In this document: one piece after another, positions 1-39,345 of the stretch | Layout of the letters: each line of letters begins with the position of its first letter | Numbering within the stretch: the stretch's first letter is position 1 | Virus genome (UHGV): UHGV-1828728 | Origin: a virus | Reading direction: 5' to 3' (one strand) | Length of the DNA stretch: 39,345 bases | Made by a program: the position numbers and the translations under genes | The notes under the pieces: model-generated | The model's input: the letters and a program-made list of their open reading frames with translations, nothing else | Databases searched by the model: none | What the model was told of the DNA's origin: nothing

Positions 1-180
1 ACGTGTTCCTTTGGGCAGGATAGAGCAAGTCGCCTGCTTAATTGCTGAAGAAAGAAATACAAATTTGTAACGCTGTGGATCTTCTTTATGCGTCCACAAT
101 CAGTAAATATTGGATACTTGCAAGGTGCGCGAAACACTAAAGATTGTCAATTAATAATTAACACCTCTTATAGTTACTAG

Positions 181-208
181 AAATAAAAATCCCCTGTATT
201 AACAGGGG
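181..208 (-). terminator. rho-independent terminator downstream of ssb
   Basis: Stem CCCCTGT/ACAGGGG (191-197/202-208) with 4-nt loop; A-run 181-190 on + strand gives a U-tract on the minus-strand transcript just after the ssb stop. Confidence 0.55.
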
Positions 209-248
209 CCTGTGTATGAACTATTTACAAATAACTCACAAGTTAACT

Positions 249-737
249 CTAAAACGGAATATCGTCGTCAAAGTCCATTGGAGGTTCGTTATTGGCGCTG
301 CTCTGAGGTTTGCCGCCACCGCTGTATTGCTGGTGGTTTTGAGGTTGGTTTGATTGCCCCCAGCCATTTGAGGACTGTGAATCGTCGCGGCGGGCGCCGA
401 TCATTTGCATAGTTCCGCCCTGGCTGACGATAATTTCCGTCGTGTAACGTTCTACACCGGCGTCATCTGTCCACTTACGGGTTTTAAGTTTCCCTTCGAT
501 GTAGACCTGAGAACCTTTTCGTAAATACTCACTCGCAATTTCAGCAAGTTTCCCGAACAAAACGACTCTATGCCATTCTGTTTGCTCTTTCTGTTGGCCC
601 GTTTGCTTGTCGCGCCATGATTCATTCGTTGCGATGCTGAGTCTTCCGACCGCTCCGCCATTTGGTATATACCTGATCTCCGGGTCTTGCCCCAGGGTAC
701 CAATCAGGATGACTTTGTTTACACCGCGTTGTGCCAC
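249..737 (-). CDS. ssb: single-stranded DNA-binding protein
   Basis: 162-aa product with clear similarity to E. coli SSB from memory (N-terminal [16 protein letters not shown]-terminal acidic tail [11 protein letters not shown]); GTG start with AGGT 7 nt upstream. Confidence 0.9.
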
Positions 738-756
738 TTATCTTACCTAATAAAAT

Positions 757-773
757 AAATTAATTAGAGCAAT
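757..773 (-). promoter_or_regulatory. C1 operator-like site in ssb/lyz divergent region
   Basis: Reverse complement ATTGCTCTAATTAATTT matches the P1 C1 operator consensus ATTGCTCTAATAAATTT (from memory) at 16/17 positions. Confidence 0.5.
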
Positions 774-798
774 AATGTATATCTTTGAAACGTAGCTA

Positions 799-819
799 AC
801 AAGTGATTTGCATTATCCT
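799..819 (+). promoter_or_regulatory. candidate late-type promoter upstream of lyz
   Basis: ACAAGTGAT (799-807), 6-nt spacer, then TATCCT (TANNNT) at 814-819; same motif and spacing upstream of prt. Assignment as Lpa-dependent promoter is inference. Confidence 0.25.
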
Positions 820-906
820 GTGCCTTCTAAAGGGATCGAGTCAGTCGGTATTGGCTGTGAATGGGTGTTTGTCCTGGAGCGTAAAAAATTCGCTTATGAG
901 GTCTTT

Positions 907-1464
907 ATGAAGGGAAAAACAGCCGCAGGAGGCGGTGCAATTTGCGCTATCGCGGTGATGATTACCATCGTGATGGGTAATGGCAATGTGCGAACCAACC
1001 AGGCGGGGCTTGAGCTGATTGGTAACGCTGAAGGTTGCCGACGTGATCCATACATGTGCCCGGCGGGGGTATGGACTGACGGGATCGGTAATACACACGG
1101 GGTAACGCCGGGTGTGCGAAAAACCGACCAGCAAATCGCCGCTGATTGGGAAAAGAATATCCTGATCGCTGAACGCTGTATTAATCAGCACTTCCGGGGC
1201 AAAGACATGCCCGATAATGCCTTCAGTGCAATGACAAGCGCGGCATTCAATATGGGATGCAATAGCTTACGGACCTACTACAGCAAAGCGCGAGGCATGC
1301 GAGTAGAAACGTCCATCCACAAGTGGGCGCAGAAAGGGGAATGGGTGAATATGTGTAACCATCTCCCTGATTTCGTGAACAGTAACGGCGTGCCCCTGCG
1401 AGGTTTAAAGATTCGCCGTGAAAAAGAACGCCAGCTTTGCCTGACGGGGCTTGTCAATGAATAA
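907..1464 (+). CDS. lyz: SAR endolysin (lysozyme)
   Basis: 185-aa product starting MKGKTAAGGGAICAIAVMITIVMG (N-terminal signal-anchor-release region) followed by a lysozyme-like domain; matches P1 Lyz from memory. ATG 907 with GAGG upstream; the track ORF from 808 is an upstream extension. Confidence 0.9.
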   Translation: MKGKTAAGGGAICAIAVMITIVMGNGNVRTNQAGLELIGNAEGCRRDPYMCPAGVWTDGIGNTHGVTPGVRKTDQQIAADWEKNILIAERCINQHFRGKDMPDNAFSAMTSAAFNMGCNSLRTYYSKARGMRVETSIHKWAQKGEWVNMCNHLPDFVNSNGVPLRGLKIRREKERQLCLTGLVNE

Positions 1465-1705
1465 ACTCCGGCAGCTCCGCCGACTTTCGACAATGAAGTT
1501 ATCGCTGGCGGCGATAGTTTTTGACTCGATTTTCATGGCGGTATATGTGCTCAATGAGACGTGGCCACTGGAACCGCTATTGTATGCCGGGCTTCGGCTG
1601 TGCCTGACATTTTTGAGCATGGCTGCGAGATTGATGCAGCAGAAAGAAACCGCTTCAGATTGTCCACGCCGCGCGGTGCGCAAATATATGGCACGAAGGC
1701 GATAA
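1457..1705 (+). CDS. small membrane protein, translationally coupled to lyz (holin/lysis-accessory-like)
   Basis: ATG 1457 overlaps the lyz stop (AATGAATAA); 82 aa with two hydrophobic segments and a basic C-terminus. Function inferred from position and topology only. Confidence 0.5.
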   Translation: MNKLRQLRRLSTMKLSLAAIVFDSIFMAVYVLNETWPLEPLLYAGLRLCLTFLSMAARLMQQKETASDCPRRAVRKYMARRR

Positions 1706-1708
1706 TAG

Positions 1709-1737
1709 TTAACGAGAACCCCGGCAGCTGCCGGGGT
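1709..1737. terminator. bidirectional intrinsic terminator between lyz operon and pro
   Basis: Perfect palindrome ACCCCGGCAG/CTGCCGGGGT (1709-1728) followed by TTATTTTT on + strand; sits between convergent genes. Confidence 0.7.
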
Positions 1738-1749
1738 TATTTTTGGTGG

Positions 1750-4480
<2,731 letters not shown>

Positions 4481-4514
4481 TTAATTAGAATAATTCGCAT
4501 CGTGTTTGAACGGA

Positions 4515-4535
4515 AATTTAACACTAGTCACTTGT
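4515..4535 (-). promoter_or_regulatory. candidate late-type promoter for prt inside a 21-bp palindromic element
   Basis: Minus strand reads ACAAGTGAC, 6-nt spacer, TAAATT, about 40 nt upstream of the prt start; + strand shows palindrome TTAACA-CTAGTCACT-TGTTAA. Confidence 0.25.
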
Positions 4536-4547
4536 TAAGGATTACCA

Positions 4548-7500
4548 ATGAACAAGCTATCTATGGGGGTGTTTCGCTGTTCAAGTGTCAGCGAAATATT
4601 GAAATACATTAGTGCAATAACATCTCACCGAGCGCCGATTAGATACGGCGTGGAAAAGGTGGAAGGCAAAAGCTATGACCGACTACGCCGGGAGGCGAAT
4701 CAGAAGGCGATAGATTTGCTTAATTCGCTGGTGGACGGCGCGACACTGACAGATGAACAGCGCCAGATCCTGGCTGGGTACACCGGCGAAGGCGGCATTG
4801 GCGGGTCCGTCTCCGAATATTACACACCAAAGCCGATCGCTGAAGGTGTCTGGGAGATCATGAAGCTCTACGGCGCGGACGTAGGTAACACTCTGGAACC
4901 ATCGGCGGGAACCGGCGTTTTTAATGAGACAAAACCGGTTGGTACGGTGATGACCGCGACTGAGATCAGCAGTGTTTCCGGTCGTATAAACCAGCTGTTG
5001 CACCCGGAAGACAGCGTACAGATTTCTCCGTTCGAACAACTGGCTGTAAGCACGCCTAACGATTCATTCGACCATGTTGTGGGTAACGTTCCGTTCGGTG
5101 GTCGTGATAACACACGCAACATCGATAAGCCTTACGCAGAAGAAACGGACATGGGTTCTTACTTCATGCTCCGCATGCTGGACAAGATAAAGCCAGGCGG
5201 ATTCATGTGCGTGATTGTGCCGCCGTCCATTGTTTCAGGTTCAAACATGAAGCGGTTACGCCTGCGCCTATCACGGAAAGCTGAATTTCTTGGTGCCCAC
5301 CGCTTGCCTACCGGTACTTTTGACGCAAACGGGACCAGTACAGTTGTTGATGTGGTGCTGATGCGCAAACATCCGGCAGAGATGGCTGAGAAAATCCCCC
5401 TGGTGGATGAAAGCACTCTCGAATCGGCAAATGTGCTTTGGCCAACGTTTATTTCTGGCAAGTGGTTTGAAAAGGACGGCCGCCGGTTTGTTCATGGCAC
5501 CCAGGAAAAGGGCTTCCAGGGGCGTATTGAGGTTCGTGCCGACGGTCAGATTGATAACCAGGCTCTTAAAGCGAAGCTGATTCATCGTTTCGAAAGCCGT
5601 ATCGACTGGTCTTTGCTCGATATGGCTGAACCGTCACCGACCGCAGACGTTGTTGGTGAAGGGGAAATGCGCCTGATTAATGGCGTATGGCAAAAATATG
5701 CTGGTGGTCGCTGGATTGAAGCTGATGCCGGGAAGGAACTTAAGATCGATGCTGCCAGTTATGGCGCGGATAGCTGGGAGGCTCTTCAGCGTAACCTGAC
5801 TACAACAGAAGGCCGTCTCGGCATGACATTTACCCAGATGGCAAATGTCCGCGATAAGTACACCACATCAATCAGCGACGATATGGTGCAGCTGGTGGAC
5901 TGGATTAACAGCCAGCCTGAAAAATACCGTGAACGCTTGTATCGCGGGGCGATGATTGGCCGGATGTTAATTGAATATCAGGACATGAAGGCCGCCGGGC
6001 ATAGTGCTGAACAAATCGAACAGCAGCGCCTTTCTCTGGTATCCCGTTTGCAGGCAGAGATTGACCGTTTTGGTAACCCCGGTCGCGGTCCGATAGCGAA
6101 ATTGTCGGGGAGCGGTGCGCGCGCCTGGTTTGCTTTCCGTGGTGCAATTAAGCTGGATGGCACTATTTCTGACGAGCTGACAGGGAAGCTGGTTACGCAT
6201 GATTCCAGCGCAAGTTATGACTCCACCAGCTATCAGGACACCCTGCGTTATCTCTATAGCGATCTCACCCGCGATCCAATCCAGCTCGATGATTTCCGCC
6301 TTGCGTTTACCGGCGAACTGCCAGCCAGTGATGAAGAGTTGCTTAATTTATTGGCCAGCACCCCCAGCGGCGACATTAACGAGATAGTGGCTCCAAAACA
6401 GGAATTCCTCGCCACACTCCCCGACGGTCCAGTAAAGAACAACGTCCTTAATCAGCTGGCAGCTATCGAAGAGAAGCGCATCAAGACGCCAGCAGAGAAT
6501 ATCCGGTTTAAGCTCAATAGCCGTTGGTTCGACCGTTCCGTCATTCTGGAATTTTTGCAGGAAAACGGCTATCCGGATCTGCGCTATGTGCAGTCAGTGC
6601 AGCTGGAAGGCGACGAAATGGTTTCTGACACCTATCACGGTGGTGATGGTCTGTTCGTCGGGCACCGATACGGTGTCGTCCAGCGCAAGGATAAAGAAAC
6701 AGGTGAGATTCGCTACGAGTGGGACCGTAAATCAGGTGAAAACGCGACCGGGTTCCCGGCACAGCTGGAAAAGTATCTCAATGGTGCGCGTATCGGTGGC
6801 AAAGATAGCGCGACGGCGAACGGCTACCGCGAGCAGATGGCACTGCTTGAGGACCAGTTCAATAAGTGGATCAAGACGCACGATCGCTACGATGAGCTGG
6901 TTGCCAAATACAACGATGTGTTCAATAGCAATATCCCGTATGAACACTCTGGCGATCCGCTTGGGTTGAAGGGATTAAGCGGTAAGCGCCAGCCATTTGA
7001 TTACCAGAATAGCGAGGTGCGCCGACTGTCCGAAGATGGGCGCGGCATCCTGGGCTTCGGCACCGGGCTGGGTAAAACCACGACCGCGCTGGCGCTTGAG
7101 GCGTTCAACTATGAGAACGGTCGCTCCACCCGTACTGCGTATGTAGTGCCTAAATCAGTGCTGGAAAATTGGTATTACGAAGCAAAAGAATTCCTGAGTG
7201 AAGAGGCATTCAGTAACTACTTGTTCGTCGGTCTTGATGTGCTGATGGATGGCGATCAGATTCGCCAGGTGCCGGTGCTCAATGAGAACGGTAAACCTGT
7301 TCTTGGTACTGATGGCACTCCAGTTATGCGCGATGCTCTTAAGCTGGCAGATGAAGCCACTATCACGGCGCGGATGAACGCGATCCCGCACTCAAATTAC
7401 CGTGCAGTCGTGTTTACCAAAGAACAATACGCCCGCATTCCGCTACGTGATGACACCGTAGATGAGCATGCACAAGACATGCTTTATGACTTCGTTGCCG

Positions 7501-10500
7501 CCGGGCGCGTAGCCAGCGCAATGGACTCCGACTCCCACCGCAAAGAGGCGGCGCGTCGCCGGGTATTGTCGGAGTATTCAGATACCGGTACCGAAAAAGC
7601 AGAGAAGTATCCGTACTTTGAGGATATGGGCTTCGACAGCGTGATTGCTGACGAAGGCCACAACTACCGCAATAGCTATAAAAATGGTCGCGAAGCGTCA
7701 CAGCTGGCCTATCTGCCCACCAGCGCGGTGGCGCAATCGGCGCGAGATATGGCAATCAAAAACGCGTACTTGATGAAAAAGAATGGCGGGCGCGGACCGG
7801 TTCTCCTGACTGCAACACCAGTCGTTAACACCCCGATCGATGCATACAACATGCTTTCTCATGTTCTGCCGAAGGAATACTGGCAGAAGATGGGGATCTA
7901 CAGTCCTGATGACTTCGTAAAATTCTTCGGCAAGACCAGGCTGGAAACGGTACAGAAAATCAGCGGCGAAGTTGAAGAAAAAATGGCGCTGGTGGGTTTT
8001 GAAAACCTTGATGCGCTGCGCGGCATATTCCATCGCTGGACAACGCTTAAAACAGCGGAAGACGTTAAGGATACCGTGGAGATCCCGGAACTGGACGAAC
8101 ACCAGCAGGATGCACCACTTACTGAAGAACAACTGGCGGCGTATGAAGAATTGCGTCAGCAGGCGGAAGCGGCGGCCAAAGCCAACAATGGTGTAACGAC
8201 CTCGGTCAATGAAGACGGCGTGATTGAGCACGAGAAAGCCCGTCCGATCTTCTCAATAATCAGGGATATGGACCGCGTATGTACTGACATGGACCTGTAC
8301 TATCGCCGGATCACCTATCGTTTCCTGCCGGAGTACGCCGATGCGGTGCAGCAGCTGGCAGACAGTTTGCCTAAACAAGCCACCAGCGAAGACGACGACA
8401 GTGATGATTCAATCACGCAGCAATCGCAATACTCCCTGATAGATAAGGGCGAGTTTATTCAGTTGCAGGTTCCGGAAGCGTTCGAGCAGGAAGTGAATAA
8501 GCGCCTGGCCAGGTTTGGCATTGACGAACAGACCGTAACTCACCCCGTTACGCCCAAATACGCGAAGCTGATTGCCACGCTGAAGGAGTTTTTCCCGGAA
8601 GGGAAGCAAATCATCTTCACCGATGAAAAAACGCAGCACCAGAAGCTCAAGCGCATTATCTGCAATGCTCTTAACCTTGAACCTTCAAAGGTGGGGATAC
8701 TGAATGCTCAGACGGTTGCCGAGGCAGGTAAAACCGGTAAGAAACTGAAAGCGGTTAAACCGCCGAAAGAGTTACCGGATGAACCAACAGATGCACAGAT
8801 AGCGAAATACAACGAGCAAATGGCTCTGTATGACGCCTATATCGCGCAGCAAAATGAAATGTCGTTGGGCGGTCTGGAAAAGATTGCAGCCGACTTCCAG
8901 GAGGGCCGGACTCCGATCATCATCTGCAACAAAAAGGCAGAGGTGGGTATCAACCTGCATCGAGGAACGACTGACATCCATCATCTGACGTTGCCATGGA
9001 CTCCAGCCAGTATTGCGCAACGAAACGGTCGCGGTGCCCGAGTTGGCTCCAACCGTGCAAGCGTTCGCGTTCACTACTACTGCGGCAAGGGTTCTTTCGA
9101 TGAATACCGACTGAAGACGCTGAAGCGTAAAGCAGGCTGGATCTCCGATATCCTCCGTTCAGATAAGTCAGAAATGGAGAACGCCGACGCCAACGATATG
9201 ATCGAAATGCAGATGTATACCGCTAAGGATGATGGCGAACGTCTGGCAATGATGCAGGTTCAAATGGATAAGGCGAAAGCCGCGCAACGCGCTCGCCAGA
9301 AAGAACAGGCTACTATCGACCTTCAGAACTACATCAAGGCGCAGCACGCAGCTGGTGAGGATGTGGAGGTGCTTACCGCTGAATTAGAGCGAAGCAAAGC
9401 GGAACTTGAAAAGACCACCGCCGACGTCGCCAAATTCAAACAGGCGGTAATGGCCAAAGCAGCTGATAACGCAGACTGGAAAGCCCGCTGGGGTAGCGTC
9501 CATCACACAGACCGTACGTTGTTAGCACAGTATCGCGCGTCGTTGAAAAGCGCCATTCAGCGCAAGGCTAATATCTCTCAGGCCATCTCCCGCTATGAGA
9601 AATTATTGAACCGTACTCAGAAGGCCGCGACGGATATCAAACGCCTGCGCCCGCTGGTGGAGGATGCAATAAATAAAGGCATTCTGGATGTTGATCCTGA
9701 TCTGGTTAACCATGCGAATGAGTTCCTTGTTATCGGCGATCGCTCATGGCGTGTAGGCCAATACTATGATTGTGCCGGTGATATCGTTCGCATTAAGTCG
9801 CTGGACTTCGACAGCCAGCGCGCAGACGTGGAGATCATCTTTACCTTCAAAGGCACCAAATCGGGTAACTGGGATGTGAAGACGCTGGATAAACAGGTTG
9901 ATGTAACTCCCGATGAAGATGCTGTTATGCAGAAAATCAGTGGTGGCGTCTCCATCGCCGGGATTAACGACATCATTTCCTGTGACGATTTCTACCGTTT
10001 CCAGCAGCGCGGCATGATCAAAATCACTGACTCATACGGCGTTCAGACTACAGAGTCAGGCTATAGCATCGATTTTGTTGGTACCTATACGGACCCACTG
10101 AAGCATGCGGTTTACCCGGATCGCCGTGACGGCGCGCTGAAGTCGTCAATTGCAAAATGGGTGCTTGGTATGATGTCGGAAGGGAATAACCGCCAGATCC
10201 GTTCGGCAGAAACATTCCTGGTTGAACTGTTTGGCTCCAATTATGGCGATGTAATCGCGTCATACGGAGATACGCTATCCCCTGAAGCAATTCAGGAGAA
10301 AATAGCGGATGCGATCGCCAGAATGCCGGAAAAAACAAGCCAGGGGGCTACTCGTAACGGGGATTCTGAACTTGAAGTCACCAATGCCATTTTCGGTACC
10401 AATGAGTTCCGGGCGTCAGATTATGAGATCACCACAGCACAGTTTGGCACCATTGGCATTTACAGCAATAAAGCCGAGATCAAGCAGGCAATGGACGCAG

Positions 10501-11264
10501 CAAGCGCGCGCATCGCAGCAGAACGGGAAGCCAATCTGAATCATGCAGTCGCCGCGCTGACTCAATCGTGGGTAACAGCAATCAGGGAGGCCGCCACCAC
10601 AGGGAAAATCACACCTGCAATAGCGGATGTCGTAAACGACGGCTCTAAATTTATGGATGCCTATCAAATGGATGCGGTGAAGTTGCCATCAGCCTATGGT
10701 CAACTCAGCTATCGCATGACCTACAACCTGGTATCAATGTTTTCCGACCTTGCCATCCTTGGGCTGGTGGATCTTAACGAGGTTACGCCGGAATTGCTCA
10801 GCATGCGCAAGAATCATGTGGAGATATTGCAGAGAATTAACACGGTTCTTGCCGGGCGCACCGATGAAGAGAAACAGGCCGACGCTGATCGGATAAACCT
10901 AGCCCTTGGCAACATCACGGAGGAAGAGATTGCCGCCAGAAACGAGAAACAAGAAGAGTTATCATCAATACAGGGTGATGCCACCAGCATAGCTCAGTCT
11001 CTTGGTCTGAATTATCGCGTATCCACCGCCGACCTGAAGATGATGTACGCACCAAAATTCGCCGCTGGCGAGGTATTTGGGCTTCAGGAAGCCTCAGGCA
11101 TGAAAGGCGTTCTTTTCCGTGCGAAAGACGCAATCAAGGCGAAATTCGGCGCTCGCTGGCTGCCAGCGAAGGCGAAGAACAGCGATTTCCCGGGTAACTG
11201 GTGGATTATCGAGACAAAACACAACGTGGCGGACGTTCTGGCCGTCATCCAACAATACGCATAA
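4548..11264 (+). CDS. darB: DarB-like antirestriction protein (methyltransferase-helicase fusion)
   Basis: 2238-aa ORF with ATG and AAGGA RBS. N-terminal region has an N6-adenine methyltransferase-like motif (VGNVPFGG); central region has SF2 helicase motifs (GFGTGLGKTT Walker A, VIADEGHNYRN DEGH box). Size and architecture match P1 DarB from memory. Confidence 0.85.
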   Translation: MNKLSMGVFRCSSVSEILKYISAITSHRAPIRYGVEKVEGKSYDRLRREANQKAIDLLNSLVDGATLTDEQRQILAGYTGEGGIGGSVSEYYTPKPIAEGVWEIMKLYGADVGNTLEPSAGTGVFNETKPVGTVMTATEISSVSGRINQLLHPEDSVQISPFEQLAVSTPNDSFDHVVGNVPFGGRDNTRNIDKPYAEETDMGSYFMLRMLDKIKPGGFMCVIVPPSIVSGSNMKRLRLRLSRKAEFLGAHRLPTGTFDANGTSTVVDVVLMRKHPAEMAEKIPLVDESTLESANVLWPTFISGKWFEKDGRRFVHGTQEKGFQGRIEVRADGQIDNQALKAKLIHRFESRIDWSLLDMAEPSPTADVVGEGEMRLINGVWQKYAGGRWIEADAGKELKIDAASYGADSWEALQRNLTTTEGRLGMTFTQMANVRDKYTTSISDDMVQLVDWINSQPEKYRERLYRGAMIGRMLIEYQDMKAAGHSAEQIEQQRLSLVSRLQAEIDRFGNPGRGPIAKLSGSGARAWFAFRGAIKLDGTISDELTGKLVTHDSSASYDSTSYQDTLRYLYSDLTRDPIQLDDFRLAFTGELPASDEELLNLLASTPSGDINEIVAPKQEFLATLPDGPVKNNVLNQLAAIEEKRIKTPAENIRFKLNSRWFDRSVILEFLQENGYPDLRYVQSVQLEGDEMVSDTYHGGDGLFVGHRYGVVQRKDKETGEIRYEWDRKSGENATGFPAQLEKYLNGARIGGKDSATANGYREQMALLEDQFNKWIKTHDRYDELVAKYNDVFNSNIPYEHSGDPLGLKGLSGKRQPFDYQNSEVRRLSEDGRGILGFGTGLGKTTTALALEAFNYENGRSTRTAYVVPKSVLENWYYEAKEFLSEEAFSNYLFVGLDVLMDGDQIRQVPVLNENGKPVLGTDGTPVMRDALKLADEATITARMNAIPHSNYRAVVFTKEQYARIPLRDDTVDEHAQDMLYDFVAAGRVASAMDSDSHRKEAARRRVLSEYSDTGTEKAEKYPYFEDMGFDSVIADEGHNYRNSYKNGREASQLAYLPTSAVAQSARDMAIKNAYLMKKNGGRGPVLLTATPVVNTPIDAYNMLSHVLPKEYWQKMGIYSPDDFVKFFGKTRLETVQKISGEVEEKMALVGFENLDALRGIFHRWTTLKTAEDVKDTVEIPELDEHQQDAPLTEEQLAAYEELRQQAEAAAKANNGVTTSVNEDGVIEHEKARPIFSIIRDMDRVCTDMDLYYRRITYRFLPEYADAVQQLADSLPKQATSEDDDSDDSITQQSQYSLIDKGEFIQLQVPEAFEQEVNKRLARFGIDEQTVTHPVTPKYAKLIATLKEFFPEGKQIIFTDEKTQHQKLKRIICNALNLEPSKVGILNAQTVAEAGKTGKKLKAVKPPKELPDEPTDAQIAKYNEQMALYDAYIAQQNEMSLGGLEKIAADFQEGRTPIIICNKKAEVGINLHRGTTDIHHLTLPWTPASIAQRNGRGARVGSNRASVRVHYYCGKGSFDEYRLKTLKRKAGWISDILRSDKSEMENADANDMIEMQMYTAKDDGERLAMMQVQMDKAKAAQRARQKEQATIDLQNYIKAQHAAGEDVEVLTAELERSKAELEKTTADVAKFKQAVMAKAADNADWKARWGSVHHTDRTLLAQYRASLKSAIQRKANISQAISRYEKLLNRTQKAATDIKRLRPLVEDAINKGILDVDPDLVNHANEFLVIGDRSWRVGQYYDCAGDIVRIKSLDFDSQRADVEIIFTFKGTKSGNWDVKTLDKQVDVTPDEDAVMQKISGGVSIAGINDIISCDDFYRFQQRGMIKITDSYGVQTTESGYSIDFVGTYTDPLKHAVYPDRRDGALKSSIAKWVLGMMSEGNNRQIRSAETFLVELFGSNYGDVIASYGDTLSPEAIQEKIADAIARMPEKTSQGATRNGDSELEVTNAIFGTNEFRASDYEITTAQFGTIGIYSNKAEIKQAMDAASARIAAEREANLNHAVAALTQSWVTAIREAATTGKITPAIADVVNDGSKFMDAYQMDAVKLPSAYGQLSYRMTYNLVSMFSDLAILGLVDLNEVTPELLSMRKNHVEILQRINTVLAGRTDEEKQADADRINLALGNITEEEIAARNEKQEELSSIQGDATSIAQSLGLNYRVSTADLKMMYAPKFAAGEVFGLQEASGMKGVLFRAKDAIKAKFGARWLPAKAKNSDFPGNWWIIETKHNVADVLAVIQQYA

Positions 11265-11297
11265 CAGGAGCGCCCGGTTCGCCGGGCGTCGCATAAT

Positions 11298-11738
11298 ATG
11301 GCCACACTATCTGATACAATAAAACCGAATAAAACATATCTTGAGGCGGTACTCCGTACAGCGTTGTTAGGAAAGACAGAAGACGAATACGTTGATTTCT
11401 TCCTGTCAGGGCTACGCGGGCGATTACTGAAAAATCCCCGCCTGTACCGCAGCTATGGTCCATACTGGCCGGAAATTAAAAAATTATTACTGGAGCGCGG
11501 TTATGGTAATTTCGGTCGTCTCGTTGACCGTGACGTTCGCAAAATTTACCGTTATGACCGCCCGGCGCTAACACTCATAGCCGCGACGCTCTACAGCCAG
11601 GAGCGTTTTGATAATGGTCAGATATACTCAGCCTGGCATTTACTGCCAGTGCCTGAAGAAGTTGACGACCAGGACTATGAGTTTGAGTCTTACGATTTGG
11701 AAGTTGAAGCCTTGGCACAGGCTGGAGAGAAAACTTGA
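11298..11738 (+). CDS. ulx: Ulx-like protein (downstream of darB)
   Basis: 146-aa ORF directly after darB in the same orientation; named by P1 synteny (darB-ulx-lxc) only. No SD seen before the ATG. Confidence 0.5.
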   Translation: MATLSDTIKPNKTYLEAVLRTALLGKTEDEYVDFFLSGLRGRLLKNPRLYRSYGPYWPEIKKLLLERGYGNFGRLVDRDVRKIYRYDRPALTLIAATLYSQERFDNGQIYSAWHLLPVPEEVDDQDYEFESYDLEVEALAQAGEKT

Positions 11739-11983
11739 AAAAGCGATACTACACAGTAAAGCATGGGACGCTACGAGCATTACAAGAGTTTGCTGATAAG
11801 CATAACGTTGAGGTGCGCAGGGAAGGGGGAAGTAAAGCTCTGCGCATGTACCGCCCGGACGGGAAATGGCGTACGGTCGTCGATTTCAAAACTAACAGCG
11901 TTCCCCAGGGCGTCCGCGACCGGGCATTCGAAGAATGGGAGCAAATCATCATAGATAATGCATTGCTCCTGAATGCTGATTAA
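11735..11983 (+). CDS. lxc: Lxc-like small protein (C1 co-repressor in P1)
   Basis: 82-aa ORF with TTG start overlapping the ulx stop (TTGA); position and size fit P1 lxc from memory. Confidence 0.45.
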   Translation: MKKRYYTVKHGTLRALQEFADKHNVEVRREGGSKALRMYRPDGKWRTVVDFKTNSVPQGVRDRAFEEWEQIIIDNALLLNAD

Positions 11984-11987
11984 GTTT

Positions 11988-12020
11988 GTCTAGCCCGGTT
12001 AATACCGGGCTGGTTTAGAC
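11988..12020. terminator. hairpin terminator at the lxc / cassette junction
   Basis: Imperfect hairpin GTCTAGCCCGG-TTAATA-CCGGGCTGGTTTAGAC between convergent genes; T-richness after it is only moderate. Confidence 0.45.
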
Positions 12021-12041
12021 ATCTTAAGTGGGTGTTAATTT

Positions 12042-12551
12042 TTAATTATGGTTAATCATATCTAACAGTATTTTTAGCTTCCTGCATGTGTTATCAATAT
12101 CTTTACATAATATGACATCAAGGATGTTTGGTAGTCCTAATACCATATGAGAAATGAAACCCTCGCCAACTTGTAGATTATGGGTAGTCTCATCTGGATT
12201 CACGTATTCAATGGTTTTAGTTTTATTTATCCCATAATCTTTATAACAGATGATTACAGGAATGTTCTTCTGTTCAGCAATCTGCAACTCTATTCCTAGC
12301 CCTGTTGATGGAAAACTACATTCTGCAATTATTACATCAGATTTCTCAACCATATCTCTGTCCCAAATGTAACAAAGTCTAGATTTGTTACTTTCAGGGC
12401 GCTTTGATAATTCTGGGTCACTATTTATCAAAGCATATTTTACGTTGTTATTTTGAGATAAACCTTTTGCAAGGCTGTGAATCCAATTACTGTACTCATG
12501 GAAAATTTCCCTTGGAACATGAGTTAAAGCGCATGCGATATATATATTCAT
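12042..12551 (-). CDS. nucleoside 2-deoxyribosyltransferase-like (N-glycosidase fold) protein, cassette gene B
   Basis: 169 aa; N-terminal MNIYIACAL and internal DVIIAECSFPSTGLGIELQIAEQKNIPVI resemble the NDT/Rcl family strand and catalytic-Glu motif (GLGMELGYA in Lactobacillus NDT, from memory). ATG overlaps the stop of gene A (TAATG). AT-rich. Confidence 0.75.
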   Translation of the reverse strand: MNIYIACALTHVPREIFHEYSNWIHSLAKGLSQNNNVKYALINSDPELSKRPESNKSRLCYIWDRDMVEKSDVIIAECSFPSTGLGIELQIAEQKNIPVIICYKDYGINKTKTIEYVNPDETTHNLQVGEGFISHMVLGLPNILDVILCKDIDNTCRKLKILLDMINHN

Positions 12552-13591
12552 TAAGAAGCAGACCTTACGTTTGGGATAAGAAATTGGTGTCCAGTAATTT
12601 CAGATGAAATTGCATCTATAAACTGTGACGGAGATTGTTGAATAAATTCAGCAATAATCCAGTTTTCTTTTTCATTTAGTAACTGTCTTAGCTTAAGTGG
12701 GTCATACCGACATAGCTCACTTAATCGATGCATAGCTGCTAGGGTTATAACCAATGGCGATATTGAAACAGAAGTATGCTCAGATTGATTGTTTTTACGT
12801 TTGAGATACCAAAGAGTCTCTGCGCCATTGATATAGTAAAGATTTCTTCTTATTTTTTGATGAAATTCAGTTAATTGCGGCATGTTGGACGATTGATTTT
12901 CATTAAAATCAAGTAATGATTCTACTGATTTTATTTTGTACTTTTCTCTTTCAAACAATTCGAACGCTGGCGGTAGAATGTCGAAAACTGTGTCGAACCG
13001 AAAATCCTTGGATAAAATCGCAGTGAAAAACAGGCTATTGTCTGACTCATTCAAAACGAACTCAGCATCGATCAGTGGAATAAATATATCATCAGTTACA
13101 TCATAAGTAAGGCAATATGTACGATGAATATATGGCAATCCAGAAAAAAGGTTTTTTATATTGTACACCCCCTCATGAGAGGTGCCGTCAATATATTTTG
13201 AAAAAGACGGAAGTATACCCTCATTTTTTATTTTTACTTTTATATCAGATAAGTTATCAATTTGGGCTGCATTTTCACCCCTAGCAACACCATGATGCTG
13301 TTTGAAGTTTATATTGCGAGATGAAAGTAACGCCTTTACTGCATTCATGAATGAATAATAGTGCAAAAGTGGGGCTGATTGGTTGGGTAAACCATTGGCC
13401 GCCTGATTAAATACTTTTGCTTGCTCCCAATAAAAAAGAGCCTCATCTTTTTCGTTTCGCTTTAACCAGAGTTCGACAAAATCCCAATGACTGTATGTAA
13501 GTACATTCCTTGCGGTTAGGTCAGGGTTTAATGATGCTTTATGAGGCTTCATGACCTTGTTCCTAATTTTCAGCGGCTTAATATTCATCAT
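12551..13591 (-). CDS. hypothetical protein, cassette gene A (no recognisable domain)
   Basis: 346-aa ORF with tandem ATG start, GGAGG SD 9 nt upstream, sigma70-like promoter further upstream; no catalytic motif identifiable by eye. Confidence 0.75.
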   Translation of the reverse strand: MMNIKPLKIRNKVMKPHKASLNPDLTARNVLTYSHWDFVELWLKRNEKDEALFYWEQAKVFNQAANGLPNQSAPLLHYYSFMNAVKALLSSRNINFKQHHGVARGENAAQIDNLSDIKVKIKNEGILPSFSKYIDGTSHEGVYNIKNLFSGLPYIHRTYCLTYDVTDDIFIPLIDAEFVLNESDNSLFFTAILSKDFRFDTVFDILPPAFELFEREKYKIKSVESLLDFNENQSSNMPQLTEFHQKIRRNLYYINGAETLWYLKRKNNQSEHTSVSISPLVITLAAMHRLSELCRYDPLKLRQLLNEKENWIIAEFIQQSPSQFIDAISSEITGHQFLIPNVRSAS

Positions 13592-13620
13592 TGTAATAAT
13601 CCTCCACCCAAAGTTACTAG

Positions 13621-13649
13621 ATTGTAAAATATATATTTTTGTTCCACAA
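13621..13649 (-). promoter_or_regulatory. sigma70-like promoter of the AT-rich cassette
   Basis: Minus strand: -35 TTGTGG (13644-13649), 17-nt spacer, -10 TACAAT (13621-13626), about 30 nt upstream of the gene A ATG; no C1 operator-like sequence seen here. Confidence 0.45.
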
Positions 13650-13681
13650 CAAAAATCTCTATTGGCTACTGACGTAATTAA

Positions 13682-14323
13682 TTATAAATAGTTTTCTTTG
13701 CCGGTAAGTAAGCCTTGAGGAACTCGCTTGTCGGCTAGACATTGGGTTCCGCGAATTATGTTAATCAGAGGGCTTAGTAACGATGGTTCCTGGCGGGCCT
13801 CAACTTCTCCAGCCATTGCCCTGATGTAGTCGGCGCTTGCAACGTTGTTATATTCCGTTGCGAAGCAGCATAACAACGACAGAACGTGCTCTGTCGTTAT
13901 TTCGCTCCAGTTGATGTTGAAAAATTCATCGCCTTTTTTGTCGTGTTCGGAATCGAAGATGCTTTGGTGGAGGATGTATTTGCCGGATTCTTTGCGCGGT
14001 AACTTGATCGCTTTCTGGCGTTCCAGCTCCTTGTAAATCTGCATTGCTTCAATTAGTACCGGCCTGCCGTTCATGAAGGGATCGCGCAACCTTACACGCT
14101 GGCCAACTCGACCCGTAATAAAGCTGTTTTCCTCTTCCACCAGCACGATAAAACCCTTTTCCTCTTTTTCTCGCAATTCGCGCAGCAGCTGGAGTTCCAT
14201 ATCGCGGCGGCGTTCAGGGTAGCTGGTCCGCTCAGCCATTATCAGCTCATTGTTGATCCATGCGGCAGTCATTGACGCCGGTTTGCCGACGCTCATCGAA
14301 ACAACGCATATTTTCTTATCCAT
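13682..14323 (-). CDS. mat: Mat-like protein (P1 backbone gene adjacent to ref)
   Basis: 213-aa ORF from ATG 14323 (AGGGG SD; the track start 14350 is GTG); normal GC; sits next to ref as mat does in P1. Name by synteny only. Confidence 0.5.
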   Translation of the reverse strand: MDKKICVVSMSVGKPASMTAAWINNELIMAERTSYPERRRDMELQLLRELREKEEKGFIVLVEEENSFITGRVGQRVRLRDPFMNGRPVLIEAMQIYKELERQKAIKLPRKESGKYILHQSIFDSEHDKKGDEFFNINWSEITTEHVLSLLCCFATEYNNVASADYIRAMAGEVEARQEPSLLSPLINIIRGTQCLADKRVPQGLLTGKENYL

Positions 14324-14511
14324 AGCGCCCCTACAAAAAAGAAAAGCCACCAGCGGCGGCTTAGCAATACAACTGAAGGTAGCGCCCGGTACTCAGACTG
14401 TGCCGTCCATGGAATATTTGAAAAGGGATCCATCCGTACCGGGCATGTGATGATTCTGACTGAAGTCACTTGTCAGTTGTCAATTATTTCAGATTAAAAA
14501 TAATATATTTA

Positions 14512-15072
14512 TTAGTGCATGCTGTTTGCCATCTCATAGGCGTCAGCCAGCAACTCCATCTCTGACTTGTTCAGCAAGGTGAATTCTTTCTTGCCTCCAA
14601 CCACACCATCGGCATGAACAGGGACCAGCCAGGGGTATTTTTCTCTTACTTCAGCCGGTGCTGCATGCTGGTGGTGCCATCTACAAAGTGGCAATTGCTT
14701 TTTGTGACAACCAGGCGCGGTACGACCGGAGATATGGTGCAGAGACACCTCTTCAGATATTACTCCATGCATATAGCAGGCAATGCAGGGGAGAGCGCCA
14801 AGAGCATTGGCTATGCGCCGCTCCTCCGCCGTCGGTGTTCGTCCCTTCAAGCCACGAGATTTTATTTTTACCGCGCTTTTCCGCGTTTTGCTGGCTGGTG
14901 GGCGCTCTTTCTGTTTAGCGATACGGCGGTCGATAGTATTCCGCATTTTCTGATATTGAGATTCTCGCCAGGCCGGATCAGCCAACTTCTCCCGTTGCCG
15001 AGCGATCGCTCGTTCTCTGGCTGCCTTCTGCCACTTACGGTGCTGTTCAATTTTTTGTTCGATTGTTTTCAT
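14512..15072 (-). CDS. ref: Ref (recombination enhancement function, HNH-type endonuclease)
   Basis: 186-aa product starting MKTIEQKIEQHRKWQ..., Cys/His-rich C-terminal half; matches P1 Ref from memory. The track ORF extends upstream to 15177 but Ref begins at the internal ATG. Confidence 0.85.
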   Translation of the reverse strand: MKTIEQKIEQHRKWQKAARERAIARQREKLADPAWRESQYQKMRNTIDRRIAKQKERPPASKTRKSAVKIKSRGLKGRTPTAEERRIANALGALPCIACYMHGVISEEVSLHHISGRTAPGCHKKQLPLCRWHHQHAAPAEVREKYPWLVPVHADGVVGGKKEFTLLNKSEMELLADAYEMANSMH

Positions 15073-15077
15073 ATGGC

Positions 15078-15103
15078 AAAAAAAAGGCGGCCTGATGGCC
15101 GCC
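15078..15103 (-). terminator. terminator-like hairpin in the ref leader (possible attenuator)
   Basis: On the minus strand, stem GGCGGCC/GGCCGCC with loop ATCA followed by T8, ending 5 nt before the ref ATG. Confidence 0.4.
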
Positions 15104-15163
15104 AATGATGTCAAGGAGTTAAGTAATGGCAACGTCTTCGTAGTTGACAAAAACTGCGGCTCA

Positions 15164-15187
15164 ATTATAGCAATCAATTAGAGCAAT
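15164..15187 (-). promoter_or_regulatory. ref promoter with overlapping C1 operator
   Basis: Minus strand ATTGCTCTAATTGATTGC TATAAT: operator core (15171-15187) immediately upstream of a perfect -10 TATAAT (15164-15169). Confidence 0.5.
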
Positions 15188-15247
15188 GGTAGAGATTTTG
15201 TTTATCGCGAATCACATTTTTTCACTTCAGTACCTGTGTGCTATACT

Positions 15248-15321
15248 CCTTCTTGATTGATTGGATGCGGAATACAAACCCGCTCTTTTGTGCAGCCTGG
15301 CTCCTTGCCAGGCTTTTTTTT
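15248..15321 (+). ncRNA. candidate small RNA (promoter plus intrinsic terminator, no ORF)
   Basis: Extended -10 TGcTATACT (15239-15247), about 45 nt containing GATTGATTGG, then hairpin AGCCTGGC-TCCTT-GCCAGGCT (15294-15314) and T8. No coding potential on + strand. Existence as an RNA is inference. Confidence 0.25.
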
Positions 15322-15631
15322 ATTTCATCATGGAAGCTGTTAATGCTTTGGACCTTGCTGAACTGATTGAGAGGGCTTTGTCAACGTGCCCCAAAAATTC
15401 GCCAAACTCAGACATCACTTTAGCAAAACCGCGCCGTGCTTCTTCCTCGGTGGCATTCATCACGAAATGTTCAGCACTACGCATACTTCTGACAGGGAAC
15501 GCAACGGATATTGAGTCAATATCAGGCATTCTATCGCTCAGCTTTACAGTGACAATGACGGCTGGCGACTGAATATTAGTGCTCACTGACAGCACTACAT
15601 ATTTTCCGTCGATGTTGAAATTCTTTCTCAT
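15320..15631 (-). CDS. cra: Cra-like protein (cre-associated)
   Basis: 103-aa ORF between cre and ref with ATG and GGTGA SD; C1 operator-like site just upstream. Name by synteny. Confidence 0.6.
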   Translation of the reverse strand: MRKNFNIDGKYVVLSVSTNIQSPAVIVTVKLSDRMPDIDSISVAFPVRSMRSAEHFVMNATEEEARRGFAKVMSEFGEFLGHVDKALSISSARSKALTASMMK

Positions 15632-15647
15632 ATGTCACCATAAATAT

Positions 15648-15664
15648 CAAAGAATTAGAGCAAT
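15648..15664 (-). promoter_or_regulatory. C1 operator-like site upstream of cra
   Basis: Core ATTGCTCTAAT (reverse complement of 15654-15664); 13/17 to consensus. Confidence 0.45.
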
Positions 15665-15681
15665 CATTTACGCGTTAATGG

Positions 15682-16713
15682 CTAATCGCCATCTTCCAGC
15701 AGGCGCACCATTGCCCCTGTTTCACTATCCAGGTTACGGATATAGTTCATGACAATATTTACGTTGGTCCAGCCACCAGCTTGCATGATCTCCGGTATTG
15801 AAACTCCGGCGCGGGCCATATCTCGCGCGGCTCCGACACGGGCACTGTGTCCAGACCAGGCCAGGTACCTCTGACCAGAGTCATCCTTAGCCCCGTAAAT
15901 CAATCGGTGAGTTGCTTCAAAAATCCCTTCCAGGGCGCGAGTTGATAGCTGGCTGGTGGATGATGGCGAGGCAACACCATTTTTTCTGACCCGGCAAAAC
16001 AAGTAGTTATTCGGATCATCAGCCACACCAGAGACGGAAATCCATCGCTCGACCAGTTTAGTTACCCCCAGGCTAAGTGCCTTCTCTACACCTGCGGTGC
16101 TAACCAGCGTTTTCGTTCTGCCAATATGGATTAACATTCTCCCACCGTCAGTACGTGAGATATCTTTAACCCTGATCCTGGCAATTTCGGCTATACGTAA
16201 CAGGGTGTTATAAGCAATCCCCAGAAATGCCAGATTCCGTATATCCTGGCAGCGATCGCTATTTCCCATGAGTGAACGAACCTGGTCGAAATCAGTGCGT
16301 TCGAACGCCAGCGCCTGTTTTGCACGCTCACCGGCATCAACGTTTTCTTTTCGGATCCGTCGCATGACCAGTGAAACAGCATTGCTGTCACTTGGTCGTG
16401 GCAGCCCGGACCGACGATGAAGCATATTTAGCTGGCCCAAATGTTGCTGGATAGTTTTCACTGCCAGACCGCGCGCCTGAAGATATAGAAGATAATCGCG
16501 AACATCTTCAGGTTCTGCGGGAAACCATTTCCGGTTATTCAACTTGCACCATGCCGCCCATGACCGGCAAACGGACAGAAGCATTTTCCAGGTATGCTCA
16601 GAAAACGCCTGGCGATCCCTGAACATGTCCATCAGGTTCTTGCGAACCTCATCACTCGTTGCATCGACCGGTAATGCAGGCAAATTTTGGTGTACGGTCA
16701 GTAAATTGGACAT
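15682..16713 (-). CDS. cre: Cre tyrosine recombinase
   Basis: 343-aa product beginning MSNLLTVHQNLPALPVDATSDEVRKNLMDMFRDRQAFSEHTWKMLLSVCRSWAAWCKLNNRKWFPAEPEDVRDYLLYLQARGLAVKTIQQHLGQLNMLHRRSGLPRPSDSNAVSLVMRRIRKENVDAGERAKQALAFERTDFDQVRSLM and ending NIVMNYIRNLDSETGAMVRLLEDGD; matches canonical Cre from memory apart from a few substitutions. Confidence 0.97.
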   Translation of the reverse strand: MSNLLTVHQNLPALPVDATSDEVRKNLMDMFRDRQAFSEHTWKMLLSVCRSWAAWCKLNNRKWFPAEPEDVRDYLLYLQARGLAVKTIQQHLGQLNMLHRRSGLPRPSDSNAVSLVMRRIRKENVDAGERAKQALAFERTDFDQVRSLMGNSDRCQDIRNLAFLGIAYNTLLRIAEIARIRVKDISRTDGGRMLIHIGRTKTLVSTAGVEKALSLGVTKLVERWISVSGVADDPNNYLFCRVRKNGVASPSSTSQLSTRALEGIFEATHRLIYGAKDDSGQRYLAWSGHSARVGAARDMARAGVSIPEIMQAGGWTNVNIVMNYIRNLDSETGAMVRLLEDGD

Positions 16714-16720
16714 TTAACAC

Positions 16721-16942
16721 TCAGATAATGGTTTTAAGTAAAGTGTACAGGATCGGCTCTGCCTTTACCTGTTTATGGTTCTCGTCATAGAAACGCCAGC
16801 GACCGCGCGTGCGTTCTATTTTCTCTTCACCGCGCGATAATGACAGTTGACAACTATCACGATCAAACCCTTTTGCCCGCCAGTAACCACGGTTTTTCTC
16901 AAGCTCAATATGAGTGGACACTTTAGCAGCTGAATATCCCAT
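16721..16942 (-). CDS. hypothetical 73-aa protein between loxP and cre
   Basis: ATG with GAGGTG SD at 5-nt spacing; stop 8 nt before the cre ATG; lies in what is normally treated as the cre promoter region. Confidence 0.45.
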   Translation of the reverse strand: MGYSAAKVSTHIELEKNRGYWRAKGFDRDSCQLSLSRGEEKIERTRGRWRFYDENHKQVKAEPILYTLLKTII

Positions 16943-17040
16943 TTTTCACCTCTGATTGATTGGTGGTGCTAAGTGCGCTACGCGAAATCTGGAGCACTAA
17001 CACTGCCAACATTTCGCAGATTTTACGTAGCGCAACCTTG

Positions 17041-17117
17041 ATCAAATGATCAAGTGATCACTATTTGACCTGATAAGGTATTGAACTGTATGGATTTACA
17101 GGTAAATTGATCATGTT
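17041..17117. promoter_or_regulatory. GATC (Dam site) cluster next to loxP
   Basis: GATC at 17041, 17049 and 17057 within 20 bp plus another at 17111; P1 cre transcription is described as Dam-methylation sensitive (from memory). Confidence 0.4.
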
Positions 17118-17131
17118 CAATAACCCTTAAG

Positions 17132-17165
17132 ATAACTTCGTATAATGTATGCTATACGAAGTTAT
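17132..17165. other. loxP: loxP recombination site
   Basis: Exact ATAACTTCGTATA-ATGTATGC-TATACGAAGTTAT (13-bp inverted repeats, 8-bp spacer). Confidence 0.97.
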
Positions 17166-17208
17166 TAGGTCCGAAGAGGAGTTTACGTCCAGTTGCGCAT
17201 AAAAATCA

Positions 17209-17225
17209 AGAATTATTAGAGCAAT
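17209..17225 (-). promoter_or_regulatory. C1 operator (immC)
   Basis: AGAATTATTAGAGCAAT, 15/17 to consensus in reverse orientation. Confidence 0.5.
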
Positions 17226-17285
17226 AAATTTTGAGAGAAAAATCCCACTCCACCAGCCAAAAACTGGATTGTTTTTCATAGTTGT

Positions 17286-17314
17286 TTGACAATTGCTCTA
17301 ATAAATTATAGTTT
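17286..17314 (+). promoter_or_regulatory. immC promoter with embedded C1 operator
   Basis: TTGACA (17286-17291) followed by ATTGCTCTAATAAATTA (17292-17308, 16/17 to consensus) overlapping a TATAGT/TAGTTT -10; reads toward coi-c1. Confidence 0.55.
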
Positions 17315-17546
17315 TGCCGCCGTTTCGTAATACGACTTTGGATTCACTATTTAATGTGTCTTCAGCGTTGTAGAGCGGCTCAGAAGGAAATGAGCAAACA
17401 GGGAAACCTTATACAACGGCATTACAGCTATGCATTGCTCATCTTACACACAGCGCAATGTTGTTAGATTACCCCAGCATGGATCATGGGTGAAACAGTA
17501 GGTCAGAGCTTCAGGCTCTGTGTTGTCAATACAGTGAGGCATAATT

Positions 17547-17756
17547 ATGGCTTTCATTCCACCAACCATCGACGACGTTAGACATTGCTCTAACGCTTTA
17601 TCTGTAGACCCCGCCGAAACCGACGCTGCCCGCGCCATTGCTGAACACTACTCAAAGATATCCAATCAGGAGTACCGCATCACCCAAGACGACCTGGATG
17701 ATCTCACTGACACAATCGAATATCTCATGGCCACTAACCAGCCAGACTCACAATAA
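17547..17756 (+). CDS. coi: Coi (C1 inactivator)
   Basis: 69-aa ORF immediately upstream of c1 with ATG and GTGAGG SD; size and position match P1 coi. Confidence 0.8.
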   Translation: MAFIPPTIDDVRHCSNALSVDPAETDAARAIAEHYSKISNQEYRITQDDLDDLTDTIEYLMATNQPDSQ

Positions 17757-17772
17757 ATGCACTAATAAATCT
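17756..17772 (+). promoter_or_regulatory. degenerate C1 operator-like site between coi and c1
   Basis: AATGCACTAATAAATCT, 14/17 to consensus. Confidence 0.35.
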
Positions 17773-17866
17773 ATTATTTTCGTTGGATCCTTCTATAATG
17801 GTGGCCAACAACTCCCAGTGTAATCCGCTGTGAGTTGTTGGCCATGTCAATTCTGGAGGAGGATCA

Positions 17867-18718
17867 ATGATAAATTATGTCTACGGCGAACAACTGTACC
17901 AGGAGTTCGTCAGCTTCAGGGATCTCTTTCTAAAAAAAGCTGTTGCACGCGCCCAACACGTTGATGCCGCCAGCGACGGTCGTCCTGTTCGCCCGGTTGT
18001 CGTTCTGCCGTTCAAAGAAACGGACAGCATTCAGGCTGAAATTGATAAATGGACTTTAATGGCGCGGGAACTGGAACAGTACCCAGACCTCAATATCCCA
18101 AAGACTATTTTATATCCAGTGCCTAACATCCTTCGCGGTGTGCGTAAGGTTACGACTTATCAGACAGAAGCTGTGAACAGCGTCAACATGACCGCTGGCC
18201 GCATTATTCATCTGATTGATAAGGACATTCGCATCCAGAAAAGCGCAGGGATCAATGAGCACAGTGCGAAATACATAGAGAACCTGGAAGCAACAAAAGA
18301 GCTAATGAAGCAGTACCCGGAGGATGAAAAATTCCGTATGCGCGTACACGGCTTTAGCGAAACAATGCTGCGCGTCCATTACATTTCTAGTAGCCCTAAC
18401 TACAATGATGGTAAATCAGTTAGTTACCATGTGCCGCTATGTGGTGTGTTTATCTGCGATGAAACTCTCCGTGATGGAATTATCATCAACGGTGAATTCG
18501 AGAAAGCAAAATTTAGCCTTTATGACTCTATAGAACCGATCATCTGCGACCGCTGGCCGCAGGCAAAAATATATCGCCTGGCAGATATTGAAAATGTAAA
18601 AAAACAAATTGCCATCACTCGCGAAGAGAAAAAGGTCAAATCAGCCGCATCAGTTACGCGCAGCCGTAAAACTAAGAAGGGGCAGCCAGTAAACGACAAC
18701 CCCGAAAGCGCACAATAG
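17867..18718 (+). CDS. c1: C1 repressor of lysis
   Basis: 283-aa product beginning MINYVYGEQLYQEFVSFRDLFLKK; matches P1 C1 in sequence and length from memory; GGAGGAGG SD. Confidence 0.95.
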   Translation: MINYVYGEQLYQEFVSFRDLFLKKAVARAQHVDAASDGRPVRPVVVLPFKETDSIQAEIDKWTLMARELEQYPDLNIPKTILYPVPNILRGVRKVTTYQTEAVNSVNMTAGRIIHLIDKDIRIQKSAGINEHSAKYIENLEATKELMKQYPEDEKFRMRVHGFSETMLRVHYISSSPNYNDGKSVSYHVPLCGVFICDETLRDGIIINGEFEKAKFSLYDSIEPIICDRWPQAKIYRLADIENVKKQIAITREEKKVKSAASVTRSRKTKKGQPVNDNPESAQ

Positions 18719-18742
18719 TTTCCATCCGGCATGGTCAATGAG

Positions 18743-20227
18743 TTATTCATTAAGCCATGCCAGAGCTTCATCAACCTGCGCTTCGTCTTCGACGCTAAGC
18801 ACTTCATCCTGGGGAACATAATCCGCCAGCATAGCGAAACAATATGTATCCCAATGGTCTGGTGAGTGCAGGTTGAGTTTTTTCTTCATATCCTCCTTAC
18901 TCATCACCTTCCATTGACCTGCGGAGTTAATCCCTACAGGGATTTTCGACGCTTCCTCAATAGTTTCATTACCCTTATCCAGTCTCATACGACCAGATTT
19001 TACGGCCTCTGCGGCTTGAACGTTGGCATAAGCACGTTTATCAAAGTACAGGCTCTTATCTTCACGGCTATGCATCTTTTTACCCCAGCGTATACGCTGT
19101 ACGGTAATACCATAATACTCGTACATCAGATCCGCCGTTGCTTTACCCAGGCCATCGCCGTCTATCGCTATGGTGATATTTGGGAATCGCTCAGGATTAC
19201 ATTCTGCGAAAATTTTGGCGGCAAGCTGCGTTTCTGTAACGTCTGTGTATTCCAGCATTCGATAGTTGATTACACGGCGTTTATTTCGCTGGCCGGACAC
19301 CATCATGATATTGATAACGGACTTATCCCGTCCCGTACCACCAGCAACGTCCACACATGCAAGCCAGCCCCATCCTTTGGCAATCTTGACTTTCCGCCGC
19401 GTTGCACGTTCAACCTCATCACGTCCAAGAAGGAAGCCATCCTGTGATTTAGGGAATAGGCCGCGTACCTTAATCATGTACATAGGGTTATCGCGCCCGC
19501 CGTACTCCGCCAGCTTCATTTTGATAAATGCTGGCGTTACCAGCGGTGATTCCTCACTGTTAAGCGTGATCGCCGTATAAACGCCATCAGGGTTACCAAG
19601 ACGCTTGGCCAGTTTATGGTGAGTATCGTAGAAATAGCCGCTTGGGCGTGTAGGCTGTGACAGTAATAAGATGCGGTTATCCTGTCCGGTAAGAGCACCG
19701 GTGATGATACCGAAAGCTCTATCACTGACACCGGAGGCTTCATCGATAATATACAGAAGATGATCTGCGTGTTCACCGGCGAGAGCTTCTTCACTTCCCA
19801 GACGAAAGCCCTTCGGTACTACAGTCCATACACCTTTACCAGTAACCTCATAGAAAGCGGTTTCTGTCAGAACAAAATAATCAGCAAGCCATGGAAAACG
19901 GCTGGTGGCAGTAGCCCAGTTTATCTTGATGTACTTGAATATACCGGTCATTACCTGCTGAATTTTGTTCGCAACGATAATGGCGCGGGCACCGGGATAC
20001 ATGATTATGAACAACATGATCATGATAGAAGTCATGTCTGATTTCCCGGTACCGTGACCAGACGAAACAGATGTCTTGCTACCCTGTTCCTGCACAGACT
20101 CAATAATCAGATCCTGCTGCCAGGTAGGTGTTTTGCCGAACAAAACATCAGCGGCAGCAATCCAGTCATAACGATATAGCGCCACCAGCTCGCGCCAACG
20201 TGGATCCGTTACGCAACTTCTGGCCAT
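18743..20227 (-). CDS. pacB: terminase large subunit PacB
   Basis: 494-aa ORF; ATG overlaps the pacA stop (TAATG); size and position between pacA and c1 match P1 PacB. Confidence 0.9.
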
Positions 20228-21420
20228 TAATCATCATCCCCGTATAGCTTGCGGGTAACTTCTTCATCTTCCTCCTCGTCTTCGTCCAGGTCTTGTTCCA
20301 GCCATGGGTCGTTTGATACACCTTCAGTATCAACATCTCCATAACCGCCTGTATCAACGATATCGGCGATTTCTTCCCTACGCTGCTCAATCCACAATGC
20401 GGCATCGGCGCGGCGGTTGGCGGCCCGTTCTCGCGCAACTTTGTCCAGATCTTCAAGAGAAGGGCCACCGACGGCTGTTTGCCTTTCCTCATCATCGGTA
20501 TTGGTCTTAGGAGCACGCAGATCGGCTTTGATTTGCTCCAGCATCAGGGGCGGCACTTTTCCGCCATGCGCCTCGATGAATTCAGCTGCTTCCAGCACTG
20601 ACCAGTTATTTTCACGCTTTCGTTCGTATGCCAGCTTAACAATGCCAGCTTGCCCCATAGATAAAGCGTGCTTTTCCGCCTCCCGGCTTTCTTTTCGATA
20701 GTTATTCCGGATGCTGTAAATGGTGTTGATCAGGCTGCTTATCTGCGCGGAACAGCTGTTTAGCATGCTCGCGATACGATATTCAGGCGGAGTCCCTTCA
20801 TCATCGTCTTTTTGCTGATCGCGCATTTCCTGCACCAGACGAATACACGTATCCCTGGCGTTCTCCAGCATAAGGAGATGAGAAAGAGACTTTTCCAGAA
20901 GAGTGGTTTCCAGAACATCGGCCCCGGACCGACGCAACATAGCGCGCGCGGCCTTCCGCGCTTCAACGTTATCTATCAGGTAATCGCCAGCTTCGAATTC
21001 AAAGCGTTCACCATCATCATCCAGGGTGTCGCGTTCCAGGCGATCACGTAAGGTCCGGTGGGCGCGGGTGATCACGTCATGATCATCAGAACGATCATTT
21101 ATGCGCTTATTCTGGCGCTTCGCGTTCTCGACTGCGGCACTGACAACAGCATTAACTCTTTGTTTTTCAGCCATTTCAGCCACAATGTGATCACCTGCAC
21201 GTTGATCATTAGCGTGATCAATGATCATGCTTTTTAGTGGTTTTCTGACAGGCTTATTTGGCTTACGGCTGTCCGCTGTTCCGGTGTCTTCTTTGAATGC
21301 ACGGAGATAACGACGTGCGGTGTTTGGGTTGAGATTAAACTCGGCGGCATATTGTGCGATGGTGTAACCACCATCTCGCGCCAGGCGAGCAAAATTCTTC
21401 TTGTGATCGTCCCAGGTCAC
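20227..21420 (-). CDS. pacA: terminase small subunit / pac-recognition protein PacA
   Basis: 397-aa ORF (GTG start, AAGGAAG SD) containing the clustered TGATCA hexamers of a pac site. Confidence 0.85.
21042..21228. other. pac: pac packaging site (hexamer clusters with Dam sites)
   Basis: Four TGATCA(C/T)-type hexamers at 21042-21098 and four at 21188-21228, separated by about 90 bp, inside pacA as in P1. Confidence 0.75.
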
Positions 21421-21506
21421 TTATGCTTCCTTTCGTATAAAACTCTTTTTGACGCGAGGGTAACGAAAGTCACATGTCAAAAGGCCCGGAACGGGCAAGC
21501 AATCAA

Positions 21507-21959
21507 TCAGATACGTGCGGATGTGGCATTACCGTAATGACGGTGCTGACGGACCACCTTATTGAAAAGTTGACGCGCCATCACCCAAGGCTGGTGCTCC
21601 CGGCGTTCCTTTTCGTCCTGCGTCATATAGAGTTCGTTCTGGAGTTTTTCATCAAACCGGCGCGGAGCGCGGCTGCGGCGAAAGAATTCAGGATTCAGAG
21701 AGTGGATCTGAAATCTACGTGGGCGTGTACTGTCATCAATCAAAACAGACGAATACTTAGACACAGCGATAGCCTTTAAGCGCAGATAAACATCGCGCTT
21801 ATCGACATCCAGATGCGGGTATTCCTTTTCAAGAATTGCTGCGAGTTCTTTCGCTGATAGAAGAGATTTAGTGCGGATCATGTAATCCGCAATCTCGTAC
21901 GATGTTATTCGTGAGTGATTTATTTCCATGAAGTGGCGTCCCTGCCAGTTAAGTAACAT
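21507..21959 (-). CDS. lpa: Lpa (late promoter activator)
   Basis: 150-aa ORF upstream of pacA; ATG at 21959 with GGTGA SD; C1-operator-containing promoter upstream. Confidence 0.8.
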   Translation of the reverse strand: MLLNWQGRHFMEINHSRITSYEIADYMIRTKSLLSAKELAAILEKEYPHLDVDKRDVYLRLKAIAVSKYSSVLIDDSTRPRRFQIHSLNPEFFRRSRAPRRFDEKLQNELYMTQDEKERREHQPWVMARQLFNKVVRQHRHYGNATSARI

Positions 21960-22004
21960 CCTGTCACCTACTGATTAGCCCATGTCAACTAATCAACGTC
22001 GAAT

Positions 22005-22046
22005 ATAATACCCTCGATTAAAGAAATAGCAATACATTAGAGCAAT
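22005..22046 (-). promoter_or_regulatory. lpa promoter with overlapping C1 operator
   Basis: Minus strand: operator core ATTGCTCTAAT (22030-22046) overlapping -35 TTGCTA, 16-nt spacer, -10 TATTAT (22005-22010). Confidence 0.5.
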
Positions 22047-22047
22047 T

Positions 22048-23091
22048 TTATCTAACGCTCGACGAGTGACTTGTGATAGCGCCGACTCCAAGCGCGTAAT
22101 CAAAGAACAATCGTTGATGCATCGCCAGCCTACCGTGCGTCTTCTCCCAATTATCGCGGTCACGCTCAATATCACGCTGGCATGACTGGCACAGAGGAAT
22201 AGCATAAATGTCATGCGCGCATAATCGACTATGACGAACGATATAAGGCGTAATGTGAGCGCCAGCTCCCGCAGCTCCACAGCCACAGCATGGACGGGAA
22301 GCCACAAAGTCCATGTACTCGGGCAATTTTAGCGATTGAAGTTTTGGTATTTTGAAATGCGCCATACCTGGGTCGGAGTCAACATCCACAGGGCATACTT
22401 TTGCACGCATCGGCGCGGCGCGTTCTTCCATCATCTGAACATATGCTGTAGCGCGATCGTCATACGGGCGAATATCCGCCTCTTTCAGAGGTCCGCTATC
22501 CTGCGGAGTAGCCTTCATCTTATTTATTGATATGCGGCAGACTTCTTCCGGCATCAGGTGCATCATGTTGCGCATGAAAGCCCACCAGCACAGCTCCTGA
22601 ATACTTAAATCATGGCTATTTGAAAGGCCCATTTCCTGACGGGCGACATCCAGTATCCAGTTAACGCGATTATTGTGCAGCGTTTCTTTCAGCTCATTAA
22701 AACCACGCATCCGGTAATGGTTATCGTGATGCCAGCACAACAACACCGCGCTATTGTCTCGTTCTGCGTGGACAATATGGTTGTCACACCAGCTACGATC
22801 TGCGGCCTGGCATTGCCCCTCTTTCCTGCGCAACCACGCCACCAGCGAGTCAATTCCACCAATACGGCGAAACAGTTCATCGCTGTTAAAAAACGGCTGC
22901 AACGCCTCATTTGTTGCCATGGTTTGCTCGGTAACAACGAGGCCGTCGTCCATGTGCTCGATTAACTCACGCGGCACCGGCTCCATAATAAATTTACGGC
23001 CAGCCTCCACCAGCTTTCTGACTTCCTGATCCACTTTGAATGTGGCGACGCCAAGCTCTTTTTGTACAAAGGGAGTAATTACGGCTTTCAC
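22048..23091 (-). CDS. pdcB: PdcB-like protein (post-doc gene), Cys/His-rich
   Basis: 347-aa ORF downstream of doc/pdcA; GTG start with AAAGGTG SD; several Cys clusters (e.g. [17 protein letters not shown]). Name by synteny. Confidence 0.65.
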
Positions 23092-23118
23092 ATCACACCT
23101 TTCATCACTGATTGGGCT

Positions 23119-23298
23119 TTATCTGCTGCCCGGCATTCTCTGTTTAAGCACAACCATTTCCTGACGGCATAACACAGCAATAGCAGCCCTGGCTCCAATT
23201 TGCTTACCAACCAGGTATTGCTTTACCTCGCGGCGACTCACGCCATCAAGAAGCATCTTTAACGCTTCACGGGACAATTTGTTGTATTTGCGTGCCAT
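23119..23298 (-). CDS. pdcA: PdcA-like small protein
   Basis: Small ORF immediately after doc; start taken at the ATG 4 nt after the doc stop (MARKYNK...). An alternative ATG at 23319 overlaps the doc 3' end. Confidence 0.45.
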   Translation of the reverse strand: MARKYNKLSREALKMLLDGVSRREVKQYLVGKQIGARAAIAVLCRQEMVVLKQRMPGSR

Positions 23299-23302
23299 TA
23301 AT

Positions 23303-23683
23303 CTACTCCGCAGAACCATACAATCTACGTAACGTGTCGGCGACAGAAGATACAGATATCTCGCCAGTCGCAGCGCCTACAGTAAGGTCTGCCAGTTCAG
23401 GTGAATCAAATACCTGCACCCCGTTACGGCGTAGAAATAGCAGCGCGCTGTTTAGCGCGGTACGCTTATTGGCATCATTGAATATATGCCCTCTCGCTGT
23501 AGCCACCAGGTAGGTGGCGGAGACTTCGAAAAGGTCGGTGATCTCTTCGTAGGCAACTCTGGCCTGAACTCTCCCGATAATGGCCTCTGCCCTGCCCGGA
23601 TCTGACATGCCAGGCAGGCCGCCGTAGCGGCTTATATTCGCATCATGAAGCGCAATAAGTTCTTCCGGTGATATATGCCTCAT
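23303..23683 (-). CDS. doc: Doc toxin (Fic-fold) of the phd-doc addiction module
   Basis: 126-aa product beginning [25 protein letters not shown]; matches P1 Doc from memory. ATG overlaps the phd stop (TAATG). Confidence 0.95.
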
Positions 23684-23904
23684 TATCGGTTAACCAGTTC
23701 CTTGTTGGTGGAGTCCAGAGTGTCAAACAGGGATGCAAATTCAGCATCCAGCGCCGCTTTTTTGTAGGCTTCGAAAGTAGCCTTGCTGACAATTACTGCT
23801 GGCTCACGGCCTCTGCGGGTGATTTCAACCTCTTCCCCGGCTTCAACATTGTTGAGCACTTCAGAAAGGTTGCCGCGCGCGGTACGGAAGTTAATGGATT
23901 GCAT
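23683..23904 (-). CDS. phd: Phd antitoxin
   Basis: 73-aa product beginning [73 protein letters not shown]; matches P1 Phd. The track ORF has 2 extra N-terminal codons. Confidence 0.95.
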
Positions 23905-23976
23905 AAACACCTCGTGTACTCGTTATGTGTACACAATTATAAACCTCACAGGCATAAAGCACCAGCCCTTTGCAGC

Positions 23977-24366
23977 TTAAATAACCGGACAATCATCAAA
24001 CTCCCCACTTCGGGCATCATTGATGACATGAGTGATCACACCAAAAACAGCATTACTGCCCGTGCATCCATCGTCATCTACTGGTAACGCCTCTTTCTTC
24101 CCGGTGCTTAAATCCTCCAGGTGCTGGCGCGGATACTTCCTGTATCTCTTTATGCGATATTCACCCTCCATAGCGCACACAAGCAGCGAACCATCAACTG
24201 GAGTAAGCGAAGAATCAACCACCAGCAAAGCACCCTGCAATATTCCCTCACGGTGATGGCTATCAGCTGCCCGCATGAAGTAGGTTGCTGATGGATGTCT
24301 AATTATCTGCTGATCAAGAGAAATTCGGCTTTCAACATAATCCGCCGCAGGAGAAGGGAAGCCCAT
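23977..24366 (-). CDS. humD: HumD (UmuD'-like SOS mutagenesis protein)
   Basis: 129-aa UmuD-family C-terminal domain lacking the N-terminal cleavage region; LexA box 20 bp upstream. Confidence 0.9.
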   Translation of the reverse strand: MGFPSPAADYVESRISLDQQIIRHPSATYFMRAADSHHREGILQGALLVVDSSLTPVDGSLLVCAMEGEYRIKRYRKYPRQHLEDLSTGKKEALPVDDDGCTGSNAVFGVITHVINDARSGEFDDCPVI

Positions 24367-24384
24367 AGCGTTTTACCTCAATGA

Positions 24385-24404
24385 TACTGTTTATTCATAC
24401 AGTA
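24385..24404. promoter_or_regulatory. LexA box (SOS operator) upstream of humD
   Basis: TACTGT-ttattcat-ACAGTA, a perfect CTGT-N8-ACAG palindrome, overlapping a TATACT -10. Confidence 0.8.
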
Positions 24405-24489
24405 TACATTGAAAAGGCATAGTTTGTGAAAGCGGGGTTTGTAGGCGCGCCACGCTGGGGGCTAATCACATTTCTCCCCCATCTTGCCG

Positions 24490-24741
24490 TTATTTTTTTG
24501 GTGCATCCTCGTTCTGATACACCGGATCGCTCCCTTTTGGCAACTGGAGGCTTAACTGCCGGTAGTGCCGTAGCCGTTCCATGAAATAGGCGCGCAGGTT
24601 TTCCGGTTGCTCACGGGCCACCTGCTCTGCAATCACAGGTATATTCAGCCGTTCTTTGTAAGCAACGCCGCTGGCGGCAAGGTCTACGTTCACCTTGTCT
24701 CGCTCTTCCTGGCTTTTAGCTGCTATATTTCGATCTGACAC
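24490..24741 (-). CDS. hot: Hot (DNA polymerase III theta subunit homologue)
   Basis: 83-aa product with [11 protein letters not shown](A/S)GVA(F/Y)KER-type similarity to E. coli HolE from memory; GTG start with GGAGG SD. Confidence 0.85.
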
Positions 24742-24773
24742 AAGAAACCTCCAGGAGTTAGTGGATCAGGCAC

Positions 24774-25124
24774 ATGCACAATAACGTTCTCAATGTTAGC
24801 CGTTCAATTCAGACAATCAGAGACTGCACCAGTGTGGTGGCATCAATCCCATTGCGAAACAGCATAGACGAACTGCAAATTCGTGTATTGAATCCGAATC
24901 AGGCTAATAAGCAATTGCGCTTTATTTTGACGCTGAAAAGTGAAACAGAGGGGATAAAGCACAGCGTAAAAGTGTTTTCTGAGGCCATTCTGCTTAATGG
25001 GAAGCTCCGGCATCTGGTAAGGCCAGAACGTCAATATCCTGACGTCCTGGCGCGTGAAAAAGACCTTCTTTCTGAAGTTCAGGATAGGGTGATCGATTTC
25101 GTCAAATGCTATCCCCTGCATTGA
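24774..25124 (+). CDS. hypothetical protein (possible lxr-region ORF)
   Basis: 116-aa ORF on + strand in an otherwise minus-strand block; weak RBS; no LexA box found nearby. Confidence 0.3.
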   Translation: MHNNVLNVSRSIQTIRDCTSVVASIPLRNSIDELQIRVLNPNQANKQLRFILTLKSETEGIKHSVKVFSEAILLNGKLRHLVRPERQYPDVLAREKDLLSEVQDRVIDFVKCYPLH

Positions 25125-25324
25125 GGGCAGGTGTTCCCTTCCGCAAAGTAGGGAAAATTGCTATCAAGTTCATCACACCATCTGCGATGGTCGTAGCACC
25201 AAAAAGCCTCCCACGGTAAACCAAAAGACTTCATCCACTGGGACACTCGATCTAGTATATCTGCTGGTGGCAGTTCTTCTGGCAATAATTTGCCTGATAA
25301 TTCCCTTTCCGCCCGCGACAGCAT
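25109..25324 (-). CDS. hypothetical small Cys-rich protein
   Basis: 71-aa ORF with C-terminal C-x-C/CPQC motif; ATG directly follows an A7 run shared with an upstream overlapping ORF. Confidence 0.4.
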   Translation of the reverse strand: MLSRAERELSGKLLPEELPPADILDRVSQWMKSFGLPWEAFWCYDHRRWCDELDSNFPYFAEGNTCPQCRG

Positions 25325-25375
25325 TTTTTTGAGGCTCGCGTTCTCTTTTTCAGCTCATCTACGCGCACCTGTAAT

Positions 25376-26026
25376 TCAGCTTTCGTTGGCATGGTCCACC
25401 TCATGCTTTTCAGCCACCAGCGGCAATAAAGCCCTGGCCATCTTATGAACCAATAGTGCATCAATAATGCCAAGCGTATGCCCCGGCTTAATGTTTAATG
25501 CCGCCTCAAGGTGACACCTTTCCAGGTCACTTTTCTCGGCTTGTTTATGATGATCTGGTGTAATAACGTCGCCCAAAACACGGCTAATTCTTTCTCGTAA
25601 TTGCTGGGTGCCAGCACACTTGATCGCTGTATCGTGGAGACGGTTAACCAGTTCGCGATAAACATGCGGCTTAATGCGGATACGTTCACCGGTGACGCCC
25701 TTTCCTGGCGCTGGCACCGAACTATCCGGAATATCCGGATAGTTGCCAGCCTCGTAAGCTACCCGCAGCCAGTGCATGAATGTTTCAGTGGACACACAAC
25801 CACAGTCCACATCGATTTTTCCGCGTTGCTGTTCCAGCCAATGCTCAAAATTCAATCTACACGTATTACTTTCATGTTGCTCTTTTTGTCTCAAGGCCAG
25901 CATCTGCTGGGCTATTTCCAATACTTCATCTGCCGTATATCCAGCACCGTGACCATACATTTCGATACGGGAAATAATCTCTGATATGCGCTCTTCAGTG
26001 ATTCTGGTCATTTCTTTTTGCGCCAT
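25376..26026 (-). CDS. hypothetical protein
   Basis: 216-aa ORF; ATG overlaps the stop of the upstream membrane-protein gene. Confidence 0.6.
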   Translation of the reverse strand: MAQKEMTRITEERISEIISRIEMYGHGAGYTADEVLEIAQQMLALRQKEQHESNTCRLNFEHWLEQQRGKIDVDCGCVSTETFMHWLRVAYEAGNYPDIPDSSVPAPGKGVTGERIRIKPHVYRELVNRLHDTAIKCAGTQQLRERISRVLGDVITPDHHKQAEKSDLERCHLEAALNIKPGHTLGIIDALLVHKMARALLPLVAEKHEVDHANES

Positions 26027-26382
26027 TTCTTTTCACATTCCTTAGTCCATTCTTCAATGTTCATTTTGGCAATATCAGTCATTCCATCACCTAAGAAATA
26101 CTTTTTCCGGTATGTCTTGCACTTAAACCACACTACAACAGCCACCAGCCAGAAAATAAAAGGCCATACAGCAATACCAACGACAGCCGCGATAAAGCCC
26201 AATAGCCATAAATGAAGCTCTCCAACTTCTGTTTCCGGCAATATTCTTAAAGAATTAAACAGCAGGATGAACGAATGGTCGTATGCATTGGCAGTATAAG
26301 ACATGCAATCCATATAATTAAAGTCATAGCCTGCGGCTGCCGCCCATAATGGGCGGTCAAGAAAATGTTTTAGTGTCATCAT
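26008..26382 (-). CDS. hypothetical membrane protein
   Basis: 124 aa with a long hydrophobic segment (LWLLGFIAAVVGIAVWPFIFWLVAVVVWF) and lysine-rich C-terminus. Confidence 0.55.
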   Translation of the reverse strand: MMTLKHFLDRPLWAAAAGYDFNYMDCMSYTANAYDHSFILLFNSLRILPETEVGELHLWLLGFIAAVVGIAVWPFIFWLVAVVVWFKCKTYRKKYFLGDGMTDIAKMNIEEWTKECEKKWRKKK

Positions 26383-26388
26383 ATAAAT

Positions 26389-26682
26389 TTAAGGTTCAGA
26401 CCAGTTATCTTCAATAGCAATGCTTAATCTTTGTAGCCATTCTGCTAATTTCAGCATTGCTTCTCTTTCGCTTAAACCACGAGGAAAATCATCAAGCGAA
26501 ATTGTTGGCTTGAATCCCCCGCAATTATCCATTTCAACTGTCAGATTTTGTTCCAGCACGGTATTTCTTACGCGGCTATTGTGCCGGAGCAAATATACTG
26601 AGCGTGATTTATTGGTTTTGTGGTCTAGCTTATATTCGGTAAGTATCATCTGGCTTTTGCCATGATTATTACCTCTCCACAT
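26389..26682 (-). CDS. hypothetical protein
   Basis: 97-aa version from ATG 26682 with GAGGT SD; the track ORF extends to a TTG at 26778. Confidence 0.45.
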   Translation of the reverse strand: MWRGNNHGKSQMILTEYKLDHKTNKSRSVYLLRHNSRVRNTVLEQNLTVEMDNCGGFKPTISLDDFPRGLSEREAMLKLAEWLQRLSIAIEDNWSEP

Positions 26683-26860
26683 ACTTACCTCACTTAATAA
26701 AACAACTCCATGCGTAGTTGATGATTTTTTCCCACGTAATATAAATCTGCACTCCGGCAGTAAAACCAAAGCCAACAATTGCTGAAAAAATCAAAACATT
26801 TACTTTTGACATTATAAATTTTCTCTCGGTGTCGTAGGTGATAGCACCATAATTGATAAT

Positions 26861-27094
26861 TTAGTGAGTTAGCAGTTCCATTTTTTTGATGATTTCCGCA
26901 TGAGCATCATCGTTATCAACACTTAGCTCGTTTAATGCTTCTCGCACTACATCAACTTCTTCAGGCTGAAAGAAGTCGTCGCGGTAATCACCAAATAGAA
27001 CCGAAACCAGCCTGCCACCAGCAACATCAAGATTGGCGCTAACAGGTGGCTCTTTGCCATCCTCAAATTCGACTACAAAAGTTAATTTTCCCAT
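26861..27094 (-). CDS. hypothetical acidic protein
   Basis: 77 aa; ATG with GGGGGT SD at 5 nt. Confidence 0.5.
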   Translation of the reverse strand: MGKLTFVVEFEDGKEPPVSANLDVAGGRLVSVLFGDYRDDFFQPEEVDVVREALNELSVDNDDAHAEIIKKMELLTH

Positions 27095-27170
27095 CGTTAC
27101 CCCCAGAAGATAAAAATAGCGGCAATCGCCATAGCTACGCCTACAATCGCAAATGCTTCAGGCCAGCTTA

Positions 27171-27431
27171 TTACCTCACCTCCAGTCTCCATACCGCCTG
27201 ACCAATCCGGCTGGCATGGGTATCTTTGGATACTGTTCCATCTTTAGCCAGCTCCATAAGAATTTTGCGCAAATCTGCCGACCGCCATTCTTCATCAGGA
27301 AATTCCTTCTCCATTGCCAACCGCAGATTCCAGGTTGCCATCCTGAATGGATATTCCCCGCCGAGAGCTTTATCTTGCAGGGCAGCCCGGGAACGCATCA
27401 CCTGCAAAACCTTCTCTTTTACATCCATCAT
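27171..27431 (-). CDS. hypothetical protein
   Basis: 86 aa; ATG overlaps the upstream gene stop (ATGA). Confidence 0.5.
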   Translation of the reverse strand: MMDVKEKVLQVMRSRAALQDKALGGEYPFRMATWNLRLAMEKEFPDEEWRSADLRKILMELAKDGTVSKDTHASRIGQAVWRLEVR

Positions 27432-28183
27432 TTCGCCTCCTGCGGCGGTTCCGGTAGCGGCATCCAGTGAGTTGCTTGCTCAATACCATTACCCGGCTTA
27501 ATCGTTGCATCTCCGCGCCGAAAGGTGCTTCCGGTATAGCGTGCGGAGCATATTAGCGGTTCAACCAGAGAGCTATCGAAATTCACCGAAATAAGCACGT
27601 TCTGGCCCTTTTCAGGCATTCGCTCACTACAGCTTATCCAACCATCCGGAGTTACCGGATAGTTGACAGCCAGTCTGCGCAAAACAGCCTTAACAGCCTC
27701 AATACGGTCATCATCAACTTTTTCTACAATATTGGAATTTAAATACTTCGAAGCCTTGCTATGCCAATCGCTGGTTTTAGGGTCTTGTCCATCCATCAAA
27801 CGCCAAGCTTCAGCGATTAACTCATAGCCAGTAACAGTGGCTTCCTGCGCATCACCAATCAGTTGTGTGATCTCTCTTTCAAGCATGCTTAGAGCGTTAG
27901 GCATTGGTTTTTCTTCCGGTACTACTGGAACGGGGGGAGCGGCGTAGACCTCAATAATTCCATTATCAATAGGCCATTCTCCATCCTTGAGGTAGTCACT
28001 TGTGCCGTCAACTTGCTGTTCTGCAATGTGGAATGCACCTATTGGTTTTGCTTCCAACGATGCCAGTGCAATCCGTGCCAGTTCTTCCGCTTCTTCTGCT
28101 GGCAGTACAACGTTGCTACCAGGTCCGTATGTTTCGCGCCACTGCTTGATTGTCAGCAGTCGCCCTTTGGTAATAGTGATCAT
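27428..28183 (-). CDS. hypothetical protein with DUF551-like C-terminal domain
   Basis: 251 aa; C-terminal WISCSERMPEKGQNVLI...ATHWMPLPEPP resembles the phage-associated DUF551 pattern (from memory). Confidence 0.6.
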   Translation of the reverse strand: MITITKGRLLTIKQWRETYGPGSNVVLPAEEAEELARIALASLEAKPIGAFHIAEQQVDGTSDYLKDGEWPIDNGIIEVYAAPPVPVVPEEKPMPNALSMLEREITQLIGDAQEATVTGYELIAEAWRLMDGQDPKTSDWHSKASKYLNSNIVEKVDDDRIEAVKAVLRRLAVNYPVTPDGWISCSERMPEKGQNVLISVNFDSSLVEPLICSARYTGSTFRRGDATIKPGNGIEQATHWMPLPEPPQEAK

Positions 28184-28695
28184 GCCGCGTTTCCTTCTTT
28201 CTTATTAACAATCACACCGTCATATATTTCATTAAGGTGCCCTCTCAACTCCATGCGCCTTAATGCAGATAACATGTAATCGCATTCAACCTGCTTATTC
28301 CCAGTAAATGGCTTATCGTCAGGATTACCCCAACAGCAATTACCCCTGGGCCATCCATGTACTTTCCGTACTCTTCCGTTAACAACGTGAAGTAATCCCC
28401 AGCCGGGAGGTAAATCCTCAACTGAAATAATTTCCGGCTCACTAATAAAGAATCGCCAGTCGCCCATGCCAAGTGAGGGATTTTTACGGAAACGCTTTTT
28501 TCTATCTGCCAACAAGTCAGCACGAGAACACTTCGCCTCTATCAGGCATGATGCTGAATTTCTGAATCCCATAGCATCTGGCTGTTCTCCGGTACTGGTT
28601 ACAGCAACAAAGCGGTCATGAAAGCAAACCTTGAACCCGTTGCGCTTAAGGAACTTGTACGCAATCTGACAGAGTTCGTGGTGTGTTAACGCCAT
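28180..28695 (-). CDS. hypothetical protein, possible PD-(D/E)xK-type nuclease
   Basis: Start taken at ATG 28695 (AAGGAAAG SD) rather than the track start 28713; contains an E-x-K like segment (IEAKCSRAD). Nuclease assignment is tentative. Confidence 0.5.
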   Translation of the reverse strand: MALTHHELCQIAYKFLKRNGFKVCFHDRFVAVTSTGEQPDAMGFRNSASCLIEAKCSRADLLADRKKRFRKNPSLGMGDWRFFISEPEIISVEDLPPGWGLLHVVNGRVRKVHGWPRGNCCWGNPDDKPFTGNKQVECDYMLSALRRMELRGHLNEIYDGVIVNKKEGNAA

Positions 28696-28731
28696 ATCAC
28701 TTTCCTTTCCCATGTTGTCATGTGTTAGTCC

Positions 28732-28995
28732 TTATCCTGCTGTGCTTTCAACTGATGAGGGGAACAAAATCTTTTCATCAAACCCTGCATTCATATCATG
28801 AACAGCAACACACCAATCCATCGACGAACGATTATCAAGAGCCTCCATGATTTCATCCATGCGGCGCAGGTCATACAGGTAAATGCTTTTATCGCCAATG
28901 GTGTAAAAACCAATTTTTTTCGGTGATGGACAGCGATCAAGAACGTCCTGTAATTCGCTCAACCATGCTTGTTCTTTTTTTGTCAAAGTTGCCAT
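28732..28995 (-). CDS. hypothetical protein
   Basis: 87-aa ORF with ATG start, tightly packed after the upstream gene. Confidence 0.5.
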   Translation of the reverse strand: MATLTKKEQAWLSELQDVLDRCPSPKKIGFYTIGDKSIYLYDLRRMDEIMEALDNRSSMDWCVAVHDMNAGFDEKILFPSSVESTAG

Positions 28996-28996
28996 A

Positions 28997-37881: not shown

Positions 37882-39099
37882 ATGCCAACTGAATATGCTC
37901 GCGACAACCTTGGTCGCTATCAGACCGATGGATTAAGTGCAAAAGACTTTAACAAGGTCTTCGATCTTATCCGTAAACAGCAGCGTCAGAATCGGCGAAA
38001 CGCGCGGCGTACACTCACCCCAAGGATTATGGGGATGCGTAACCGCGAACTTGAGGCATTCCTCAGCCTTGGGAAAAAGAAAGATGGCACCTACTTTACG
38101 CCCGAAGATATACGCAGTTTCAACACCTCAAGGCAGGCTCATAAAACCAAATTCAAGAGCACGGTACCCGGCATTACCTATGCTCAGCTGGTGGCGCAGT
38201 CCACCAGCATTGATATAAAACGCGCTAACAACAAAGTTTCTGATGGCACAGGGATCAAAGCCGCGACATTCCTCGGGCTAAAACACAACCTTGCATTGAT
38301 ATCTGTTAATGCCTCGGATGAGTCGGTCCACCAGCATCACCGTGTCAGAATTCGATTTGAGGAATGGGATAAAGCCGTTGAGGAAATTGCTGAAGACGGT
38401 GCGAAAAAAGCCCGAATCGCTGCCGATCTCTGCAAGGGCCGGGTATCTTTCGACTGTGATTGTGGACGCCATCAATACTGGTATCGTTATATGGCCACGG
38501 CTGGTAACTATGCTGTCGCGCCGCCAAAAGAGTATGCATTCCCCAAAATCCGCAACCCTGATCTGACTGGTGTGGCTTGCAAACATGTTTTGCACGCTAT
38601 GACACGTTTTCAGTCTCCCACATGGCACAAGGCCATCATTATTGCCCTGGAAAAAGCAGCTGAACAGGTAGCCTTCGGCGATGACAAGCGGAAGACAACA
38701 ACCTATTTCAAAGGCGAACTGGCTAAATCGCTCGCGCGCAACCGGACAACAACGACGGATCAGGCTAAAGCTGCGCGTGAGTATGAGCTGTATCTGAAAT
38801 CTCAGGATGCATTAGGCAAAAAACTACGCGCAAAAGATAGCGCCACGGACAACGTTCGCCGGTTGTTAAAAAAAGCTCGCACCACGGCAAACAGGAAGAA
38901 TGCCGAACTAAAAGCATCGCGGGTGAGGGAAGCCCAGGCTCGCGCTGAAGCCGACGCCCTCAAAAAAGCCCTGCAAACGCAGGCGAACAACCTCATAAAG
39001 TTTTTCATGAGTCAGGGAATGGACAAGGCCGCTGCCACTGCGCAGGCGCGAAGCATTCTTGAGACACAAATTAACGAAGCCCGTAAACGGAAAGGATAA
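37882..39099 (+). CDS. hypothetical protein with SWIM-like zinc finger
   Basis: 405 aa; CDCGRH...ACKH pattern (CxCxnCxH); ATG with AAGGGA SD. Confidence 0.6.
   Translation: MPTEYARDNLGRYQTDGLSAKDFNKVFDLIRKQQRQNRRNARRTLTPRIMGMRNRELEAFLSLGKKKDGTYFTPEDIRSFNTSRQAHKTKFKSTVPGITYAQLVAQSTSIDIKRANNKVSDGTGIKAATFLGLKHNLALISVNASDESVHQHHRVRIRFEEWDKAVEEIAEDGAKKARIAADLCKGRVSFDCDCGRHQYWYRYMATAGNYAVAPPKEYAFPKIRNPDLTGVACKHVLHAMTRFQSPTWHKAIIIALEKAAEQVAFGDDKRKTTTYFKGELAKSLARNRTTTTDQAKAAREYELYLKSQDALGKKLRAKDSATDNVRRLLKKARTTANRKNAELKASRVREAQARAEADALKKALQTQANNLIKFFMSQGMDKAAATAQARSILETQINEARKRKG

Positions 39100-39345
<246 letters not shown>

Follow-up and report, generated by a model that had tools for sequence, protein, structure and literature searches.

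The question raised by this locus is what an AT-rich cassette is doing beside the anti-restriction genes of a P1-like phage-plasmid, and whether the two belong together in function or merely in position. The window, i.e., the whole 39,345-nt stretch of DNA that was analysed (UHGV-1828728), is a P1-like phage-plasmid. The preliminary description had read a DarB-like methyltransferase-helicase fusion followed by ulx, lxc, and the cassette, and the open reading frames are found as described, with an insert of 35% GC (Table 1). The overall explanation favoured here, which is probably correct, is a slot at a junction of the backbone that accommodates swappable cargo, in this window a YaaC/DNPH1-like defence candidate.

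Table 1. Features of the window around the lxc-mat slot.
Feature	Position	Strand	Description
prt (portal)	2762–4471	−	Left backbone, divergent from darB; ORF, P1 prt annotation, 97.7% nucleotide alignment
darB	4548–11264	+	N6-adenine methyltransferase and SF2 helicase fusion, 2238 aa
ulx	11298–11738	+	146 aa; ORF, P1 annotation, alignment; RefSeq P1 product name 'Ulx-like anti-restriction'
lxc	11735–11983	+	82 aa, C1 repressor modulator; its stop marks the left border of the slot
Variable lxc-mat slot	11984–13681		1,698 bp, GC about 0.35
GC-rich hairpin	11987–12021		Core GCCCGG-N-CCGGGC; lies where lxc and the cargo converge
169-aa DNPH1/nucleoside-2-deoxyribosyltransferase (NDT)-like protein, WP_024245513.1	12042–12551	−	Putative N-glycosidase
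346-aa YaaC family protein, WP_024245512.1	12551–13591	−	HEPN-fold helical bundle with beta-rich insert
AT-rich leader of cargo operon	13592–13681	−	Read by eye
mat (maturation control)	13682–14350	−	Its stop marks the right border of the slot
ref, c8, cre	14512–16713	−	Right backbone travelling with the cargo block
loxP	17132–17165	−	Exact 34-bp match, 3.45 kb off the slot

On the left of the slot, the P1 order is kept, with prt facing away from darB-ulx-lxc, and darB, ulx, and lxc are all intact. DarB contains N6_Mtase, Eco57I, SNF2-rel_dom, ResIII, and Helicase_C domains (Pfam) and is 98% identical in amino acids to P1 DarB (gp011, ~2,255 aa) over its full length (2214 of 2255 residues), with one in-frame deletion of 17 aa after residue 606. 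The P1 protein is virion-borne and shields incoming DNA against type I restriction. On the right, Mat shares 94% amino acid identity with P1 Mat, and the divergence falls in the C-terminal ~40 aa.

Homology to P1 breaks off exactly at the lxc stop (11983) and returns exactly at the mat stop (13682), and the GC content drops from about 0.50 to 0.34–0.36 across 12001–13500. The equivalent interval of P1 (6,281 bp) comprises mod, IS5, and res, so that the type III restriction-modification system (EcoP1I res-mod) does lie in this neighbourhood, as had been proposed. The insert of the window is absent in P1, P7, and every GenBank phage record; identical or nearly identical copies are found in 85 PLSDB plasmids and in 109 of 5426 complete E. 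coli genomes. Inspection of its leader by eye on the minus strand reveals possible promoter elements upstream of the cargo, namely a −35 element TTGTGG (13649–13644) and a −10 element TACAAT (13626–13621) separated by a 17-nt spacer, together with GGAGG (13605–13601) and an inverted repeat TTTTTGTT/AACAAAAA (13655–13636); this candidate promoter scored below the threshold of the scanner. No C1 operator was found within the slot, and the cargo therefore probably has a promoter of its own that is active in the lysogen.

Relatives differ widely in what the slot contains, as is evident from the comparison of the mat-lxc interval that the preliminary description had called for. Eighty IMG/VR loci, which may include near-clonal duplicates, were collected via Lxc; 73 of them have both anchors and, with P1 and the window added, yield 75 intervals that fall into 16 sequence classes and 11 content types (the empty slot counted as one). 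The contents of the 73 IMG/VR loci are SIR2_2 (13), DUF2971 (10), RelA/SpoT (9), type III R-M (7), GNAT (7), PIN_12 (6), YaaC+NDT (4), JukA+HTH+Ant (4), AraC+EAL (4), and a lipoprotein (1), and eight slots are empty, their lxc and mat stop codons lying within about 100 bp of each other with one hairpin between. The orientation of the cargo differs among classes, and the slot flanks are mostly 91–100% identical among loci. Cargo with matches to defence families, established or candidate (type III R-M, CapRel-like, SIR2, DUF2971, PIN, JukA) occupies 49 of the 73 loci, a plain count carrying no formal enrichment statistic, and 12 loci hold cargo without a defence signature (GNAT, AraC+EAL, lipoprotein); the slot is thus not exclusive to defence. 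Varied, mostly defensive cargo at fixed flanks makes the slot a defence-cargo hotspot, and exchange of cargo at this site is very probable. The earlier notion of a defence/antidefence hotspot is thereby supported, the defence cargo being exchanged while DarB is retained, with the qualification that only the defence side varies and the anti-restriction genes are fixed backbone.

That the res-mod region varies has already been published, under the name 'res-mod variable region 1, low GC' (PMC9603915), and a survey of P1/D6 elements supplies DefenseFinder counts (bioRxiv 2025.09.12.675607); no paper was found that presents the interval between lxc and mat as a hotspot of defence genes. The uncharacterised YaaC/NDT-like occupant adds a new cargo to the known res-mod variability. 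Among slot cargo, only EcoP1I and CapRel-SJ46 have published evidence of protecting against phages. The res-mod genes of P1 and P7 (EcoP1I/EcoP7I) occupy exactly the same slot, between the lxc and mat stops, and are likewise low in GC; however, they are unrelated cargo of 5.1–6.3 kb, read in the direction of lxc and lacking a hairpin, whereas the window carries an operon of two genes, 1.7 kb long, that runs against lxc. CapRel-SJ46, a fused toxin-antitoxin, is an experimentally validated defence of the P1-like phage SJ46 (PMC9712102). In SJ46 and vB_EcoM-673R5, a RelA/SpoT gene lies in the lxc-mat interval; similarly, the RelA/SpoT cargo of two IMG/VR classes (c4 and c11) is a CapRel-like gene placed precisely in the slot, matching PADLOC PDC-S33 at 5e-87. 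CapRel-SJ46 pyrophosphorylates tRNA as one fused protein, and it has no relation in sequence or fold to the YaaC or NDT-like protein. As in the mobile-element defence hotspots of the P2/P4 type, conserved core flanks enclose, in close relatives, unrelated, AT-rich, fast-swapped cargo rich in anti-phage families; the lxc-mat slot differs from them in residing on a plasmid prophage, between other flanking genes, and at two convergent 3' ends.

The hairpin claimed at 11988–12020, between lxc and the cargo, is real and extends one nucleotide further at either end. Its minimum free energy is −24.9 kcal/mol (z = −4.0) on the plus strand and −21.2 kcal/mol (z = −5.4) on the minus strand, and none of 200 shuffled sequences folds equally well. 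The terminator scan missed it for want of a T-run; it probably acts as a bidirectional terminator. An equivalent hairpin of different sequence occurs within the first 55 nt past lxc in 14 of the 16 slot classes, and, apart from the GCCCGG/CCGGGC core common to the hairpins of six classes, no hairpin sequence is conserved. The hairpin is part of the variable block and not of the conserved flank.

The manner of exchange is suggested by linkage between the cargo and its flanks. Between about 11000 and 18500, the loci that share the cargo, three or four in this analysis, match the window at 98.4–99.9% identity, and over ref-c8-cre they reach 98.4–99.5% vs. 93.9–97.6% for loci with other cargo. Across the darB bins (4001–10501), by comparison, same-cargo loci (95.9–99.2%) are no different from the others. 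The 3' end of darB-ulx-lxc abuts that of the oppositely transcribed mat-ref-c8-cre block, and at their junction P1-like phage-plasmids carry swappable, AT-rich, mostly single-operon, and mostly anti-phage cargoes, each with its own hairpin beside lxc. The most likely route of exchange is homologous recombination, which would act in the conserved flanks and pass the cargo as a block between co-resident P1-like elements; the breakpoints would lie no more than about 1 kb away towards ulx/lxc and as far as several kb away towards mat-cre. A site-specific, integron-like exchange, with the hairpins as recombination sites and possibly Cre as a participant, might be suspected from the hairpin that opens almost every cargo, from cre and loxP only about 3.5 kb away, and from boundaries with P1 falling exactly at stop codons. 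Nevertheless, such a cassette was rejected and is highly improbable: the hairpin is on the lxc side only and its sequence is unconserved beyond the shared core, the mat side has no second site, the right-hand breakpoints are scattered 1–133 nt inside mat (homology to mat in other slot classes starts 11–133 nt into the gene), the known loxP is the sole loxP-like site in the window, and linkage of cargo to several kb of backbone is the pattern of homologous recombination.

No evidence was found for a functional link between the anti-restriction genes and the cargo, which had been described as lying back-to-back. The adjacency itself is confirmed, but the gene at the cargo edge, lxc, is the C1 co-repressor modulator and not an anti-restriction gene. 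A matched pair of anti-restriction and defence functions, co-regulated via the shared hairpin, would fit their physical proximity and the single hairpin between convergent units; it is nonetheless very unlikely, since darB, ulx, and lxc are kept at about 98% identity to the window regardless of cargo, lxc of P1 is served by promoters that lie within ulx, the cargo orientation varies by class, and the Dar genes are universal backbone present in every P1/D6 element surveyed (bioRxiv 2025.09.12.675607). With darB identity alike in same-cargo and other-cargo relatives, the back-to-back arrangement looks architectural, a meeting of convergent 3' ends, rather than functional.

As for the cargo itself, the yaaC-type gene overlaps the downstream 169-aa gene by 1 nt, and the pair is translationally coupled. 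The YaaC protein matches PF14175 with 157.7 bits (cutoff, 27) over model positions 18–307 of 307 and has the four-helix up-down core fold of HEPN proteins. Among 40 homologues, H100, G101, H156, R157, R248, H288, R295, and Y296 are conserved, and no invariant R...H pair at a spacing of 4–6 (Rx4-6H) was found; RNase activity is therefore doubtful. The absence of this conserved motif, together with a beta-rich domain (about 170 aa) that separates core helix 2 from core helix 3, sets YaaC apart from the HEPN-domain Abi and toxin-antitoxin proteins (AbiD/F/J/U2/V, HEPN-MNT, PrrC/RloC). YaaC of B. subtilis is a chromosomal, uncharacterised protein, as its Pfam description has it; no characterised YaaC protein was found in the searchable literature, and the family is absent across 50,697 GenBank phage records. 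A 346-aa E. coli YaaC family protein is listed by DefensePredictor as a 'putative novel defense gene' with log-odds of 11.0 (PMC13092281, supplement), and the searchable supplementary text of that study does not place it among the validated systems.

The 169-aa protein is a distant relative of PF05014, scoring below the gathering threshold (22.1 vs. 28.8 bits). Its AF2 model (pLDDT 96.3) shows the flavodoxin-like fold of the superfamily, and the catalytic Glu is part of an S-x-G-x-G-x-E motif (PSTGLGIELQ, aligned to PSLGVGYELG of DNPH1), and D64 and E88 are invariant in 41 homologues. The best Foldseek matches are DNPH1, BcmB, and NDT (probability 1.00); the closest folds (E about 1e-5, TM 0.6–0.75) are DNPH1/Rcl, a dNMP/5-hm-dUMP N-hydrolase, and the CMP N-glycosidases BcmB/MilB, which share the catalytic motif and the upstream Asp. 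It differs from these enzymes in having only 14–18% identity with them, an extra C-terminal beta-alpha segment, a score below the Pfam threshold, and a different genomic role. NDT-like effectors are known from type II retrons (Retron-Eco1/Sen2) and AbiJ-NTD1-NDT fusions (PMC7736814, PMC3710099), in which an NDT-superfamily N-glycosidase domain is the toxic arm, much like the role proposed here. In contrast to retrons, the cargo lacks a reverse transcriptase, msDNA, and a DNA-binding C-terminal domain, and its partner, unlike that in either system, is a YaaC/HEPN-fold protein; no PADLOC retron-effector model matches the cargo at E < 0.1.

Conservation of the pair extends across phyla, and among its neighbours are Gabija-like, Pycsar, Dpd/BrxR, and AbiTii genes. 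For instance, it adjoins BrxR and a Dpd island on an E. coli chromosome, PycTM in Chryseobacterium, AAA_15/21 and UvrD genes in Bradyrhizobium, and AbiTii in Kangiella, and it also occurs in Aeromonas and Myxococcus. A pattern-based scan confirmed YaaC relatives in 153 of 185,579 species genomes. In 40 of 80 GTDB loci examined, YaaC is followed immediately, on the same strand, by the NDT-like gene; half of the YaaC relatives are solitary, so that the family does not depend on this partner. Neither cargo protein matches any PADLOC-DB v2.0.0 family at E ≤ 0.1, and no match was obtained in NCBIfam or PHROGs.

These contexts argue, on balance, for a defence system, which would be a two-component operon of the abortive-infection or nucleotide-depletion type. 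The DNPH1/NDT-like enzyme (D64, E88) would cut the N-glycosidic bond of a nucleotide or NAD-like substrate, and HEPN-fold YaaC would serve as sensor, regulator, or second effector; this specific N-glycosidase mechanism is tentative. It is conceivable, though doubtful, that a YaaC sensor and a DNPH1-like N-glycosidase form an uncharacterised, widespread anti-phage system spread in E. coli and Salmonella by P1-like elements via the lxc-mat slot, whose effector would destroy either NAD+ or a pool of (deoxy)nucleotides, perhaps modified ones from phages (such as 5-hm-dCMP or 5-hm-dUMP). An addiction module of toxin-antitoxin type, stabilising the low-copy plasmid prophage like phd-doc, would account for two small, translationally coupled genes on such an element, and both HEPN-fold and NDT-like proteins are known toxin domains (PMC3710099). 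It is unlikely, as this pair is also found on chromosomes in many phyla, inside defence islands, and the other slot occupants are mostly defence rather than plasmid-stability genes; the two roles are not mutually exclusive, CapRel itself being a fused toxin-antitoxin. Similarly, a metabolic or lysogenic-conversion set for nucleotide salvage or detoxification, outside phage conflict, is suggested by the housekeeping-type nearest solved relatives of the 169-aa protein (DNPH1, NDT, CMP N-glycosidase), by the chromosomal YaaC of B. subtilis, and by other slot cargoes that look non-defensive (GNAT, AraC+EAL), but it is quite unlikely given the patchy distribution of YaaC, neighbours that are defence genes or integrases, the low GC, and the high DefensePredictor score.

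One well-bounded slot with at least ten cargo types amounts to a compact natural library, spanning validated defences (EcoP1I, CapRel) and candidates (YaaC/NDT-like, DUF2971, PIN_12, GNAT protein), and its conserved flanks make it easily mined by PCR or in silico. Moreover, it offers a tractable gauge of the rate at which defence genes move between co-resident elements, and the YaaC/NDT-like pair is an obvious candidate for experimental validation. P1-like phage-plasmids are present in 699 of the 5426 complete E. coli genomes (about 13%), and 109 of these 699 (about 16%) carry the pair.

Megablast aligned window 4000-16000 with P1, P7 and some 20 further P1-like phages (97-98% identity, about 86% of the query covered), and the backbone genes were placed by comparison with the annotated P1 record, of which the minus strand corresponds to the plus strand of the window. 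P1 homology runs up to the final base of the lxc stop codon and picks up again at the first base of that of mat, which is on the opposite strand; the 1,698-bp slot between these edges has 34-36% GC, compared with about 50% in its flanks, so the account of the locus in the preliminary description is accurate. Its statement that P1 carries a type III restriction-modification (R-M) system in the same neighbourhood also holds, as mod, IS5 and res (6,281 bp) lie between the same edges in P1. The assignment of lxc to an anti-restriction operon was mistaken; according to the P1 annotation, lxc is a C1 co-repressor modulator with its own promoters within ulx. DarB, combining N6_Mtase/Eco57I and SNF2/ResIII/Helicase_C domains, is identical to P1 DarB at 2214 of 2255 positions and lacks 17 aa (GIAVSPYGGIVPFARAT, P1 residues 607-623) after codon 606, between its methylase and helicase parts; because the window is the only one of the 69 sequences that could be assessed (itself and 68 IMG/VR loci) to lack this segment, the gap is a private in-frame deletion. 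Matches to the C1-operator consensus number 11 in the window for 0.15 expected, and none was found in the slot. One of these matches, with three mismatches (ATTGCACTAATGTATTT), lies inside the 5' end of darB, where the P1 record has no operator annotated at the equivalent position.

Features of the lxc-mat region and its surroundings (window coordinates)
Feature	Position	Strand	Basis
darB	4548-11264	+	P1 record comparison
C1-operator consensus match	4602-4618	-	
Site of the 17-aa DarB gap	6363-6366 region		
ulx	11298-11738	+	P1 record comparison
lxc	11735-11983	+	P1 record comparison
Slot	11984-13681		P1 homology edges at 11983 and 13682
Hairpin	11987-12021		Folding
NDT-like gene	12042-12551	-	
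YaaC gene	12551-13591	-	
Inverted repeat	13636-13655		
mat, then ref, c8, cre	from 13682	-	P1 record comparison
loxP	17132-17165		Exact match

The contents of the slot were compared across relatives by scanning IMG/VR with Lxc, which gave 80 loci, 73 of them with mat as well. Clustering of the intervals from these 73 loci, P1 and the window (at least 85% identity and at least 80% mutual coverage) yielded 16 classes, and the slot is thus clearly not invariant. The GC content of every cargo is low (0.32-0.43). In GenBank phages, res-mod occupies the slot of P1, P7 and 813R1, and a RelA/SpoT gene that of SJ46 and 673R5, of which CapRel-SJ46 is a validated defence (PMC9712102); span arithmetic on megablast alignments indicates that the slot of RCS47 is essentially empty. 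The defence models gave no match for the GNAT protein (L006/L004, 201-202 aa), the AraC + EAL pair (L015) or the 135-aa lipoprotein (L024), and these cargoes may be defences not yet recognised as such or lysogenic-conversion genes of another kind.

Cargo of the slot in 73 IMG/VR loci, assigned by Pfam and PADLOC on class representatives
Cargo	Loci	Defence model
SIR2_2 protein	13	best model PDC-S25 / ThsA-like
DUF2971 protein	10	best model PDC-S31
RelA/SpoT	9	PDC-S33, 5e-87 (CapRel-like)
Empty slot (lxc and mat stops at most about 100 bp apart)	8	
Type III R-M	7	
GNAT	7	no defence match
PIN_12	6	partial PDC-S34
YaaC + NDT-like	4	no defence match
JukA + HTH + Ant	4	JukA
AraC + EAL	4	no defence match
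Lipoprotein	1	no defence match

The proposal of a defence/antidefence hotspot, in which cargo is exchanged while DarB is retained, is therefore supported, with one correction: variation is confined to the defence side, and darB seems to owe its position near the cargo to the architecture of the locus. In the literature, the res-mod region is described as the low-GC 'variable region 1' of P1-like phage-plasmids (PMC9603915), a DefenseFinder survey of these elements lists type III R-M, dGTPase, PrrC and CapRel together with a universal Dar system (bioRxiv 2025.09.12.675607), and phage-plasmids are reported to exchange defence genes (PMC10879196); no publication was found in which the lxc-mat junction is described as a hotspot for defence.

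The manner in which the cargo moves was approached through percent identity with the window, taken per 500-bp bin. Across darB (bins 4001-10501), the small sample of same-cargo relatives (3-4 loci) is no closer to the window (95.9-99.2%) than other-cargo relatives are (96.9-98.9%), whereas from about 11000 to 18500 the former are at 98.4-99.9% and the latter fall to 93.9-97.8% over mat-ref-c8-cre (bins 14001-16001). The 3' end of mat (window 13682-13815 and its equivalents in loci L004-L079) is polymorphic: homology to the window begins at nt 1, 11, 32, 61/62, 72, 119, 125 or 133 depending on the class, that is, 11-133 nt into the gene in many classes, from which it follows that many cargo blocks also replace the Mat C-terminus; the window's Mat differs from its P1 counterpart mainly over the last 40 residues. 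Such linkage and breakpoints are the pattern expected if blocks were exchanged by homologous recombination in the flanks, rather than by precise site-specific insertion. An integron-like or Cre-mediated cassette mechanism was considered and rejected, the data fitting flank recombination instead.

The hairpin that follows lxc folds at -24.9 kcal/mol on the plus strand (z -4.0) and -21.2 kcal/mol on the minus strand (z -5.4). It was revealed by folding and left unflagged by the terminator scanner because it has no T-run, and Rfam returned no match at E<=1 in window 11000-15000. In 14 of the 16 classes, a comparably strong hairpin lies in the 55 nt that follow lxc (-12 to -23.5 kcal/mol, as against -6 to -9 in windows taken from the cargo); the two exceptions are P1 res-mod, which shares its direction of transcription with lxc, and class c7, in which the hairpin falls at the margin of the 55 nt tested. 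The hairpin belongs to the variable block and differs in sequence from class to class, with a GCCCGG/CCGGGC core common to six classes and also present in empty slots. It is read as the lxc terminator, working in both directions where the cargo is convergent with lxc. The left ends of the window's class (c5) and the GNAT class (c10) are alike over about 30 bp despite their different cargo, which suggests separate recombination of the hairpin module and the cargo.

The main interest of the locus lies in its uncharacterised YaaC/DNPH1-like cargo, two genes overlapping by 1 nt with YaaC upstream. The 346-aa upstream protein is a full-length member of the YaaC family (PF14175, 5.9e-46); a beta-rich insert interrupts the core helices in its AlphaFold model (pLDDT 92.6), homologues do not conserve the canonical Rx4-6H motif, and a PDB sequence search gave a chance-level match only. 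The 169-aa downstream protein scores below threshold for PF05014, but its sequence can be aligned with the catalytic motif of DNPH1 (PSTGLGIELQ vs PSLGVGYELG), its model (pLDDT 96.3) is closest in structure to DNPH1, the CMP N-glycosidase BcmB and NDTs, and D64 and E88 are invariant across 41 homologues (47-70% identity). An 8-bp inverted repeat (TTTTTGTT-N4-AACAAAAA) lies over the putative -35 element of this operon and may serve as an autoregulatory operator.

Outside the slot, the pair is kept as an overlapping or adjacent operon. A diverged copy on an E. coli chromosome (L082 8949-10507, GCA_031463515.1), the partner protein of which is about 72% identical to that of the window, is flanked by an integrase/BrxR gene on one side and a Dpd island (DpdD, PLD, DEAD helicase) on the other, so at least two lineages of the cassette exist in E. 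coli. The pair adjoins a PycTM gene in Chryseobacterium, AAA_15/21 and UvrD genes in Bradyrhizobium and AbiTii in Kangiella, and is also present as an operon in Aeromonas and Myxococcus. Relatives were confirmed in at least 153 of 185,579 genomes (one per species) from many phyla, a lower bound because the scan was pattern-based. Among the best 80 loci, the NDT-like gene is directly downstream in 40 (YaaC HMM score of at least 431 bits), and the other 40 form a lower-scoring group of solitary YaaC genes (e.g., L130, L147, L148, L160 and others in L124-L171), for which no recurrent partner was found, only hsdM/hsdS (type I) and integrases recurring. By eye, the protein downstream of one solitary YaaC (L149) appears DUF2971-like, and a 525-aa protein at another (L162) resembles a DUF262-type nuclease.

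An E. coli YaaC family protein of 346 aa is among the entries that DefensePredictor labels 'putative novel defense gene' (mean log-odds 11.0; PMC13092281 supplement), and within its searchable supplementary text the protein occurs only in that prediction table. NDT-like toxic domains are known from type II retrons and AbiJ-type fusions (PMC7736814, PMC3710099). Owing to the conserved pairing, its genomic contexts, this score and the NDT-like precedent, the pair is a likely candidate for a two-component defence system. A plausible mechanism would be an N-glycosidase acting on a nucleotide or NAD under the control of a HEPN-fold sensor. PADLOC v2, NCBIfam and PHROGs contain no model for either protein, no paper characterising YaaC was found, and main-text literature searches on YaaC in connection with phages or defence gave nothing relevant. 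In 50,697 GenBank phage records, neither the cassette (megablast, tblastn) nor YaaC (tblastn) was matched.

In bacterial collections, ulx-lxc is present in 699 of 5426 complete E. coli genomes and in 699 PLSDB plasmid records, and the window's cassette (at least 95% identity), the only cargo counted among these carriers, in 109 and 85, respectively. The P1 backbone may have a further variable region at window 26001-27000, a second stretch of low GC (0.38-0.39) with small ORFs on the minus strand, one of 124 aa that includes hydrophobic stretches and another of 129 aa.

Follow-up and report, generated by a model that had tools for sequence, protein, structure and literature searches.

The interval between lxc and mat in this P1-like phage-plasmid raises the question of what has taken the place of the EcoP1I genes of P1 and what it might do for its carrier. 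Phage-plasmids of the P1 type are frequent in E. coli and Salmonella from clinical and food-chain sources. In the window (the whole stretch of 39,345 nucleotides analysed, virus genome UHGV-1828728), an earlier note had described an AT-rich two-gene cassette at this position and had read it as a candidate defence or counter-defence module.

Borders and layout of the lxc-mat slot

We aligned the window by local BLAST to seven P1-type relatives (P1, P1 variants, SJ46, JL22, Ro157c2YLVW and RCS47). The results showed that P1-type homology breaks off at the stop codon of lxc (11983) and restarts at the stop codon of mat (13682), the end of homology varying from 11981 to 12002 and its restart from 13669 to 13814 depending on the relative. 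This gap lies exactly where P1 has res-mod, which confirmed the replacement proposed earlier; P1 itself carries res, mod and IS5 in the interval. The gene order given earlier for P1 (cre-cra-ref-mat) was slightly off, since P1 has cra-cre-c8-ref-mat; c8 and cra of the window are listed below.

11735..11983, plus strand: lxc, backbone gene that bounds the slot on the left; 97.5-98.6% identical to its counterparts in P1 relatives through the stop codon
11984..13681, no strand: variable segment replacing P1 res-mod, from BLAST breakpoints and composition; 1,698 bp, 35% G+C
12042..12551, minus strand: ORF-B, 169 aa, predicted to be a nucleotide N-glycosidase with the NDT/DNPH1 fold
12551..13591, minus strand: ORF-A, 346 aa, YaaC-family protein
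13682..14350, minus strand: mat, backbone gene that bounds the slot on the right; the 3' end of mat is itself mosaic
15320-15631, minus strand: c8
16721-16942, minus strand: cra

The two minus-strand ORFs of 346 and 169 aa were found as previously described, with a one-base overlap at a TAATG stop/start, and the cassette adjoins the darB-ulx anti-restriction operon. Neither ORF is Res-like or Mod-like, as had been stated: the domain search gave only YaaC and weak NDT matches, and the Res helicase-nuclease and Mod methyltransferase domains of type III restriction-modification systems were absent from the cassette.

The occupants of this slot differ among sister phage-plasmids. It holds EcoP1I res-mod in P1, a RelA/SpoT protein of 373 aa with the same sequence as PDB 7ZTB (CapRelSJ46) in SJ46, a PIN protein partly matching PDC-S34 in JL22, and an unannotated DUF2971 ORF matching PDC-S31 in MH422554, while it is empty in RCS47. 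According to published papers, CapRelSJ46 is an antiphage fused toxin-antitoxin of phage SJ46. The lxc-mat slot is variable, as the earlier note had supposed, and elsewhere it holds proven defence systems or PADLOC candidates. EcoP1I and CapRelSJ46 occupy exactly the same slot as the cassette, but the former is a type III restriction-modification system and the latter a fused toxSAS, and their proteins and mechanisms are unrelated to those of the cassette.

Composition and regulatory signals

The G+C content is 0.350 in the segment 11984-13681, compared with 0.521 in darB and 0.486 from mat to cre. The contrast with the backbone that had been claimed was thus real, whereas the figures of 23-28% given for it were local minima in a segment of 35% overall. 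Horizontal acquisition is supported on comparative evidence. The signals considered around the two genes were the following.

11984..12020, no strand: imperfect G+C-rich hairpin between the convergent lxc (plus) and ORF-B (minus), lacking a T-run
13601..13605, minus strand: Shine-Dalgarno GGAGG, 9 nt 5' of the ORF-A ATG at 13591, read from the sequence
13621..13649, minus strand: weak candidate sigma70 promoter TTGTGG-17-TACAAT, seen by eye and absent from the scan calls
13636..13655, no strand: TTTTTGTT-gtgg-AACAAAAA, an inverted repeat that overlaps the -35 of the candidate promoter, read from the sequence

The strong Shine-Dalgarno sequence reported earlier is present at 13605-13601. The sigma70-like promoter attributed to the cassette was not recovered: the promoter scan called none upstream of ORF-A, promoter-like sites in the region were fewer than expected by chance (4 versus 7.4 in shuffled sequence), and the single weak candidate found by eye is statistically unsupported. 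The inverted repeat is a possible operator, and a search for P1 C1 operators found none near the cassette. The hairpin folds with a dG of -22.8 kcal/mol (z = -5.7) and is probably a bidirectional transcription stop; the terminator scan called no canonical terminator at the cassette. Its existence was thereby upheld, but the attribution of this hairpin (11988-12020 in the earlier note) to the P1 backbone was ruled out by the different hairpins that follow lxc in RCS47 and SJ46, and it is therefore part of the variable segment and specific to the cargo variant.

ORF-B has the predicted fold of NDT and DNPH1 enzymes

Profile and structure searches of the kind proposed in the earlier note assigned ORF-A to YaaC (PF14175) and ORF-B to the NDT/DNPH1 fold. 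The match of ORF-B to Pfam PF05014 (E 1.8e-4, 22.1 bits) is under the 28.8-bit cut-off of the family; several ORF-B homologues have a precomputed PF05014 match, and a PDB profile search matched ORF-B to Rcl/DNPH1. The AF2 model of ORF-B (pLDDT 96.5) has the flavodoxin-like fold of NDT proteins, and its top 25 Foldseek matches were all DNPH1, NDT or BcmB (E 4e-6 to 8e-5, probability 1.00).

Alignment by hhalign (probability 94.7%) placed D64 and E88 of ORF-B on D80 and E104 of DNPH1, for which we used what we take to be the DNPH1 sequence, numbered consistently with the mutants D80A and Y24F named in PDB entries. ORF-B therefore has the catalytic Asp and Glu of the NDT superfamily. Y4, D64 and E88 are invariant in the ORF-B family and S82 is nearly so (46 sequences for D64 and E88). 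Y4 is located on strand 1, like Y24 of DNPH1, in a region that the hhalign alignment stops short of. S82 is the conserved serine of the PSxG motif, which in DNPH1 binds phosphate. The catalytic triad of the NDT superfamily consists of Tyr, Asp (or Asn) and Glu, and the hydrolases among its members have dNMP or rNMP as substrates (PMC12884076).

The best sequence and fold matches to ORF-B are DNPH1/Rcl, BcmB/MilB and phage DmtZ, with which the catalytic Asp and Glu align, but identity to them is only 14-18%. ORF-B differs from them by a C-terminal segment specific to its family (YxNPD...HxLQxGxG...MxLGxP), and in place of a GSIRGG-type loop after strand 1 it has ACALTHVPR.

The NDT fold is also that of the defence effector of Retron-Eco1 (Ec86), which is inhibited by its partner and, once active, reportedly depletes adenine derivatives (bioRxiv 10.1101/2023.08.16.553469). 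The cassette differs from this retron in having neither a reverse transcriptase nor an msr/msd RNA and in having a YaaC/HEPN-like partner, and ORF-B consists of one domain of 169 aa and lacks the C-terminal lobe of the retron effector. The PADLOC retron-effector models did not match ORF-B, the 1.7-kb cassette contains only two long ORFs, and no neighbouring reverse transcriptase was present in the contexts that we read.

ORF-A is a YaaC-family protein with a predicted split HEPN-like bundle

ORF-A matched the YaaC family PF14175 over its full length with 157.7 bits (gathering cut-off 27), residues 34-332 aligning with profile positions 18-307 of 307. Classical Bacillus YaaC is chromosomal and functionally uncharacterised, and membership of this family alone is therefore no sign of defence. 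The predicted structure of ORF-A contains a helical bundle with the up-down arrangement of four helices of HEPN domains, split into about 35-91 and 279-333 by an inserted alpha/beta domain at about 100-275 (about 175 residues). The residues invariant in the family alignment are H156-R157, H288-R289 and R295-Y296, and the canonical HEPN motif Rx4-6H, expected where the last core helix begins, is not among the invariant columns. Residues K18, T32, T158, S222, N341 and R343 are specific to the subfamily. YaaC thus differs from HEPN Abi and toxin proteins (HEPN-MNT, AbiJ) in its lack of Rx4-6H and in the insert that splits its bundle, and an RNase role for YaaC is speculative because the motif is missing. 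The YaaC alignment gave nothing in a profile search of PDB sequences, even at E = 10, and a fold search of the predicted viral protein structures of BFVD gave only noise.

No PADLOC-DB v2.0.0 family matched ORF-A or ORF-B at E <= 1, nothing usable was obtained for either protein from NCBIfam or PHROGs, and our literature search found nothing that links YaaC to phages and nothing relevant on PF14175 or on YaaC with HEPN. In the part consulted of a DefenseFinder v1.3.0 survey of P1-like elements, the systems listed are type III restriction-modification, dGTPase, PrrC and CapRel, with no mention of YaaC, which is likewise absent from the main text of a survey of HEPN proteins. The cassette is missed by current defence-finding tools.

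The two genes form a conserved and co-evolving pair

A genome scan showed an NDT-like gene directly downstream of YaaC, on the same strand, for all YaaC genes scoring at least 434 bits (33/33), as at all ten YaaC loci collected beforehand, while none of those scoring 407 bits or less had an NDT-like neighbour. The distance between the two genes was mostly from -20 to +15 bp, and the pairwise identities of the two proteins were correlated (Mantel r = 0.69, a value that none of 2000 permutations reached). In many phyla the two genes stay together and evolve as one unit, adjacent in every genome with this YaaC subfamily. YaaC proteins of a solo subfamily have the same invariant residues and no conserved partner, all of their downstream ORFs being singletons with no weak NDT-like match; such solo proteins occur beside type I restriction-modification genes.

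A compact, overlapping operon of two co-evolving partners could also be a toxin-antitoxin or addiction module, in which the toxin would be either the N-glycosidase or a YaaC nuclease, the other protein would neutralise it, and post-segregational killing would stabilise the plasmid prophage or island, with defence secondary or absent. Carriage on a low-copy plasmid prophage and on integrase-linked islands is consistent with this explanation, as is the presence in the same slot of CapRelSJ46, itself a fused toxin-antitoxin. However, P1-like elements already have phd-doc, and a solo YaaC with the same invariant residues and no partner fits an obligate toxin-antidote pair poorly. Many toxin-antitoxin systems found in such slots double as defence systems, so that this explanation overlaps with that of a defence module; we regard it as unlikely.

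A fusion of the NDT-like domain to YaaC was looked for among distant relatives and not found, the long ones (233-565 aa) having low-complexity or coiled-coil-like C-terminal extensions instead.

Genomic contexts and distribution of the pair

The pair is located in an E. coli island that also contains BrxR, an integrase, DpdD/PLD/DEAD-helicase, JetD and ScoMcrA, and in a P2-like prophage cargo site between tail genes S and V in Yersinia; it adjoins an AbiTii gene in Kangiella and an integrase in Myxococcus. In a survey of the 140 genes lying no more than two genes away from 38 loci, which was small, used crude gene calls and had no background control, neighbours matched models for type I restriction-modification, AAA_21/AbiEii, OLD-TOPRIM, PDC-M19, PDC-M45, mads, PbeA and AriA. 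Placement in defence islands and prophage cargo sites was thus recurrent in this small sample lacking a background control. The G+C content of the pair was below that of its flanks in 9/9 genomes checked.

These contexts bear on the proposal that the genes are an accessory pair for nucleotide salvage or stress metabolism that takes no part in conflicts between genetic elements. NDT and DNPH1 enzymes of the classical kind do act in nucleoside salvage and nucleotide-pool sanitation, and the Aeromonas locus lies among metabolic genes with no obvious defence neighbours. A salvage role is nevertheless very improbable in our view, given the patchy spread of the pair, its low G+C content, its prophage cargo sites, its restriction-modification, Abi and integrase neighbours, and its obligatory pairing with a HEPN-like protein.

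The cassette was found in 109 of 5,426 complete E. coli genomes (about 2%). The ulx-lxc backbone was present in 699 genomes of the same set, and the cassette in about 16% of genomes with a P1-like backbone. It is among the most frequent occupants of the main defence slot of P1-like elements. A tblastn search for YaaC gave no match among 50,697 deposited phage genomes, and IMG/VR contained only 14 loci in 2.9 million viral contigs, four of them P1-like. Most homologous pairs are on bacterial chromosomes of many phyla, in non-phage contexts.

This distribution bears on the two functions between which the earlier note had left the choice. In counter-defence, the N-glycosidase would destroy an immune signalling nucleotide of the host or reshape the nucleotide pool in favour of P1, next to darB and ulx, whose anti-restriction operon adjoins the cassette. 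Phage NDT-like enzymes are known to reshape nucleotide pools, such as DmtZ in phages with Z-containing DNA (PMC12884076). Counter-defence is however less likely than defence, because the pair is mostly chromosomal and YaaC is absent from the 50,697 deposited phage genomes and has no match in BFVD; the other occupants of the slot are moreover defence systems and not anti-defence genes. We consider counter-defence quite improbable and favour defence.

Proposed function of the cassette

Taken together, the slot occupants, the conserved pair and the defence-island-like contexts support the reading of the variable slot as the site of a candidate defence module. We consider it probable on balance, from sequence comparison and models, that the two genes make up a new anti-phage module, acquired horizontally and carried as cargo in the lxc-mat defence slot, with a nucleotide N-glycosidase as its effector. 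We infer the defence activity, the substrate, the sensor and effector roles and the formation of a complex.

Expression would probably take place in the plasmid (lysogenic) state without control by the C1 repressor, with translation of ORF-A and ORF-B coupled and their products presumably joined in a complex. As a DNPH1-like N-glycosidase, ORF-B would split 5'-phosphorylated nucleotides (dNMP, NMP or a related compound) by releasing their base, and ORF-A, with its HEPN-like bundle and inserted domain, would be the sensor and regulator that restrains it. Upon infection, ORF-B would block phage replication by depleting the nucleotide pool or poisoning it. ORF-A may also be a second, RNA-directed effector.

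More tentatively, and with our confidence a little short of even, YaaC-NDT could be a widespread unnamed anti-phage system in which a DNPH1-like nucleotide N-glycosidase is under the control of a HEPN-like protein whose His/Arg site is atypical and whose inserted domain is a sensor, or in which YaaC is activated by a base-exchanged nucleotide made by the N-glycosidase. Solo YaaC would then be a related single-gene defence family.

If active, the cassette would represent a new combination of effector and sensor among nucleotide-depleting defence systems, would provide a function for the uncharacterised YaaC family, and would help to account for how carrier strains differ in susceptibility to phages and how mobile elements compete in them. 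The lxc-mat interval is a precisely bounded site of exchange, for which RCS47 provides the empty reference, and is useful for mining further cargo.

Organization of the lxc-mat interval

The window is that of a P1-like phage-plasmid, and the genes on either side of the cassette are arranged as follows.

4548-11264, plus strand, darB
11298-11738, plus strand, ulx
11735-11983, plus strand, lxc
12042-12551, minus strand, ORF-B (169 aa)
12551-13591, minus strand, ORF-A (346 aa)
13682-14350, minus strand, mat
14512-15177, minus strand, ref
15320-15631, minus strand, c8
15682-16713, minus strand, cre
16721-16942, minus strand, cra

The earlier note had placed cra between cre and ref, but c8 occupies that position and cra lies beyond cre, as in P1. 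ORF-A and ORF-B overlap by one base in a TAATG stop/start, and the G+C content of 11984-13681 is 0.350, compared with 0.521 for darB and 0.486 for the mat-to-cre region.

BLAST comparisons with P1, two P1 variants, SJ46, JL22, Ro157c2YLVW, and RCS47 showed that backbone identity is 97.5-98.6% as far as the lxc stop codon, where homology ends (11981-12002), and that homology restarts at the 3' end of mat or shortly inside it (13669-13814). The alignment to P1 bore out the proposed replacement of res-mod. The relatives also carry differing cargo between lxc and mat.

Occupants of the lxc-mat interval in relatives
P1: res and mod (EcoP1I), with IS5
SJ46: 373-aa RelA/SpoT protein, identical to PDB 7ZTB (CapRelSJ46)
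JL22: PIN-domain protein
MH422554: unannotated 346-aa DUF2971 ORF, matching the PADLOC candidate PDC-S31
Ro157c2YLVW and one P1 isolate: AraC-type regulator and EAL protein
RCS47: 39 bp only

CapRelSJ46 has been described as an antiphage fused toxin-antitoxin of phage SJ46. The DUF2971/PDC-S31 ORF lies at 1037-2077 of locus L094, taken from the 'Punavirus P1' record MH422554.1, whose deposited annotation leaves an empty gap there. The 3' end of mat (13682-13814) is a mosaic in which the homology of the relatives restarts at 13669, 13682, 13742, 13800 or 13814; cargo-swapping recombination therefore also occurs inside mat.

Flanking signals of the cassette

A GGAGG motif is located 9 nt 5' of the ORF-A start codon. 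The sigma70-like promoter attributed to the cassette in the earlier note was not recovered: the promoter scan made no call, the only candidate upstream of ORF-A (TTGTGG-17-TACAAT) is weak, and promoter-like sites in this region are fewer than in shuffled sequence. The candidate -35 is overlapped by an 8-bp inverted repeat, TTTTTGTT-gtgg-AACAAAAA (13636-13655), a putative site that a regulator may bind. A search for P1 C1 operators found none near the cassette, the closest being Oref at 15171, so that the lytic switch probably does not govern expression of the cassette. The G+C-rich hairpin that follows lxc, previously ascribed to the backbone, is real (dG -22.8 kcal/mol, z -5.7), but it differs between P1-like variants and thus moves with the cargo, not with the backbone.

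Predicted products of ORF-A and ORF-B

ORF-A is a full-length member of the YaaC family (PF14175, E 5.9e-46). Its confident AlphaFold model (pLDDT 92.5) is a helical bundle into which an alpha/beta region of about 175 residues is inserted. This family lacks the canonical HEPN Rx4-6H motif; its invariant residues are N83, K86, H100, H156-R157, H288-R289, R295-Y296, N310-W311, E315, and E331. A solo YaaC subfamily with no conserved neighbour keeps the same invariant core residues without a partner; YaaC thus has an intrinsic site. In view of this subfamily and of the conserved His/Arg residues, YaaC may itself be a nuclease.

The PF05014 match of ORF-B is weak; the profile of its family matches Rcl/DNPH1 in PDB, and the top folds of its model (pLDDT 96.5) are DNPH1, NDT, and the CMP N-glycosidase BcmB. 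In the alignment to DNPH1, the catalytic D80 and E104 correspond to D64 and E88 of ORF-B; Y4, D64, and E88 are invariant in the family and S82, the serine of the PSxG motif, nearly so. Profile, fold, aligned catalytic residues, and conservation place ORF-B in the NDT superfamily, whose defining feature is a Tyr/Asp(Asn)/Glu triad and whose hydrolases act on dNMPs or rNMPs (PMC12884076). Because of this triad, the fold, the aligned D64/E88, and the invariant residues, ORF-B is probably an active N-glycosidase with a phosphorylated nucleotide as its substrate. This NDT-like family is small, with 34 representatives at E <= 1e-30 among 1.84 billion. More distant NDT-like relatives (P0293-P0364, 233-565 aa) share the motifs THVP, PSTGxGxE, and GxGGxSxMxxGxP with ORF-B and have long charged C-terminal extensions with a conserved 'F(N/H)P...Y...FP' element at the end.

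Pairing and genomic contexts

In database searches, ORF-A had 757 relatives and ORF-B had 238. When one genome per species was scanned and YaaC was scored against a subfamily profile, an NDT-like gene was immediately downstream at 33 of 33 loci with YaaC at 434 bits or more, while no such gene followed YaaC at 407 bits or less, even with relaxed thresholds; the sole ambiguous case was a locus with a frameshifted YaaC (L078). Paired loci were found in Gamma-, Beta-, and Alphaproteobacteria, Campylobacterota, Myxococcota, Bacteroidota, Spirochaetota, Planctomycetota, and Armatimonadota, with a spacing of mostly -20 to +15 bp between the genes. The pair co-evolves at the protein level (Mantel r = 0.69, reached in 0 of 2000 permutations).

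In E. coli, chromosomal copies of the pair belong to an island that is bounded by an integrase and includes BrxR, DpdD/PLD/helicase, JetD, and ScoMcrA genes; the pair adjoins an AbiTii gene in Kangiella, is close to an integrase in Myxococcus, and is surrounded by ordinary genes in Aeromonas. A P2-like prophage of Yersinia enterocolitica carries the pair between its tail genes S and V. This S-V cargo site (L007, 8500-13900) also holds a 263-aa ORF, a 66-aa ORF, and an 8xMP-family gene, and a Gp49/HTH_37 (HigB/HigA-like) pair is found just past gene V. The 140 genes located no more than two positions from 38 paired loci included, as recurrent families, type I R-M subunits, AAA_21/AbiEii, and OLD-type TOPRIM ATPases and, as recurrent PADLOC models, PDC-M19, PDC-M45, mads, PbeA, and AriA. 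The G+C content of the pair was below that of its surroundings in all nine genomes tested. A metabolic role is disfavoured by these contexts and by the patchy distribution of the pair.

Solo YaaC genes (loci L031-L087) often adjoin HsdM, HsdS, Mrr, MmeI, and integrase genes, a placement beside type I R-M genes that resembles that of PrrC within type I R-M loci; solo YaaC may be a single-gene defence family.

Prevalence of the cassette

The cassette was found at 95-100% identity in 85 PLSDB plasmids, 78 of them predicted to be non-mobilisable. Of 5,426 complete E. coli genomes, 109 have it, in nearly every case on a plasmid of about 63-370 kb (mostly 70-110 kb). The ulx-lxc backbone is present in 699 of the 5,426 genomes; the cassette is therefore carried by about 16% of P1-like elements. 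At least 1000 public contigs encode the exact ORF-A protein, and at least 1000 the exact ORF-B protein, under no names other than 'YaaC family protein', 'hypothetical protein' or 'nucleoside 2-deoxyribosyltransferase'. Both DNA search and tblastn showed the cassette to be absent from the deposited phage collection, and a search of IMG/VR gave only 14 loci, four of them P1-like. A counter-defence function, one of the two proposed in the earlier note, is disfavoured because the pair is nearly absent from phages.

Proposed function

We consider it somewhat probable that the cassette is a new two-gene defence module, since sister elements carry proven defence systems in this slot, the two genes are strictly paired and co-evolve, they occur in defence islands and at prophage cargo sites, and the enzymatic site is preserved. 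A plain addiction module is a rival explanation of the same pair. The nearest functional precedent for a defence module of this kind comes from retron Ec86, whose NDT-like effector is inactive in complex and after activation reportedly depletes adenine derivatives (bioRxiv 10.1101/2023.08.16.553469). The NDT-like enzyme could instead make a base-exchanged signal, and either protein of the pair could be the sensor or the executor.

No PADLOC v2 model matches ORF-A or ORF-B. In the passages covered, a survey of P1-like elements from 2025, made with DefenseFinder, lists type III R-M, dGTPase, PrrC, and CapRel but not the YaaC-NDT pair. The literature searched gave no link of YaaC/PF14175 to phages or HEPN, and a description may exist elsewhere or in newer tool releases.

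Other variable sites in the window

A 5-kb segment (25758-30767) with no counterpart in the compared P1 stretches (P1 1-12000 and 60000-94800) is a second cargo site of the same element. Its insertion point corresponds to P1 coordinate 85182, within the pmgT/pmgU region, and its small minus-strand ORFs include those of a DUF551 protein and an Ead/Ea22-like protein. At 24420-25410, most of the P1 interval with lxr, hot, upfM-O, and pmgV has been replaced or has diverged, and alignment to P1 is confined to 249 bp (85% identity) and 347 bp (96% identity).

Follow-up and report, generated by a model that had tools for sequence, protein, structure and literature searches.

The DNA analysed here, a stretch of 39,345 nucleotides that we refer to as the window, is a P1-type phage-plasmid and encodes DarB (4548-11264, plus strand), Ulx, Lxc (11735-11983, plus strand), Mat, Ref and Cre. 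Between lxc and mat lies a cassette of two minus-strand genes, and this region is identical to that of IncY plasmid prophages of E. coli. Gene A (12551-13591) encodes a YaaC-family protein of 346 amino acids. Gene B (12042-12551) begins with ATG and comprises 169 codons and a stop; its product, annotated as "hypothetical protein" in public records, has the NDT/DNPH1 fold and is a predicted nucleotide N-glycosidase. A sequence-only reading had placed an open reading frame of 169 amino acids at this position and quoted two of its peptides. The frame is real and translation returned both peptides exactly, the product having MNIYIACALTHVPR at its start (N-terminal residues MNIYIACAL) and DVIIAECSFPSTGLGIELQIAEQKNIPVI further within. 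Absent from that reading was the orientation: the plus strand of 12042-12551 contains many stops, and gene B is coded by the minus strand. In mat (13682-14350) the longest open reading frame gives 222 amino acids from a GTG, and public records of identical sequence give a Mat of 213 amino acids (642 nt).

The region upstream of the operon (13592-13681, minus strand) was read by eye. A Shine-Dalgarno sequence, GGTGGAGG, precedes gene A at 13608-13601 on the minus strand. Further upstream on the same strand we noted a weak candidate sigma-70-like pair, TTGTGG (13649-13644) and TACAAT (13626-13621) separated by 17 nt, and an AT-rich inverted repeat, TTTTTGTT/AACAAAAA (13655-13636), overlaps its -35 element. 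The pair scores 8/12 and the threshold of the consensus promoter scan is 9/12, so that it does not appear in the list of that scan. Overall, the consensus scan returned fewer promoter-like sites than were found in shuffled sequence and called no terminator. Gene B and lxc are convergent and have a GC-rich hairpin (GCCCGG-TATTAA-CCGGGC, 11993-12010) between them. This hairpin was seen in the sequence and not in the terminator scan, and is possibly a bidirectional terminator, though one without a T-run.

The two genes lie in a low-GC island, with 34-39% GC in the 1-kb sections of 12001-14000 compared to about 51% around it. To define the boundaries of the slot, we aligned the region to RCS47, which has an empty site, and to SJ46, and used BLAST against phages and plasmids. 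Immediately past the lxc stop (11983) the similarity to other P1-like elements is lost, and it returns at about 13,650-13,680, where mat has its stop. This makes the cassette cargo in a slot between lxc and mat, and composition and alignments together give an interval of about 1.7 kb (11984-13681). Directly after the lxc stop, RCS47 and SJ46 have hairpins that differ from the one found at the same position in the window. Since each cargo variant has its own GC-rich hairpin, the recombination boundary is placed between the stop codon of lxc and the hairpin. A second dip in GC content (38.7%) was found in 26001-27000, where 26008-26778 holds two small minus-strand open reading frames of 124 and 129 amino acids, the first of which includes a hydrophobic segment of membrane-like character. 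This region may be another cargo or accessory spot.

The content of the lxc-mat slot differs between P1-like elements. It is empty in RCS47, whereas in P1 it holds the type III restriction-modification (R-M) system EcoP1I (res, with an IS5-interrupted mod region). The slot of SJ46 is occupied by a single RelA/SpoT gene, the 373-amino-acid product of which has a Tyr155 that matches the Y155A mutant of CapRel-SJ46, a proven anti-phage defence (PMC9712102). Among six sampled plasmids, two have a lone SIR2-family gene in the slot, one a type III R-M system followed by a SIR2-family gene (the stretch ends inside the latter), one a GNAT acetyltransferase gene and two EAL-domain genes, in one case accompanied by a gene for an HTH protein and a copy of IS5. 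The interval is thus a cargo hotspot (window 11984-13681; L009, L010, L011, L043-L048). The region carrying yaaC and the NDT-like gene was mostly present in 77 of the 699 plasmid records with lxc, and the cassette in 106 of 5,426 complete E. coli genomes (about 2%), almost always on plasmids.

The assignment of gene B to the NDT/Rcl fold, proposed earlier from its letters, was followed up by profile searches, structure prediction and fold comparison, all of which back it. Gene B on its own matched Pfam PF05014 (Nuc_deoxyrib_tr) with an E-value of 1.8e-4 and 22.1 bits, which is below the curated cut-off of 28.8 bits. A database search yielded 238 homologues of about 170 amino acids, many with a precomputed PF05014 match, and all 34 aligned family members matched PF05014 at E<=0.01 (best 2.2e-8). 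When the family profile was compared with PDB sequences, the best match was DNPH1/Rcl (6e-5), and the NDT 7m5h was also found (4.6e-4). The single-chain AlphaFold model of gene B is confident (pLDDT 96.1, pTM 0.89). Foldseek searches with this model gave DNPH1, the 7m5h protein, the CMP N-glycosidase BcmB and NDTs as top matches, with E-values down to 3e-6. Because PF05014, the family profile, the AlphaFold model and Foldseek agree, the assignment of a flavodoxin-like NDT/DNPH1 fold, as modelled, is secure, and the resemblance of gene B to NDTs exceeds chance. Residues from about 111 to 132 form a family-specific insertion of 22 residues with invariants of its own (Y116, NPD and LQ-GEG).

Active-site residues were paired by a global profile alignment (hhalign, probability 70%) of the gene B family to human DNPH1. 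The DNPH1 sequence used agrees with every residue number in PMC10603095 and with the fragment in the PDB match. Y4, D64 and E88 of gene B, invariant in all 34 homologues, align with Y24, D80 and E104 of DNPH1, D64 corresponding to the ribose-binding Asp and E88 following the G-x-G motif. Gene B thus keeps both segments singled out in the earlier reading, the motif of the N-terminal strand and the stretch around the catalytic Glu, and the Glu in GLGIELQ is E88. S82 aligns with S98 (33/34), and position 134, which pairs with S128, is Ser in 27 and Thr in 7 of the 34 sequences. We predict from these pairings that Y4, D64 and E88 form the catalytic triad and that S82 and S134 are 5'-phosphate ligands. 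DNPH1/Rcl-type enzymes are homodimers with a composite active site. In DNPH1, S128 presumably is the second phosphate ligand and comes from the helix of the partner subunit, according to our reading of PMC10603095, which describes a coordinating serine on the partner-subunit helix. DNPH1 E104 is the nucleophile and S98 binds the 5'-phosphate, and the residue at the position of Y24 selects for deoxyribose; MilB has F17 there, and its F17Y variant switches from CMP to dCMP (PMC10603095; PMC4081090).

The invariant Tyr4 and both phosphate serines therefore lead to the prediction that gene B acts on deoxynucleoside monophosphates (dNMPs); the sequence points to a 2'-deoxynucleoside 5'-monophosphate as the substrate rather than to a signalling nucleotide. 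Other parts of the DNPH1 site are not kept. The GSIRGG loop with R30 is absent and replaced by ACALTHVPR, R30 aligning with H11 or, by simple register, with T10. The base-recognition element E55/H56 could not be aligned, and region 36-50 of gene B (YAL-NSDPQL) is without a DNPH1 counterpart. For these reasons we call gene B DNPH1-like and not a DNPH1 orthologue; the same differences, with a hhalign probability of only 70%, weaken the dNMP prediction as regards the base and even the phosphate state. Whether the enzyme is a hydrolase or a transferase cannot be told from its sequence. A second tier of more distant relatives (proteins P0413-P0453; 250-565 amino acids) contains the whole NDT-like domain and long charged C-terminal extensions. 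At the position that selects the sugar these longer proteins have Phe, so Tyr is a trait of the gene B family and the site varies with specificity. We also considered the longer relatives as retron effectors or as fusions to known domains and rejected this, since Pfam and PADLOC yielded no convincing match to their extensions, the best being a weak one to JetC (E=4e-4).

The product of gene A is a strong member of the YaaC family (PF14175, E=5.9e-46). At the junction of the two genes, TAATG at 12551, the stop of yaaC overlaps the ATG of gene B by one base. YaaC lies directly upstream of the gene B homologue in 46 of 49 loci from many phyla, a figure composed of 35/38 (31 loci of a one-genome-per-species scan plus 7 context loci), 8/8 and 3/3. 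In the 35 loci of the first set YaaC is on the same strand as the enzyme gene with a gap of 0-70 bp; the 8 additional loci with YaaC are from an E. coli chromosome and viral contigs, and in the last set, for which the search began at the yaaC genes of Kangiella, Aeromonas and Nitrospina, the enzyme gene came next each time. Gene B is thus the downstream member of a conserved YaaC-NDT operon and, judging from the junction, translationally coupled to yaaC. By fold comparison YaaC has a HEPN four-helix fold (helices at about 35-91 and 279-333) into which an alpha/beta domain of about 175 residues (about 100-275) is inserted. The YaaC-family profile gave no match among PDB sequences, and HEPN was seen by fold comparison alone. 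Polar residues that do not vary among 30 homologues are H100, H156-R157, H288-R289, R295-Y296, E315, D326, E331 and R343. We tried YaaC as a canonical HEPN RNase and rejected it, as no position-conserved Rx4-6H motif was present in these homologues. Because the catalytic motif is missing, a role of YaaC in sensing or regulation is more likely than one as an RNase. YaaC is absent from the 2013 HEPN survey, which does describe NDT domains fused to AbiJ N-terminal domains.

Three of the 38 loci were exceptions to the arrangement. One is a truncated remnant, and in the other two a DCD-like protein takes the place of YaaC with a similarly overlapping junction. DCD-like proteins have about 330-350 amino acids and a dCTP-deaminase/dUTPase-fold domain (PF22769, E of about 1e-26). 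The family has 245 detectable members, several of which lie on contigs of exactly the same length as contigs with NDT-family matches, and pairs with an NDT-like gene were found at L018:5009-6540, L028:4946-6531 and L060:5001-6513. No match was obtained with PADLOC models. The C-terminal region is moderately hydrophobic; membrane anchoring was considered and dropped, as hydropathy was borderline (2/4 proteins above the threshold). The alternative partner acts on deoxynucleotides, which supports a deoxynucleotide substrate for gene B, and the interchange of partners suggests modular "nucleotide-attacking" pairs. In an integrase/VapE-type mobile element by a type IIG R-M gene (L062:5001-7425), a DCD-like gene is followed by genes for GTP cyclohydrolase II and a HAD hydrolase, a set that is possibly another nucleotide-destroying module. 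In the V. cholerae superintegron a DCD-like member with 42% identity is followed by a gene B family member (E=4e-64). The word YaaC also occurs in several papers on integron gene cassettes of oral metagenomes. These papers and the Vibrio superintegron are a hint that YaaC/DCD-NDT modules travel as integron cassettes.

The YaaC-NDT operon was found on chromosomes of Alpha-, Beta-, Gamma- and Deltaproteobacteria, Bacteroidota, Planctomycetota and Spirochaetota. It is chromosomal in most of the phyla sampled, and its distribution is patchy and mobile; 7 viral contigs contain the pair, of which 4 are P1-like. Outside P1, its neighbours are of a kind typical for defence islands and include an AAA_15/AAA_21 ATPase with a UvrD helicase, PycTM with a DUF2726 helicase, a PLD nuclease, AbiTii and HicAB. 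On an E. coli chromosome (L049:1-18507), a divergent copy of the pair with a 72% identical enzyme has a BrxR-type regulator and an integrase remnant on one side and a Dpd 7-deazaguanine DNA-modification cluster (DpdD, PLD, DEAD helicase and PTPS) on the other. The sequence-only reading had left both defence and counter-defence open. Defence is now the better supported of the two and counter-defence has lost ground, because the conserved operon occurs in defence islands and the lxc-mat slot holds EcoP1I, CapRel-SJ46 and SIR2 genes in relatives. The argument from location is an indirect one and is weakened by the uncharacterised GNAT and EAL genes that also occupy this slot.

We propose that YaaC and gene B are a candidate defence pair in which gene B, as a deoxynucleotide N-glycosidase of the DNPH1-like type, would deplete DNA precursors and YaaC would be its sensor or regulator, a reading to which we give an even chance. 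The module is carried by the P1-type phage-plasmid as exchangeable cargo in the lxc-mat defence slot. In the lysogen, YaaC may hold the activity of gene B in check or direct it. Upon infection by another phage, gene B would destroy DNA precursors and thereby block phage replication. In the predicted reaction, Glu88 would attack C1' of a 2'-deoxynucleoside 5'-monophosphate to form a covalent intermediate, and the free base and deoxyribose 5-phosphate would be released. Immunity would thus consist of nucleotide depletion at the glycosidic bond. That gene B is a defence enzyme is supported by a precedent, the NDT-fold N-glycosidase effector of Retron-Eco1 (Ec86).

The same precedent provides the main rival, in which gene B would resemble the Retron-Eco1 effector in being an NAD(P)+ glycohydrolase. 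YaaC would release it on sensing infection, and NAD+ depletion would lead to abortive infection. The dNMP prediction is weakened by the fact that the sole characterised defence enzyme of the NDT fold reportedly hydrolyses NAD(P)+. The active site speaks for dNMPs, in that Tyr4 is invariant where the ribose-accepting MilB has Phe and both serines that bind the 5'-monophosphate in DNPH1 are kept. The alternative partner, moreover, is a deoxynucleotide enzyme, no RT or msDNA locus is adjacent, and the precedent is itself unsettled, as in an earlier preprint on Ec86 it was adenine derivatives and not NAD+ that were reported to be depleted. We therefore consider NAD(P)+ hydrolysis unlikely, though a serious competitor. 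The pair might also serve chiefly to stabilise the phage-plasmid, as a toxin-antitoxin or addiction module with a toxic HEPN-fold RNase or N-glycosidase that is neutralised by its partner, and with phage protection as a secondary effect. This explanation overlaps with the defence reading, since many toxin-antitoxin systems are defence systems. YaaC is without the Rx4-6H catalytic motif, the pair is chromosomal in most sampled phyla and the characterised cargo of the P1 slot is defence, and addiction as the main function thus seems quite improbable.

For a counter-defence role, in which gene B would break down a nucleotide signal of host immunity or a modified nucleotide directed against P1, it can be said that the cassette adjoins darB, ulx and lxc, the first two of which are anti-restriction genes, and that the NDT/SLOG/TIR fold class processes nucleotide-derived signals. 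Yet the same operon is found on chromosomes across many phyla, inside defence islands, only 7 viral contigs have the pair (4 of them P1-like) and the known cargo of the slot is defence. Such a role would also leave the obligate YaaC partner unexplained, and we regard it as very improbable. Least of all do we expect a metabolic or salvage enzyme, or one of small-molecule biosynthesis like MilB/BcmB, with no role in conflict: biosynthetic neighbours (ThyA/MilA-like genes) were absent from every locus inspected, the distribution is patchy and mobile, the GC content is foreign, and the pair sits in defence islands and in a cargo hotspot. By analogy with DNPH1, which acts on hydroxymethyl-dUMP, and MilB, which acts on hydroxymethyl-CMP, one could further imagine a non-suicidal, "pool-sanitising" immunity in which the enzyme would selectively hydrolyse modified deoxynucleotides made by the phage (5-hydroxymethyl-dCMP, 5-hydroxymethyl-dUMP). 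Hypermodified phages (T-even, SPO1-like) would be cut off, P1 and its host with ordinary bases would be unharmed, and YaaC and the DCD-like protein would be interchangeable front-ends feeding or gating the enzyme. We mention this variant as a speculative one with a slight chance of being correct.

We searched PADLOC-DB v2.0.0 with gene B, YaaC, mat and ref and obtained no match at E<=1, and when gene B and YaaC were scanned with NCBIfam and PHROGs no meaningful match appeared. The absence of a PADLOC match fits novelty, yet lends no independent support. A literature search on YaaC/PF14175, NDT/PF05014 and DNPH1 in phage defence found no description of the pair. NDT-fold effectors and immunity by nucleotide depletion are known kinds; the combination of YaaC with an NDT-like gene and the predicted chemical step are not. 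If the pair protects, it would be a compact and widespread immune module, one that occurs in many phyla and in about 2% of the complete genomes of E. coli. If the proposed mechanism is true, the removal of bases from deoxynucleotide monophosphates would be a chemistry new to bacterial immunity, the large and uncharacterised YaaC family (PF14175) would gain its first functional context, and the HEPN fold would have been reused without its RNase motif. The partner swaps (YaaC or a DCD-like protein with the enzyme; DCD-like with GTP cyclohydrolase II and HAD) suggest a modular toolkit directed against nucleotide pools. The lxc-mat slot of P1 is a practical place for finding new defence genes, EcoP1I and CapRel-SJ46 having already come from there. 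DNPH1 is a current cancer drug target, and the specificity of gene B as a bacterial DNPH1 relative is of biochemical interest too.

Compared with known proteins, gene B is closest to DNPH1/Rcl, the 2'-deoxynucleoside 5'-phosphate N-hydrolase that acts on 5-hydroxymethyl-dUMP. Both share the fold, a similar size and the predicted dNMP substrate class, but their identity is about 15-18%, and gene B belongs to a YaaC operon on mobile elements whereas DNPH1 is a housekeeping gene. The CMP and hydroxymethyl-CMP N-glycosidases MilB and BcmB differ at the sugar-selector position, where Phe17 of MilB stands against the invariant Tyr4, predicting deoxyribose for gene B. T10 or H11 stands in the place of MilB R23/K, the residue by which the 5-hydroxymethyl group is read, and no hydroxymethylase gene is linked to gene B. 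With respect to the NDTs of Lactobacillus and others (PF05014), the conserved phosphate serines suggest that gene B uses nucleotides and not nucleosides, and its context is not one of salvage. YaaC in turn differs from HEPN proteins such as UPF0332/AF0298, the HEPN-MNT toxins and Abi HEPN proteins in having no conserved Rx4-6H motif and in its inserted alpha/beta domain.

Among defence systems, the effector of Retron-Eco1 (Ec86) is an anti-phage protein with an NDT fold and a catalytic Glu (E106), kept inactive by its partner until infection, and its reported targets are NAD(P)+ or adenine derivatives. It is larger than gene B and controlled by an RT-msDNA filament, while the partner of gene B is a HEPN-fold protein. 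No RT adjoined the pair in any locus inspected, and in the window it is flanked by lxc and mat, with no ncRNA. The PADLOC models, which we take to include retron-effector models, gave no match to gene B or its longer relatives. With the nucleotide-depletion defences (dCTP deaminase, dGTPase) the pair would share its proposed logic, namely that the phage is starved of DNA precursors. The known depletion systems deaminate or dephosphorylate dNTPs, whereas gene B is predicted to cut the base off dNMPs.

Follow-up and report, generated by a model that had tools for sequence, protein, structure and literature searches.

A YaaC-family gene and an NDT/DNPH1-like gene form a coupled two-gene cassette, possibly for anti-phage defense, in the exchangeable lxc-mat slot of a P1-like phage-plasmid

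The window, i.e., the whole analyzed stretch of 39,345 nucleotides from the virus genome UHGV-1828728, derives from a P1-like phage-plasmid and contains an exchangeable cassette of about 1.68 kb (11988..13668), which was delimited by composition, homology breakpoints and the P1 map. The cassette comprises two genes alone, here called A and B, and is flanked by lxc and mat. Its GC content is 33–39% compared to about 50% in the flanks, and this low value points to horizontally acquired cargo. The cassette takes the place of the EcoP1I res/mod genes of P1 between lxc and mat. P1-type phages match only up to position 11983–11987, and in other P1-like plasmids the homology resumes at 13669–13682 or inside the 3′ end of mat. 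In phage SJ46 and in a Klebsiella plasmid the slot is occupied by a RelA/SpoT protein (CapRel-type), which we take to be a fused toxin-antitoxin, in another P1-like plasmid by a SIR2 protein, and it was also seen with a DUF2971 protein. Transposon-like direct repeats flanking the cassette were not found. The A-B cassette of this phage-plasmid is present in 109 of 5,426 complete E. coli genomes.

Gene A (12551..13591, minus strand) is an ATG-initiated reading frame of 346 amino acids, as originally predicted, with two in-frame ATGs at 13591 and 13588. The original prediction had seen no recognizable domain in its product. This proved wrong, as a Pfam search identified it as a member of the YaaC family: it matches the Pfam entry PF14175 (YaaC-like protein) with E = 5.9e-46 and 157.7 bits (cut-off 27) over profile positions 18–307 of 307, and the identical gene is named “YaaC family protein” by RefSeq/PGAP in about 100 E. 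coli plasmids. A word-indexed search yielded 757 homologues, with PF14175 present in all 120 of those listed, and an exhaustive profile search yielded 1,260 YaaC cluster representatives among 1.84 billion. Given these homologues and cluster representatives, gene A is no chance ORF. Some YaaC homologues carry the label ‘UPF0332 family’ in some sources.

Searches of gene A against solved structures (PDB), with the single sequence as well as with a profile, gave no match. Neither A nor B had a meaningful match in NCBIfam or PHROGs, and with the HMMs of PADLOC-DB v2.0.0 at E ≤ 1 no family was obtained for A and none for B. In a Rosetta-stone (fusion) search, ten longer YaaC proteins carried no second informative domain. 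In the literature search, no paper was found joining YaaC to HEPN or to phage and defense; the terms ‘YaaC family’, ‘YaaC-like’ and PF14175 were found in no paper, and the papers with the whole word YaaC held no functional data. YaaC is an uncharacterized family, and the A-B cassette is not covered by any PADLOC model or findable paper.

A fold could also be recognized by structure prediction, again at variance with the missing domain assignment. The AlphaFold2 model of A (pLDDT 92.5, pTM 0.92) consists of a bundle and an insert. The predicted fold is a HEPN four-helix bundle of the AF0298/UPF0332 type, which is split by an alpha/beta domain of about 180 amino acids. In the predicted structure, the up-down four-helix bundle superposes on solved HEPN domains; a Pfam scan of A gave no HEPN match, and there is no detectable sequence similarity to the solved HEPNs. 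The N-terminal helices of the split bundle (35–45, 49–65, and 73–91) lie in residues 35–91 (13319..13489, minus strand), and the C-terminal HEPN helices are formed by residues 279–333 (12593..12757, minus strand). Between HEPN helix 2 and helix 3, i.e., between helix 73–91 and helix 279–296 of the model, the insert of residues 95–278 (12758..13309, minus strand) is located, and residues 334–346 (12554..12592, minus strand) form a C-terminal tail with P340-N341-x-R343. The variable insert of HEPN domains occupies the same position (PMC3710099). The insert of A is unusually large for the HEPN superfamily, and a structural search with it retrieved no structural match.

Helix 279–296 ends with M287-H288-R289-L-S291-E292-L-C-R295-Y296, which is the site of the Rx4-6H motif in canonical HEPNs (PMC3710099). 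The canonical motif is absent from this site in A: the Arg is conserved, and Cys, Arg and Tyr, but not His, stand at positions +5 to +7. The motif His is also missing in AF0298-type HEPNs, for which an alternative His has been proposed (PMC3710099). The original prediction had pointed to another string, RKNNQSEH, as a weak HEPN-like motif. The string is present at residues 265–272, but it is no motif: R265 and H272 are each kept in 3% of the B-linked clade, and they lie in a gapped alignment region with the lowest pLDDT of the model body. This candidate was rejected.

Conserved residues are found elsewhere in A. Within the insert, H100-G101, H156-R157, R248, and W261-Y262 are invariant across the family. 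The motif-site residues of helix 279–296 reach 97–100% conservation in the B-linked as well as in the B-less sequences, and the B-less YaaC proteins keep the whole cluster of H100, H156, R157, H288, R289, E292, R295, and Y296. As every His, Arg, Glu and Tyr of the cluster is kept without B, A probably has a catalytic or ligand-binding activity of its own, and on these sequence grounds it may be an effector and not a pure sensor; the specificity or sensor role originally suggested for A is doubtful. The C-terminal tail distinguishes the clades: N341 is conserved in 100% of the B-linked and 0% of the B-less sequences, R343 in 100% and 41%, respectively. The P-N-x-R tail may dock B.

Gene B (12042..12551, minus strand) codes for a single-domain protein of 169 amino acids, which is assigned to the NDT/DNPH1 superfamily of N-glycosidases by PF05014, PDB profile matches and conservation. 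The NDT-like character ascribed to it earlier is weak for the single sequence, which matches PF05014 with E = 1.8e-4 and 22.1 bits, below the gathering score of 28.8, and gains strength by profile. All 47 of 47 B homologues match PF05014 at E ≤ 0.01 (best 2.2e-8), and the B family profile retrieves Rcl/DNPH1 (E = 4.7e-5) and the NDT 7m5h (E = 1.1e-3) from the PDB; retron effectors were not retrieved. Y4, D64 and E88 (PSTGLGIELQ) are invariant in the 47 sequences, and D64 and E88, the latter in a G-x-G-x-E segment, align with the matching residues of Rcl/DNPH1. That this Glu acts as the nucleophile is known from earlier work (Porter et al., 1995, as cited in PMC3710099). Y4 probably corresponds to the N-terminal Tyr of the superfamily. 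B is predicted to be an N-glycosidase of the DNPH1/nucleoside 2-deoxyribosyltransferase type.

The two genes are translationally coupled at a TAATG junction (12549..12553, minus strand), where, as had been claimed, the stop codon TAA of A (12553–12551) shares one base with the start codon ATG of B (12551–12549). A candidate weak Shine-Dalgarno sequence for B, TAAGGT, lies inside A, 10 nt upstream. This coupling recurs elsewhere. Of 72 YaaC loci from diverse genomes of many phyla, 33 are followed by a co-oriented B homologue, and in 30 of the 33 the gap between A and B is between -4 and +16 nt, with the same 1-nt overlap at eight loci and a 4-nt overlap at two. At viral YaaC loci, B is directly downstream in 8 of 14 cases. 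When B homologues were looked up independently, each was found to be preceded by a YaaC gene. The pairwise identity matrices of A and B are correlated (Mantel r = 0.71, reached by 0 of 2,000 permutations). Gene order, gaps and matrix correlation uphold the view of A and B as one coupled unit. Two adjacent, co-oriented genes with coupled translation are the layout of a type II toxin-antitoxin locus; a DNA-binding domain was not detected in A or B by domain searches. A conserved third gene near A-B was not found, and the neighbors are heterogeneous.

The mat-A intergenic region (13592..13681, minus strand) was inspected by sequence and with an inverted-repeat search. It contains an imperfect inverted repeat with arms at 13628–13643 and 13648–13663, as well as a candidate weak promoter on the minus strand, TTGTGG (13644–13649) and TACAAT (13621–13626) separated by 17 nt. 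Gene A has a Shine-Dalgarno sequence, GGTGGAGG (13601–13608, minus strand), 9 nt before the ATG. Between the convergent genes lxc (plus strand) and B (minus strand) lies a GC-rich hairpin, GCCCGGT-ATTA-ACCGGGC (11993..12010), which is possibly a bidirectional terminator. A scan for consensus promoters and terminators made no call ahead of A or after B, the hairpin being missed because it is not followed by a T tract. A P1 C1 operator is not located near the cassette, as the 11 sites in the window all lie elsewhere. Read-through from mat into A and B would be restricted to the lytic phase.

The majority of A-B pairs are found on chromosomes, within defense islands of non-plasmid replicons, and further pairs occur on viral contigs. 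A chromosomal paralogue pair in E. coli is located between BrxR with an integrase and a Dpd cluster, a Bradyrhizobium pair adjoins Gabija-like genes, and a Chryseobacterium pair adjoins a PycTM gene (Pycsar-type). Among the 120 nearest neighbors, type I/III restriction genes, OLD/AAA_21 genes and PADLOC candidates are the commonest, in a survey that used crudely called ORFs and had no formal control for background. Conserved metabolic neighbors of YaaC or A-B were not found. YaaC genes also occur alone or embedded in type I restriction-modification (R-M) operons, e.g., at locus L027 with a 4-nt overlap onto hsdS. The HEPN nucleases PrrC and Abi2 are likewise embedded in R-M operons (PMC3710099).

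Co-inheritance, tight coupling and defense-like contexts together make a sensor-effector or toxin-antitoxin-like pair, as originally proposed, a reasonable reading, but the R-x6-H motif cited along with that proposal is not conserved. In our best explanation, to which we assign an even chance, A and B constitute an uncharacterized mobile two-gene anti-phage defense cassette of a P1-like phage-plasmid, inserted in the slot of the P1 type III restriction system. The defense reading is drawn from location and neighbors only. In the proposed mechanism, A and B would be produced at a fixed ratio and assemble into a complex, possibly in contact through the B-clade-specific P-N-x-R tail of A. A, as the conserved core, would sense infection, with the insert and the HEPN pocket binding a phage product, a nucleotide or RNA. 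Upon infection A would release or activate B, which would cleave N-glycosidic bonds in a nucleotide pool (either dNMPs, among them modified ones, or NAD+/adenine nucleotides), and phage replication would be starved or the cell arrested.

The rival explanations differ mainly in the role given to each gene and in whom the pair serves. The roles may be reversed within defense. In that case A would be the effector and act as a ribonuclease or phosphodiesterase of a non-canonical HEPN type, using H288, R289, R295, and Y296 together with H100 and H156/R157 of the insert. B would be an accessory enzyme of one clade, perhaps an antitoxin or regulator that works enzymatically by destroying or making a small-molecule ligand of A, or a second, independent effector. 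The family-wide invariance of the polar cluster, B-less members included, speaks for such an activity. The order of A-B is also reminiscent of rnlA-rnlB, in which a small overlapping gene comes after that of a large HEPN protein. YaaC genes standing alone or in type I R-M operons are arranged like those of PrrC and Abi2 (PMC3710099), and an alternative His has been proposed for AF0298-like HEPNs. However, helix 3 does not end in the canonical Rx4-6H, the aligned catalytic Asp and Glu of B are invariant in 47 of 47 sequences and ill-suited to a mere inhibitor, and NDT-like domains are effectors in the known cases. Moreover, stand-alone YaaC genes have no antitoxin, from which it follows that A is not constitutively toxic. 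On balance we consider the reversal of roles rather unlikely. We hold it improbable that A-B is a toxin-antitoxin addiction module, stabilizing the P1-like plasmid by post-segregational killing and taking no part in defense against other phages. This function would suit a pair of small, overlapping genes in a prophage that is a low-copy plasmid, and the slot otherwise holds restriction-modification, which is also addictive, or the CapRel. Yet most pairs reside on chromosomes, in the defense islands of replicons other than plasmids, and A and B are unlike any known antitoxin, with no DNA-binding domain. As many toxin-antitoxin systems double as defense, this rival is not exclusive.

The cassette might instead serve the phage by counter-defense or by remodeling the nucleotide pool during P1 development, with B possibly hydrolyzing host immune signaling nucleotides or unwanted ones. 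It adjoins darB, ulx and lxc, and such a role would fit the neighboring anti-restriction genes darB and ulx. It also runs in the direction of mat, from which no terminator separates it, a lysogenic promoter was not called, and enzymes of related folds can degrade or bind immune nucleotides. Sister elements, in contrast, hold bona fide defense genes in the same slot, and most homologous pairs are found in bacterial chromosomes beside defense systems and not in phage genomes, which leaves a phage-serving role quite improbable. That A and B hitch-hiked onto the plasmid as ordinary genes of nucleotide salvage or housekeeping would agree with the action of DNPH1 and NDT enzymes in nucleotide metabolism and with the placement of yaaC of Bacillus subtilis in a gene group co-evolving with polC (PMC3814617). 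We regard it as very improbable in view of the patchy distribution and small size of the family (1,260 representatives among 1.84 billion), the foreign GC content of the cassette, the location of the genes in exchangeable slots, integrase-flanked islands and viral contigs, and the lack of conserved metabolic neighbors.

If the reading as a defense cassette is true, YaaC is a new family of sensors, and a DNPH1-type enzyme has found a new use in bacterial immunity. A Pfam family of about 1,260 sequence clusters in many phyla, so far listed with no function, would receive one, and the res/mod slot of P1-like elements would be a place where immune cargo is exchanged (type III R-M, CapRel, SIR2, DUF2971, and YaaC-NDT). 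Among E. coli and Salmonella of clinical and animal origin, P1-like phage-plasmids are common, and with its occurrence in 109 of 5,426 complete E. coli genomes the cassette may shape phage susceptibility, also with respect to phages used in therapy. Human DNPH1 is a drug target, and the regulation of such enzymes could be learned from a bacterial relative that is under immune control. A bolder proposal, which we regard as unlikely, is that YaaC forms the conserved core of an unrecognized family of anti-phage systems, a non-canonical HEPN enzyme or sensor constructed around the structurally unmatched domain and acting on its own, as part of type I R-M operons or together with partners that can be exchanged. 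In the clade of the P1-like phage-plasmids it would gate a DNPH1-like N-glycosidase destroying a deoxynucleotide pool, possibly the modified dNMPs (hm-dCMP or hm-dUMP) on which some virulent phages depend, and for such pool-directed immunity killing of the host would not be required.

Among known systems, EcoP1I res/mod of P1 and the CapRel-type RelA/SpoT protein of SJ46 occupy exactly the same lxc-mat slot, and both are prophage-carried defense functions. The A-B proteins and mechanisms are unrelated to them, and the link is positional only. RnlA-RnlB and LsoA-LsoB combine, like A-B, a multi-domain HEPN protein with a small coupled gene, and PrrC and Abi2 are embedded in R-M loci as some YaaC genes are. 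In contrast to all of these, to which there is no sequence relationship, A does not have the canonical Rx4-6H, and B is a conserved enzyme and not a small inhibitor. Closest in predicted fold are the HEPN-T proteins of the AF0298/UPF0332 type (PDB 2hsb; also 1wol, 1ufb, and the sacsin HEPN 3o10), which share with A the retained Arg and the lost His of the motif. A, at three times their size, carries the alpha/beta domain of about 180 amino acids at the helix-2/helix-3 insert position, and reads H-R-x5-R-Y at the motif site.

B shares the D...AE..PS.G.G.E core, the single domain and a similar size with DNPH1/Rcl and the NDTs (PF05014), whereas the similarity is remote (E = 4.7e-5 with the profile) and B has an extra conserved C-terminal segment (Y116, N118-P119-D120, H124, L126-Q127-x-G129-x-G131). 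Moreover, DNPH1 and NDT are stand-alone enzymes of nucleotide metabolism, whereas B always has YaaC as its partner. NDT-like domains in defense have been described for the effector of retron Ec86 (bioRxiv 10.1101/2023.08.16.553469) and for AbiJ-NTD1-NDT fusions (PMC3710099). The cassette (11988–13668) contains neither an adjacent reverse transcriptase nor an msr/msd ncRNA; in contrast to NDT-effector retrons, its 1.68 kb are filled by A and B, and the partner of B is a HEPN-fold protein. In the retron (Ec86/Eco1, Sen2) and AbiJ-NTD1-NDT effectors, an N-glycosidase of the NDT superfamily is the toxic arm and is restrained by a partner, which resembles the role proposed for B.

The window derives from a P1-type phage-plasmid and its genes include those for Cre (15682-16713, minus strand), C8, Ref, Mat (13682-14350, minus strand), Lxc (11735-11983, plus strand), Ulx, DarB (4548-11264, plus strand) and C1. 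Gene A, an ORF of 346 amino acids (12551-13591, minus strand), is followed by gene B, an ORF of 169 amino acids (12042-12551, minus strand). On the coding strand their junction reads ...CTTCTTAATGAATATA..., so that the TAA stop codon of A and the ATG of B have one base in common and the two genes are translationally coupled. The ORF calls and the coding strand thereby confirmed the coordinates, the reading frame and the A/B overlap of the original prediction. A strong Shine-Dalgarno sequence, GGTGGAGG, is located 9 nt 5′ of the ATG of A.

A scan for consensus promoters and terminators called none around the cassette, and a scan of the window for the P1 C1 operator consensus found no match in or adjoining it. 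Elsewhere in the window lie the 11 matches to this consensus (ATTGCTCTAATAAATTT, up to 3 mismatches; 0.15 expected by chance), at 757, 4602, 15171, 17209, 17292, 17756, 22030, 31641, 33733, 33782 and 37406. The spacer between mat and A contains a weak candidate promoter found by eye (TTGTGG-17-TACAAT), whose −35 element is overlapped by an imperfect inverted repeat at 13628-13663 (16-nt arms, 88% complementary, 4-nt spacer) with the core TTTTTGTT-GTGG-AACAAAAA. This repeat might function as an operator or, for mat, as a weak terminator. Between the convergent genes lxc and B, a GC-rich hairpin (GCCCGGT-ATTA-ACCGGGC, 11993-12010) lies past the end of the match to P1-type phages at 11983-11987; it is possibly a bidirectional terminator without a T tract.

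Protein A had been described as having no recognisable domain, and a remote homology search had been suggested, but this search matched A to Pfam PF14175 (YaaC-like protein) along the whole profile (E = 5.9e-46; 157.7 bits, cut-off 27). The identical gene is already annotated as "YaaC family protein" on RefSeq plasmids. A word-indexed search yielded 757 homologues, all carrying PF14175, and 1,260 cluster representatives among 1.84 billion belong to the family at E ≤ 1e-3; YaaC is thus a real, fairly small family. The literature search returned nothing linking YaaC to HEPN proteins or phage defence, the terms 'YaaC family', 'YaaC-like' and PF14175 did not occur in the literature searched, and the papers containing the whole word YaaC hold no functional data on it.

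Structure prediction, which had also been suggested for A, gave a confident AlphaFold2 model with a HEPN fold (mean pLDDT 92.5, pTM 0.92; input alignment of 52 homologues). No significant match was found in the PDB by Foldseek or by sequence search; the best structural match are the AF0298-type HEPNs, and three homologues of A carry the JGI label 'UPF0332 family'. Based on the model, A is predicted to be a HEPN-fold protein. The string RKNNQSEH (residues 265-272), originally pointed out as HEPN-like, is ruled out as the HEPN motif, as its R and H are each kept in 3% of the clade with a B homologue downstream (B-linked clade) and it lies in a gapped loop, where confidence within the model body is lowest.

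In HEPN proteins the Rx4-6H motif is positioned at the end of helix 3 (PMC3710099). The helix 279-296 of A ends with M287-H288-R289-L-S291-E292-L-C-R295-Y296, where the Arg is present and no His is found at +5 to +7, which places A outside the catalytic Rx4-6H class. AF0298-type HEPNs typically lack the motif His and have an alternative conserved His from the insert between helices 2 and 3 (PMC3710099). Invariant in the YaaC family are H100-G101, which directly follows helix 2, and H156-R157, inside the insert, as well as R248, W261-Y262, H288, R289, S291, E292, R295, Y296, W311, E315 and F316. This set is kept in the B-linked and the B-less clade, a pattern that resembles an active site or a ligand pocket.

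Gene B alone matches PF05014 below the Pfam threshold (E = 1.8e-4), and all 47 of its tested homologues match this family. A profile of the B family matches Rcl/DNPH1 (E = 4.7e-5) and the nucleoside 2-deoxyribosyltransferase 7m5h (E = 1.1e-3). The alignment with these solved relatives spans D64...A76-E77..P81-S82-x-G84-x-G86-x-E88, with E88 aligned to the Glu of the G-x-G-x-E segment, the nucleophile in the NDT/DNPH1 superfamily (Porter et al., 1995, as cited in PMC3710099). Y4, D64 and E88 are invariant in the B family. Due to these matches, the aligned nucleophile and the invariant residues, B looks like a competent N-glycosidase.

The pairing of both genes was analyzed with one genome per species, resulting in 72 YaaC loci. 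A B homologue lies directly downstream on the same strand at 33 of them, which are exactly the loci with a YaaC profile score above 440 bits; all remaining loci, below 405 bits, are without B. After refinement of the B starts, the genes overlap by 1 nt (n = 8) or 4 nt (n = 2) or are separated by 2 to 16 nt (n = 20) or 66 nt (n = 1), and three were not placed. In two alphaproteobacterial MAG contigs (L022, 199-1850; L023, 329-1989) crude ORF calls gave an apparent overlap of about 160 nt, which could stem from an artefact of start-codon choice or from a frameshift, or could be a genuine long overlap. The pairwise identities of A and B correlate across loci (Mantel r = 0.71, reached by 0 of 2000 permutations), which shows that A and B are co-inherited, with a contribution of shared host phylogeny. 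When B homologues of Bradyrhizobium and Chryseobacterium were looked up independently, each turned out to follow a YaaC gene that overlaps it by 1 nt. The pair occurs in hosts from several phyla, including Pseudomonadota, Bacteroidota, Myxococcota, Campylobacterota, Planctomycetota, Spirochaetota and Armatimonadota, and among IMG/VR viral contigs four carry the same cassette, four others diverged A-B pairs and six YaaC alone. Among the residues of A that are invariant in the B-linked clade only are T158, S222, L284 and Q336 and, within its C-terminal tail, N341 and R343; judging from this conservation, some of them may touch B.

The cassette comprises about 1.68 kb with 33-39% GC, whereas its flanks have about 50%. 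The match of P1-type phages to the window stops at the end of lxc, and in other P1-like plasmids homology restarts at the mat stop or within the mat 3′ end, with several distinct junctions. In the P1 reference this interval holds res and mod, the EcoP1I type III restriction system. Salmonella phage SJ46 and a Klebsiella plasmid carry a RelA/SpoT-domain protein there, which is the CapRel defence protein; other sister elements have a SIR2-family protein or an EAL-domain protein with a hypothetical gene, and another plasmid (L078, 6745-7785) a DUF2971 protein. As sister elements differ in this cargo, the lxc-mat slot is an exchange site for immune-type cargo. No direct repeats were found flanking the cassette, so the exchange probably takes place by recombination in the conserved flanks. 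Compared with P1 and five further elements (L076-L080), the interval 11984-13681 has at least five alternative contents, and the Mat C-terminus varies among them because some junctions extend into the mat 3′ end. The exact cassette is present in 77 PLSDB plasmids and in 109 of 5,426 complete E. coli genomes, almost always plasmid-borne.

A 59%-identical paralogue pair on E. coli chromosomes has BrxR and an integrase to one side of it and, to the other, a Dpd cluster (DpdD, PLDc_2, DEAD helicase). In four such contigs (L081-L084, ~6500-20300) it lies in an integrase-associated island, between a BrxR-type WYL regulator and the Dpd cluster, which also contains a QueD-like PTPS. The gene caller shortened B in L081 (103 aa) and L084 (158 aa), perhaps owing to the choice of start codon or to damage. 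Downstream of the Bradyrhizobium pair lie Gabija-like AAA_15/AAA_21 and UvrD genes, and the Chryseobacterium pair adjoins a PycTM gene. The 120 genes nearest to the 33 pairs most often match the Pfam families ResIII, DEAD, SWI2_SNF2, HSDR_N, DUF488, AAA_21, N6_Mtase and OLD-TOPRIM; their commonest PADLOC matches are type I R-M, PbeA, PDC-M19, MADS and AriA, and no third gene is conserved.

B-less YaaC genes were found beside phage integrases, HsdM/HsdS, Mrr nucleases, the PADLOC candidate PDC-S31 and TnsA. In Aureitalea sp. (L027, 8367-12330) a B-less YaaC gene lies within an apparent type I R-M operon, its stop overlapping the hsdS start by 4 nt and a 545-aa ORF upstream ending at its start; PrrC/Abi2-type HEPN proteins are similarly placed within R-M operons. 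The PDC-S31-matching protein is encoded downstream of B-less YaaC in Marinobacter (L034, 11124-11981) and by eye resembles DUF2971 at its N-terminus; with the DUF2971 protein in the slot of L078, a recurring association is possible. These surveys, made with simple ORF calling and without formal background control, are suggestive, short of statistical proof.

We propose that A and B form a complex in which A, as the conserved core, would detect infection and control B, which would attack a nucleotide pool. The main rival explanation reverses these roles, and in its favor B-less YaaC proteins retain the entire conserved pocket. For B as the effector there are precedents in the NDT-like effector of retron Ec86, which was reported to deplete adenine derivatives (bioRxiv 10.1101/2023.08.16.553469), and in the AbiJ-NTD1-NDT fusions (PMC3710099). 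Since DNPH1 enzymes are the solved proteins closest to B, with some entries named 5-hydroxymethyl-dUMP N-hydrolase, a specific attack on modified dNMPs would by analogy be an attractive possibility. The pair sits in mobile, defence-type locations. It is less likely that the cassette acts purely in plasmid addiction, that it serves the phage, or that A and B are housekeeping proteins.

Neither A nor B matches any PADLOC v2 model, NCBIfam or PHROG. The YaaC architecture, its insert domain and the YaaC-B pairing are uncharacterised, and the cassette, short of an established system, is well worth validating by experiment. Its component superfamilies, the HEPN fold and NDT/DNPH1, are known, and the logic of two coupled genes placed in a defence slot is familiar.

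Follow-up and report, generated by a model that had tools for sequence, protein, structure and literature searches.

The RecA-dependent nuclease Ref makes ciprofloxacin more lethal to P1 lysogens and has found use as a programmable nuclease, so that the tightness with which ref expression is limited is of practical interest. The gene is preceded by a leader that invites comparison with the attenuators built on intrinsic terminators, such as the trp and pyrBI leaders of Escherichia coli and the RNA-binding antiterminator systems of the BglG/SacY type. The shared features are a promoter, a short leader and, ahead of the first gene, a GC hairpin with a U-tract. In the ref leader, however, we found neither a leader peptide nor an antiterminator helix conserved across lineages, nor any recognisable protein-binding motif in the RNA, and it differs further from the classical attenuators in that the end of the U-tract lies 5 nt from a start codon that has no SD sequence.

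The closest described system is the ref region of phage P1 itself, whose control has been known since 1988, when Windle, Laufer and Hays (J Bacteriol 170:4881) named "attenuator-antiterminator control" of this region in the title of their paper. The P1 genome record AF234172 annotates the promoter P2ref, the operator Oref and a second promoter, P1ref, but not the hairpin itself. According to the same record, the deposit M23246 corresponds to P1 positions 1808-2063, and its end coincides with the last base of the 3′ arm of the hairpin. We take this deposit to be the one belonging to the 1988 paper. A terminator scan detected no other terminator-like structure between the ref promoters and the ATG. 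Given the title, the M23246 end point and this absence of alternatives in the leader, we are almost certain that the attenuator of the 1988 paper is the hairpin GGCGGCC-ATCA-GGCCGCC described below. The original prediction, made from the window alone, had presented a terminator-like hairpin abutting an SD-less start codon as unusual. The observation of the hairpin was correct but not new, since this is the published P1 arrangement. The attenuator hypothesis is thus an old one, apparently never revisited and now easy to test; in the literature that we searched, we found no mapping of start sites or 3′ ends for P1, and a P1vir RNA-seq paper did not mention ref. What is added here is that the RNA structure of the hairpin is kept where Ref is only ~65% identical, that the repressor-controlled promoter precedes the terminator in every case, and that the terminator survives in plasmids without ref.

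The window, that is, the whole stretch of 39,345 nucleotides analysed here, comes from the viral genome UHGV-1828728. The minus-strand ORFs around the hairpin encode a 343-aa Cre-type recombinase and products of 103 and 186 aa. When compared with phage records by megablast, the cre-c8-ref region showed 96.5% identity to phage P1 over 1301 bases. The 186-aa product matched PF16786 (RecA_dep_nuc) with E=1e-50 and 170.6 bits (cutoff 26.9), and its closest database proteins were members of the Ref family (95-97% identity; ~96% to P1 Ref), in agreement with the assignment to the HNH endonuclease Ref in the original prediction. These matches identify the gene as ref and the window as DNA of a P1-type phage or phage-plasmid. 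A comparison with the P1 ref leader had been proposed as a check, and it revealed the same locus, with the same gene order, cre-c8-ref-mat, and without any difference in operator, -10 or hairpin stem. Between the c8 stop codon and the ref ATG there are four differences from P1: two lie shortly before the operator, one, an A/C difference, falls in the leader, and one in the loop, which is ATTA in P1 and ATCA in the window. The elements discussed below are located as follows, with AF234172 annotations transferred through the alignment.

15201..15207, minus strand: H-NS motif CGATAAA, as reported for the P1 ref 5′ region
15164..15192, minus strand: promoter P2ref, annotated in AF234172, with a weak -35 at 15192-15187 and TATAAT at 15169-15164
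15171..15187, minus strand: C1 operator Oref, ATTGCTCTAATTGATTG, base-for-base identical to P1 Oref
15104..15157, minus strand: leader RNA 5′ of the terminator, containing GUCAACUAC, a conserved block, and, immediately 5′ of the hairpin, a CUCC-type motif
15105..15132, minus strand: predicted promoter P1ref, with -35 TTGCCA at 15132-15127, -10 CATCAT at 15110-15105 and TG before the -10
15086..15103, minus strand: terminator hairpin GGCGGCC-ATCA-GGCCGCC, with 7 G-C pairs and a tetraloop, -15.0 kcal/mol
15078..15085, minus strand: T8 tract (U8 in RNA), an intrinsic-terminator release element directly 3′ of the stem
15073..15077, minus strand: spacer GCCAT, without an SD; GACCAT and ACCTT are found in relatives
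14512..15072, minus strand: ref coding sequence, 186 aa, RecA-dependent HNH nuclease

The succession of an operator core and a TATAAT box on the minus strand was found as predicted, at 15187-15171 and 15169-15164. Oref is an asymmetric 17-bp site, labelled "monovalent C1 controlled operator Oref" at the homologous position in AF234172. Of its 17 positions, 14 agree with the C1 consensus ATTGCTCTAATAAATTT; the window contains 11 such sites in all, where 0.15 would be expected. The operator overlaps the -35 and the spacer of P2ref, whose -10 is invariant among 47 distinct P1-clade leaders and whose +1 probably lies near 15157. Control of ref by C1 is supported by these annotations and by the reported induction of ref upon inactivation of C1 (Ronayne et al. 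2016, PMC4713147). [quoted passage not shown]

From TATAAT to the hairpin there are exactly 60 nt (15163-15104), and the order of hairpin, T8, GCCAT and ATG (15072-15070, 5 nt past T8) is as originally described, with all coordinates correct. A consensus terminator scan recovered the hairpin independently, with seven all-G-C pairs and a loop of 4 followed by TTTTTTTTGC. Under stricter criteria, motifs of this strength occur seven times on the two strands of the 39-kb window, compared with a mean of 0.07 in shuffled sequence, and we therefore rejected a chance occurrence. When the full leader was folded, the pairing probability between the 5′ and the 3′ arm exceeded 0.99.

Other readings of the same letters were considered. 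A terminator acting on the plus strand was rejected, as A8 precedes the hairpin there and no T's come after it. The frame of ref is open upstream from TTG 15177, and it could in principle encode an N-terminally extended Ref or a leader peptide; however, the lengths of the T-run (7-10) and of the spacer (5-6) vary among relatives and shift the upstream frame, indicating that ATG 15072 is the true start. Finally, a DNA palindrome recognised by a binding protein was rejected because G-U pairs and a T-run restricted to the ref-sense strand, the only one that carries a T-tract 3′ of the stem, point to an RNA structure.

The hairpin is present in all 47 distinct P1-clade leaders. Among these leaders, which were anchored only on the Ref start codon, 2 of 14 stem columns vary, as against 3 of 4 in the loop and 25 of 54 in the leader. 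Both varying stem columns are changes of C to T adjoining the T-run that leave a G-U pair, while the loop appears as ATCA, ATTA or TAAA. The T-run measures 7-10 in the relatives that carry ref and 6 in plasmids without it.

Beyond the P1 clade, Salmonella and Klebsiella phage-plasmids whose Ref proteins are 64-67% identical show the same layout upstream of ref. In this group, referred to here as the 65% clade, the operator core is kept as an ATTGCTCTAAT-type site, close to the C1 consensus, placed over TATAAT or TATTAT. Next come a leader of ~50-60 nt and the hairpin GACGGTC-TTCG/TACG-G(A/G)CCGTC, after which a T-run of 7-8 (TTTTTATT in L145) and 13 nt lead to an ATG or GTG. A Pantoea alvi homologue (63% identity) has a near-consensus C1 operator, ~45 nt of leader, the hairpin GCCGCC-TCCG-GGCGGC and T7, with the ATG ~95 nt further on. 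These leaders thus share with the window a C1-type operator over a -10, a leader of ~45-60 nt, a 6-7-bp GC stem, a tetraloop and T7-8. They differ from it in the stem sequence (GACGGTC/GACCGTC in Salmonella/Klebsiella, GCCGCC/GGCGGC in Pantoea alvi), in the distance from the T-run to the start codon, which is 5 nt in the window, and, for some of them, in having GTG starts and a weak GGG upstream. Throughout the P1 and 65% clades the hairpin lies within 13-21 nt of the start codon, and in every lineage that has a terminator, including Pantoea alvi, it is found downstream of the operator-promoter.

MAFFT placed the P1-type and 65%-clade hairpins in register without help. With nine distinct variants in register, 98.4% of the cells were standard pairs and three of the seven pairs had changed on both sides (G-C to A-U; C-G to U-A via U-G; and, in Pantoea, G-C to C-G), although these changes represent few independent events in 2-3 lineages. 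The covariation score was not reached by any shuffle, and all slid registers collapsed. The compensatory changes, together with the strand-specific G-U pairs, indicate that the hairpin is an RNA structure selected on the ref-sense strand, as far as sequence comparison can tell. It is not obligatory for Ref: one 67% homologue (L150) has an operator-like site and a -10 ~20 nt from the ATG but lacks the hairpin, and the scan found no such hairpin in front of Ref homologues of <=58% identity. Of the homologues without it, we checked the 56% E. coli group (L146-148) for an SD and found an ordinary one, AAGAGG.

We favour a reading in which the ref leader combines a C1-controlled promoter with a leader terminator that damps ref and with a start codon lacking an SD, and we give it a probability of about 70%. 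The constant placement of the terminator, its strength and its structural conservation make this the most economical interpretation. P2ref, a sigma-70 promoter overlapping Oref, would be shut in lysogens and open once C1 is inactivated. RNA polymerase would then synthesise a leader of ~80 nt ending in a strong intrinsic terminator, so that most P2ref transcripts would end at the U-tract, 5 nt before the ref AUG, and the read-through fraction would carry ref. Weak internal P1ref transcripts, starting inside the stem, may also carry it. The message would be poorly translated for lack of an SD, from a start region rich in U and A and weakly structured. A nuclease that is harmful to the host and interferes with lysogeny would in this way be held down at several levels, by C1, by H-NS, by the terminator and by the missing SD. 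Attenuation in addition to C1 repression, as proposed in the original prediction, is supported by the position of the hairpin in the leader, by its conservation and covariation and by the 1988 title; from these we infer termination at the hairpin, its efficiency and the purpose of damping expression. Two points count against damping. With P1ref as the main promoter, the hairpin would be missing from ref mRNA, and the persistence of the module in plasmids without ref means that it can be retained for another reason.

The first of these points leads to a different role for the hairpin, namely that of an insulator that stops transcription coming from cre, c8 and P2ref while productive ref mRNA is made from P1ref. 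This promoter is annotated in AF234172 as "predicted sigma 70 promoter P1ref" and was recovered by our promoter scan with TG before the -10. Its -10 ends at 15105, 2 nt ahead of the hairpin, and its predicted start (~15098-15096) falls within the 5′ arm or the loop, so that its transcripts would lack the full 5′ arm and escape termination. Moreover, the hairpin that follows c8 has no U-run on the c8 strand, which makes the ref-leader terminator the first canonical minus-strand terminator past c8. P1ref is, however, a prediction with a weak score (9/12), and its -10 is absent from the 65% clade, which nevertheless keeps the operator, the P2ref-type -10 and the terminator. If the hairpin were purely an insulator, it should lie upstream of the C1-controlled promoter, yet it is found downstream of it in every lineage, and the induction of ref upon C1 inactivation (PMC4713147) argues that transcription from the C1-controlled promoter does reach ref. 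Insulation combined with an internal promoter is thus rather unlikely, and we consider P1ref a possible bypass route and not the main one. P1ref had not been considered in the original prediction, which had itself named a ref transcript starting downstream of the hairpin as a result that would contradict it.

If the terminator acts on P2ref transcripts, as we favour, read-through could be constant or regulated. Under regulated attenuation, read-through would be switched on by an antiterminator: an alternative RNA helix that takes up the 5′ arm, or else a protein, of phage or host origin, that modifies RNA polymerase or stabilises a helix of this kind. In that case ref would be expressed only at a particular stage or in response to a signal. 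The wording of the 1988 title points in this direction. In the nascent RNA, GUUGCCA (leader nt 25-31, 15133-15127) is predicted to pair with UGGCGGC, which consists of the 5′ arm plus one base, with a gain of -6.6 kcal/mol that 8% of shuffled leaders equal. A different helix, ACUGUCA/UGACGGU, is predicted in four of five leaders of the 65% clade, with shuffle fractions of 0.015-0.25. A terminator-like hairpin also precedes mat, the next gene, which would fit an antitermination regime shared by the two; the ref and mat leaders, however, have no motif in common. The alternative helices, only marginally better than shuffles, not only differ between clades but are lost in four of the ten leaders tested (the P1-type L057, L019 and L068, and L144), where shuffles performed equally well or better, and in every case the terminator fold is ~9 kcal/mol more stable than the alternative (-23.4 vs -14.0 in the window). 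No leader-peptide ORF was found in 15104..15157, which contains no ATG or GTG and whose only in-frame TTG readings are interrupted by indels when relatives are compared, and the leader matched no Rfam family at gathering thresholds. We know of no antiterminator protein in P1. Regulation of read-through is therefore possible but doubtful, and a switch made of RNA alone is, from the predicted foldings, weakly supported at the ref leader.

The proximity of the hairpin to the start codon could also reflect an effect on translation, the alternative raised in the original prediction. In such a case the hairpin and the U-tract would act on the read-through mRNA, as a ribosome standby site or S1 platform, or as a stabiliser that offsets the lack of an SD. 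The start codon does lack an SD, as originally noted: within the 20 nt that precede the ref ATG, the strongest duplex with the 16S 3′ end reaches only -1.5 kcal/mol, a value at least equalled by 66% of random 20-mers of the window, while the median for its long ORFs is -5.3 kcal/mol. The U8 and the A-rich first codons leave the start region (-13 to +15) weakly structured, with a mean unpaired probability of 0.61, and the narrow range of hairpin-to-start distances in the P1 and 65% clades would suit an element acting on initiation. This range does not extend to Pantoea alvi, where a hairpin of homologous type with T7 lies ~95 nt from the ATG, and plasmids without ref keep the hairpin with no downstream gene to translate. 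A translational element would not need a GC stem followed directly by 7-10 U's, which is the signature of termination. Overall, we regard a purely translational role as very unlikely.

The plasmids without ref bear on several of these readings. By blastn, the ref leader was found in ~700 plasmid records. In a group of P1-like plasmids of E. coli and E. albertii the similarity ends at the end of the T-run, and these plasmids lack ref: beyond the operator, promoter, leader, hairpin and T6 there are two bases and then the stop codon of a KilAC-domain gene in convergent orientation. This junction is found in about 29 records, with only ~85-87% identity to pO111_2, which was used as the query. In the five that we examined, the stem is invariant, the loop reads TAAA, ATTA or GAAA, and one record has a degraded -10, TACGAT. 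Shielding of the convergent KilAC-domain gene from Pref transcription, or alternatively a shared deletion end point, can explain why the module has been retained.

The same plasmids raise the possibility that promoter and terminator together form a gene for a stand-alone RNA of ~80 nt, for example a regulator acting by base pairing, with ref expressed as a by-product of read-through. The module from the operator to T6 is retained without ref, with an invariant stem and a variable loop, at only ~85% identity; enterobacterial small RNAs usually end in a GC hairpin with a U-tail, and the GUCAACUAC and CUCC blocks are conserved. Nevertheless, the retention has the other explanations just given, and the conservation of the leader in the comparison with ref-less plasmids is not above that of the flanking DNA. 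A Cronobacter plasmid without ref (L250) has a leader broken mid-way and no hairpin, which argues against strict selection on the RNA. The degraded -10 of one member and the lack of an Rfam match above threshold also count against a stand-alone RNA. We thus consider a small RNA unlikely to account for the ref leader. A broader scheme, in which a C1-controlled lytic RNA of ~80 nt has a function independent of ref, or an antitermination activity of P1 or the host opens leader terminators in front of both ref and mat, or both, would be speculative and improbable. When the Rfam thresholds were made permissive, the only matches were small-RNA models, which clustered around the two terminator hairpins with scores well below gathering.

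Comparison of the window with other P1-like loci suggested that the P1 annotation probably places the start of mat, the gene that follows ref, at the wrong ATG.

14323-14433 and 14335-14362, minus strand: mat start region

By correspondence, the annotated P1 mat ATG falls at window position 14433. Because the window carries GGGG at the mat start region where P1 has GGGGG, this ATG does not share the reading frame of the long mat ORF in the window. Across 77 P1-like loci, the spacing between the upstream ATG and the downstream one (window 14323) was 109–112 nt, and 43 of these loci have the upstream ATG out of frame. Together, this spacing and the loss of frame point to the ATG at 14323, equivalent to Met38 of annotated P1 Mat, as the probable true start. 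GGGG(G) stands upstream of this ATG, and a terminator-like hairpin (AAGCCGCC-GCT-GGTGGCTT, then TTCTTTTTT) is found 11 nt upstream of it. If mat begins here, a leader terminator would precede this gene, as is the case for ref.

In the ref leader, two further elements were noted around the terminator hairpin and its T8 run.

15111-15121 and aligned positions in L142-L152, minus strand: C/U-rich motif just 5' of the ref-leader hairpin
15078-15085 with about 15046-15053, minus strand: U8 tract and A-rich run, read-through mRNA (predicted fold)

The C/U-rich motif is present in both the clade of close P1 relatives (ACUCCUUGAC) and the Salmonella/Klebsiella lineages with Ref about 65% identical (CUCC(U/C)CUGAC or ACUCCCUGAC), and is similar to the anti-Shine-Dalgarno core CCUCC. 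In the predicted fold, the U8 tract pairs with ref codons 7–9 (A-rich, AAAAAAU), a weak pairing made of A-U pairs only.

The C1 operator of ref (Oref) and its overlapping promoter (P2ref) overlap a direct repeat, and further operator matches are spread over the window.

15161-15186, minus-strand reading TTGCTCTAATTGA / TTGCTATAATTGA: tandem 13-nt direct repeat
757, 4602, 15171, 17209, 17292, 17756, 22030, 31641, 33733, 33782 and 37406: C1 operator matches

The repeat doubles the operator core, and the TATAAT -10 element comes from its second copy. Allowing up to 3 mismatches, the C1 operator consensus matched 11 times in the window (0.15 expected), including a cluster of three at 17209-17772 and a close pair at 33733-33798.

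Two further arrangements were found, one in a metagenome contig encoding a Ref 67% identical (L150) and one in P1-like plasmids that lack ref.

L150 1-170: hairpin-less ref upstream region
L249 900-1023, and L251-L254: module copies in ref-less E. coli and E. albertii plasmids

In the L150 lineage, the start codon of ref follows an operator-like ATTACTCTAATTTATAT and a -10-like element by only ~20 nt, with no hairpin, and the ref transcript would be nearly leaderless. The ref-less plasmids keep the module consisting of Oref/P2ref, leader, hairpin and T6, which adjoins the stop codon of a convergent gene for a KilAC-domain antirepressor. This junction was common to ~29 records, only ~85–87% identical to the query plasmid pO111_2.

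Finally, a canonical terminator lies directly after the stop codon of the minus-strand gene c8.

15294-15322, plus strand: terminator AGCCTGGCTCCTTGCCAGGCT, then T8

Read on the c8 strand, this hairpin has A8 on its 5' side and no U-run on its 3' side, and no obvious plus-strand feature in the window feeds the terminator. A transcript of the convergent KilAC-domain gene in the ref-less plasmids would meet no canonical terminator before this one, which was invariant in the alignment of these plasmids.

Follow-up and report, generated by a model that had tools for sequence, protein, structure and literature searches.

A candidate gene for a trans-acting, 5'-seed small RNA in the c8-ref spacer of P1-type phage-plasmids

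The c8-ref intergenic region

P1, the source of the Cre-lox system, is among the best-studied phages. The stretch of DNA analyzed here (the window; 39,345 nucleotides of UHGV virus genome UHGV-1828728) is a P1-type phage-plasmid (Punavirus), 95-98% identical to P1, P7, SJ46, and RCS47 over positions 14400-17400, and its + strand corresponds to the minus strand of P1. All genes neighboring the candidate small RNA (sRNA) locus lie on the - strand of the window, in the order cra, cre, c8, and ref of the P1 GenBank record:

16721-16942, - strand: cra, 73 aa (named per the P1 GenBank record)
15682-16713, - strand: cre
15320-15631, - strand: c8, 103 aa, convergent with the candidate sRNA gene
15171-15187, - strand: C1 operator Oref with the divergent P2ref promoter, mapped onto the window from P1 1962-1978
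15086-15103, - strand: intrinsic terminator (ref attenuator) just before the ref ATG, from the terminator scan; separate from the sRNA
14512-15074, - strand: ref

A preliminary description of this DNA had given the name cra to the 103-aa gene, wrongly: in the P1 record the gene at 15320-15631 is c8 and the 73-aa gene is Cra, so that the candidate sRNA locus is the c8-ref spacer. In P1 coordinates, the sRNA interval is complement(1828..1910) and the unit at 15255-15321 (+), which is the subject of this report, is complement(1828..1894). The P1 GenBank record contains no annotation inside this interval and places P2ref, the C1 operator Oref, and P1ref farther downstream of it. As Oref lies 32 bp upstream of the sRNA -35 region, the operator and the sRNA promoter do not overlap. 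Control of ref by an attenuator is indicated by the title of Windle et al. (1988); the terminator at 15086-15103 is likely the end of c8 read-through transcripts, and the terminator scan of the region found no - strand terminator between c8 and 15103. Each of the genes cra, cre, c8, ref, pmgS, and pmgT is dispensable for P1vir plaque formation.

Anatomy of the candidate RNA gene

The + strand of the spacer carries the following features, which together form a compact promoter-to-terminator unit:

15219-15224, + strand: weak -35-like TTTTCA; the scan reads TTTTCA-17-TATACT with an upstream TG (9/12 matches)
15237-15247, + strand: extended -10 TGTGcTATACT (TGTGCTATACT), from the promoter scan; invariant as TGTGnTATACT in all five lineages
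15248-15254, + strand: pyrimidine spacer CCTTCTT (7 nt), leading from the -10 to the predicted start G15255
15255-15264, + strand: seed GAUUGAUUGG at the predicted RNA 5' end, recognized by invariance across lineages and unpaired in folds
15263-15286, + strand: stem-loop 1 (SL1), core GCGG/CCGC at 15267-70/15280-83, from predicted folds
15287-15293, + strand: linker, UUUGUGC in P1 (U-rich), with GUGC conserved
15294-15321, + strand: intrinsic terminator with an 8-bp stem, a 5-nt loop, and a U7-8 tail, from the scan and conservation

The extended -10 originally proposed (TGcTATACT, 15239-15247) is present inside TGTGCTATACT (9/12 matches plus TG). The sequence of the -35 region shows no conservation beyond the P1 clade, and the most likely explanation is that an extended -10 promoter would act here without a -35. 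Transcription would most likely start at G15255, a position that follows from standard sigma-70 spacing and the preference for a purine; the spacer preceding it is 7 nt long in every lineage, with varying sequence (CCTTCTT, CATTCGC, CGTTCGC, and CATCCGC). In the JK004-type lineages described below, an inverted repeat surrounds the -10, and a single wobble in JK004 suits the opposite strand, so that this DNA may have additional or different functions there.

The RNA predicted from 15255-15321 folds with positions 1-8 free, followed by SL1, a U-rich linker, a second stem-loop (SL2), and a U tail (-23.2 kcal/mol, z = -3.4). The base of the SL1 helix takes in seed nt 9-10 in the window and about nt 8-10 across the lineage folds, all of which leave seed positions 1-7/8 single-stranded. 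P1 has a U-rich linker (UCUUUUGUG) and JK004 does not (GCCAUGUGUG). The terminator stem (AGCCTGGC/GCCAGGCT) occupies 15294-15314 around the loop TCCTT, with a tail ending at 15321; the 8-bp GC-rich hairpin noted previously is therefore in place, and the T8 reported after it is T7 unless the closing A-T pair is included, which makes it T8. Two nucleotides of the T run fall within the c8 stop codon, and the sRNA and the c8 coding sequence overlap no further.

The statement that the unit holds no ORF stands in the sense that none is credible or conserved, as judged from the ORF list and a comparison with JK004: the + strand ORFs at 15238, 15257, and 15261 have no Shine-Dalgarno sequence (SD) and each reads through the terminator, and the ATG at 15265 is missing from JK004. 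Two further candidate roles for this DNA were considered and rejected, namely a minus-strand terminator of c8, for which there is no U tract (the T run being on the + strand only), and use of the - strand AAGGAG as ribosome-binding site of a hidden small ORF, for which there is no start codon and which is absent from JK004.

A chance check over a 3-kb stretch returned 7 promoter-like sites against 4.7 expected and 5 terminator-like sites against 2.9 expected. By themselves, the promoter and the terminator are thus consensus matches that do not rise above chance, and the significance of the unit derives from motif statistics and conservation.

Conservation in the P1 clade and in distant lineages

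The P1-clade set comprises 85 loci with c8, 85-100% identical in the spacer. All 85 match the spacer, and every one that extends far enough has the sRNA unit, in which variation falls in the loops and the spacer and hardly touches the -10 block, the seed, or either stem. In L074 and L041, unrelated DNA is joined just upstream of CCTGTGTGCTATACT, with the -10 retained and the -35 lost. The seed is invariant in all lineages except for a G10A allele (L040/L029), in which the TG of the extended -10 is also lost and cra shows no compensating change. As far as its sequences go, the P1 clade is too uniform to separate a relic or decoy ribosome-binding site from a template for a + strand seed.

Greater divergence is provided by four lineages, namely Cronobacter phage JK004 (76% nucleotide identity to P1 over the pmgS start region), Salmonella phage-plasmids, and two IMG/VR contigs, labeled JK004, L091, L092/L093 (Salmonella phage-plasmid pCFSAN058588, hereafter pCFSAN), and L216. 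Pattern scans of viral and metagenome collections yielded mostly chance matches and one further lineage, L216. In JK004, L091, L092/L093, and L216 alike, the unit lies downstream of the c8 homologue; read along the sRNA strand, it consists of TGTGATATACT, 7 nt, GATTGATTGG, a hairpin, and GTGC, followed by AGCCCGGC-GAAA-GCTGGGCT and a U-rich tail, the terminator stems sharing the pattern AGCC(Y)GGC/GC(Y)(R)GGCT. All of them have thus kept the extended -10 and its 7-nt distance from the seed, along with the seed itself and the layout of two hairpins plus a U tail, whereas the -35, the AAGGAG of the other strand, the sequence of SL1, and the neighboring gene have changed. In the JK004-type phages ref is not beside the unit, which lies ~45 nt upstream of the ATG of the next gene.

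A MAFFT/RNAalifold consensus recovers the terminator alone; as SL1 cannot be aligned between lineages, it was judged from per-lineage folds. SL1 consists of three unrelated sequences (P1; JK004/L091; pCFSAN/L216), each of which folds as a hairpin at the same place, and the G-U substitutions in SL1 of L023 and L185 are valid on the + strand only. All positions of the terminator stem are paired (100%) in the 12 distinct sequences compared, among which there are one compensatory pair (U-A to C-G) and one G-C to G-U change; on these sequences, the covariation amounts to one evolutionary event per pair. Every lineage has a U-rich tail after the stem, restricted to the + strand. Beyond the first 10-12 nt, which are invariant, the body of the RNA has been replaced between lineages. 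Sequence comparison across diverged lineages therefore supports the promoter-to-terminator unit of about 70 nt that had been put forward from the window alone. Its distribution is wide, with 697 PLSDB plasmids from Escherichia, Salmonella, Klebsiella, Shigella, and Cronobacter and 615 of 5,426 complete E. coli genomes (about 11%) carrying it.

The seed and its predicted targets

The seed GATTGATTGG occupies 15255-15264 (+), 7 nt after the -10, and TGATTGATTGG spans 15254-15264. The exact 10-mer CCAATCAATC occurs four times in the 39 kb window, always on the - strand (15255-64, 16954-63, 31574-83, and 33469-78), against 0.17 copies expected (shuffle mean), and none of 100 shuffles reached four copies. 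The copy at 15255-64 is the antisense of the sRNA unit itself. In the whole of P1 the 10-mer occurs five times, four times on the mRNA strand; of the four copies outside the unit itself, three fall within -25 to +30 of a start codon. Among repeated 10-mers in the window, only words belonging to C1 operators or containing Chi are more numerous. Since the resemblance among the four sites ends after 10-11 nt, they are not copies of a longer repeat. The non-self copies in the window define three predicted targets:

16954-16963, - strand: target 1, cra, first cistron of the cre operon; CCAAUCAAUC at -22 to -13
31574-31583, - strand: target 2, a 28-aa ORF (31472-31558); motif at -25 to -16
33469-33478, - strand: target 3, pmgS (32236-33498); motif at +21 to +30 (codons 7-10)

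The preliminary description had paired the core of the unit with CCAAUCAAUCA sites 5' of two SDs. Exact 10-mers are found at both places, upstream of cra and of the 28-aa ORF; the site list was correct for these two and incomplete, having missed the fourth copy in codons 7-10 of pmgS.

At cra, the motif is invariant in 83 of 84 loci, and the exception is a C-to-U change with which a G-U pair is still possible. In JK004 and pCFSAN, where another gene comes first in the cre operon, the operon's first ribosome-binding site still has the motif; the first cistron encodes Cra in P1, a 356-aa protein in JK004, and a 68-aa protein in pCFSAN. The 28-aa ORF, which has no annotation, lies between the C1 operator OpmgT (Op88) and pmgT, and its stop overlaps the pmgT SD; the product MNTAFKIIMAAIYFWLFSITFGGIVAHG is a single hydrophobic helix. 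Here the duplex extends to ~15 bp (-22.4 kcal/mol) and is the strongest in P1. JK004, L342, pCFSAN, and L341 have all retained the motif of this leader ORF, with U for the first C in pCFSAN and L341, where a G-U pair is still allowed; in these lineages it stands 5' of the SD, after a C1 operator and a hairpin of differing sequence. In pmgS, the codons CAA UCA AUC are identical in P1, JK004, pCFSAN, L341, and L342, whereas the flanking codons and amino acids have diverged; the site (+21 to +30) is beyond the usual five-codon window for direct ribosome blocking. In all, the exact 10-mer or the G-U-compatible UCAAUCAAUC is present at target sites in JK004, L091/L342, pCFSAN, and L341, and two lineages have an extra site each, pCFSAN at the ribosome-binding site of a 50-aa ORF whose C-terminus is hydrophobic and L091 directly against the ATG of a Ref homologue. 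Counted per genome, three or four targets are conserved in three lineages.

When possible duplexes were ranked with the unit's own antisense excluded, the leader and cra sites were the best two of 15,722 windows (-22.5 and -22.0, against a mean of -9.7 and a standard deviation of 2.7). By plain duplex energy, several unrelated sites nearly equal the proposed targets and pmgS of P1 is outside the top 14; plain duplex energy alone is therefore not specific enough as target evidence.

A more discriminating observation concerns RNA position 11 and the base 5' of the motif. In JK004 and L091, position 11 is C and the base 5' of the motif is G at 7 of 7 target sites; in pCFSAN, L093, and L216, position 11 is U and the corresponding base is A, again at 7 of 7 sites. 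P1 is the exception, with an A at position 11 that pairs at only one of three sites (the leader); owing to this mismatched position, two of the three P1 targets pair over 10 bp only (-12 to -15 kcal/mol). Read from sequence, concerted change of a regulator and three or four unlinked sites is a signature of RNA-RNA pairing. The pairing of seed and targets proposed earlier is thus supported in that the sites are kept at orthologous translation-initiation regions and the adjoining base covaries with position 11. The comparison accordingly establishes, at the level of sequence, the anatomy of the unit, its conservation, and the co-conservation and covariation of seed and targets.

Taken together, 15255-15321 (+) is read here as an independent gene for a ~60-67 nt trans-acting, 5'-seed non-coding RNA with three phage targets, a reading to which a probability of roughly 0.7 is assigned. 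With regard to possible chaperones, pmgS is over-induced in a Delta-hfq host during P1vir infection, which is weakly compatible with an Hfq-dependent repressor, and one lineage encodes a ProQ/FinO-family protein.

Alternative explanations

The alternative that survives best, itself improbable, is a + strand RNA that would act mainly in cis, as an antisense to cre-c8 read-through RNA or to the next gene's 5' UTR in JK004-type phages, or by transcriptional interference with the promoters of c8 (convergent) and ref (divergent). In favor of this reading, the sRNA gene converges on c8 and reaches into its stop codon; with the first - strand terminator at 15103-15086, a perfect complement of all 67 nt is to be expected in c8 transcripts (of which the first 20 nt alone give -34 kcal/mol), and the JK004-type unit is close to the next ATG (~45 nt). 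A pure cis role would leave unexplained why a 10-mer is kept at three or four distant initiation regions, covarying with position 11, and why invariance is confined to the first 10-12 nt of the RNA. Cis and trans roles of the RNA are, in any case, not mutually exclusive.

Quite improbable, too, is a role as antitoxin, in which the RNA would belong to a dispersed arrangement resembling type I toxin-antitoxin systems and would primarily silence small hydrophobic peptides such as the products of the 28-aa ORF and the 50-aa ORF of pCFSAN. The single hydrophobic helix of the 28-aa product, the presence of homologous small ORFs after the motif in all lineages, the hydrophobic C-terminus of the additional pCFSAN target, and the rank of the 28-aa ORF as the RNA's strongest P1 duplex would all suit an antitoxin; against this role, 16 kb separate the RNA gene from the ORF, although a type I antitoxin gene usually adjoins or overlaps that of its toxin, the 28-aa ORF is translationally coupled to pmgT in the manner of a leader, and cra/cre and pmgS are equally conserved as targets.

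The preliminary description had itself offered an alternative, in which the hairpin would be a structural element of the minus-strand transcript. In its full form, this explanation dispenses with a + strand RNA and assigns to the spacer - strand cis elements of the cre-c8(-ref) transcript, for example a stabilizing 3' hairpin behind c8 and a decoy or relic ribosome-binding-site module. As all copies of the motif are on one strand, an RNA complementary to the sites is equivalent to a - strand spacer that holds another copy of the site, and that copy is followed on the - strand by AAGGAG, just as the real target sites are followed by an SD. The neighboring genes are, moreover, all on the - strand, and the window itself folds equally well either way (-23.4 kcal/mol for - against -23.2 for +). 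The distant lineages nevertheless speak for the + strand, on which folds are better by 1.8-6.5 kcal/mol in JK004, L091, L092, L023, and L185. The hairpin has a U tract on the + strand in all lineages and on the - strand in none, where GCACAAAAGAG, GCACACAUGG, or GCACUAUGG follows instead; stem G-U pairs turn into A.C mismatches on the - strand; and the AAGGAG has no start codon and is unconserved in the JK004-type lineages. The invariant TGTGnTATACT and the fixed 7-nt distance to the motif would also go unexplained. The pattern across lineages is, on the sequences compared, predicted by a + strand gene and not by a c8 3' structure or a relic ribosome-binding site, and the minus-strand alternative is accordingly disfavored and very unlikely.

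An equally remote proposal, that CCAAUCAAUC is a site for a protein or host RNA (a translational repressor, a DNA-binding regulator, or rRNA) and that the promoter and terminator are incidental, would account for a short, strictly conserved motif tied to ribosome-binding sites, as expected of a translational operator, and for the hairpin found immediately upstream of the motif at several targets, but a protein-binding motif is hard to reconcile with a base 5' of the motif that shifts with RNA position 11, as expected of RNA-RNA pairing, a DNA operator is at odds with a site inside pmgS and with the variable promoter distance, and the spacer copy stands exactly at the predicted +1 of a conserved promoter-terminator unit.

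Relationship to known RNA regulators

A search of the window against Rfam 15 gave no family, C4 or other, at gathering thresholds and nothing of note at E<=10; the best sub-threshold match is SorX, which scores 22.6 bits where the gathering score is 46.6. RefSeq E. coli genomes annotate no RNA gene at the unit, and the PLSDB gene table contains no RNA genes and is hence uninformative on annotation. The RNA is not described in the literature surveyed on P1 transcriptomes, phage-plasmid sRNAs, and pmgS/pmgT, of which the older P1 part was covered in part; likewise, this literature reports no transcription start site, Northern blot, or strand-specific coverage for the interval, the P1vir RNA-seq papers giving annotated genes only.

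The P1 regulator c4 is excised from the transcript that also contains its target, icd-ant; two internal loop sequences provide the pairing, and only one operon is targeted. The candidate resembles the c4 antisense RNA (P1/P7 immI operon; Citron and Schuster, 1990) in being a small non-coding RNA of the same phage and, as predicted here, in that a short complementarity at a ribosome-binding site would keep phage functions silent. The candidate sRNA differs from c4 in having a promoter and a terminator of its own, a seed at the 5' terminus, and predicted targets at three or more dispersed places. P1-type phage-plasmids therefore probably have, as far as sequence can tell, a second RNA regulator besides c4.

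RybB, OmrA/B, and MicC are enterobacterial, trans-acting 5'-seed sRNAs with an intrinsic terminator. The candidate shares with them a length within 60-90 nt, a variable body between a conserved single-stranded 5' seed and a U-tailed terminator hairpin, and, by prediction, multiple mRNA targets paired at or near the start codon; it differs in that there is no sequence or covariance-model similarity above noise, in being encoded by a phage-plasmid, and in having predicted targets that are all phage genes. Comparison thus supports placing the unit as a putative new RNA family within the trans-acting 5'-seed kind of sRNA.

DicF, IpeX, and the EHEC prophage sRNAs are, likewise, phage-borne base-pairing RNAs with their own transcription unit. 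These act mostly on host mRNAs or sRNAs, whereas the conserved targets predicted here are the phage's cre, pmgS, and pmgT-leader. IstR-1/tisB and OhsC/shoB represent trans-encoded type I antitoxin RNAs, with which the candidate has in common a short RNA and 10-20 nt of pairing at or upstream of the ribosome-binding site of a tiny hydrophobic ORF; in the present case the RNA gene is not adjacent to the small ORF and there are further, non-peptide targets. The unit was not assigned to the type I toxin-antitoxin systems, as a hydrophobic ORF is targeted from an RNA gene 16 kb away. Finally, the ref attenuator (Windle et al., 1988) lies in the same intergenic region and also consists of a GC hairpin and then a T8 run, but it is another hairpin (15086-15103) on the - strand before the ref ATG; unlike it, the sRNA hairpin would serve + strand termination and lies upstream of the ref promoters.

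Proposed mechanism and outlook

That the RNA is produced, where exactly it begins and ends, in which direction it regulates, and whether it depends on Hfq or ProQ are matters of inference here. Transcription from TGTGnTATACT would be constitutive, starting at G15255 and ending at the terminator over the c8 stop codon. The single-stranded 5' seed would then nucleate in trans on CCAAUCAAUC, either beside an SD (in cra, the first cistron of the cre operon, and in the 28-aa membrane-peptide ORF that leads into pmgT) or in the early coding region (in pmgS). The expected outcome of pairing is repression of translation initiation and/or destabilization of the mRNA, with 30S binding blocked and/or decay promoted. 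Repression is the sign suggested by analogy with the enterobacterial 5'-seed sRNAs, and activation is a second possibility. In this way, post-transcriptional regulation would supplement both the repression that C1 exerts on the pmgRS and pmgT operons and the existing control of cre operon expression.

Given that c8 is convergent with the sRNA gene and that no - strand terminator precedes 15103-15086, cre-c8 read-through RNA should contain a perfect complement of the sRNA, which could be titrated by it or cleaved and degraded jointly with it. The cre operon would in this way be tied to its own regulator at both ends, as a target at the 5' end and through the complement at the 3' end. The dispensability of all six genes for P1vir plaques fits a fine-tuning or lysogeny-related role. 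In its most extended and still doubtful form, the proposal would have a constitutive sRNA co-ordinately silence the first cistron of the cre operon (hence Cre and C8), pmgRS, and pmgT, with the cre-c8 transcript as a sponge; a self-contained RNA feedback circuit would then switch the phage between maintenance as a plasmid-prophage and its lytic or establishment functions.

Should the RNA prove real, the cre operon and two early operons under C1 control would have gained a newly recognized regulator, and phage-plasmids, many of which carry resistance genes, a new RNA family for their annotation. The system may also offer a compact natural case of sRNA-regulon co-evolution, in which the seed and its sites have been kept, the body of the RNA has been replaced, and position 11 covaries with its partners.

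C1-Operator-Like Sequence Before c8

Control of c8 by the C1 repressor is suggested by the sequence just upstream of the gene, where the following site is found.

Window 15653-15669, - strand: C1-operator-like sequence ATTGCTCTAATTCTTTG, just upstream of the c8 start (15631)

The operator core of this site is shared with the C1 operator Oref, and the site carries no annotation in the P1 record. C1 control is suggested because, at the equivalent place before c8, the Cronobacter phage JK004 carries ATTGCTCTAATAATTTA, an operator close to consensus. When the 10-mers of the window are ranked by over-representation, C1-operator cores are the only words to outrank those containing Chi (GCTGGTGG; window-wide, e.g., 5698, 14665, and 32189).

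DNA Around the Proposed sRNA Promoter

In JK004-type lineages, the extended -10 of the candidate sRNA gene in the c8-ref spacer is flanked on both sides by an inverted repeat, GCGAATGA-N10-TCATTCGC, which is absent in P1.

L090 (JK004) ~395-430, + strand: inverted repeat around the sRNA -10
L214 (Salmonella phage-plasmid pCFSAN058588, hereafter pCFSAN) ~27428-27455: the corresponding repeat, also present in L216 and L091

The repeat shows compensatory differences between lineages (e.g., CGGATG/CATCCG in L216). It could serve as an operator controlling the sRNA promoter, or it could form an RNA hairpin within the 5' UTR of the - strand gene that follows. Two P1-clade loci, L074 and L041, have unrelated DNA joined upstream of the -10 at two independent breakpoints that lie only a few nucleotides apart.

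Equivalent to window ~15229-15233: L074/L041 breakpoints, just upstream of CCTGTGTGCTATACT

The DNA joined in L074 ends in GGGGTCGTCTCAGAAAACGGAAAATAAAGCACGCTAAG, a putative 38-bp terminal inverted repeat of Tn21 type. Separately, a Salmonella phage-plasmid with a diverged sRNA copy encodes a ProQ/FinO-family RNA-binding protein.

L215 41602-42132 (NZ_CP077703.1 84602-85132): ProQ/FinO-family protein gene

Unannotated ORF Before pmgT

Window 31472-31558, - strand: 28-aa hydrophobic ORF MNTAFKIIMAAIYFWLFSITFGGIVAHG, unannotated, between the C1 operator OpmgT/Op88 and pmgT

The stop of this ORF, for which PHROG and Pfam returned no match, overlaps the pmgT SD. The ORF is conserved in JK004 (gene_94), pCFSAN, L341, and L342. 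It is also kept by phi456 and 673R5, whose homology to the window stops at the pmgT start. In every case it is preceded by a hairpin, the motif (the 10-mer complementary to the sRNA seed), and an SD.

Motif Copies at cra, dbn, and ref

Among 84 loci, two related contigs have CTG rather than ATG as the start codon of cra (position equivalent to window 16940-16942), both with the upstream motif and SD intact. P1 holds a fifth exact CCAATCAATC copy (isolate OP279344.1; L088 29780-29789, - strand), located on the antisense strand within dbn and downstream of the late gene 5 operon, with no start codon nearby.

The ref ATG lacks an SD and is immediately preceded by a terminator, presumably the published ref attenuator, through which an in-frame ref extension with a TTG start at 15177 reads.

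Window 15086-15103, - strand: strong intrinsic terminator, GGCGGCC-ATCA-GGCCGCC followed by T8

In the JK004-like contig L091 (5155-5164), as well as in L147, CCAATCAATC directly abuts the ATG of the Ref homologue (MELTEQQIARRRQRA...), and in L091 this site is preceded by a terminator and T8. In the L091 lineage, the targets thus appear to include ref itself.

Follow-up and report, generated by a model that had tools for sequence, protein, structure and literature searches.

The stretch of DNA analyzed here (39,345 nt in full, hereafter the window) carries a perfect inverted repeat a short distance upstream of c1, the gene for the repressor, and the question raised by this locus is whether the repeat acts as a transcription terminator, as a binding site for a protein or as a functional part of the c1 messenger RNA. 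The first-pass annotation had set these functions side by side, as attenuation of coi–c1 read-through, binding of a dimeric regulator and stabilization of the c1 mRNA. The comparative sequence analysis presented below suggests that the repeat is probably a small control element of the repressor mRNA rather than a terminator or a protein-binding site, and that, among the functions offered earlier, stabilization of the c1 mRNA is the preferred and a plausible candidate role.

The inverted repeat and its fold in the coi–c1 region

The window corresponds to phage P1, with the region 17500–17950 being 100% identical to NC_005856/AF234172, and the C1 that it encodes is the wild-type protein, sharing 99.6% identity with the reference c1.100 allele. 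The loxP site (17132–17165, with 13-bp arms ATAACTTCGTATA) and cre (15682–16713) were also located, as expected of P1. Transfer of the P1 reference annotation to the window, by adding 17148 to the coordinates of locus L001, placed on the + strand the upstream gene coi (17547–17756, with its stop codon at 17754–17756), the –35 (17770–17775) and –10 (TATAAT, 17794–17799) hexamers of the promoter Pc1, formerly P99a, and c1 itself (17867–18718). The bivalent C1 operator Oc1ab (Op99a,b), to which no strand is assigned, extends through 17756–17783, overlapping Pc1 and including a consensus match at 17756–17772. It has been reported that P1coi transcripts read through coi into c1 and that Pc1 is a further source of C1 (PMC8546580). 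Between the Pc1 –10 hexamer and the c1 start, no feature is annotated in the 535-feature P1 reference record, and no mention of the hairpin described below was found in the accessible literature; early immC papers may note the dyad in passing.

The repeat had been noted as 12 bp long, and its two arms, GGCCAACAACTC (17803–17814) and GAGTTGTTGGCC (17832–17843), were indeed found to be perfectly complementary and separated by a 17-nt gap. It is in fact longer than noted, as T17802 and A17844 extend it to 13 perfect bp, an inverted-repeat search giving a 5′ arm at 17802–17814, which holds the predicted Pc1 start window (17804–17807), and a 3′ arm at 17832–17844. The placement of the repeat between coi and c1 stands insofar as it lies downstream of the coi stop and upstream of the c1 ATG at 17867, but that description overlooked Pc1 in between: the repeat sits on the predicted Pc1 start site, its stem beginning 2 nt after the –10 hexamer.

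At the RNA level, the complete c1-leader hairpin (17801–17845, + strand) consists of 14 bp, a 1×1 C17815/U17831 mismatch and an apical portion (17816–17830) formed by the 5-bp stem CAGUG/CGCUG (17816–20/17826–30, including a U·G pair) and the loop UAAUC. Its minimum free energy of –31.5 kcal/mol corresponds to z = –8.0 to –8.8 and was equaled by none of 200 dinucleotide shuffles. The hairpin is followed by an A/U-rich single-stranded linker (GUCAAUUCU, 17846–17854), as read from the sequences, which leads to the c1 Shine–Dalgarno sequence (SD) GGAGGAGG and the start codon at 17867 (together 17855–17869). Across the 39-kb window, just three sites hold perfect inverted repeats of at least 12 bp with a loop of up to 40 nt, namely loxP, the c1-leader repeat and a pair of C1 operators.

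Several further candidates were inspected in the leader and set aside. Both arm and loop occur as a single copy in the window, for which reason a trans pairing partner or a repeated element was dropped. An alternative helix between the 3′ arm and c1 codons 7–10 (17885–17895) was taken as a coincidence, given that, by eye, the RCS47-type arm pairs poorly with the unchanged codons. On inspection, a sigma-70 pause element in the loop (TGTAAT) was likewise rejected, as its position 2 does not hold the critical A and the RCS47 type has no such sequence. A mini-ORF (17844–17870, ATG TCA ATT CTG GAG GAG GAT CAA TGA, encoding MSILEEDQ*) begins where the pairing of the hairpin ends, and its stop codon shares bases with the start of c1 (ATGA); this mini-ORF is without an SD, is found in P1/RCS47-type leaders only and is probably meaningless.

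Conservation and covariation among P1 relatives

The c1 upstream regions were gathered from phage records, plasmids, GTDB genomes, IMG/VR and, by protein search, contigs with divergent C1 clusters. A pattern scan of viral sequences added four loci to the sample, which comprises 111 loci with 30 distinct leaders; a pattern scan of metagenomes returned A/T-rich chance matches only and no C1 loci. A hairpin was found at the same position in all nine sampled lineages in which C1 is 71–100% identical to that of P1, including P1 itself, the RCS47 type, two Salmonella groups, the Klebsiella/Cronobacter JK004 lineage and three metagenomic lineages. These hairpins start 1–4 nt after the –10 hexamer, with energies between –19 and –31 kcal/mol and z-scores between –2.8 and –8.8. 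All nine lineages also keep the operator and a strong SD, their –10 hexamer is invariably TATAAT and lies 63–67 nt from the ATG, and an unpaired A/U-rich linker lies 3′ of the hairpin in every one, followed by the SD at a fixed distance.

The sequence of the hairpin, in turn, differs from lineage to lineage, as seen in the arms of P1 (GGCCAACAACUC/GAGUUGUUGGCC), the RCS47 type (GGUCAGUAAUG/CGUUAUUGACC), JK004 (ACAUUCCCCG/CGGGGGAUGU), L094 (GAUAUGGCAGUA/UACUGCCAUAUC) and L098 (AACGCACACCC/GGGUGUGCGUU), and the P7 hairpin shows a single difference from that of P1, at loop position 17825. The first-pass annotation had suggested checking P1 and its relatives for conservation of the repeat; what is conserved there is the fold, kept in nine of nine lineages with C1 at least 71% identical, and not the sequence of the arms, which varies. 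A more distant clade, with C1 53–59% identical, has a leader of 34–38 nt without this hairpin, which implies that C1-type switches can do without the element.

In that clade (L099–L102), we also observed a palindromic operator-like sequence (CTCTAAAAAAATCAATTTTTTAGAG), a –10 hexamer TACTAT, a weak stem in the short leader, with the SD inside it in two of three cases, and a divergently oriented HTH_3 gene upstream. The c1 gene calls of L095/L096 and L099/L100 run upstream to 304 and 294 aa, respectively, into the leader and hairpin, the true C1 start being located by alignment at the conserved M/V-V/I-N/D-Y motif. Additionally, GATC (Dam) sites lie at 17786–17789 in the Pc1 spacer and at 17862–17865 between the c1 SD and AUG, and GATC(C/T) is found just 5′ of the –10 hexamer in most lineages, including the distant clade; Pc1 may be methylation-sensitive.

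The hairpin is selected for shape, not for sequence. Leaders of the P1 and RCS47 types differ at 19 of 46 hairpin positions and retain the fold, with 94% of cells paired in this group versus 27–50% in slid controls; both sides have changed in five pairs, two pairs became G·U and the covariation score was matched by none of 500 shuffles. Pair 17805:17841 switches from C–G to U–A, and the U·G intermediate of this switch was found in both backgrounds (L078 and L068), while the 1×1 mismatch is closed in the L033 variant. Two more double compensations separate L096 from L098, the Salmonella lineages form their outer helices from different sequences and, in a plain MAFFT alignment of 16 leaders, compensatory changes were present in 9 of the 12 consensus pairs. 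A few single isolates (L052, L030 and L039) exhibit one broken pair each. Since a covariance model of the P1/RCS47 leaders reached distant lineages only with filters off, in an alignment that mixed minus-strand and spurious matches, pair counts and independent folds were used in place of the covariance-model alignment.

The substitutions also differ between the strands. Distinct G·U pairs outnumber A·C appositions in the stems by 16 to 2, and in 8 of 10 sequences the sense strand folds more stably than its antisense counterpart, the margin reaching 11 kcal/mol. As an A·C apposition corresponds to a G·U pair on the other strand, and a dyad bound as DNA by a dimer predicts no such bias, this pattern points to selection on the + strand RNA rather than on a DNA palindrome. 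The strong RNA structure proposed from the repeat alone is thus borne out by the compensatory changes among lineages with C1 at least 71% identical and by the G·U bias toward the + strand.

The extent of divergence between the two common alleles deserves separate consideration. Both are abundant, with about 335 P1-type and 343 RCS47-type plasmids by identity band and 47 and 39 sampled loci, respectively. Set against the 19 differing positions of the hairpin, the flanking 2 kb shows 1–4 differences per 50 nt, coi and c1 are ~98% identical and the third codon positions of c1 are 6.7% different. The opposite pattern is seen between L096 and L098, whose hairpins differ at 3 of 36 positions and whose third codon positions differ by 39%. 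Because of this reverse pattern, and of the ordinary hairpin polymorphism within each type, diversifying selection on the hairpin was rejected; we read the divergence as recombinational mosaicism surrounding a module in which neither arm can be exchanged without the other, which fits better. Past the c1 stop (window 18700 onward, compared with L010), the P1 and RCS47 types show 20–40 differences per 50 nt, and the RCS47-type locus L009 and a second locus, L013, each encode a PacB of only 90% identity, pointing to a recombination boundary between c1 and pacB.

Candidate roles of the hairpin

The position of the stem relative to the Pc1 start is central to any function in the c1 mRNA. The start window 17804–17807 was predicted from the annotated –10 hexamer and the usual spacing of 5–8 nt, and since the stem starts 2 nt past the –10 hexamer, the expected Pc1 start lies in the 5′ arm. 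A start at this predicted spacing would leave 0–3 unpaired nucleotides at the 5′ end in all nine lineages, with a remaining hairpin of –13 to –25 kcal/mol after truncation at the predicted start. Complete helices have 14–19 pairs versus 9–14 once truncated at +7, and the stem pairs at positions 1–6 after the –10 hexamer fall upstream of any plausible Pc1 start.

We tentatively favor the hairpin as a 5′-terminal element protecting the c1 mRNA initiated at Pc1, a reading that may well hold but that we stop short of calling probable, with the Pc1 start deduced from promoter spacing and the effect on decay from analogy. As the stem begins 1–4 nt past the –10 hexamer in every lineage, the Pc1 mRNA would begin inside the stem or flush with it, and its 5′ end would be base-paired. 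What defines the E. coli 5′ stem–loops that guard transcripts against RppH and 5′-end-dependent RNase E cleavage is a base-paired 5′ end, and stabilization by such stem–loops reportedly requires that no more than about 2–4 unpaired nucleotides precede them (Emory, Bouvet and Belasco 1992; Mackie 1998; Deana, Celesnik and Belasco 2008), a limit within which the c1 leaders would fall if Pc1 starts as predicted. The paired end would shield the c1 mRNA from this 5′-end-dependent decay, yielding a stable message from the weak, autorepressed Pc1. On the coi–c1 read-through RNA, the hairpin would be internal and may form a stability or processing barrier between the cistrons.

The closest counterpart of such a stabilizer is the hairpin hp1 in the 5′ UTR of E. 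coli ompA, which is said to act as a 5′-terminal stabilizer (Emory, Bouvet and Belasco 1992). The two leaders share a stable stem–loop, defined by structure, at most a few nucleotides from the 5′ end (for c1, the predicted one), together with an A/U-rich segment and an SD, and the precedence of structure over sequence that marks the ompA type is found here in the compensatory changes, the G·U intermediates and the nine independent folds. Unlike in ompA, however, the 5′ end of the c1 leader is a predicted one, and its helix reaches upstream of the likely start and is also internal in a polycistronic RNA.

A role confined to the Pc1 transcript leaves one observation unexplained, namely the covariation of at least one pair, 17805:17841, that lies upstream of the plausible Pc1 starts. 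Conserved and covarying pairs in that position imply that the complete helix matters in the P1coi RNA, and the main rival reading, conceivable though on the unlikely side, is that the hairpin discriminates between two classes of transcripts. Given that Pc1 starts within the stem, the full helix of 14–19 bp would be present only in the read-through imcAB–coi–c1 RNA from P1coi, which it would mark for a different fate. One option is an RNase III-type cleavage that splits coi from c1 and exposes c1 to decay; another, in P1, is the nucleation of an outer helix in which the SD and AUG of c1 are sequestered. The Pc1 mRNA would carry the truncated hairpin only, which would be harmless or protective. 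This reading accommodates the position of the stem, part of which necessarily lies upstream of the Pc1 start in all lineages, the difference in length between the full and the truncated helices and the retention of the outer pairs, which are kept even by the Salmonella lineages that build them from other sequences. It also agrees with the report that coi and c1 mRNA levels are separable (bioRxiv 10.64898/2025.12.28.696737). Against it, helices of this length are marginal as RNase III substrates, and the current P1 model takes c1 to be expressed from the read-through RNA (PMC8546580).

Comparison with processed transcripts places these helix lengths in context. RNase III sites typically comprise about two turns (~20 bp) of coaxial duplex RNA, in many cases interrupted by an internal loop, and the full-length RNA of the c1 leader offers 14–19 pairs plus a 1×1 mismatch or bulge, the longest being that of P1 (19 pairs plus the 1×1 mismatch) and those of the other lineages shorter. 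In the retroregulation of lambda int through sib and RNase III, the completeness of a hairpin likewise depends on the promoter or terminator that sets the transcript ends, as it would here, so that a single DNA element could deal differently with two classes of transcripts; sib, however, is an established RNase III site acting from the 3′ end, while the asymmetry of the c1 leader is at the 5′ end and its helix is borderline. The early RNase III sites of T7 and the REP hairpins of E. coli pap and mal, which give parts of an operon mRNA different stabilities, are also intercistronic and separate genes that need different amounts of product, as do coi (antirepressor) and c1 (repressor), but, unlike them, the c1-leader hairpin has an internal promoter directly before it and is not a repeated element.

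The outer helix was predicted in the P1 read-through RNA, in which the Pc1 spacer segment 17780–17794 pairs with 17857–17870 (SD and AUG) through 14 bp with one bulge; this spacer segment, a partner in the read-through RNA only, is best viewed as a doubtful accessory part. The mean probability of being unpaired from SD to AUG drops from 0.57 in the Pc1 RNA to 0.03 in the read-through RNA, a value as low as which was reached by none of 100 upstream shuffles. The occluding helix exceeds shuffled controls in only two of the nine lineages, P1 and L098, and is broken without compensation by G17785T together with T17791C in the RCS47 type and by G17785A in L030 and L086. As a general mechanism it therefore fails the comparative test, and it is left as a P1-specific possibility. 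The combined model, in which the full helix would silence or destabilize c1 on the coi–c1 RNA while the Pc1 mRNA keeps a short protective hairpin, appears to us rather unlikely; if it were true, a co-transcribed antirepressor and repressor would be uncoupled post-transcriptionally, in a 5′-end counterpart of lambda sib.

A function in the context of translation, in which the hairpin would lock the first 45 nt of the leader away from the ribosome-binding site and, together with the A/U-rich linker, keep a constantly accessible place for ribosomes to bind on either class of transcript, as an insulator or a standby site, is in our view decidedly unlikely. The unpaired A/U-rich linker and the strong SD at a fixed distance in all lineages fit such an arrangement, as do the SD and AUG, predicted to be mostly unpaired in the Pc1 RNA (0.38–0.61), and the complete lack of polymorphism at positions 17850–17949 among the 47 P1-type loci. 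Insulation, however, creates no need for the stem to adjoin the promoter, and the predicted accessibility of the SD is only moderate.

The proposed attenuation of coi–c1 read-through, in which the repeat would serve as an attenuator or intrinsic terminator, is disfavored, and we consider it very unlikely. The hairpin does share with intrinsic terminators a G+C-rich stem–loop located downstream of a gene, here between co-oriented genes, and in L098 a U-run (UUUAGUUUUUU) directly follows the stem. This U-run is confined to L098, being absent from its sister L096, and most lineages lack one; no U-tract follows the P1 stem, which leads directly into the linker sequence given above, and a terminator scan did not flag the hairpin. 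The reported expression of c1 from P1coi also speaks against attenuation (PMC8546580). The sole terminator-like call of the region, at 17576–17595 inside coi, overlaps the operator Oc1c (17584–17600), whose sequence most likely gives rise to it incidentally.

A DNA palindrome acting on Pc1, either as the site of a dimeric regulator or as a cruciform, would find a suitable substrate in the perfect 13-bp dyad over the promoter start region, yet we regard it as highly improbable. The half-site sequence of the arms is not conserved even though C1, its operators, the –10 hexamer and the SD are, the substitutions carry the RNA-like asymmetry described above and the arms occur as a single copy in the window. 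The C1 operators (Op99a–e/Oc1a–e) belong to the same immC control region by Pc1, but they are asymmetric 17-mers with the consensus ATTGCTCTAATAAATTT, of which the adjacent one is conserved while the hairpin sequence drifts. No match to this consensus with up to three mismatches was found in 17800–17846, compared with 11 such matches elsewhere in the window, Oc1a (17756–17772) among them. Regulator binding, the remaining function suggested for the repeat, is accordingly disfavored by unconserved arms, substitution asymmetry and the missing operator match alike. Elsewhere in the window, inverted C1-operator-like 17-mers at 33733–33749 (+) and 33782–33798 (–) flank a perfect 11-bp hairpin (AAAACGTGATG/CATCACGTTTT, 33746–33773), preceded by an A-run and followed by a T-run, which, judged by its sequence, looks like a bidirectional terminator between two operators; transferred to NC_005856, the segment 33733–33798 falls inside gene 26, and the window may not be colinear there.

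Finally, a chance or neutral palindrome is scarcely credible, for although about 9% of dinucleotide-shuffled windows hold a perfect 12-mer repeat of this kind somewhere (mean of 0.11 per shuffled window), the hairpin has been independently retained at one place in nine lineages, with compensatory changes.

Significance for the C1–Coi balance

The c1-leader hairpin is ordinary in type, resembling known 5′ UTR and intercistronic stem–loops, and lies outside the curated RNA families: its best matches in Rfam 15 scored 15–19 bits against thresholds of 33–100, with E-values of at least 2, and thus remained below the gathering threshold. Hundreds of P1-like phage-plasmids from Escherichia, Salmonella and Klebsiella carry it, and two of its alleles are common.

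The lysis–lysogeny decision of P1 rests on the ratio of C1, the repressor, to Coi, the antirepressor, both of which are carried on one P1coi transcript. Quantitative models of this decision express "free C1" as c1 mRNA minus coi mRNA (PMC8546580), an arithmetic which presumes that neither stability nor translation differs between the two transcript classes. If this assumption breaks down anywhere, the obvious candidate is a hairpin that is selected for its structure and located exactly at the point of difference between the c1 transcript classes.
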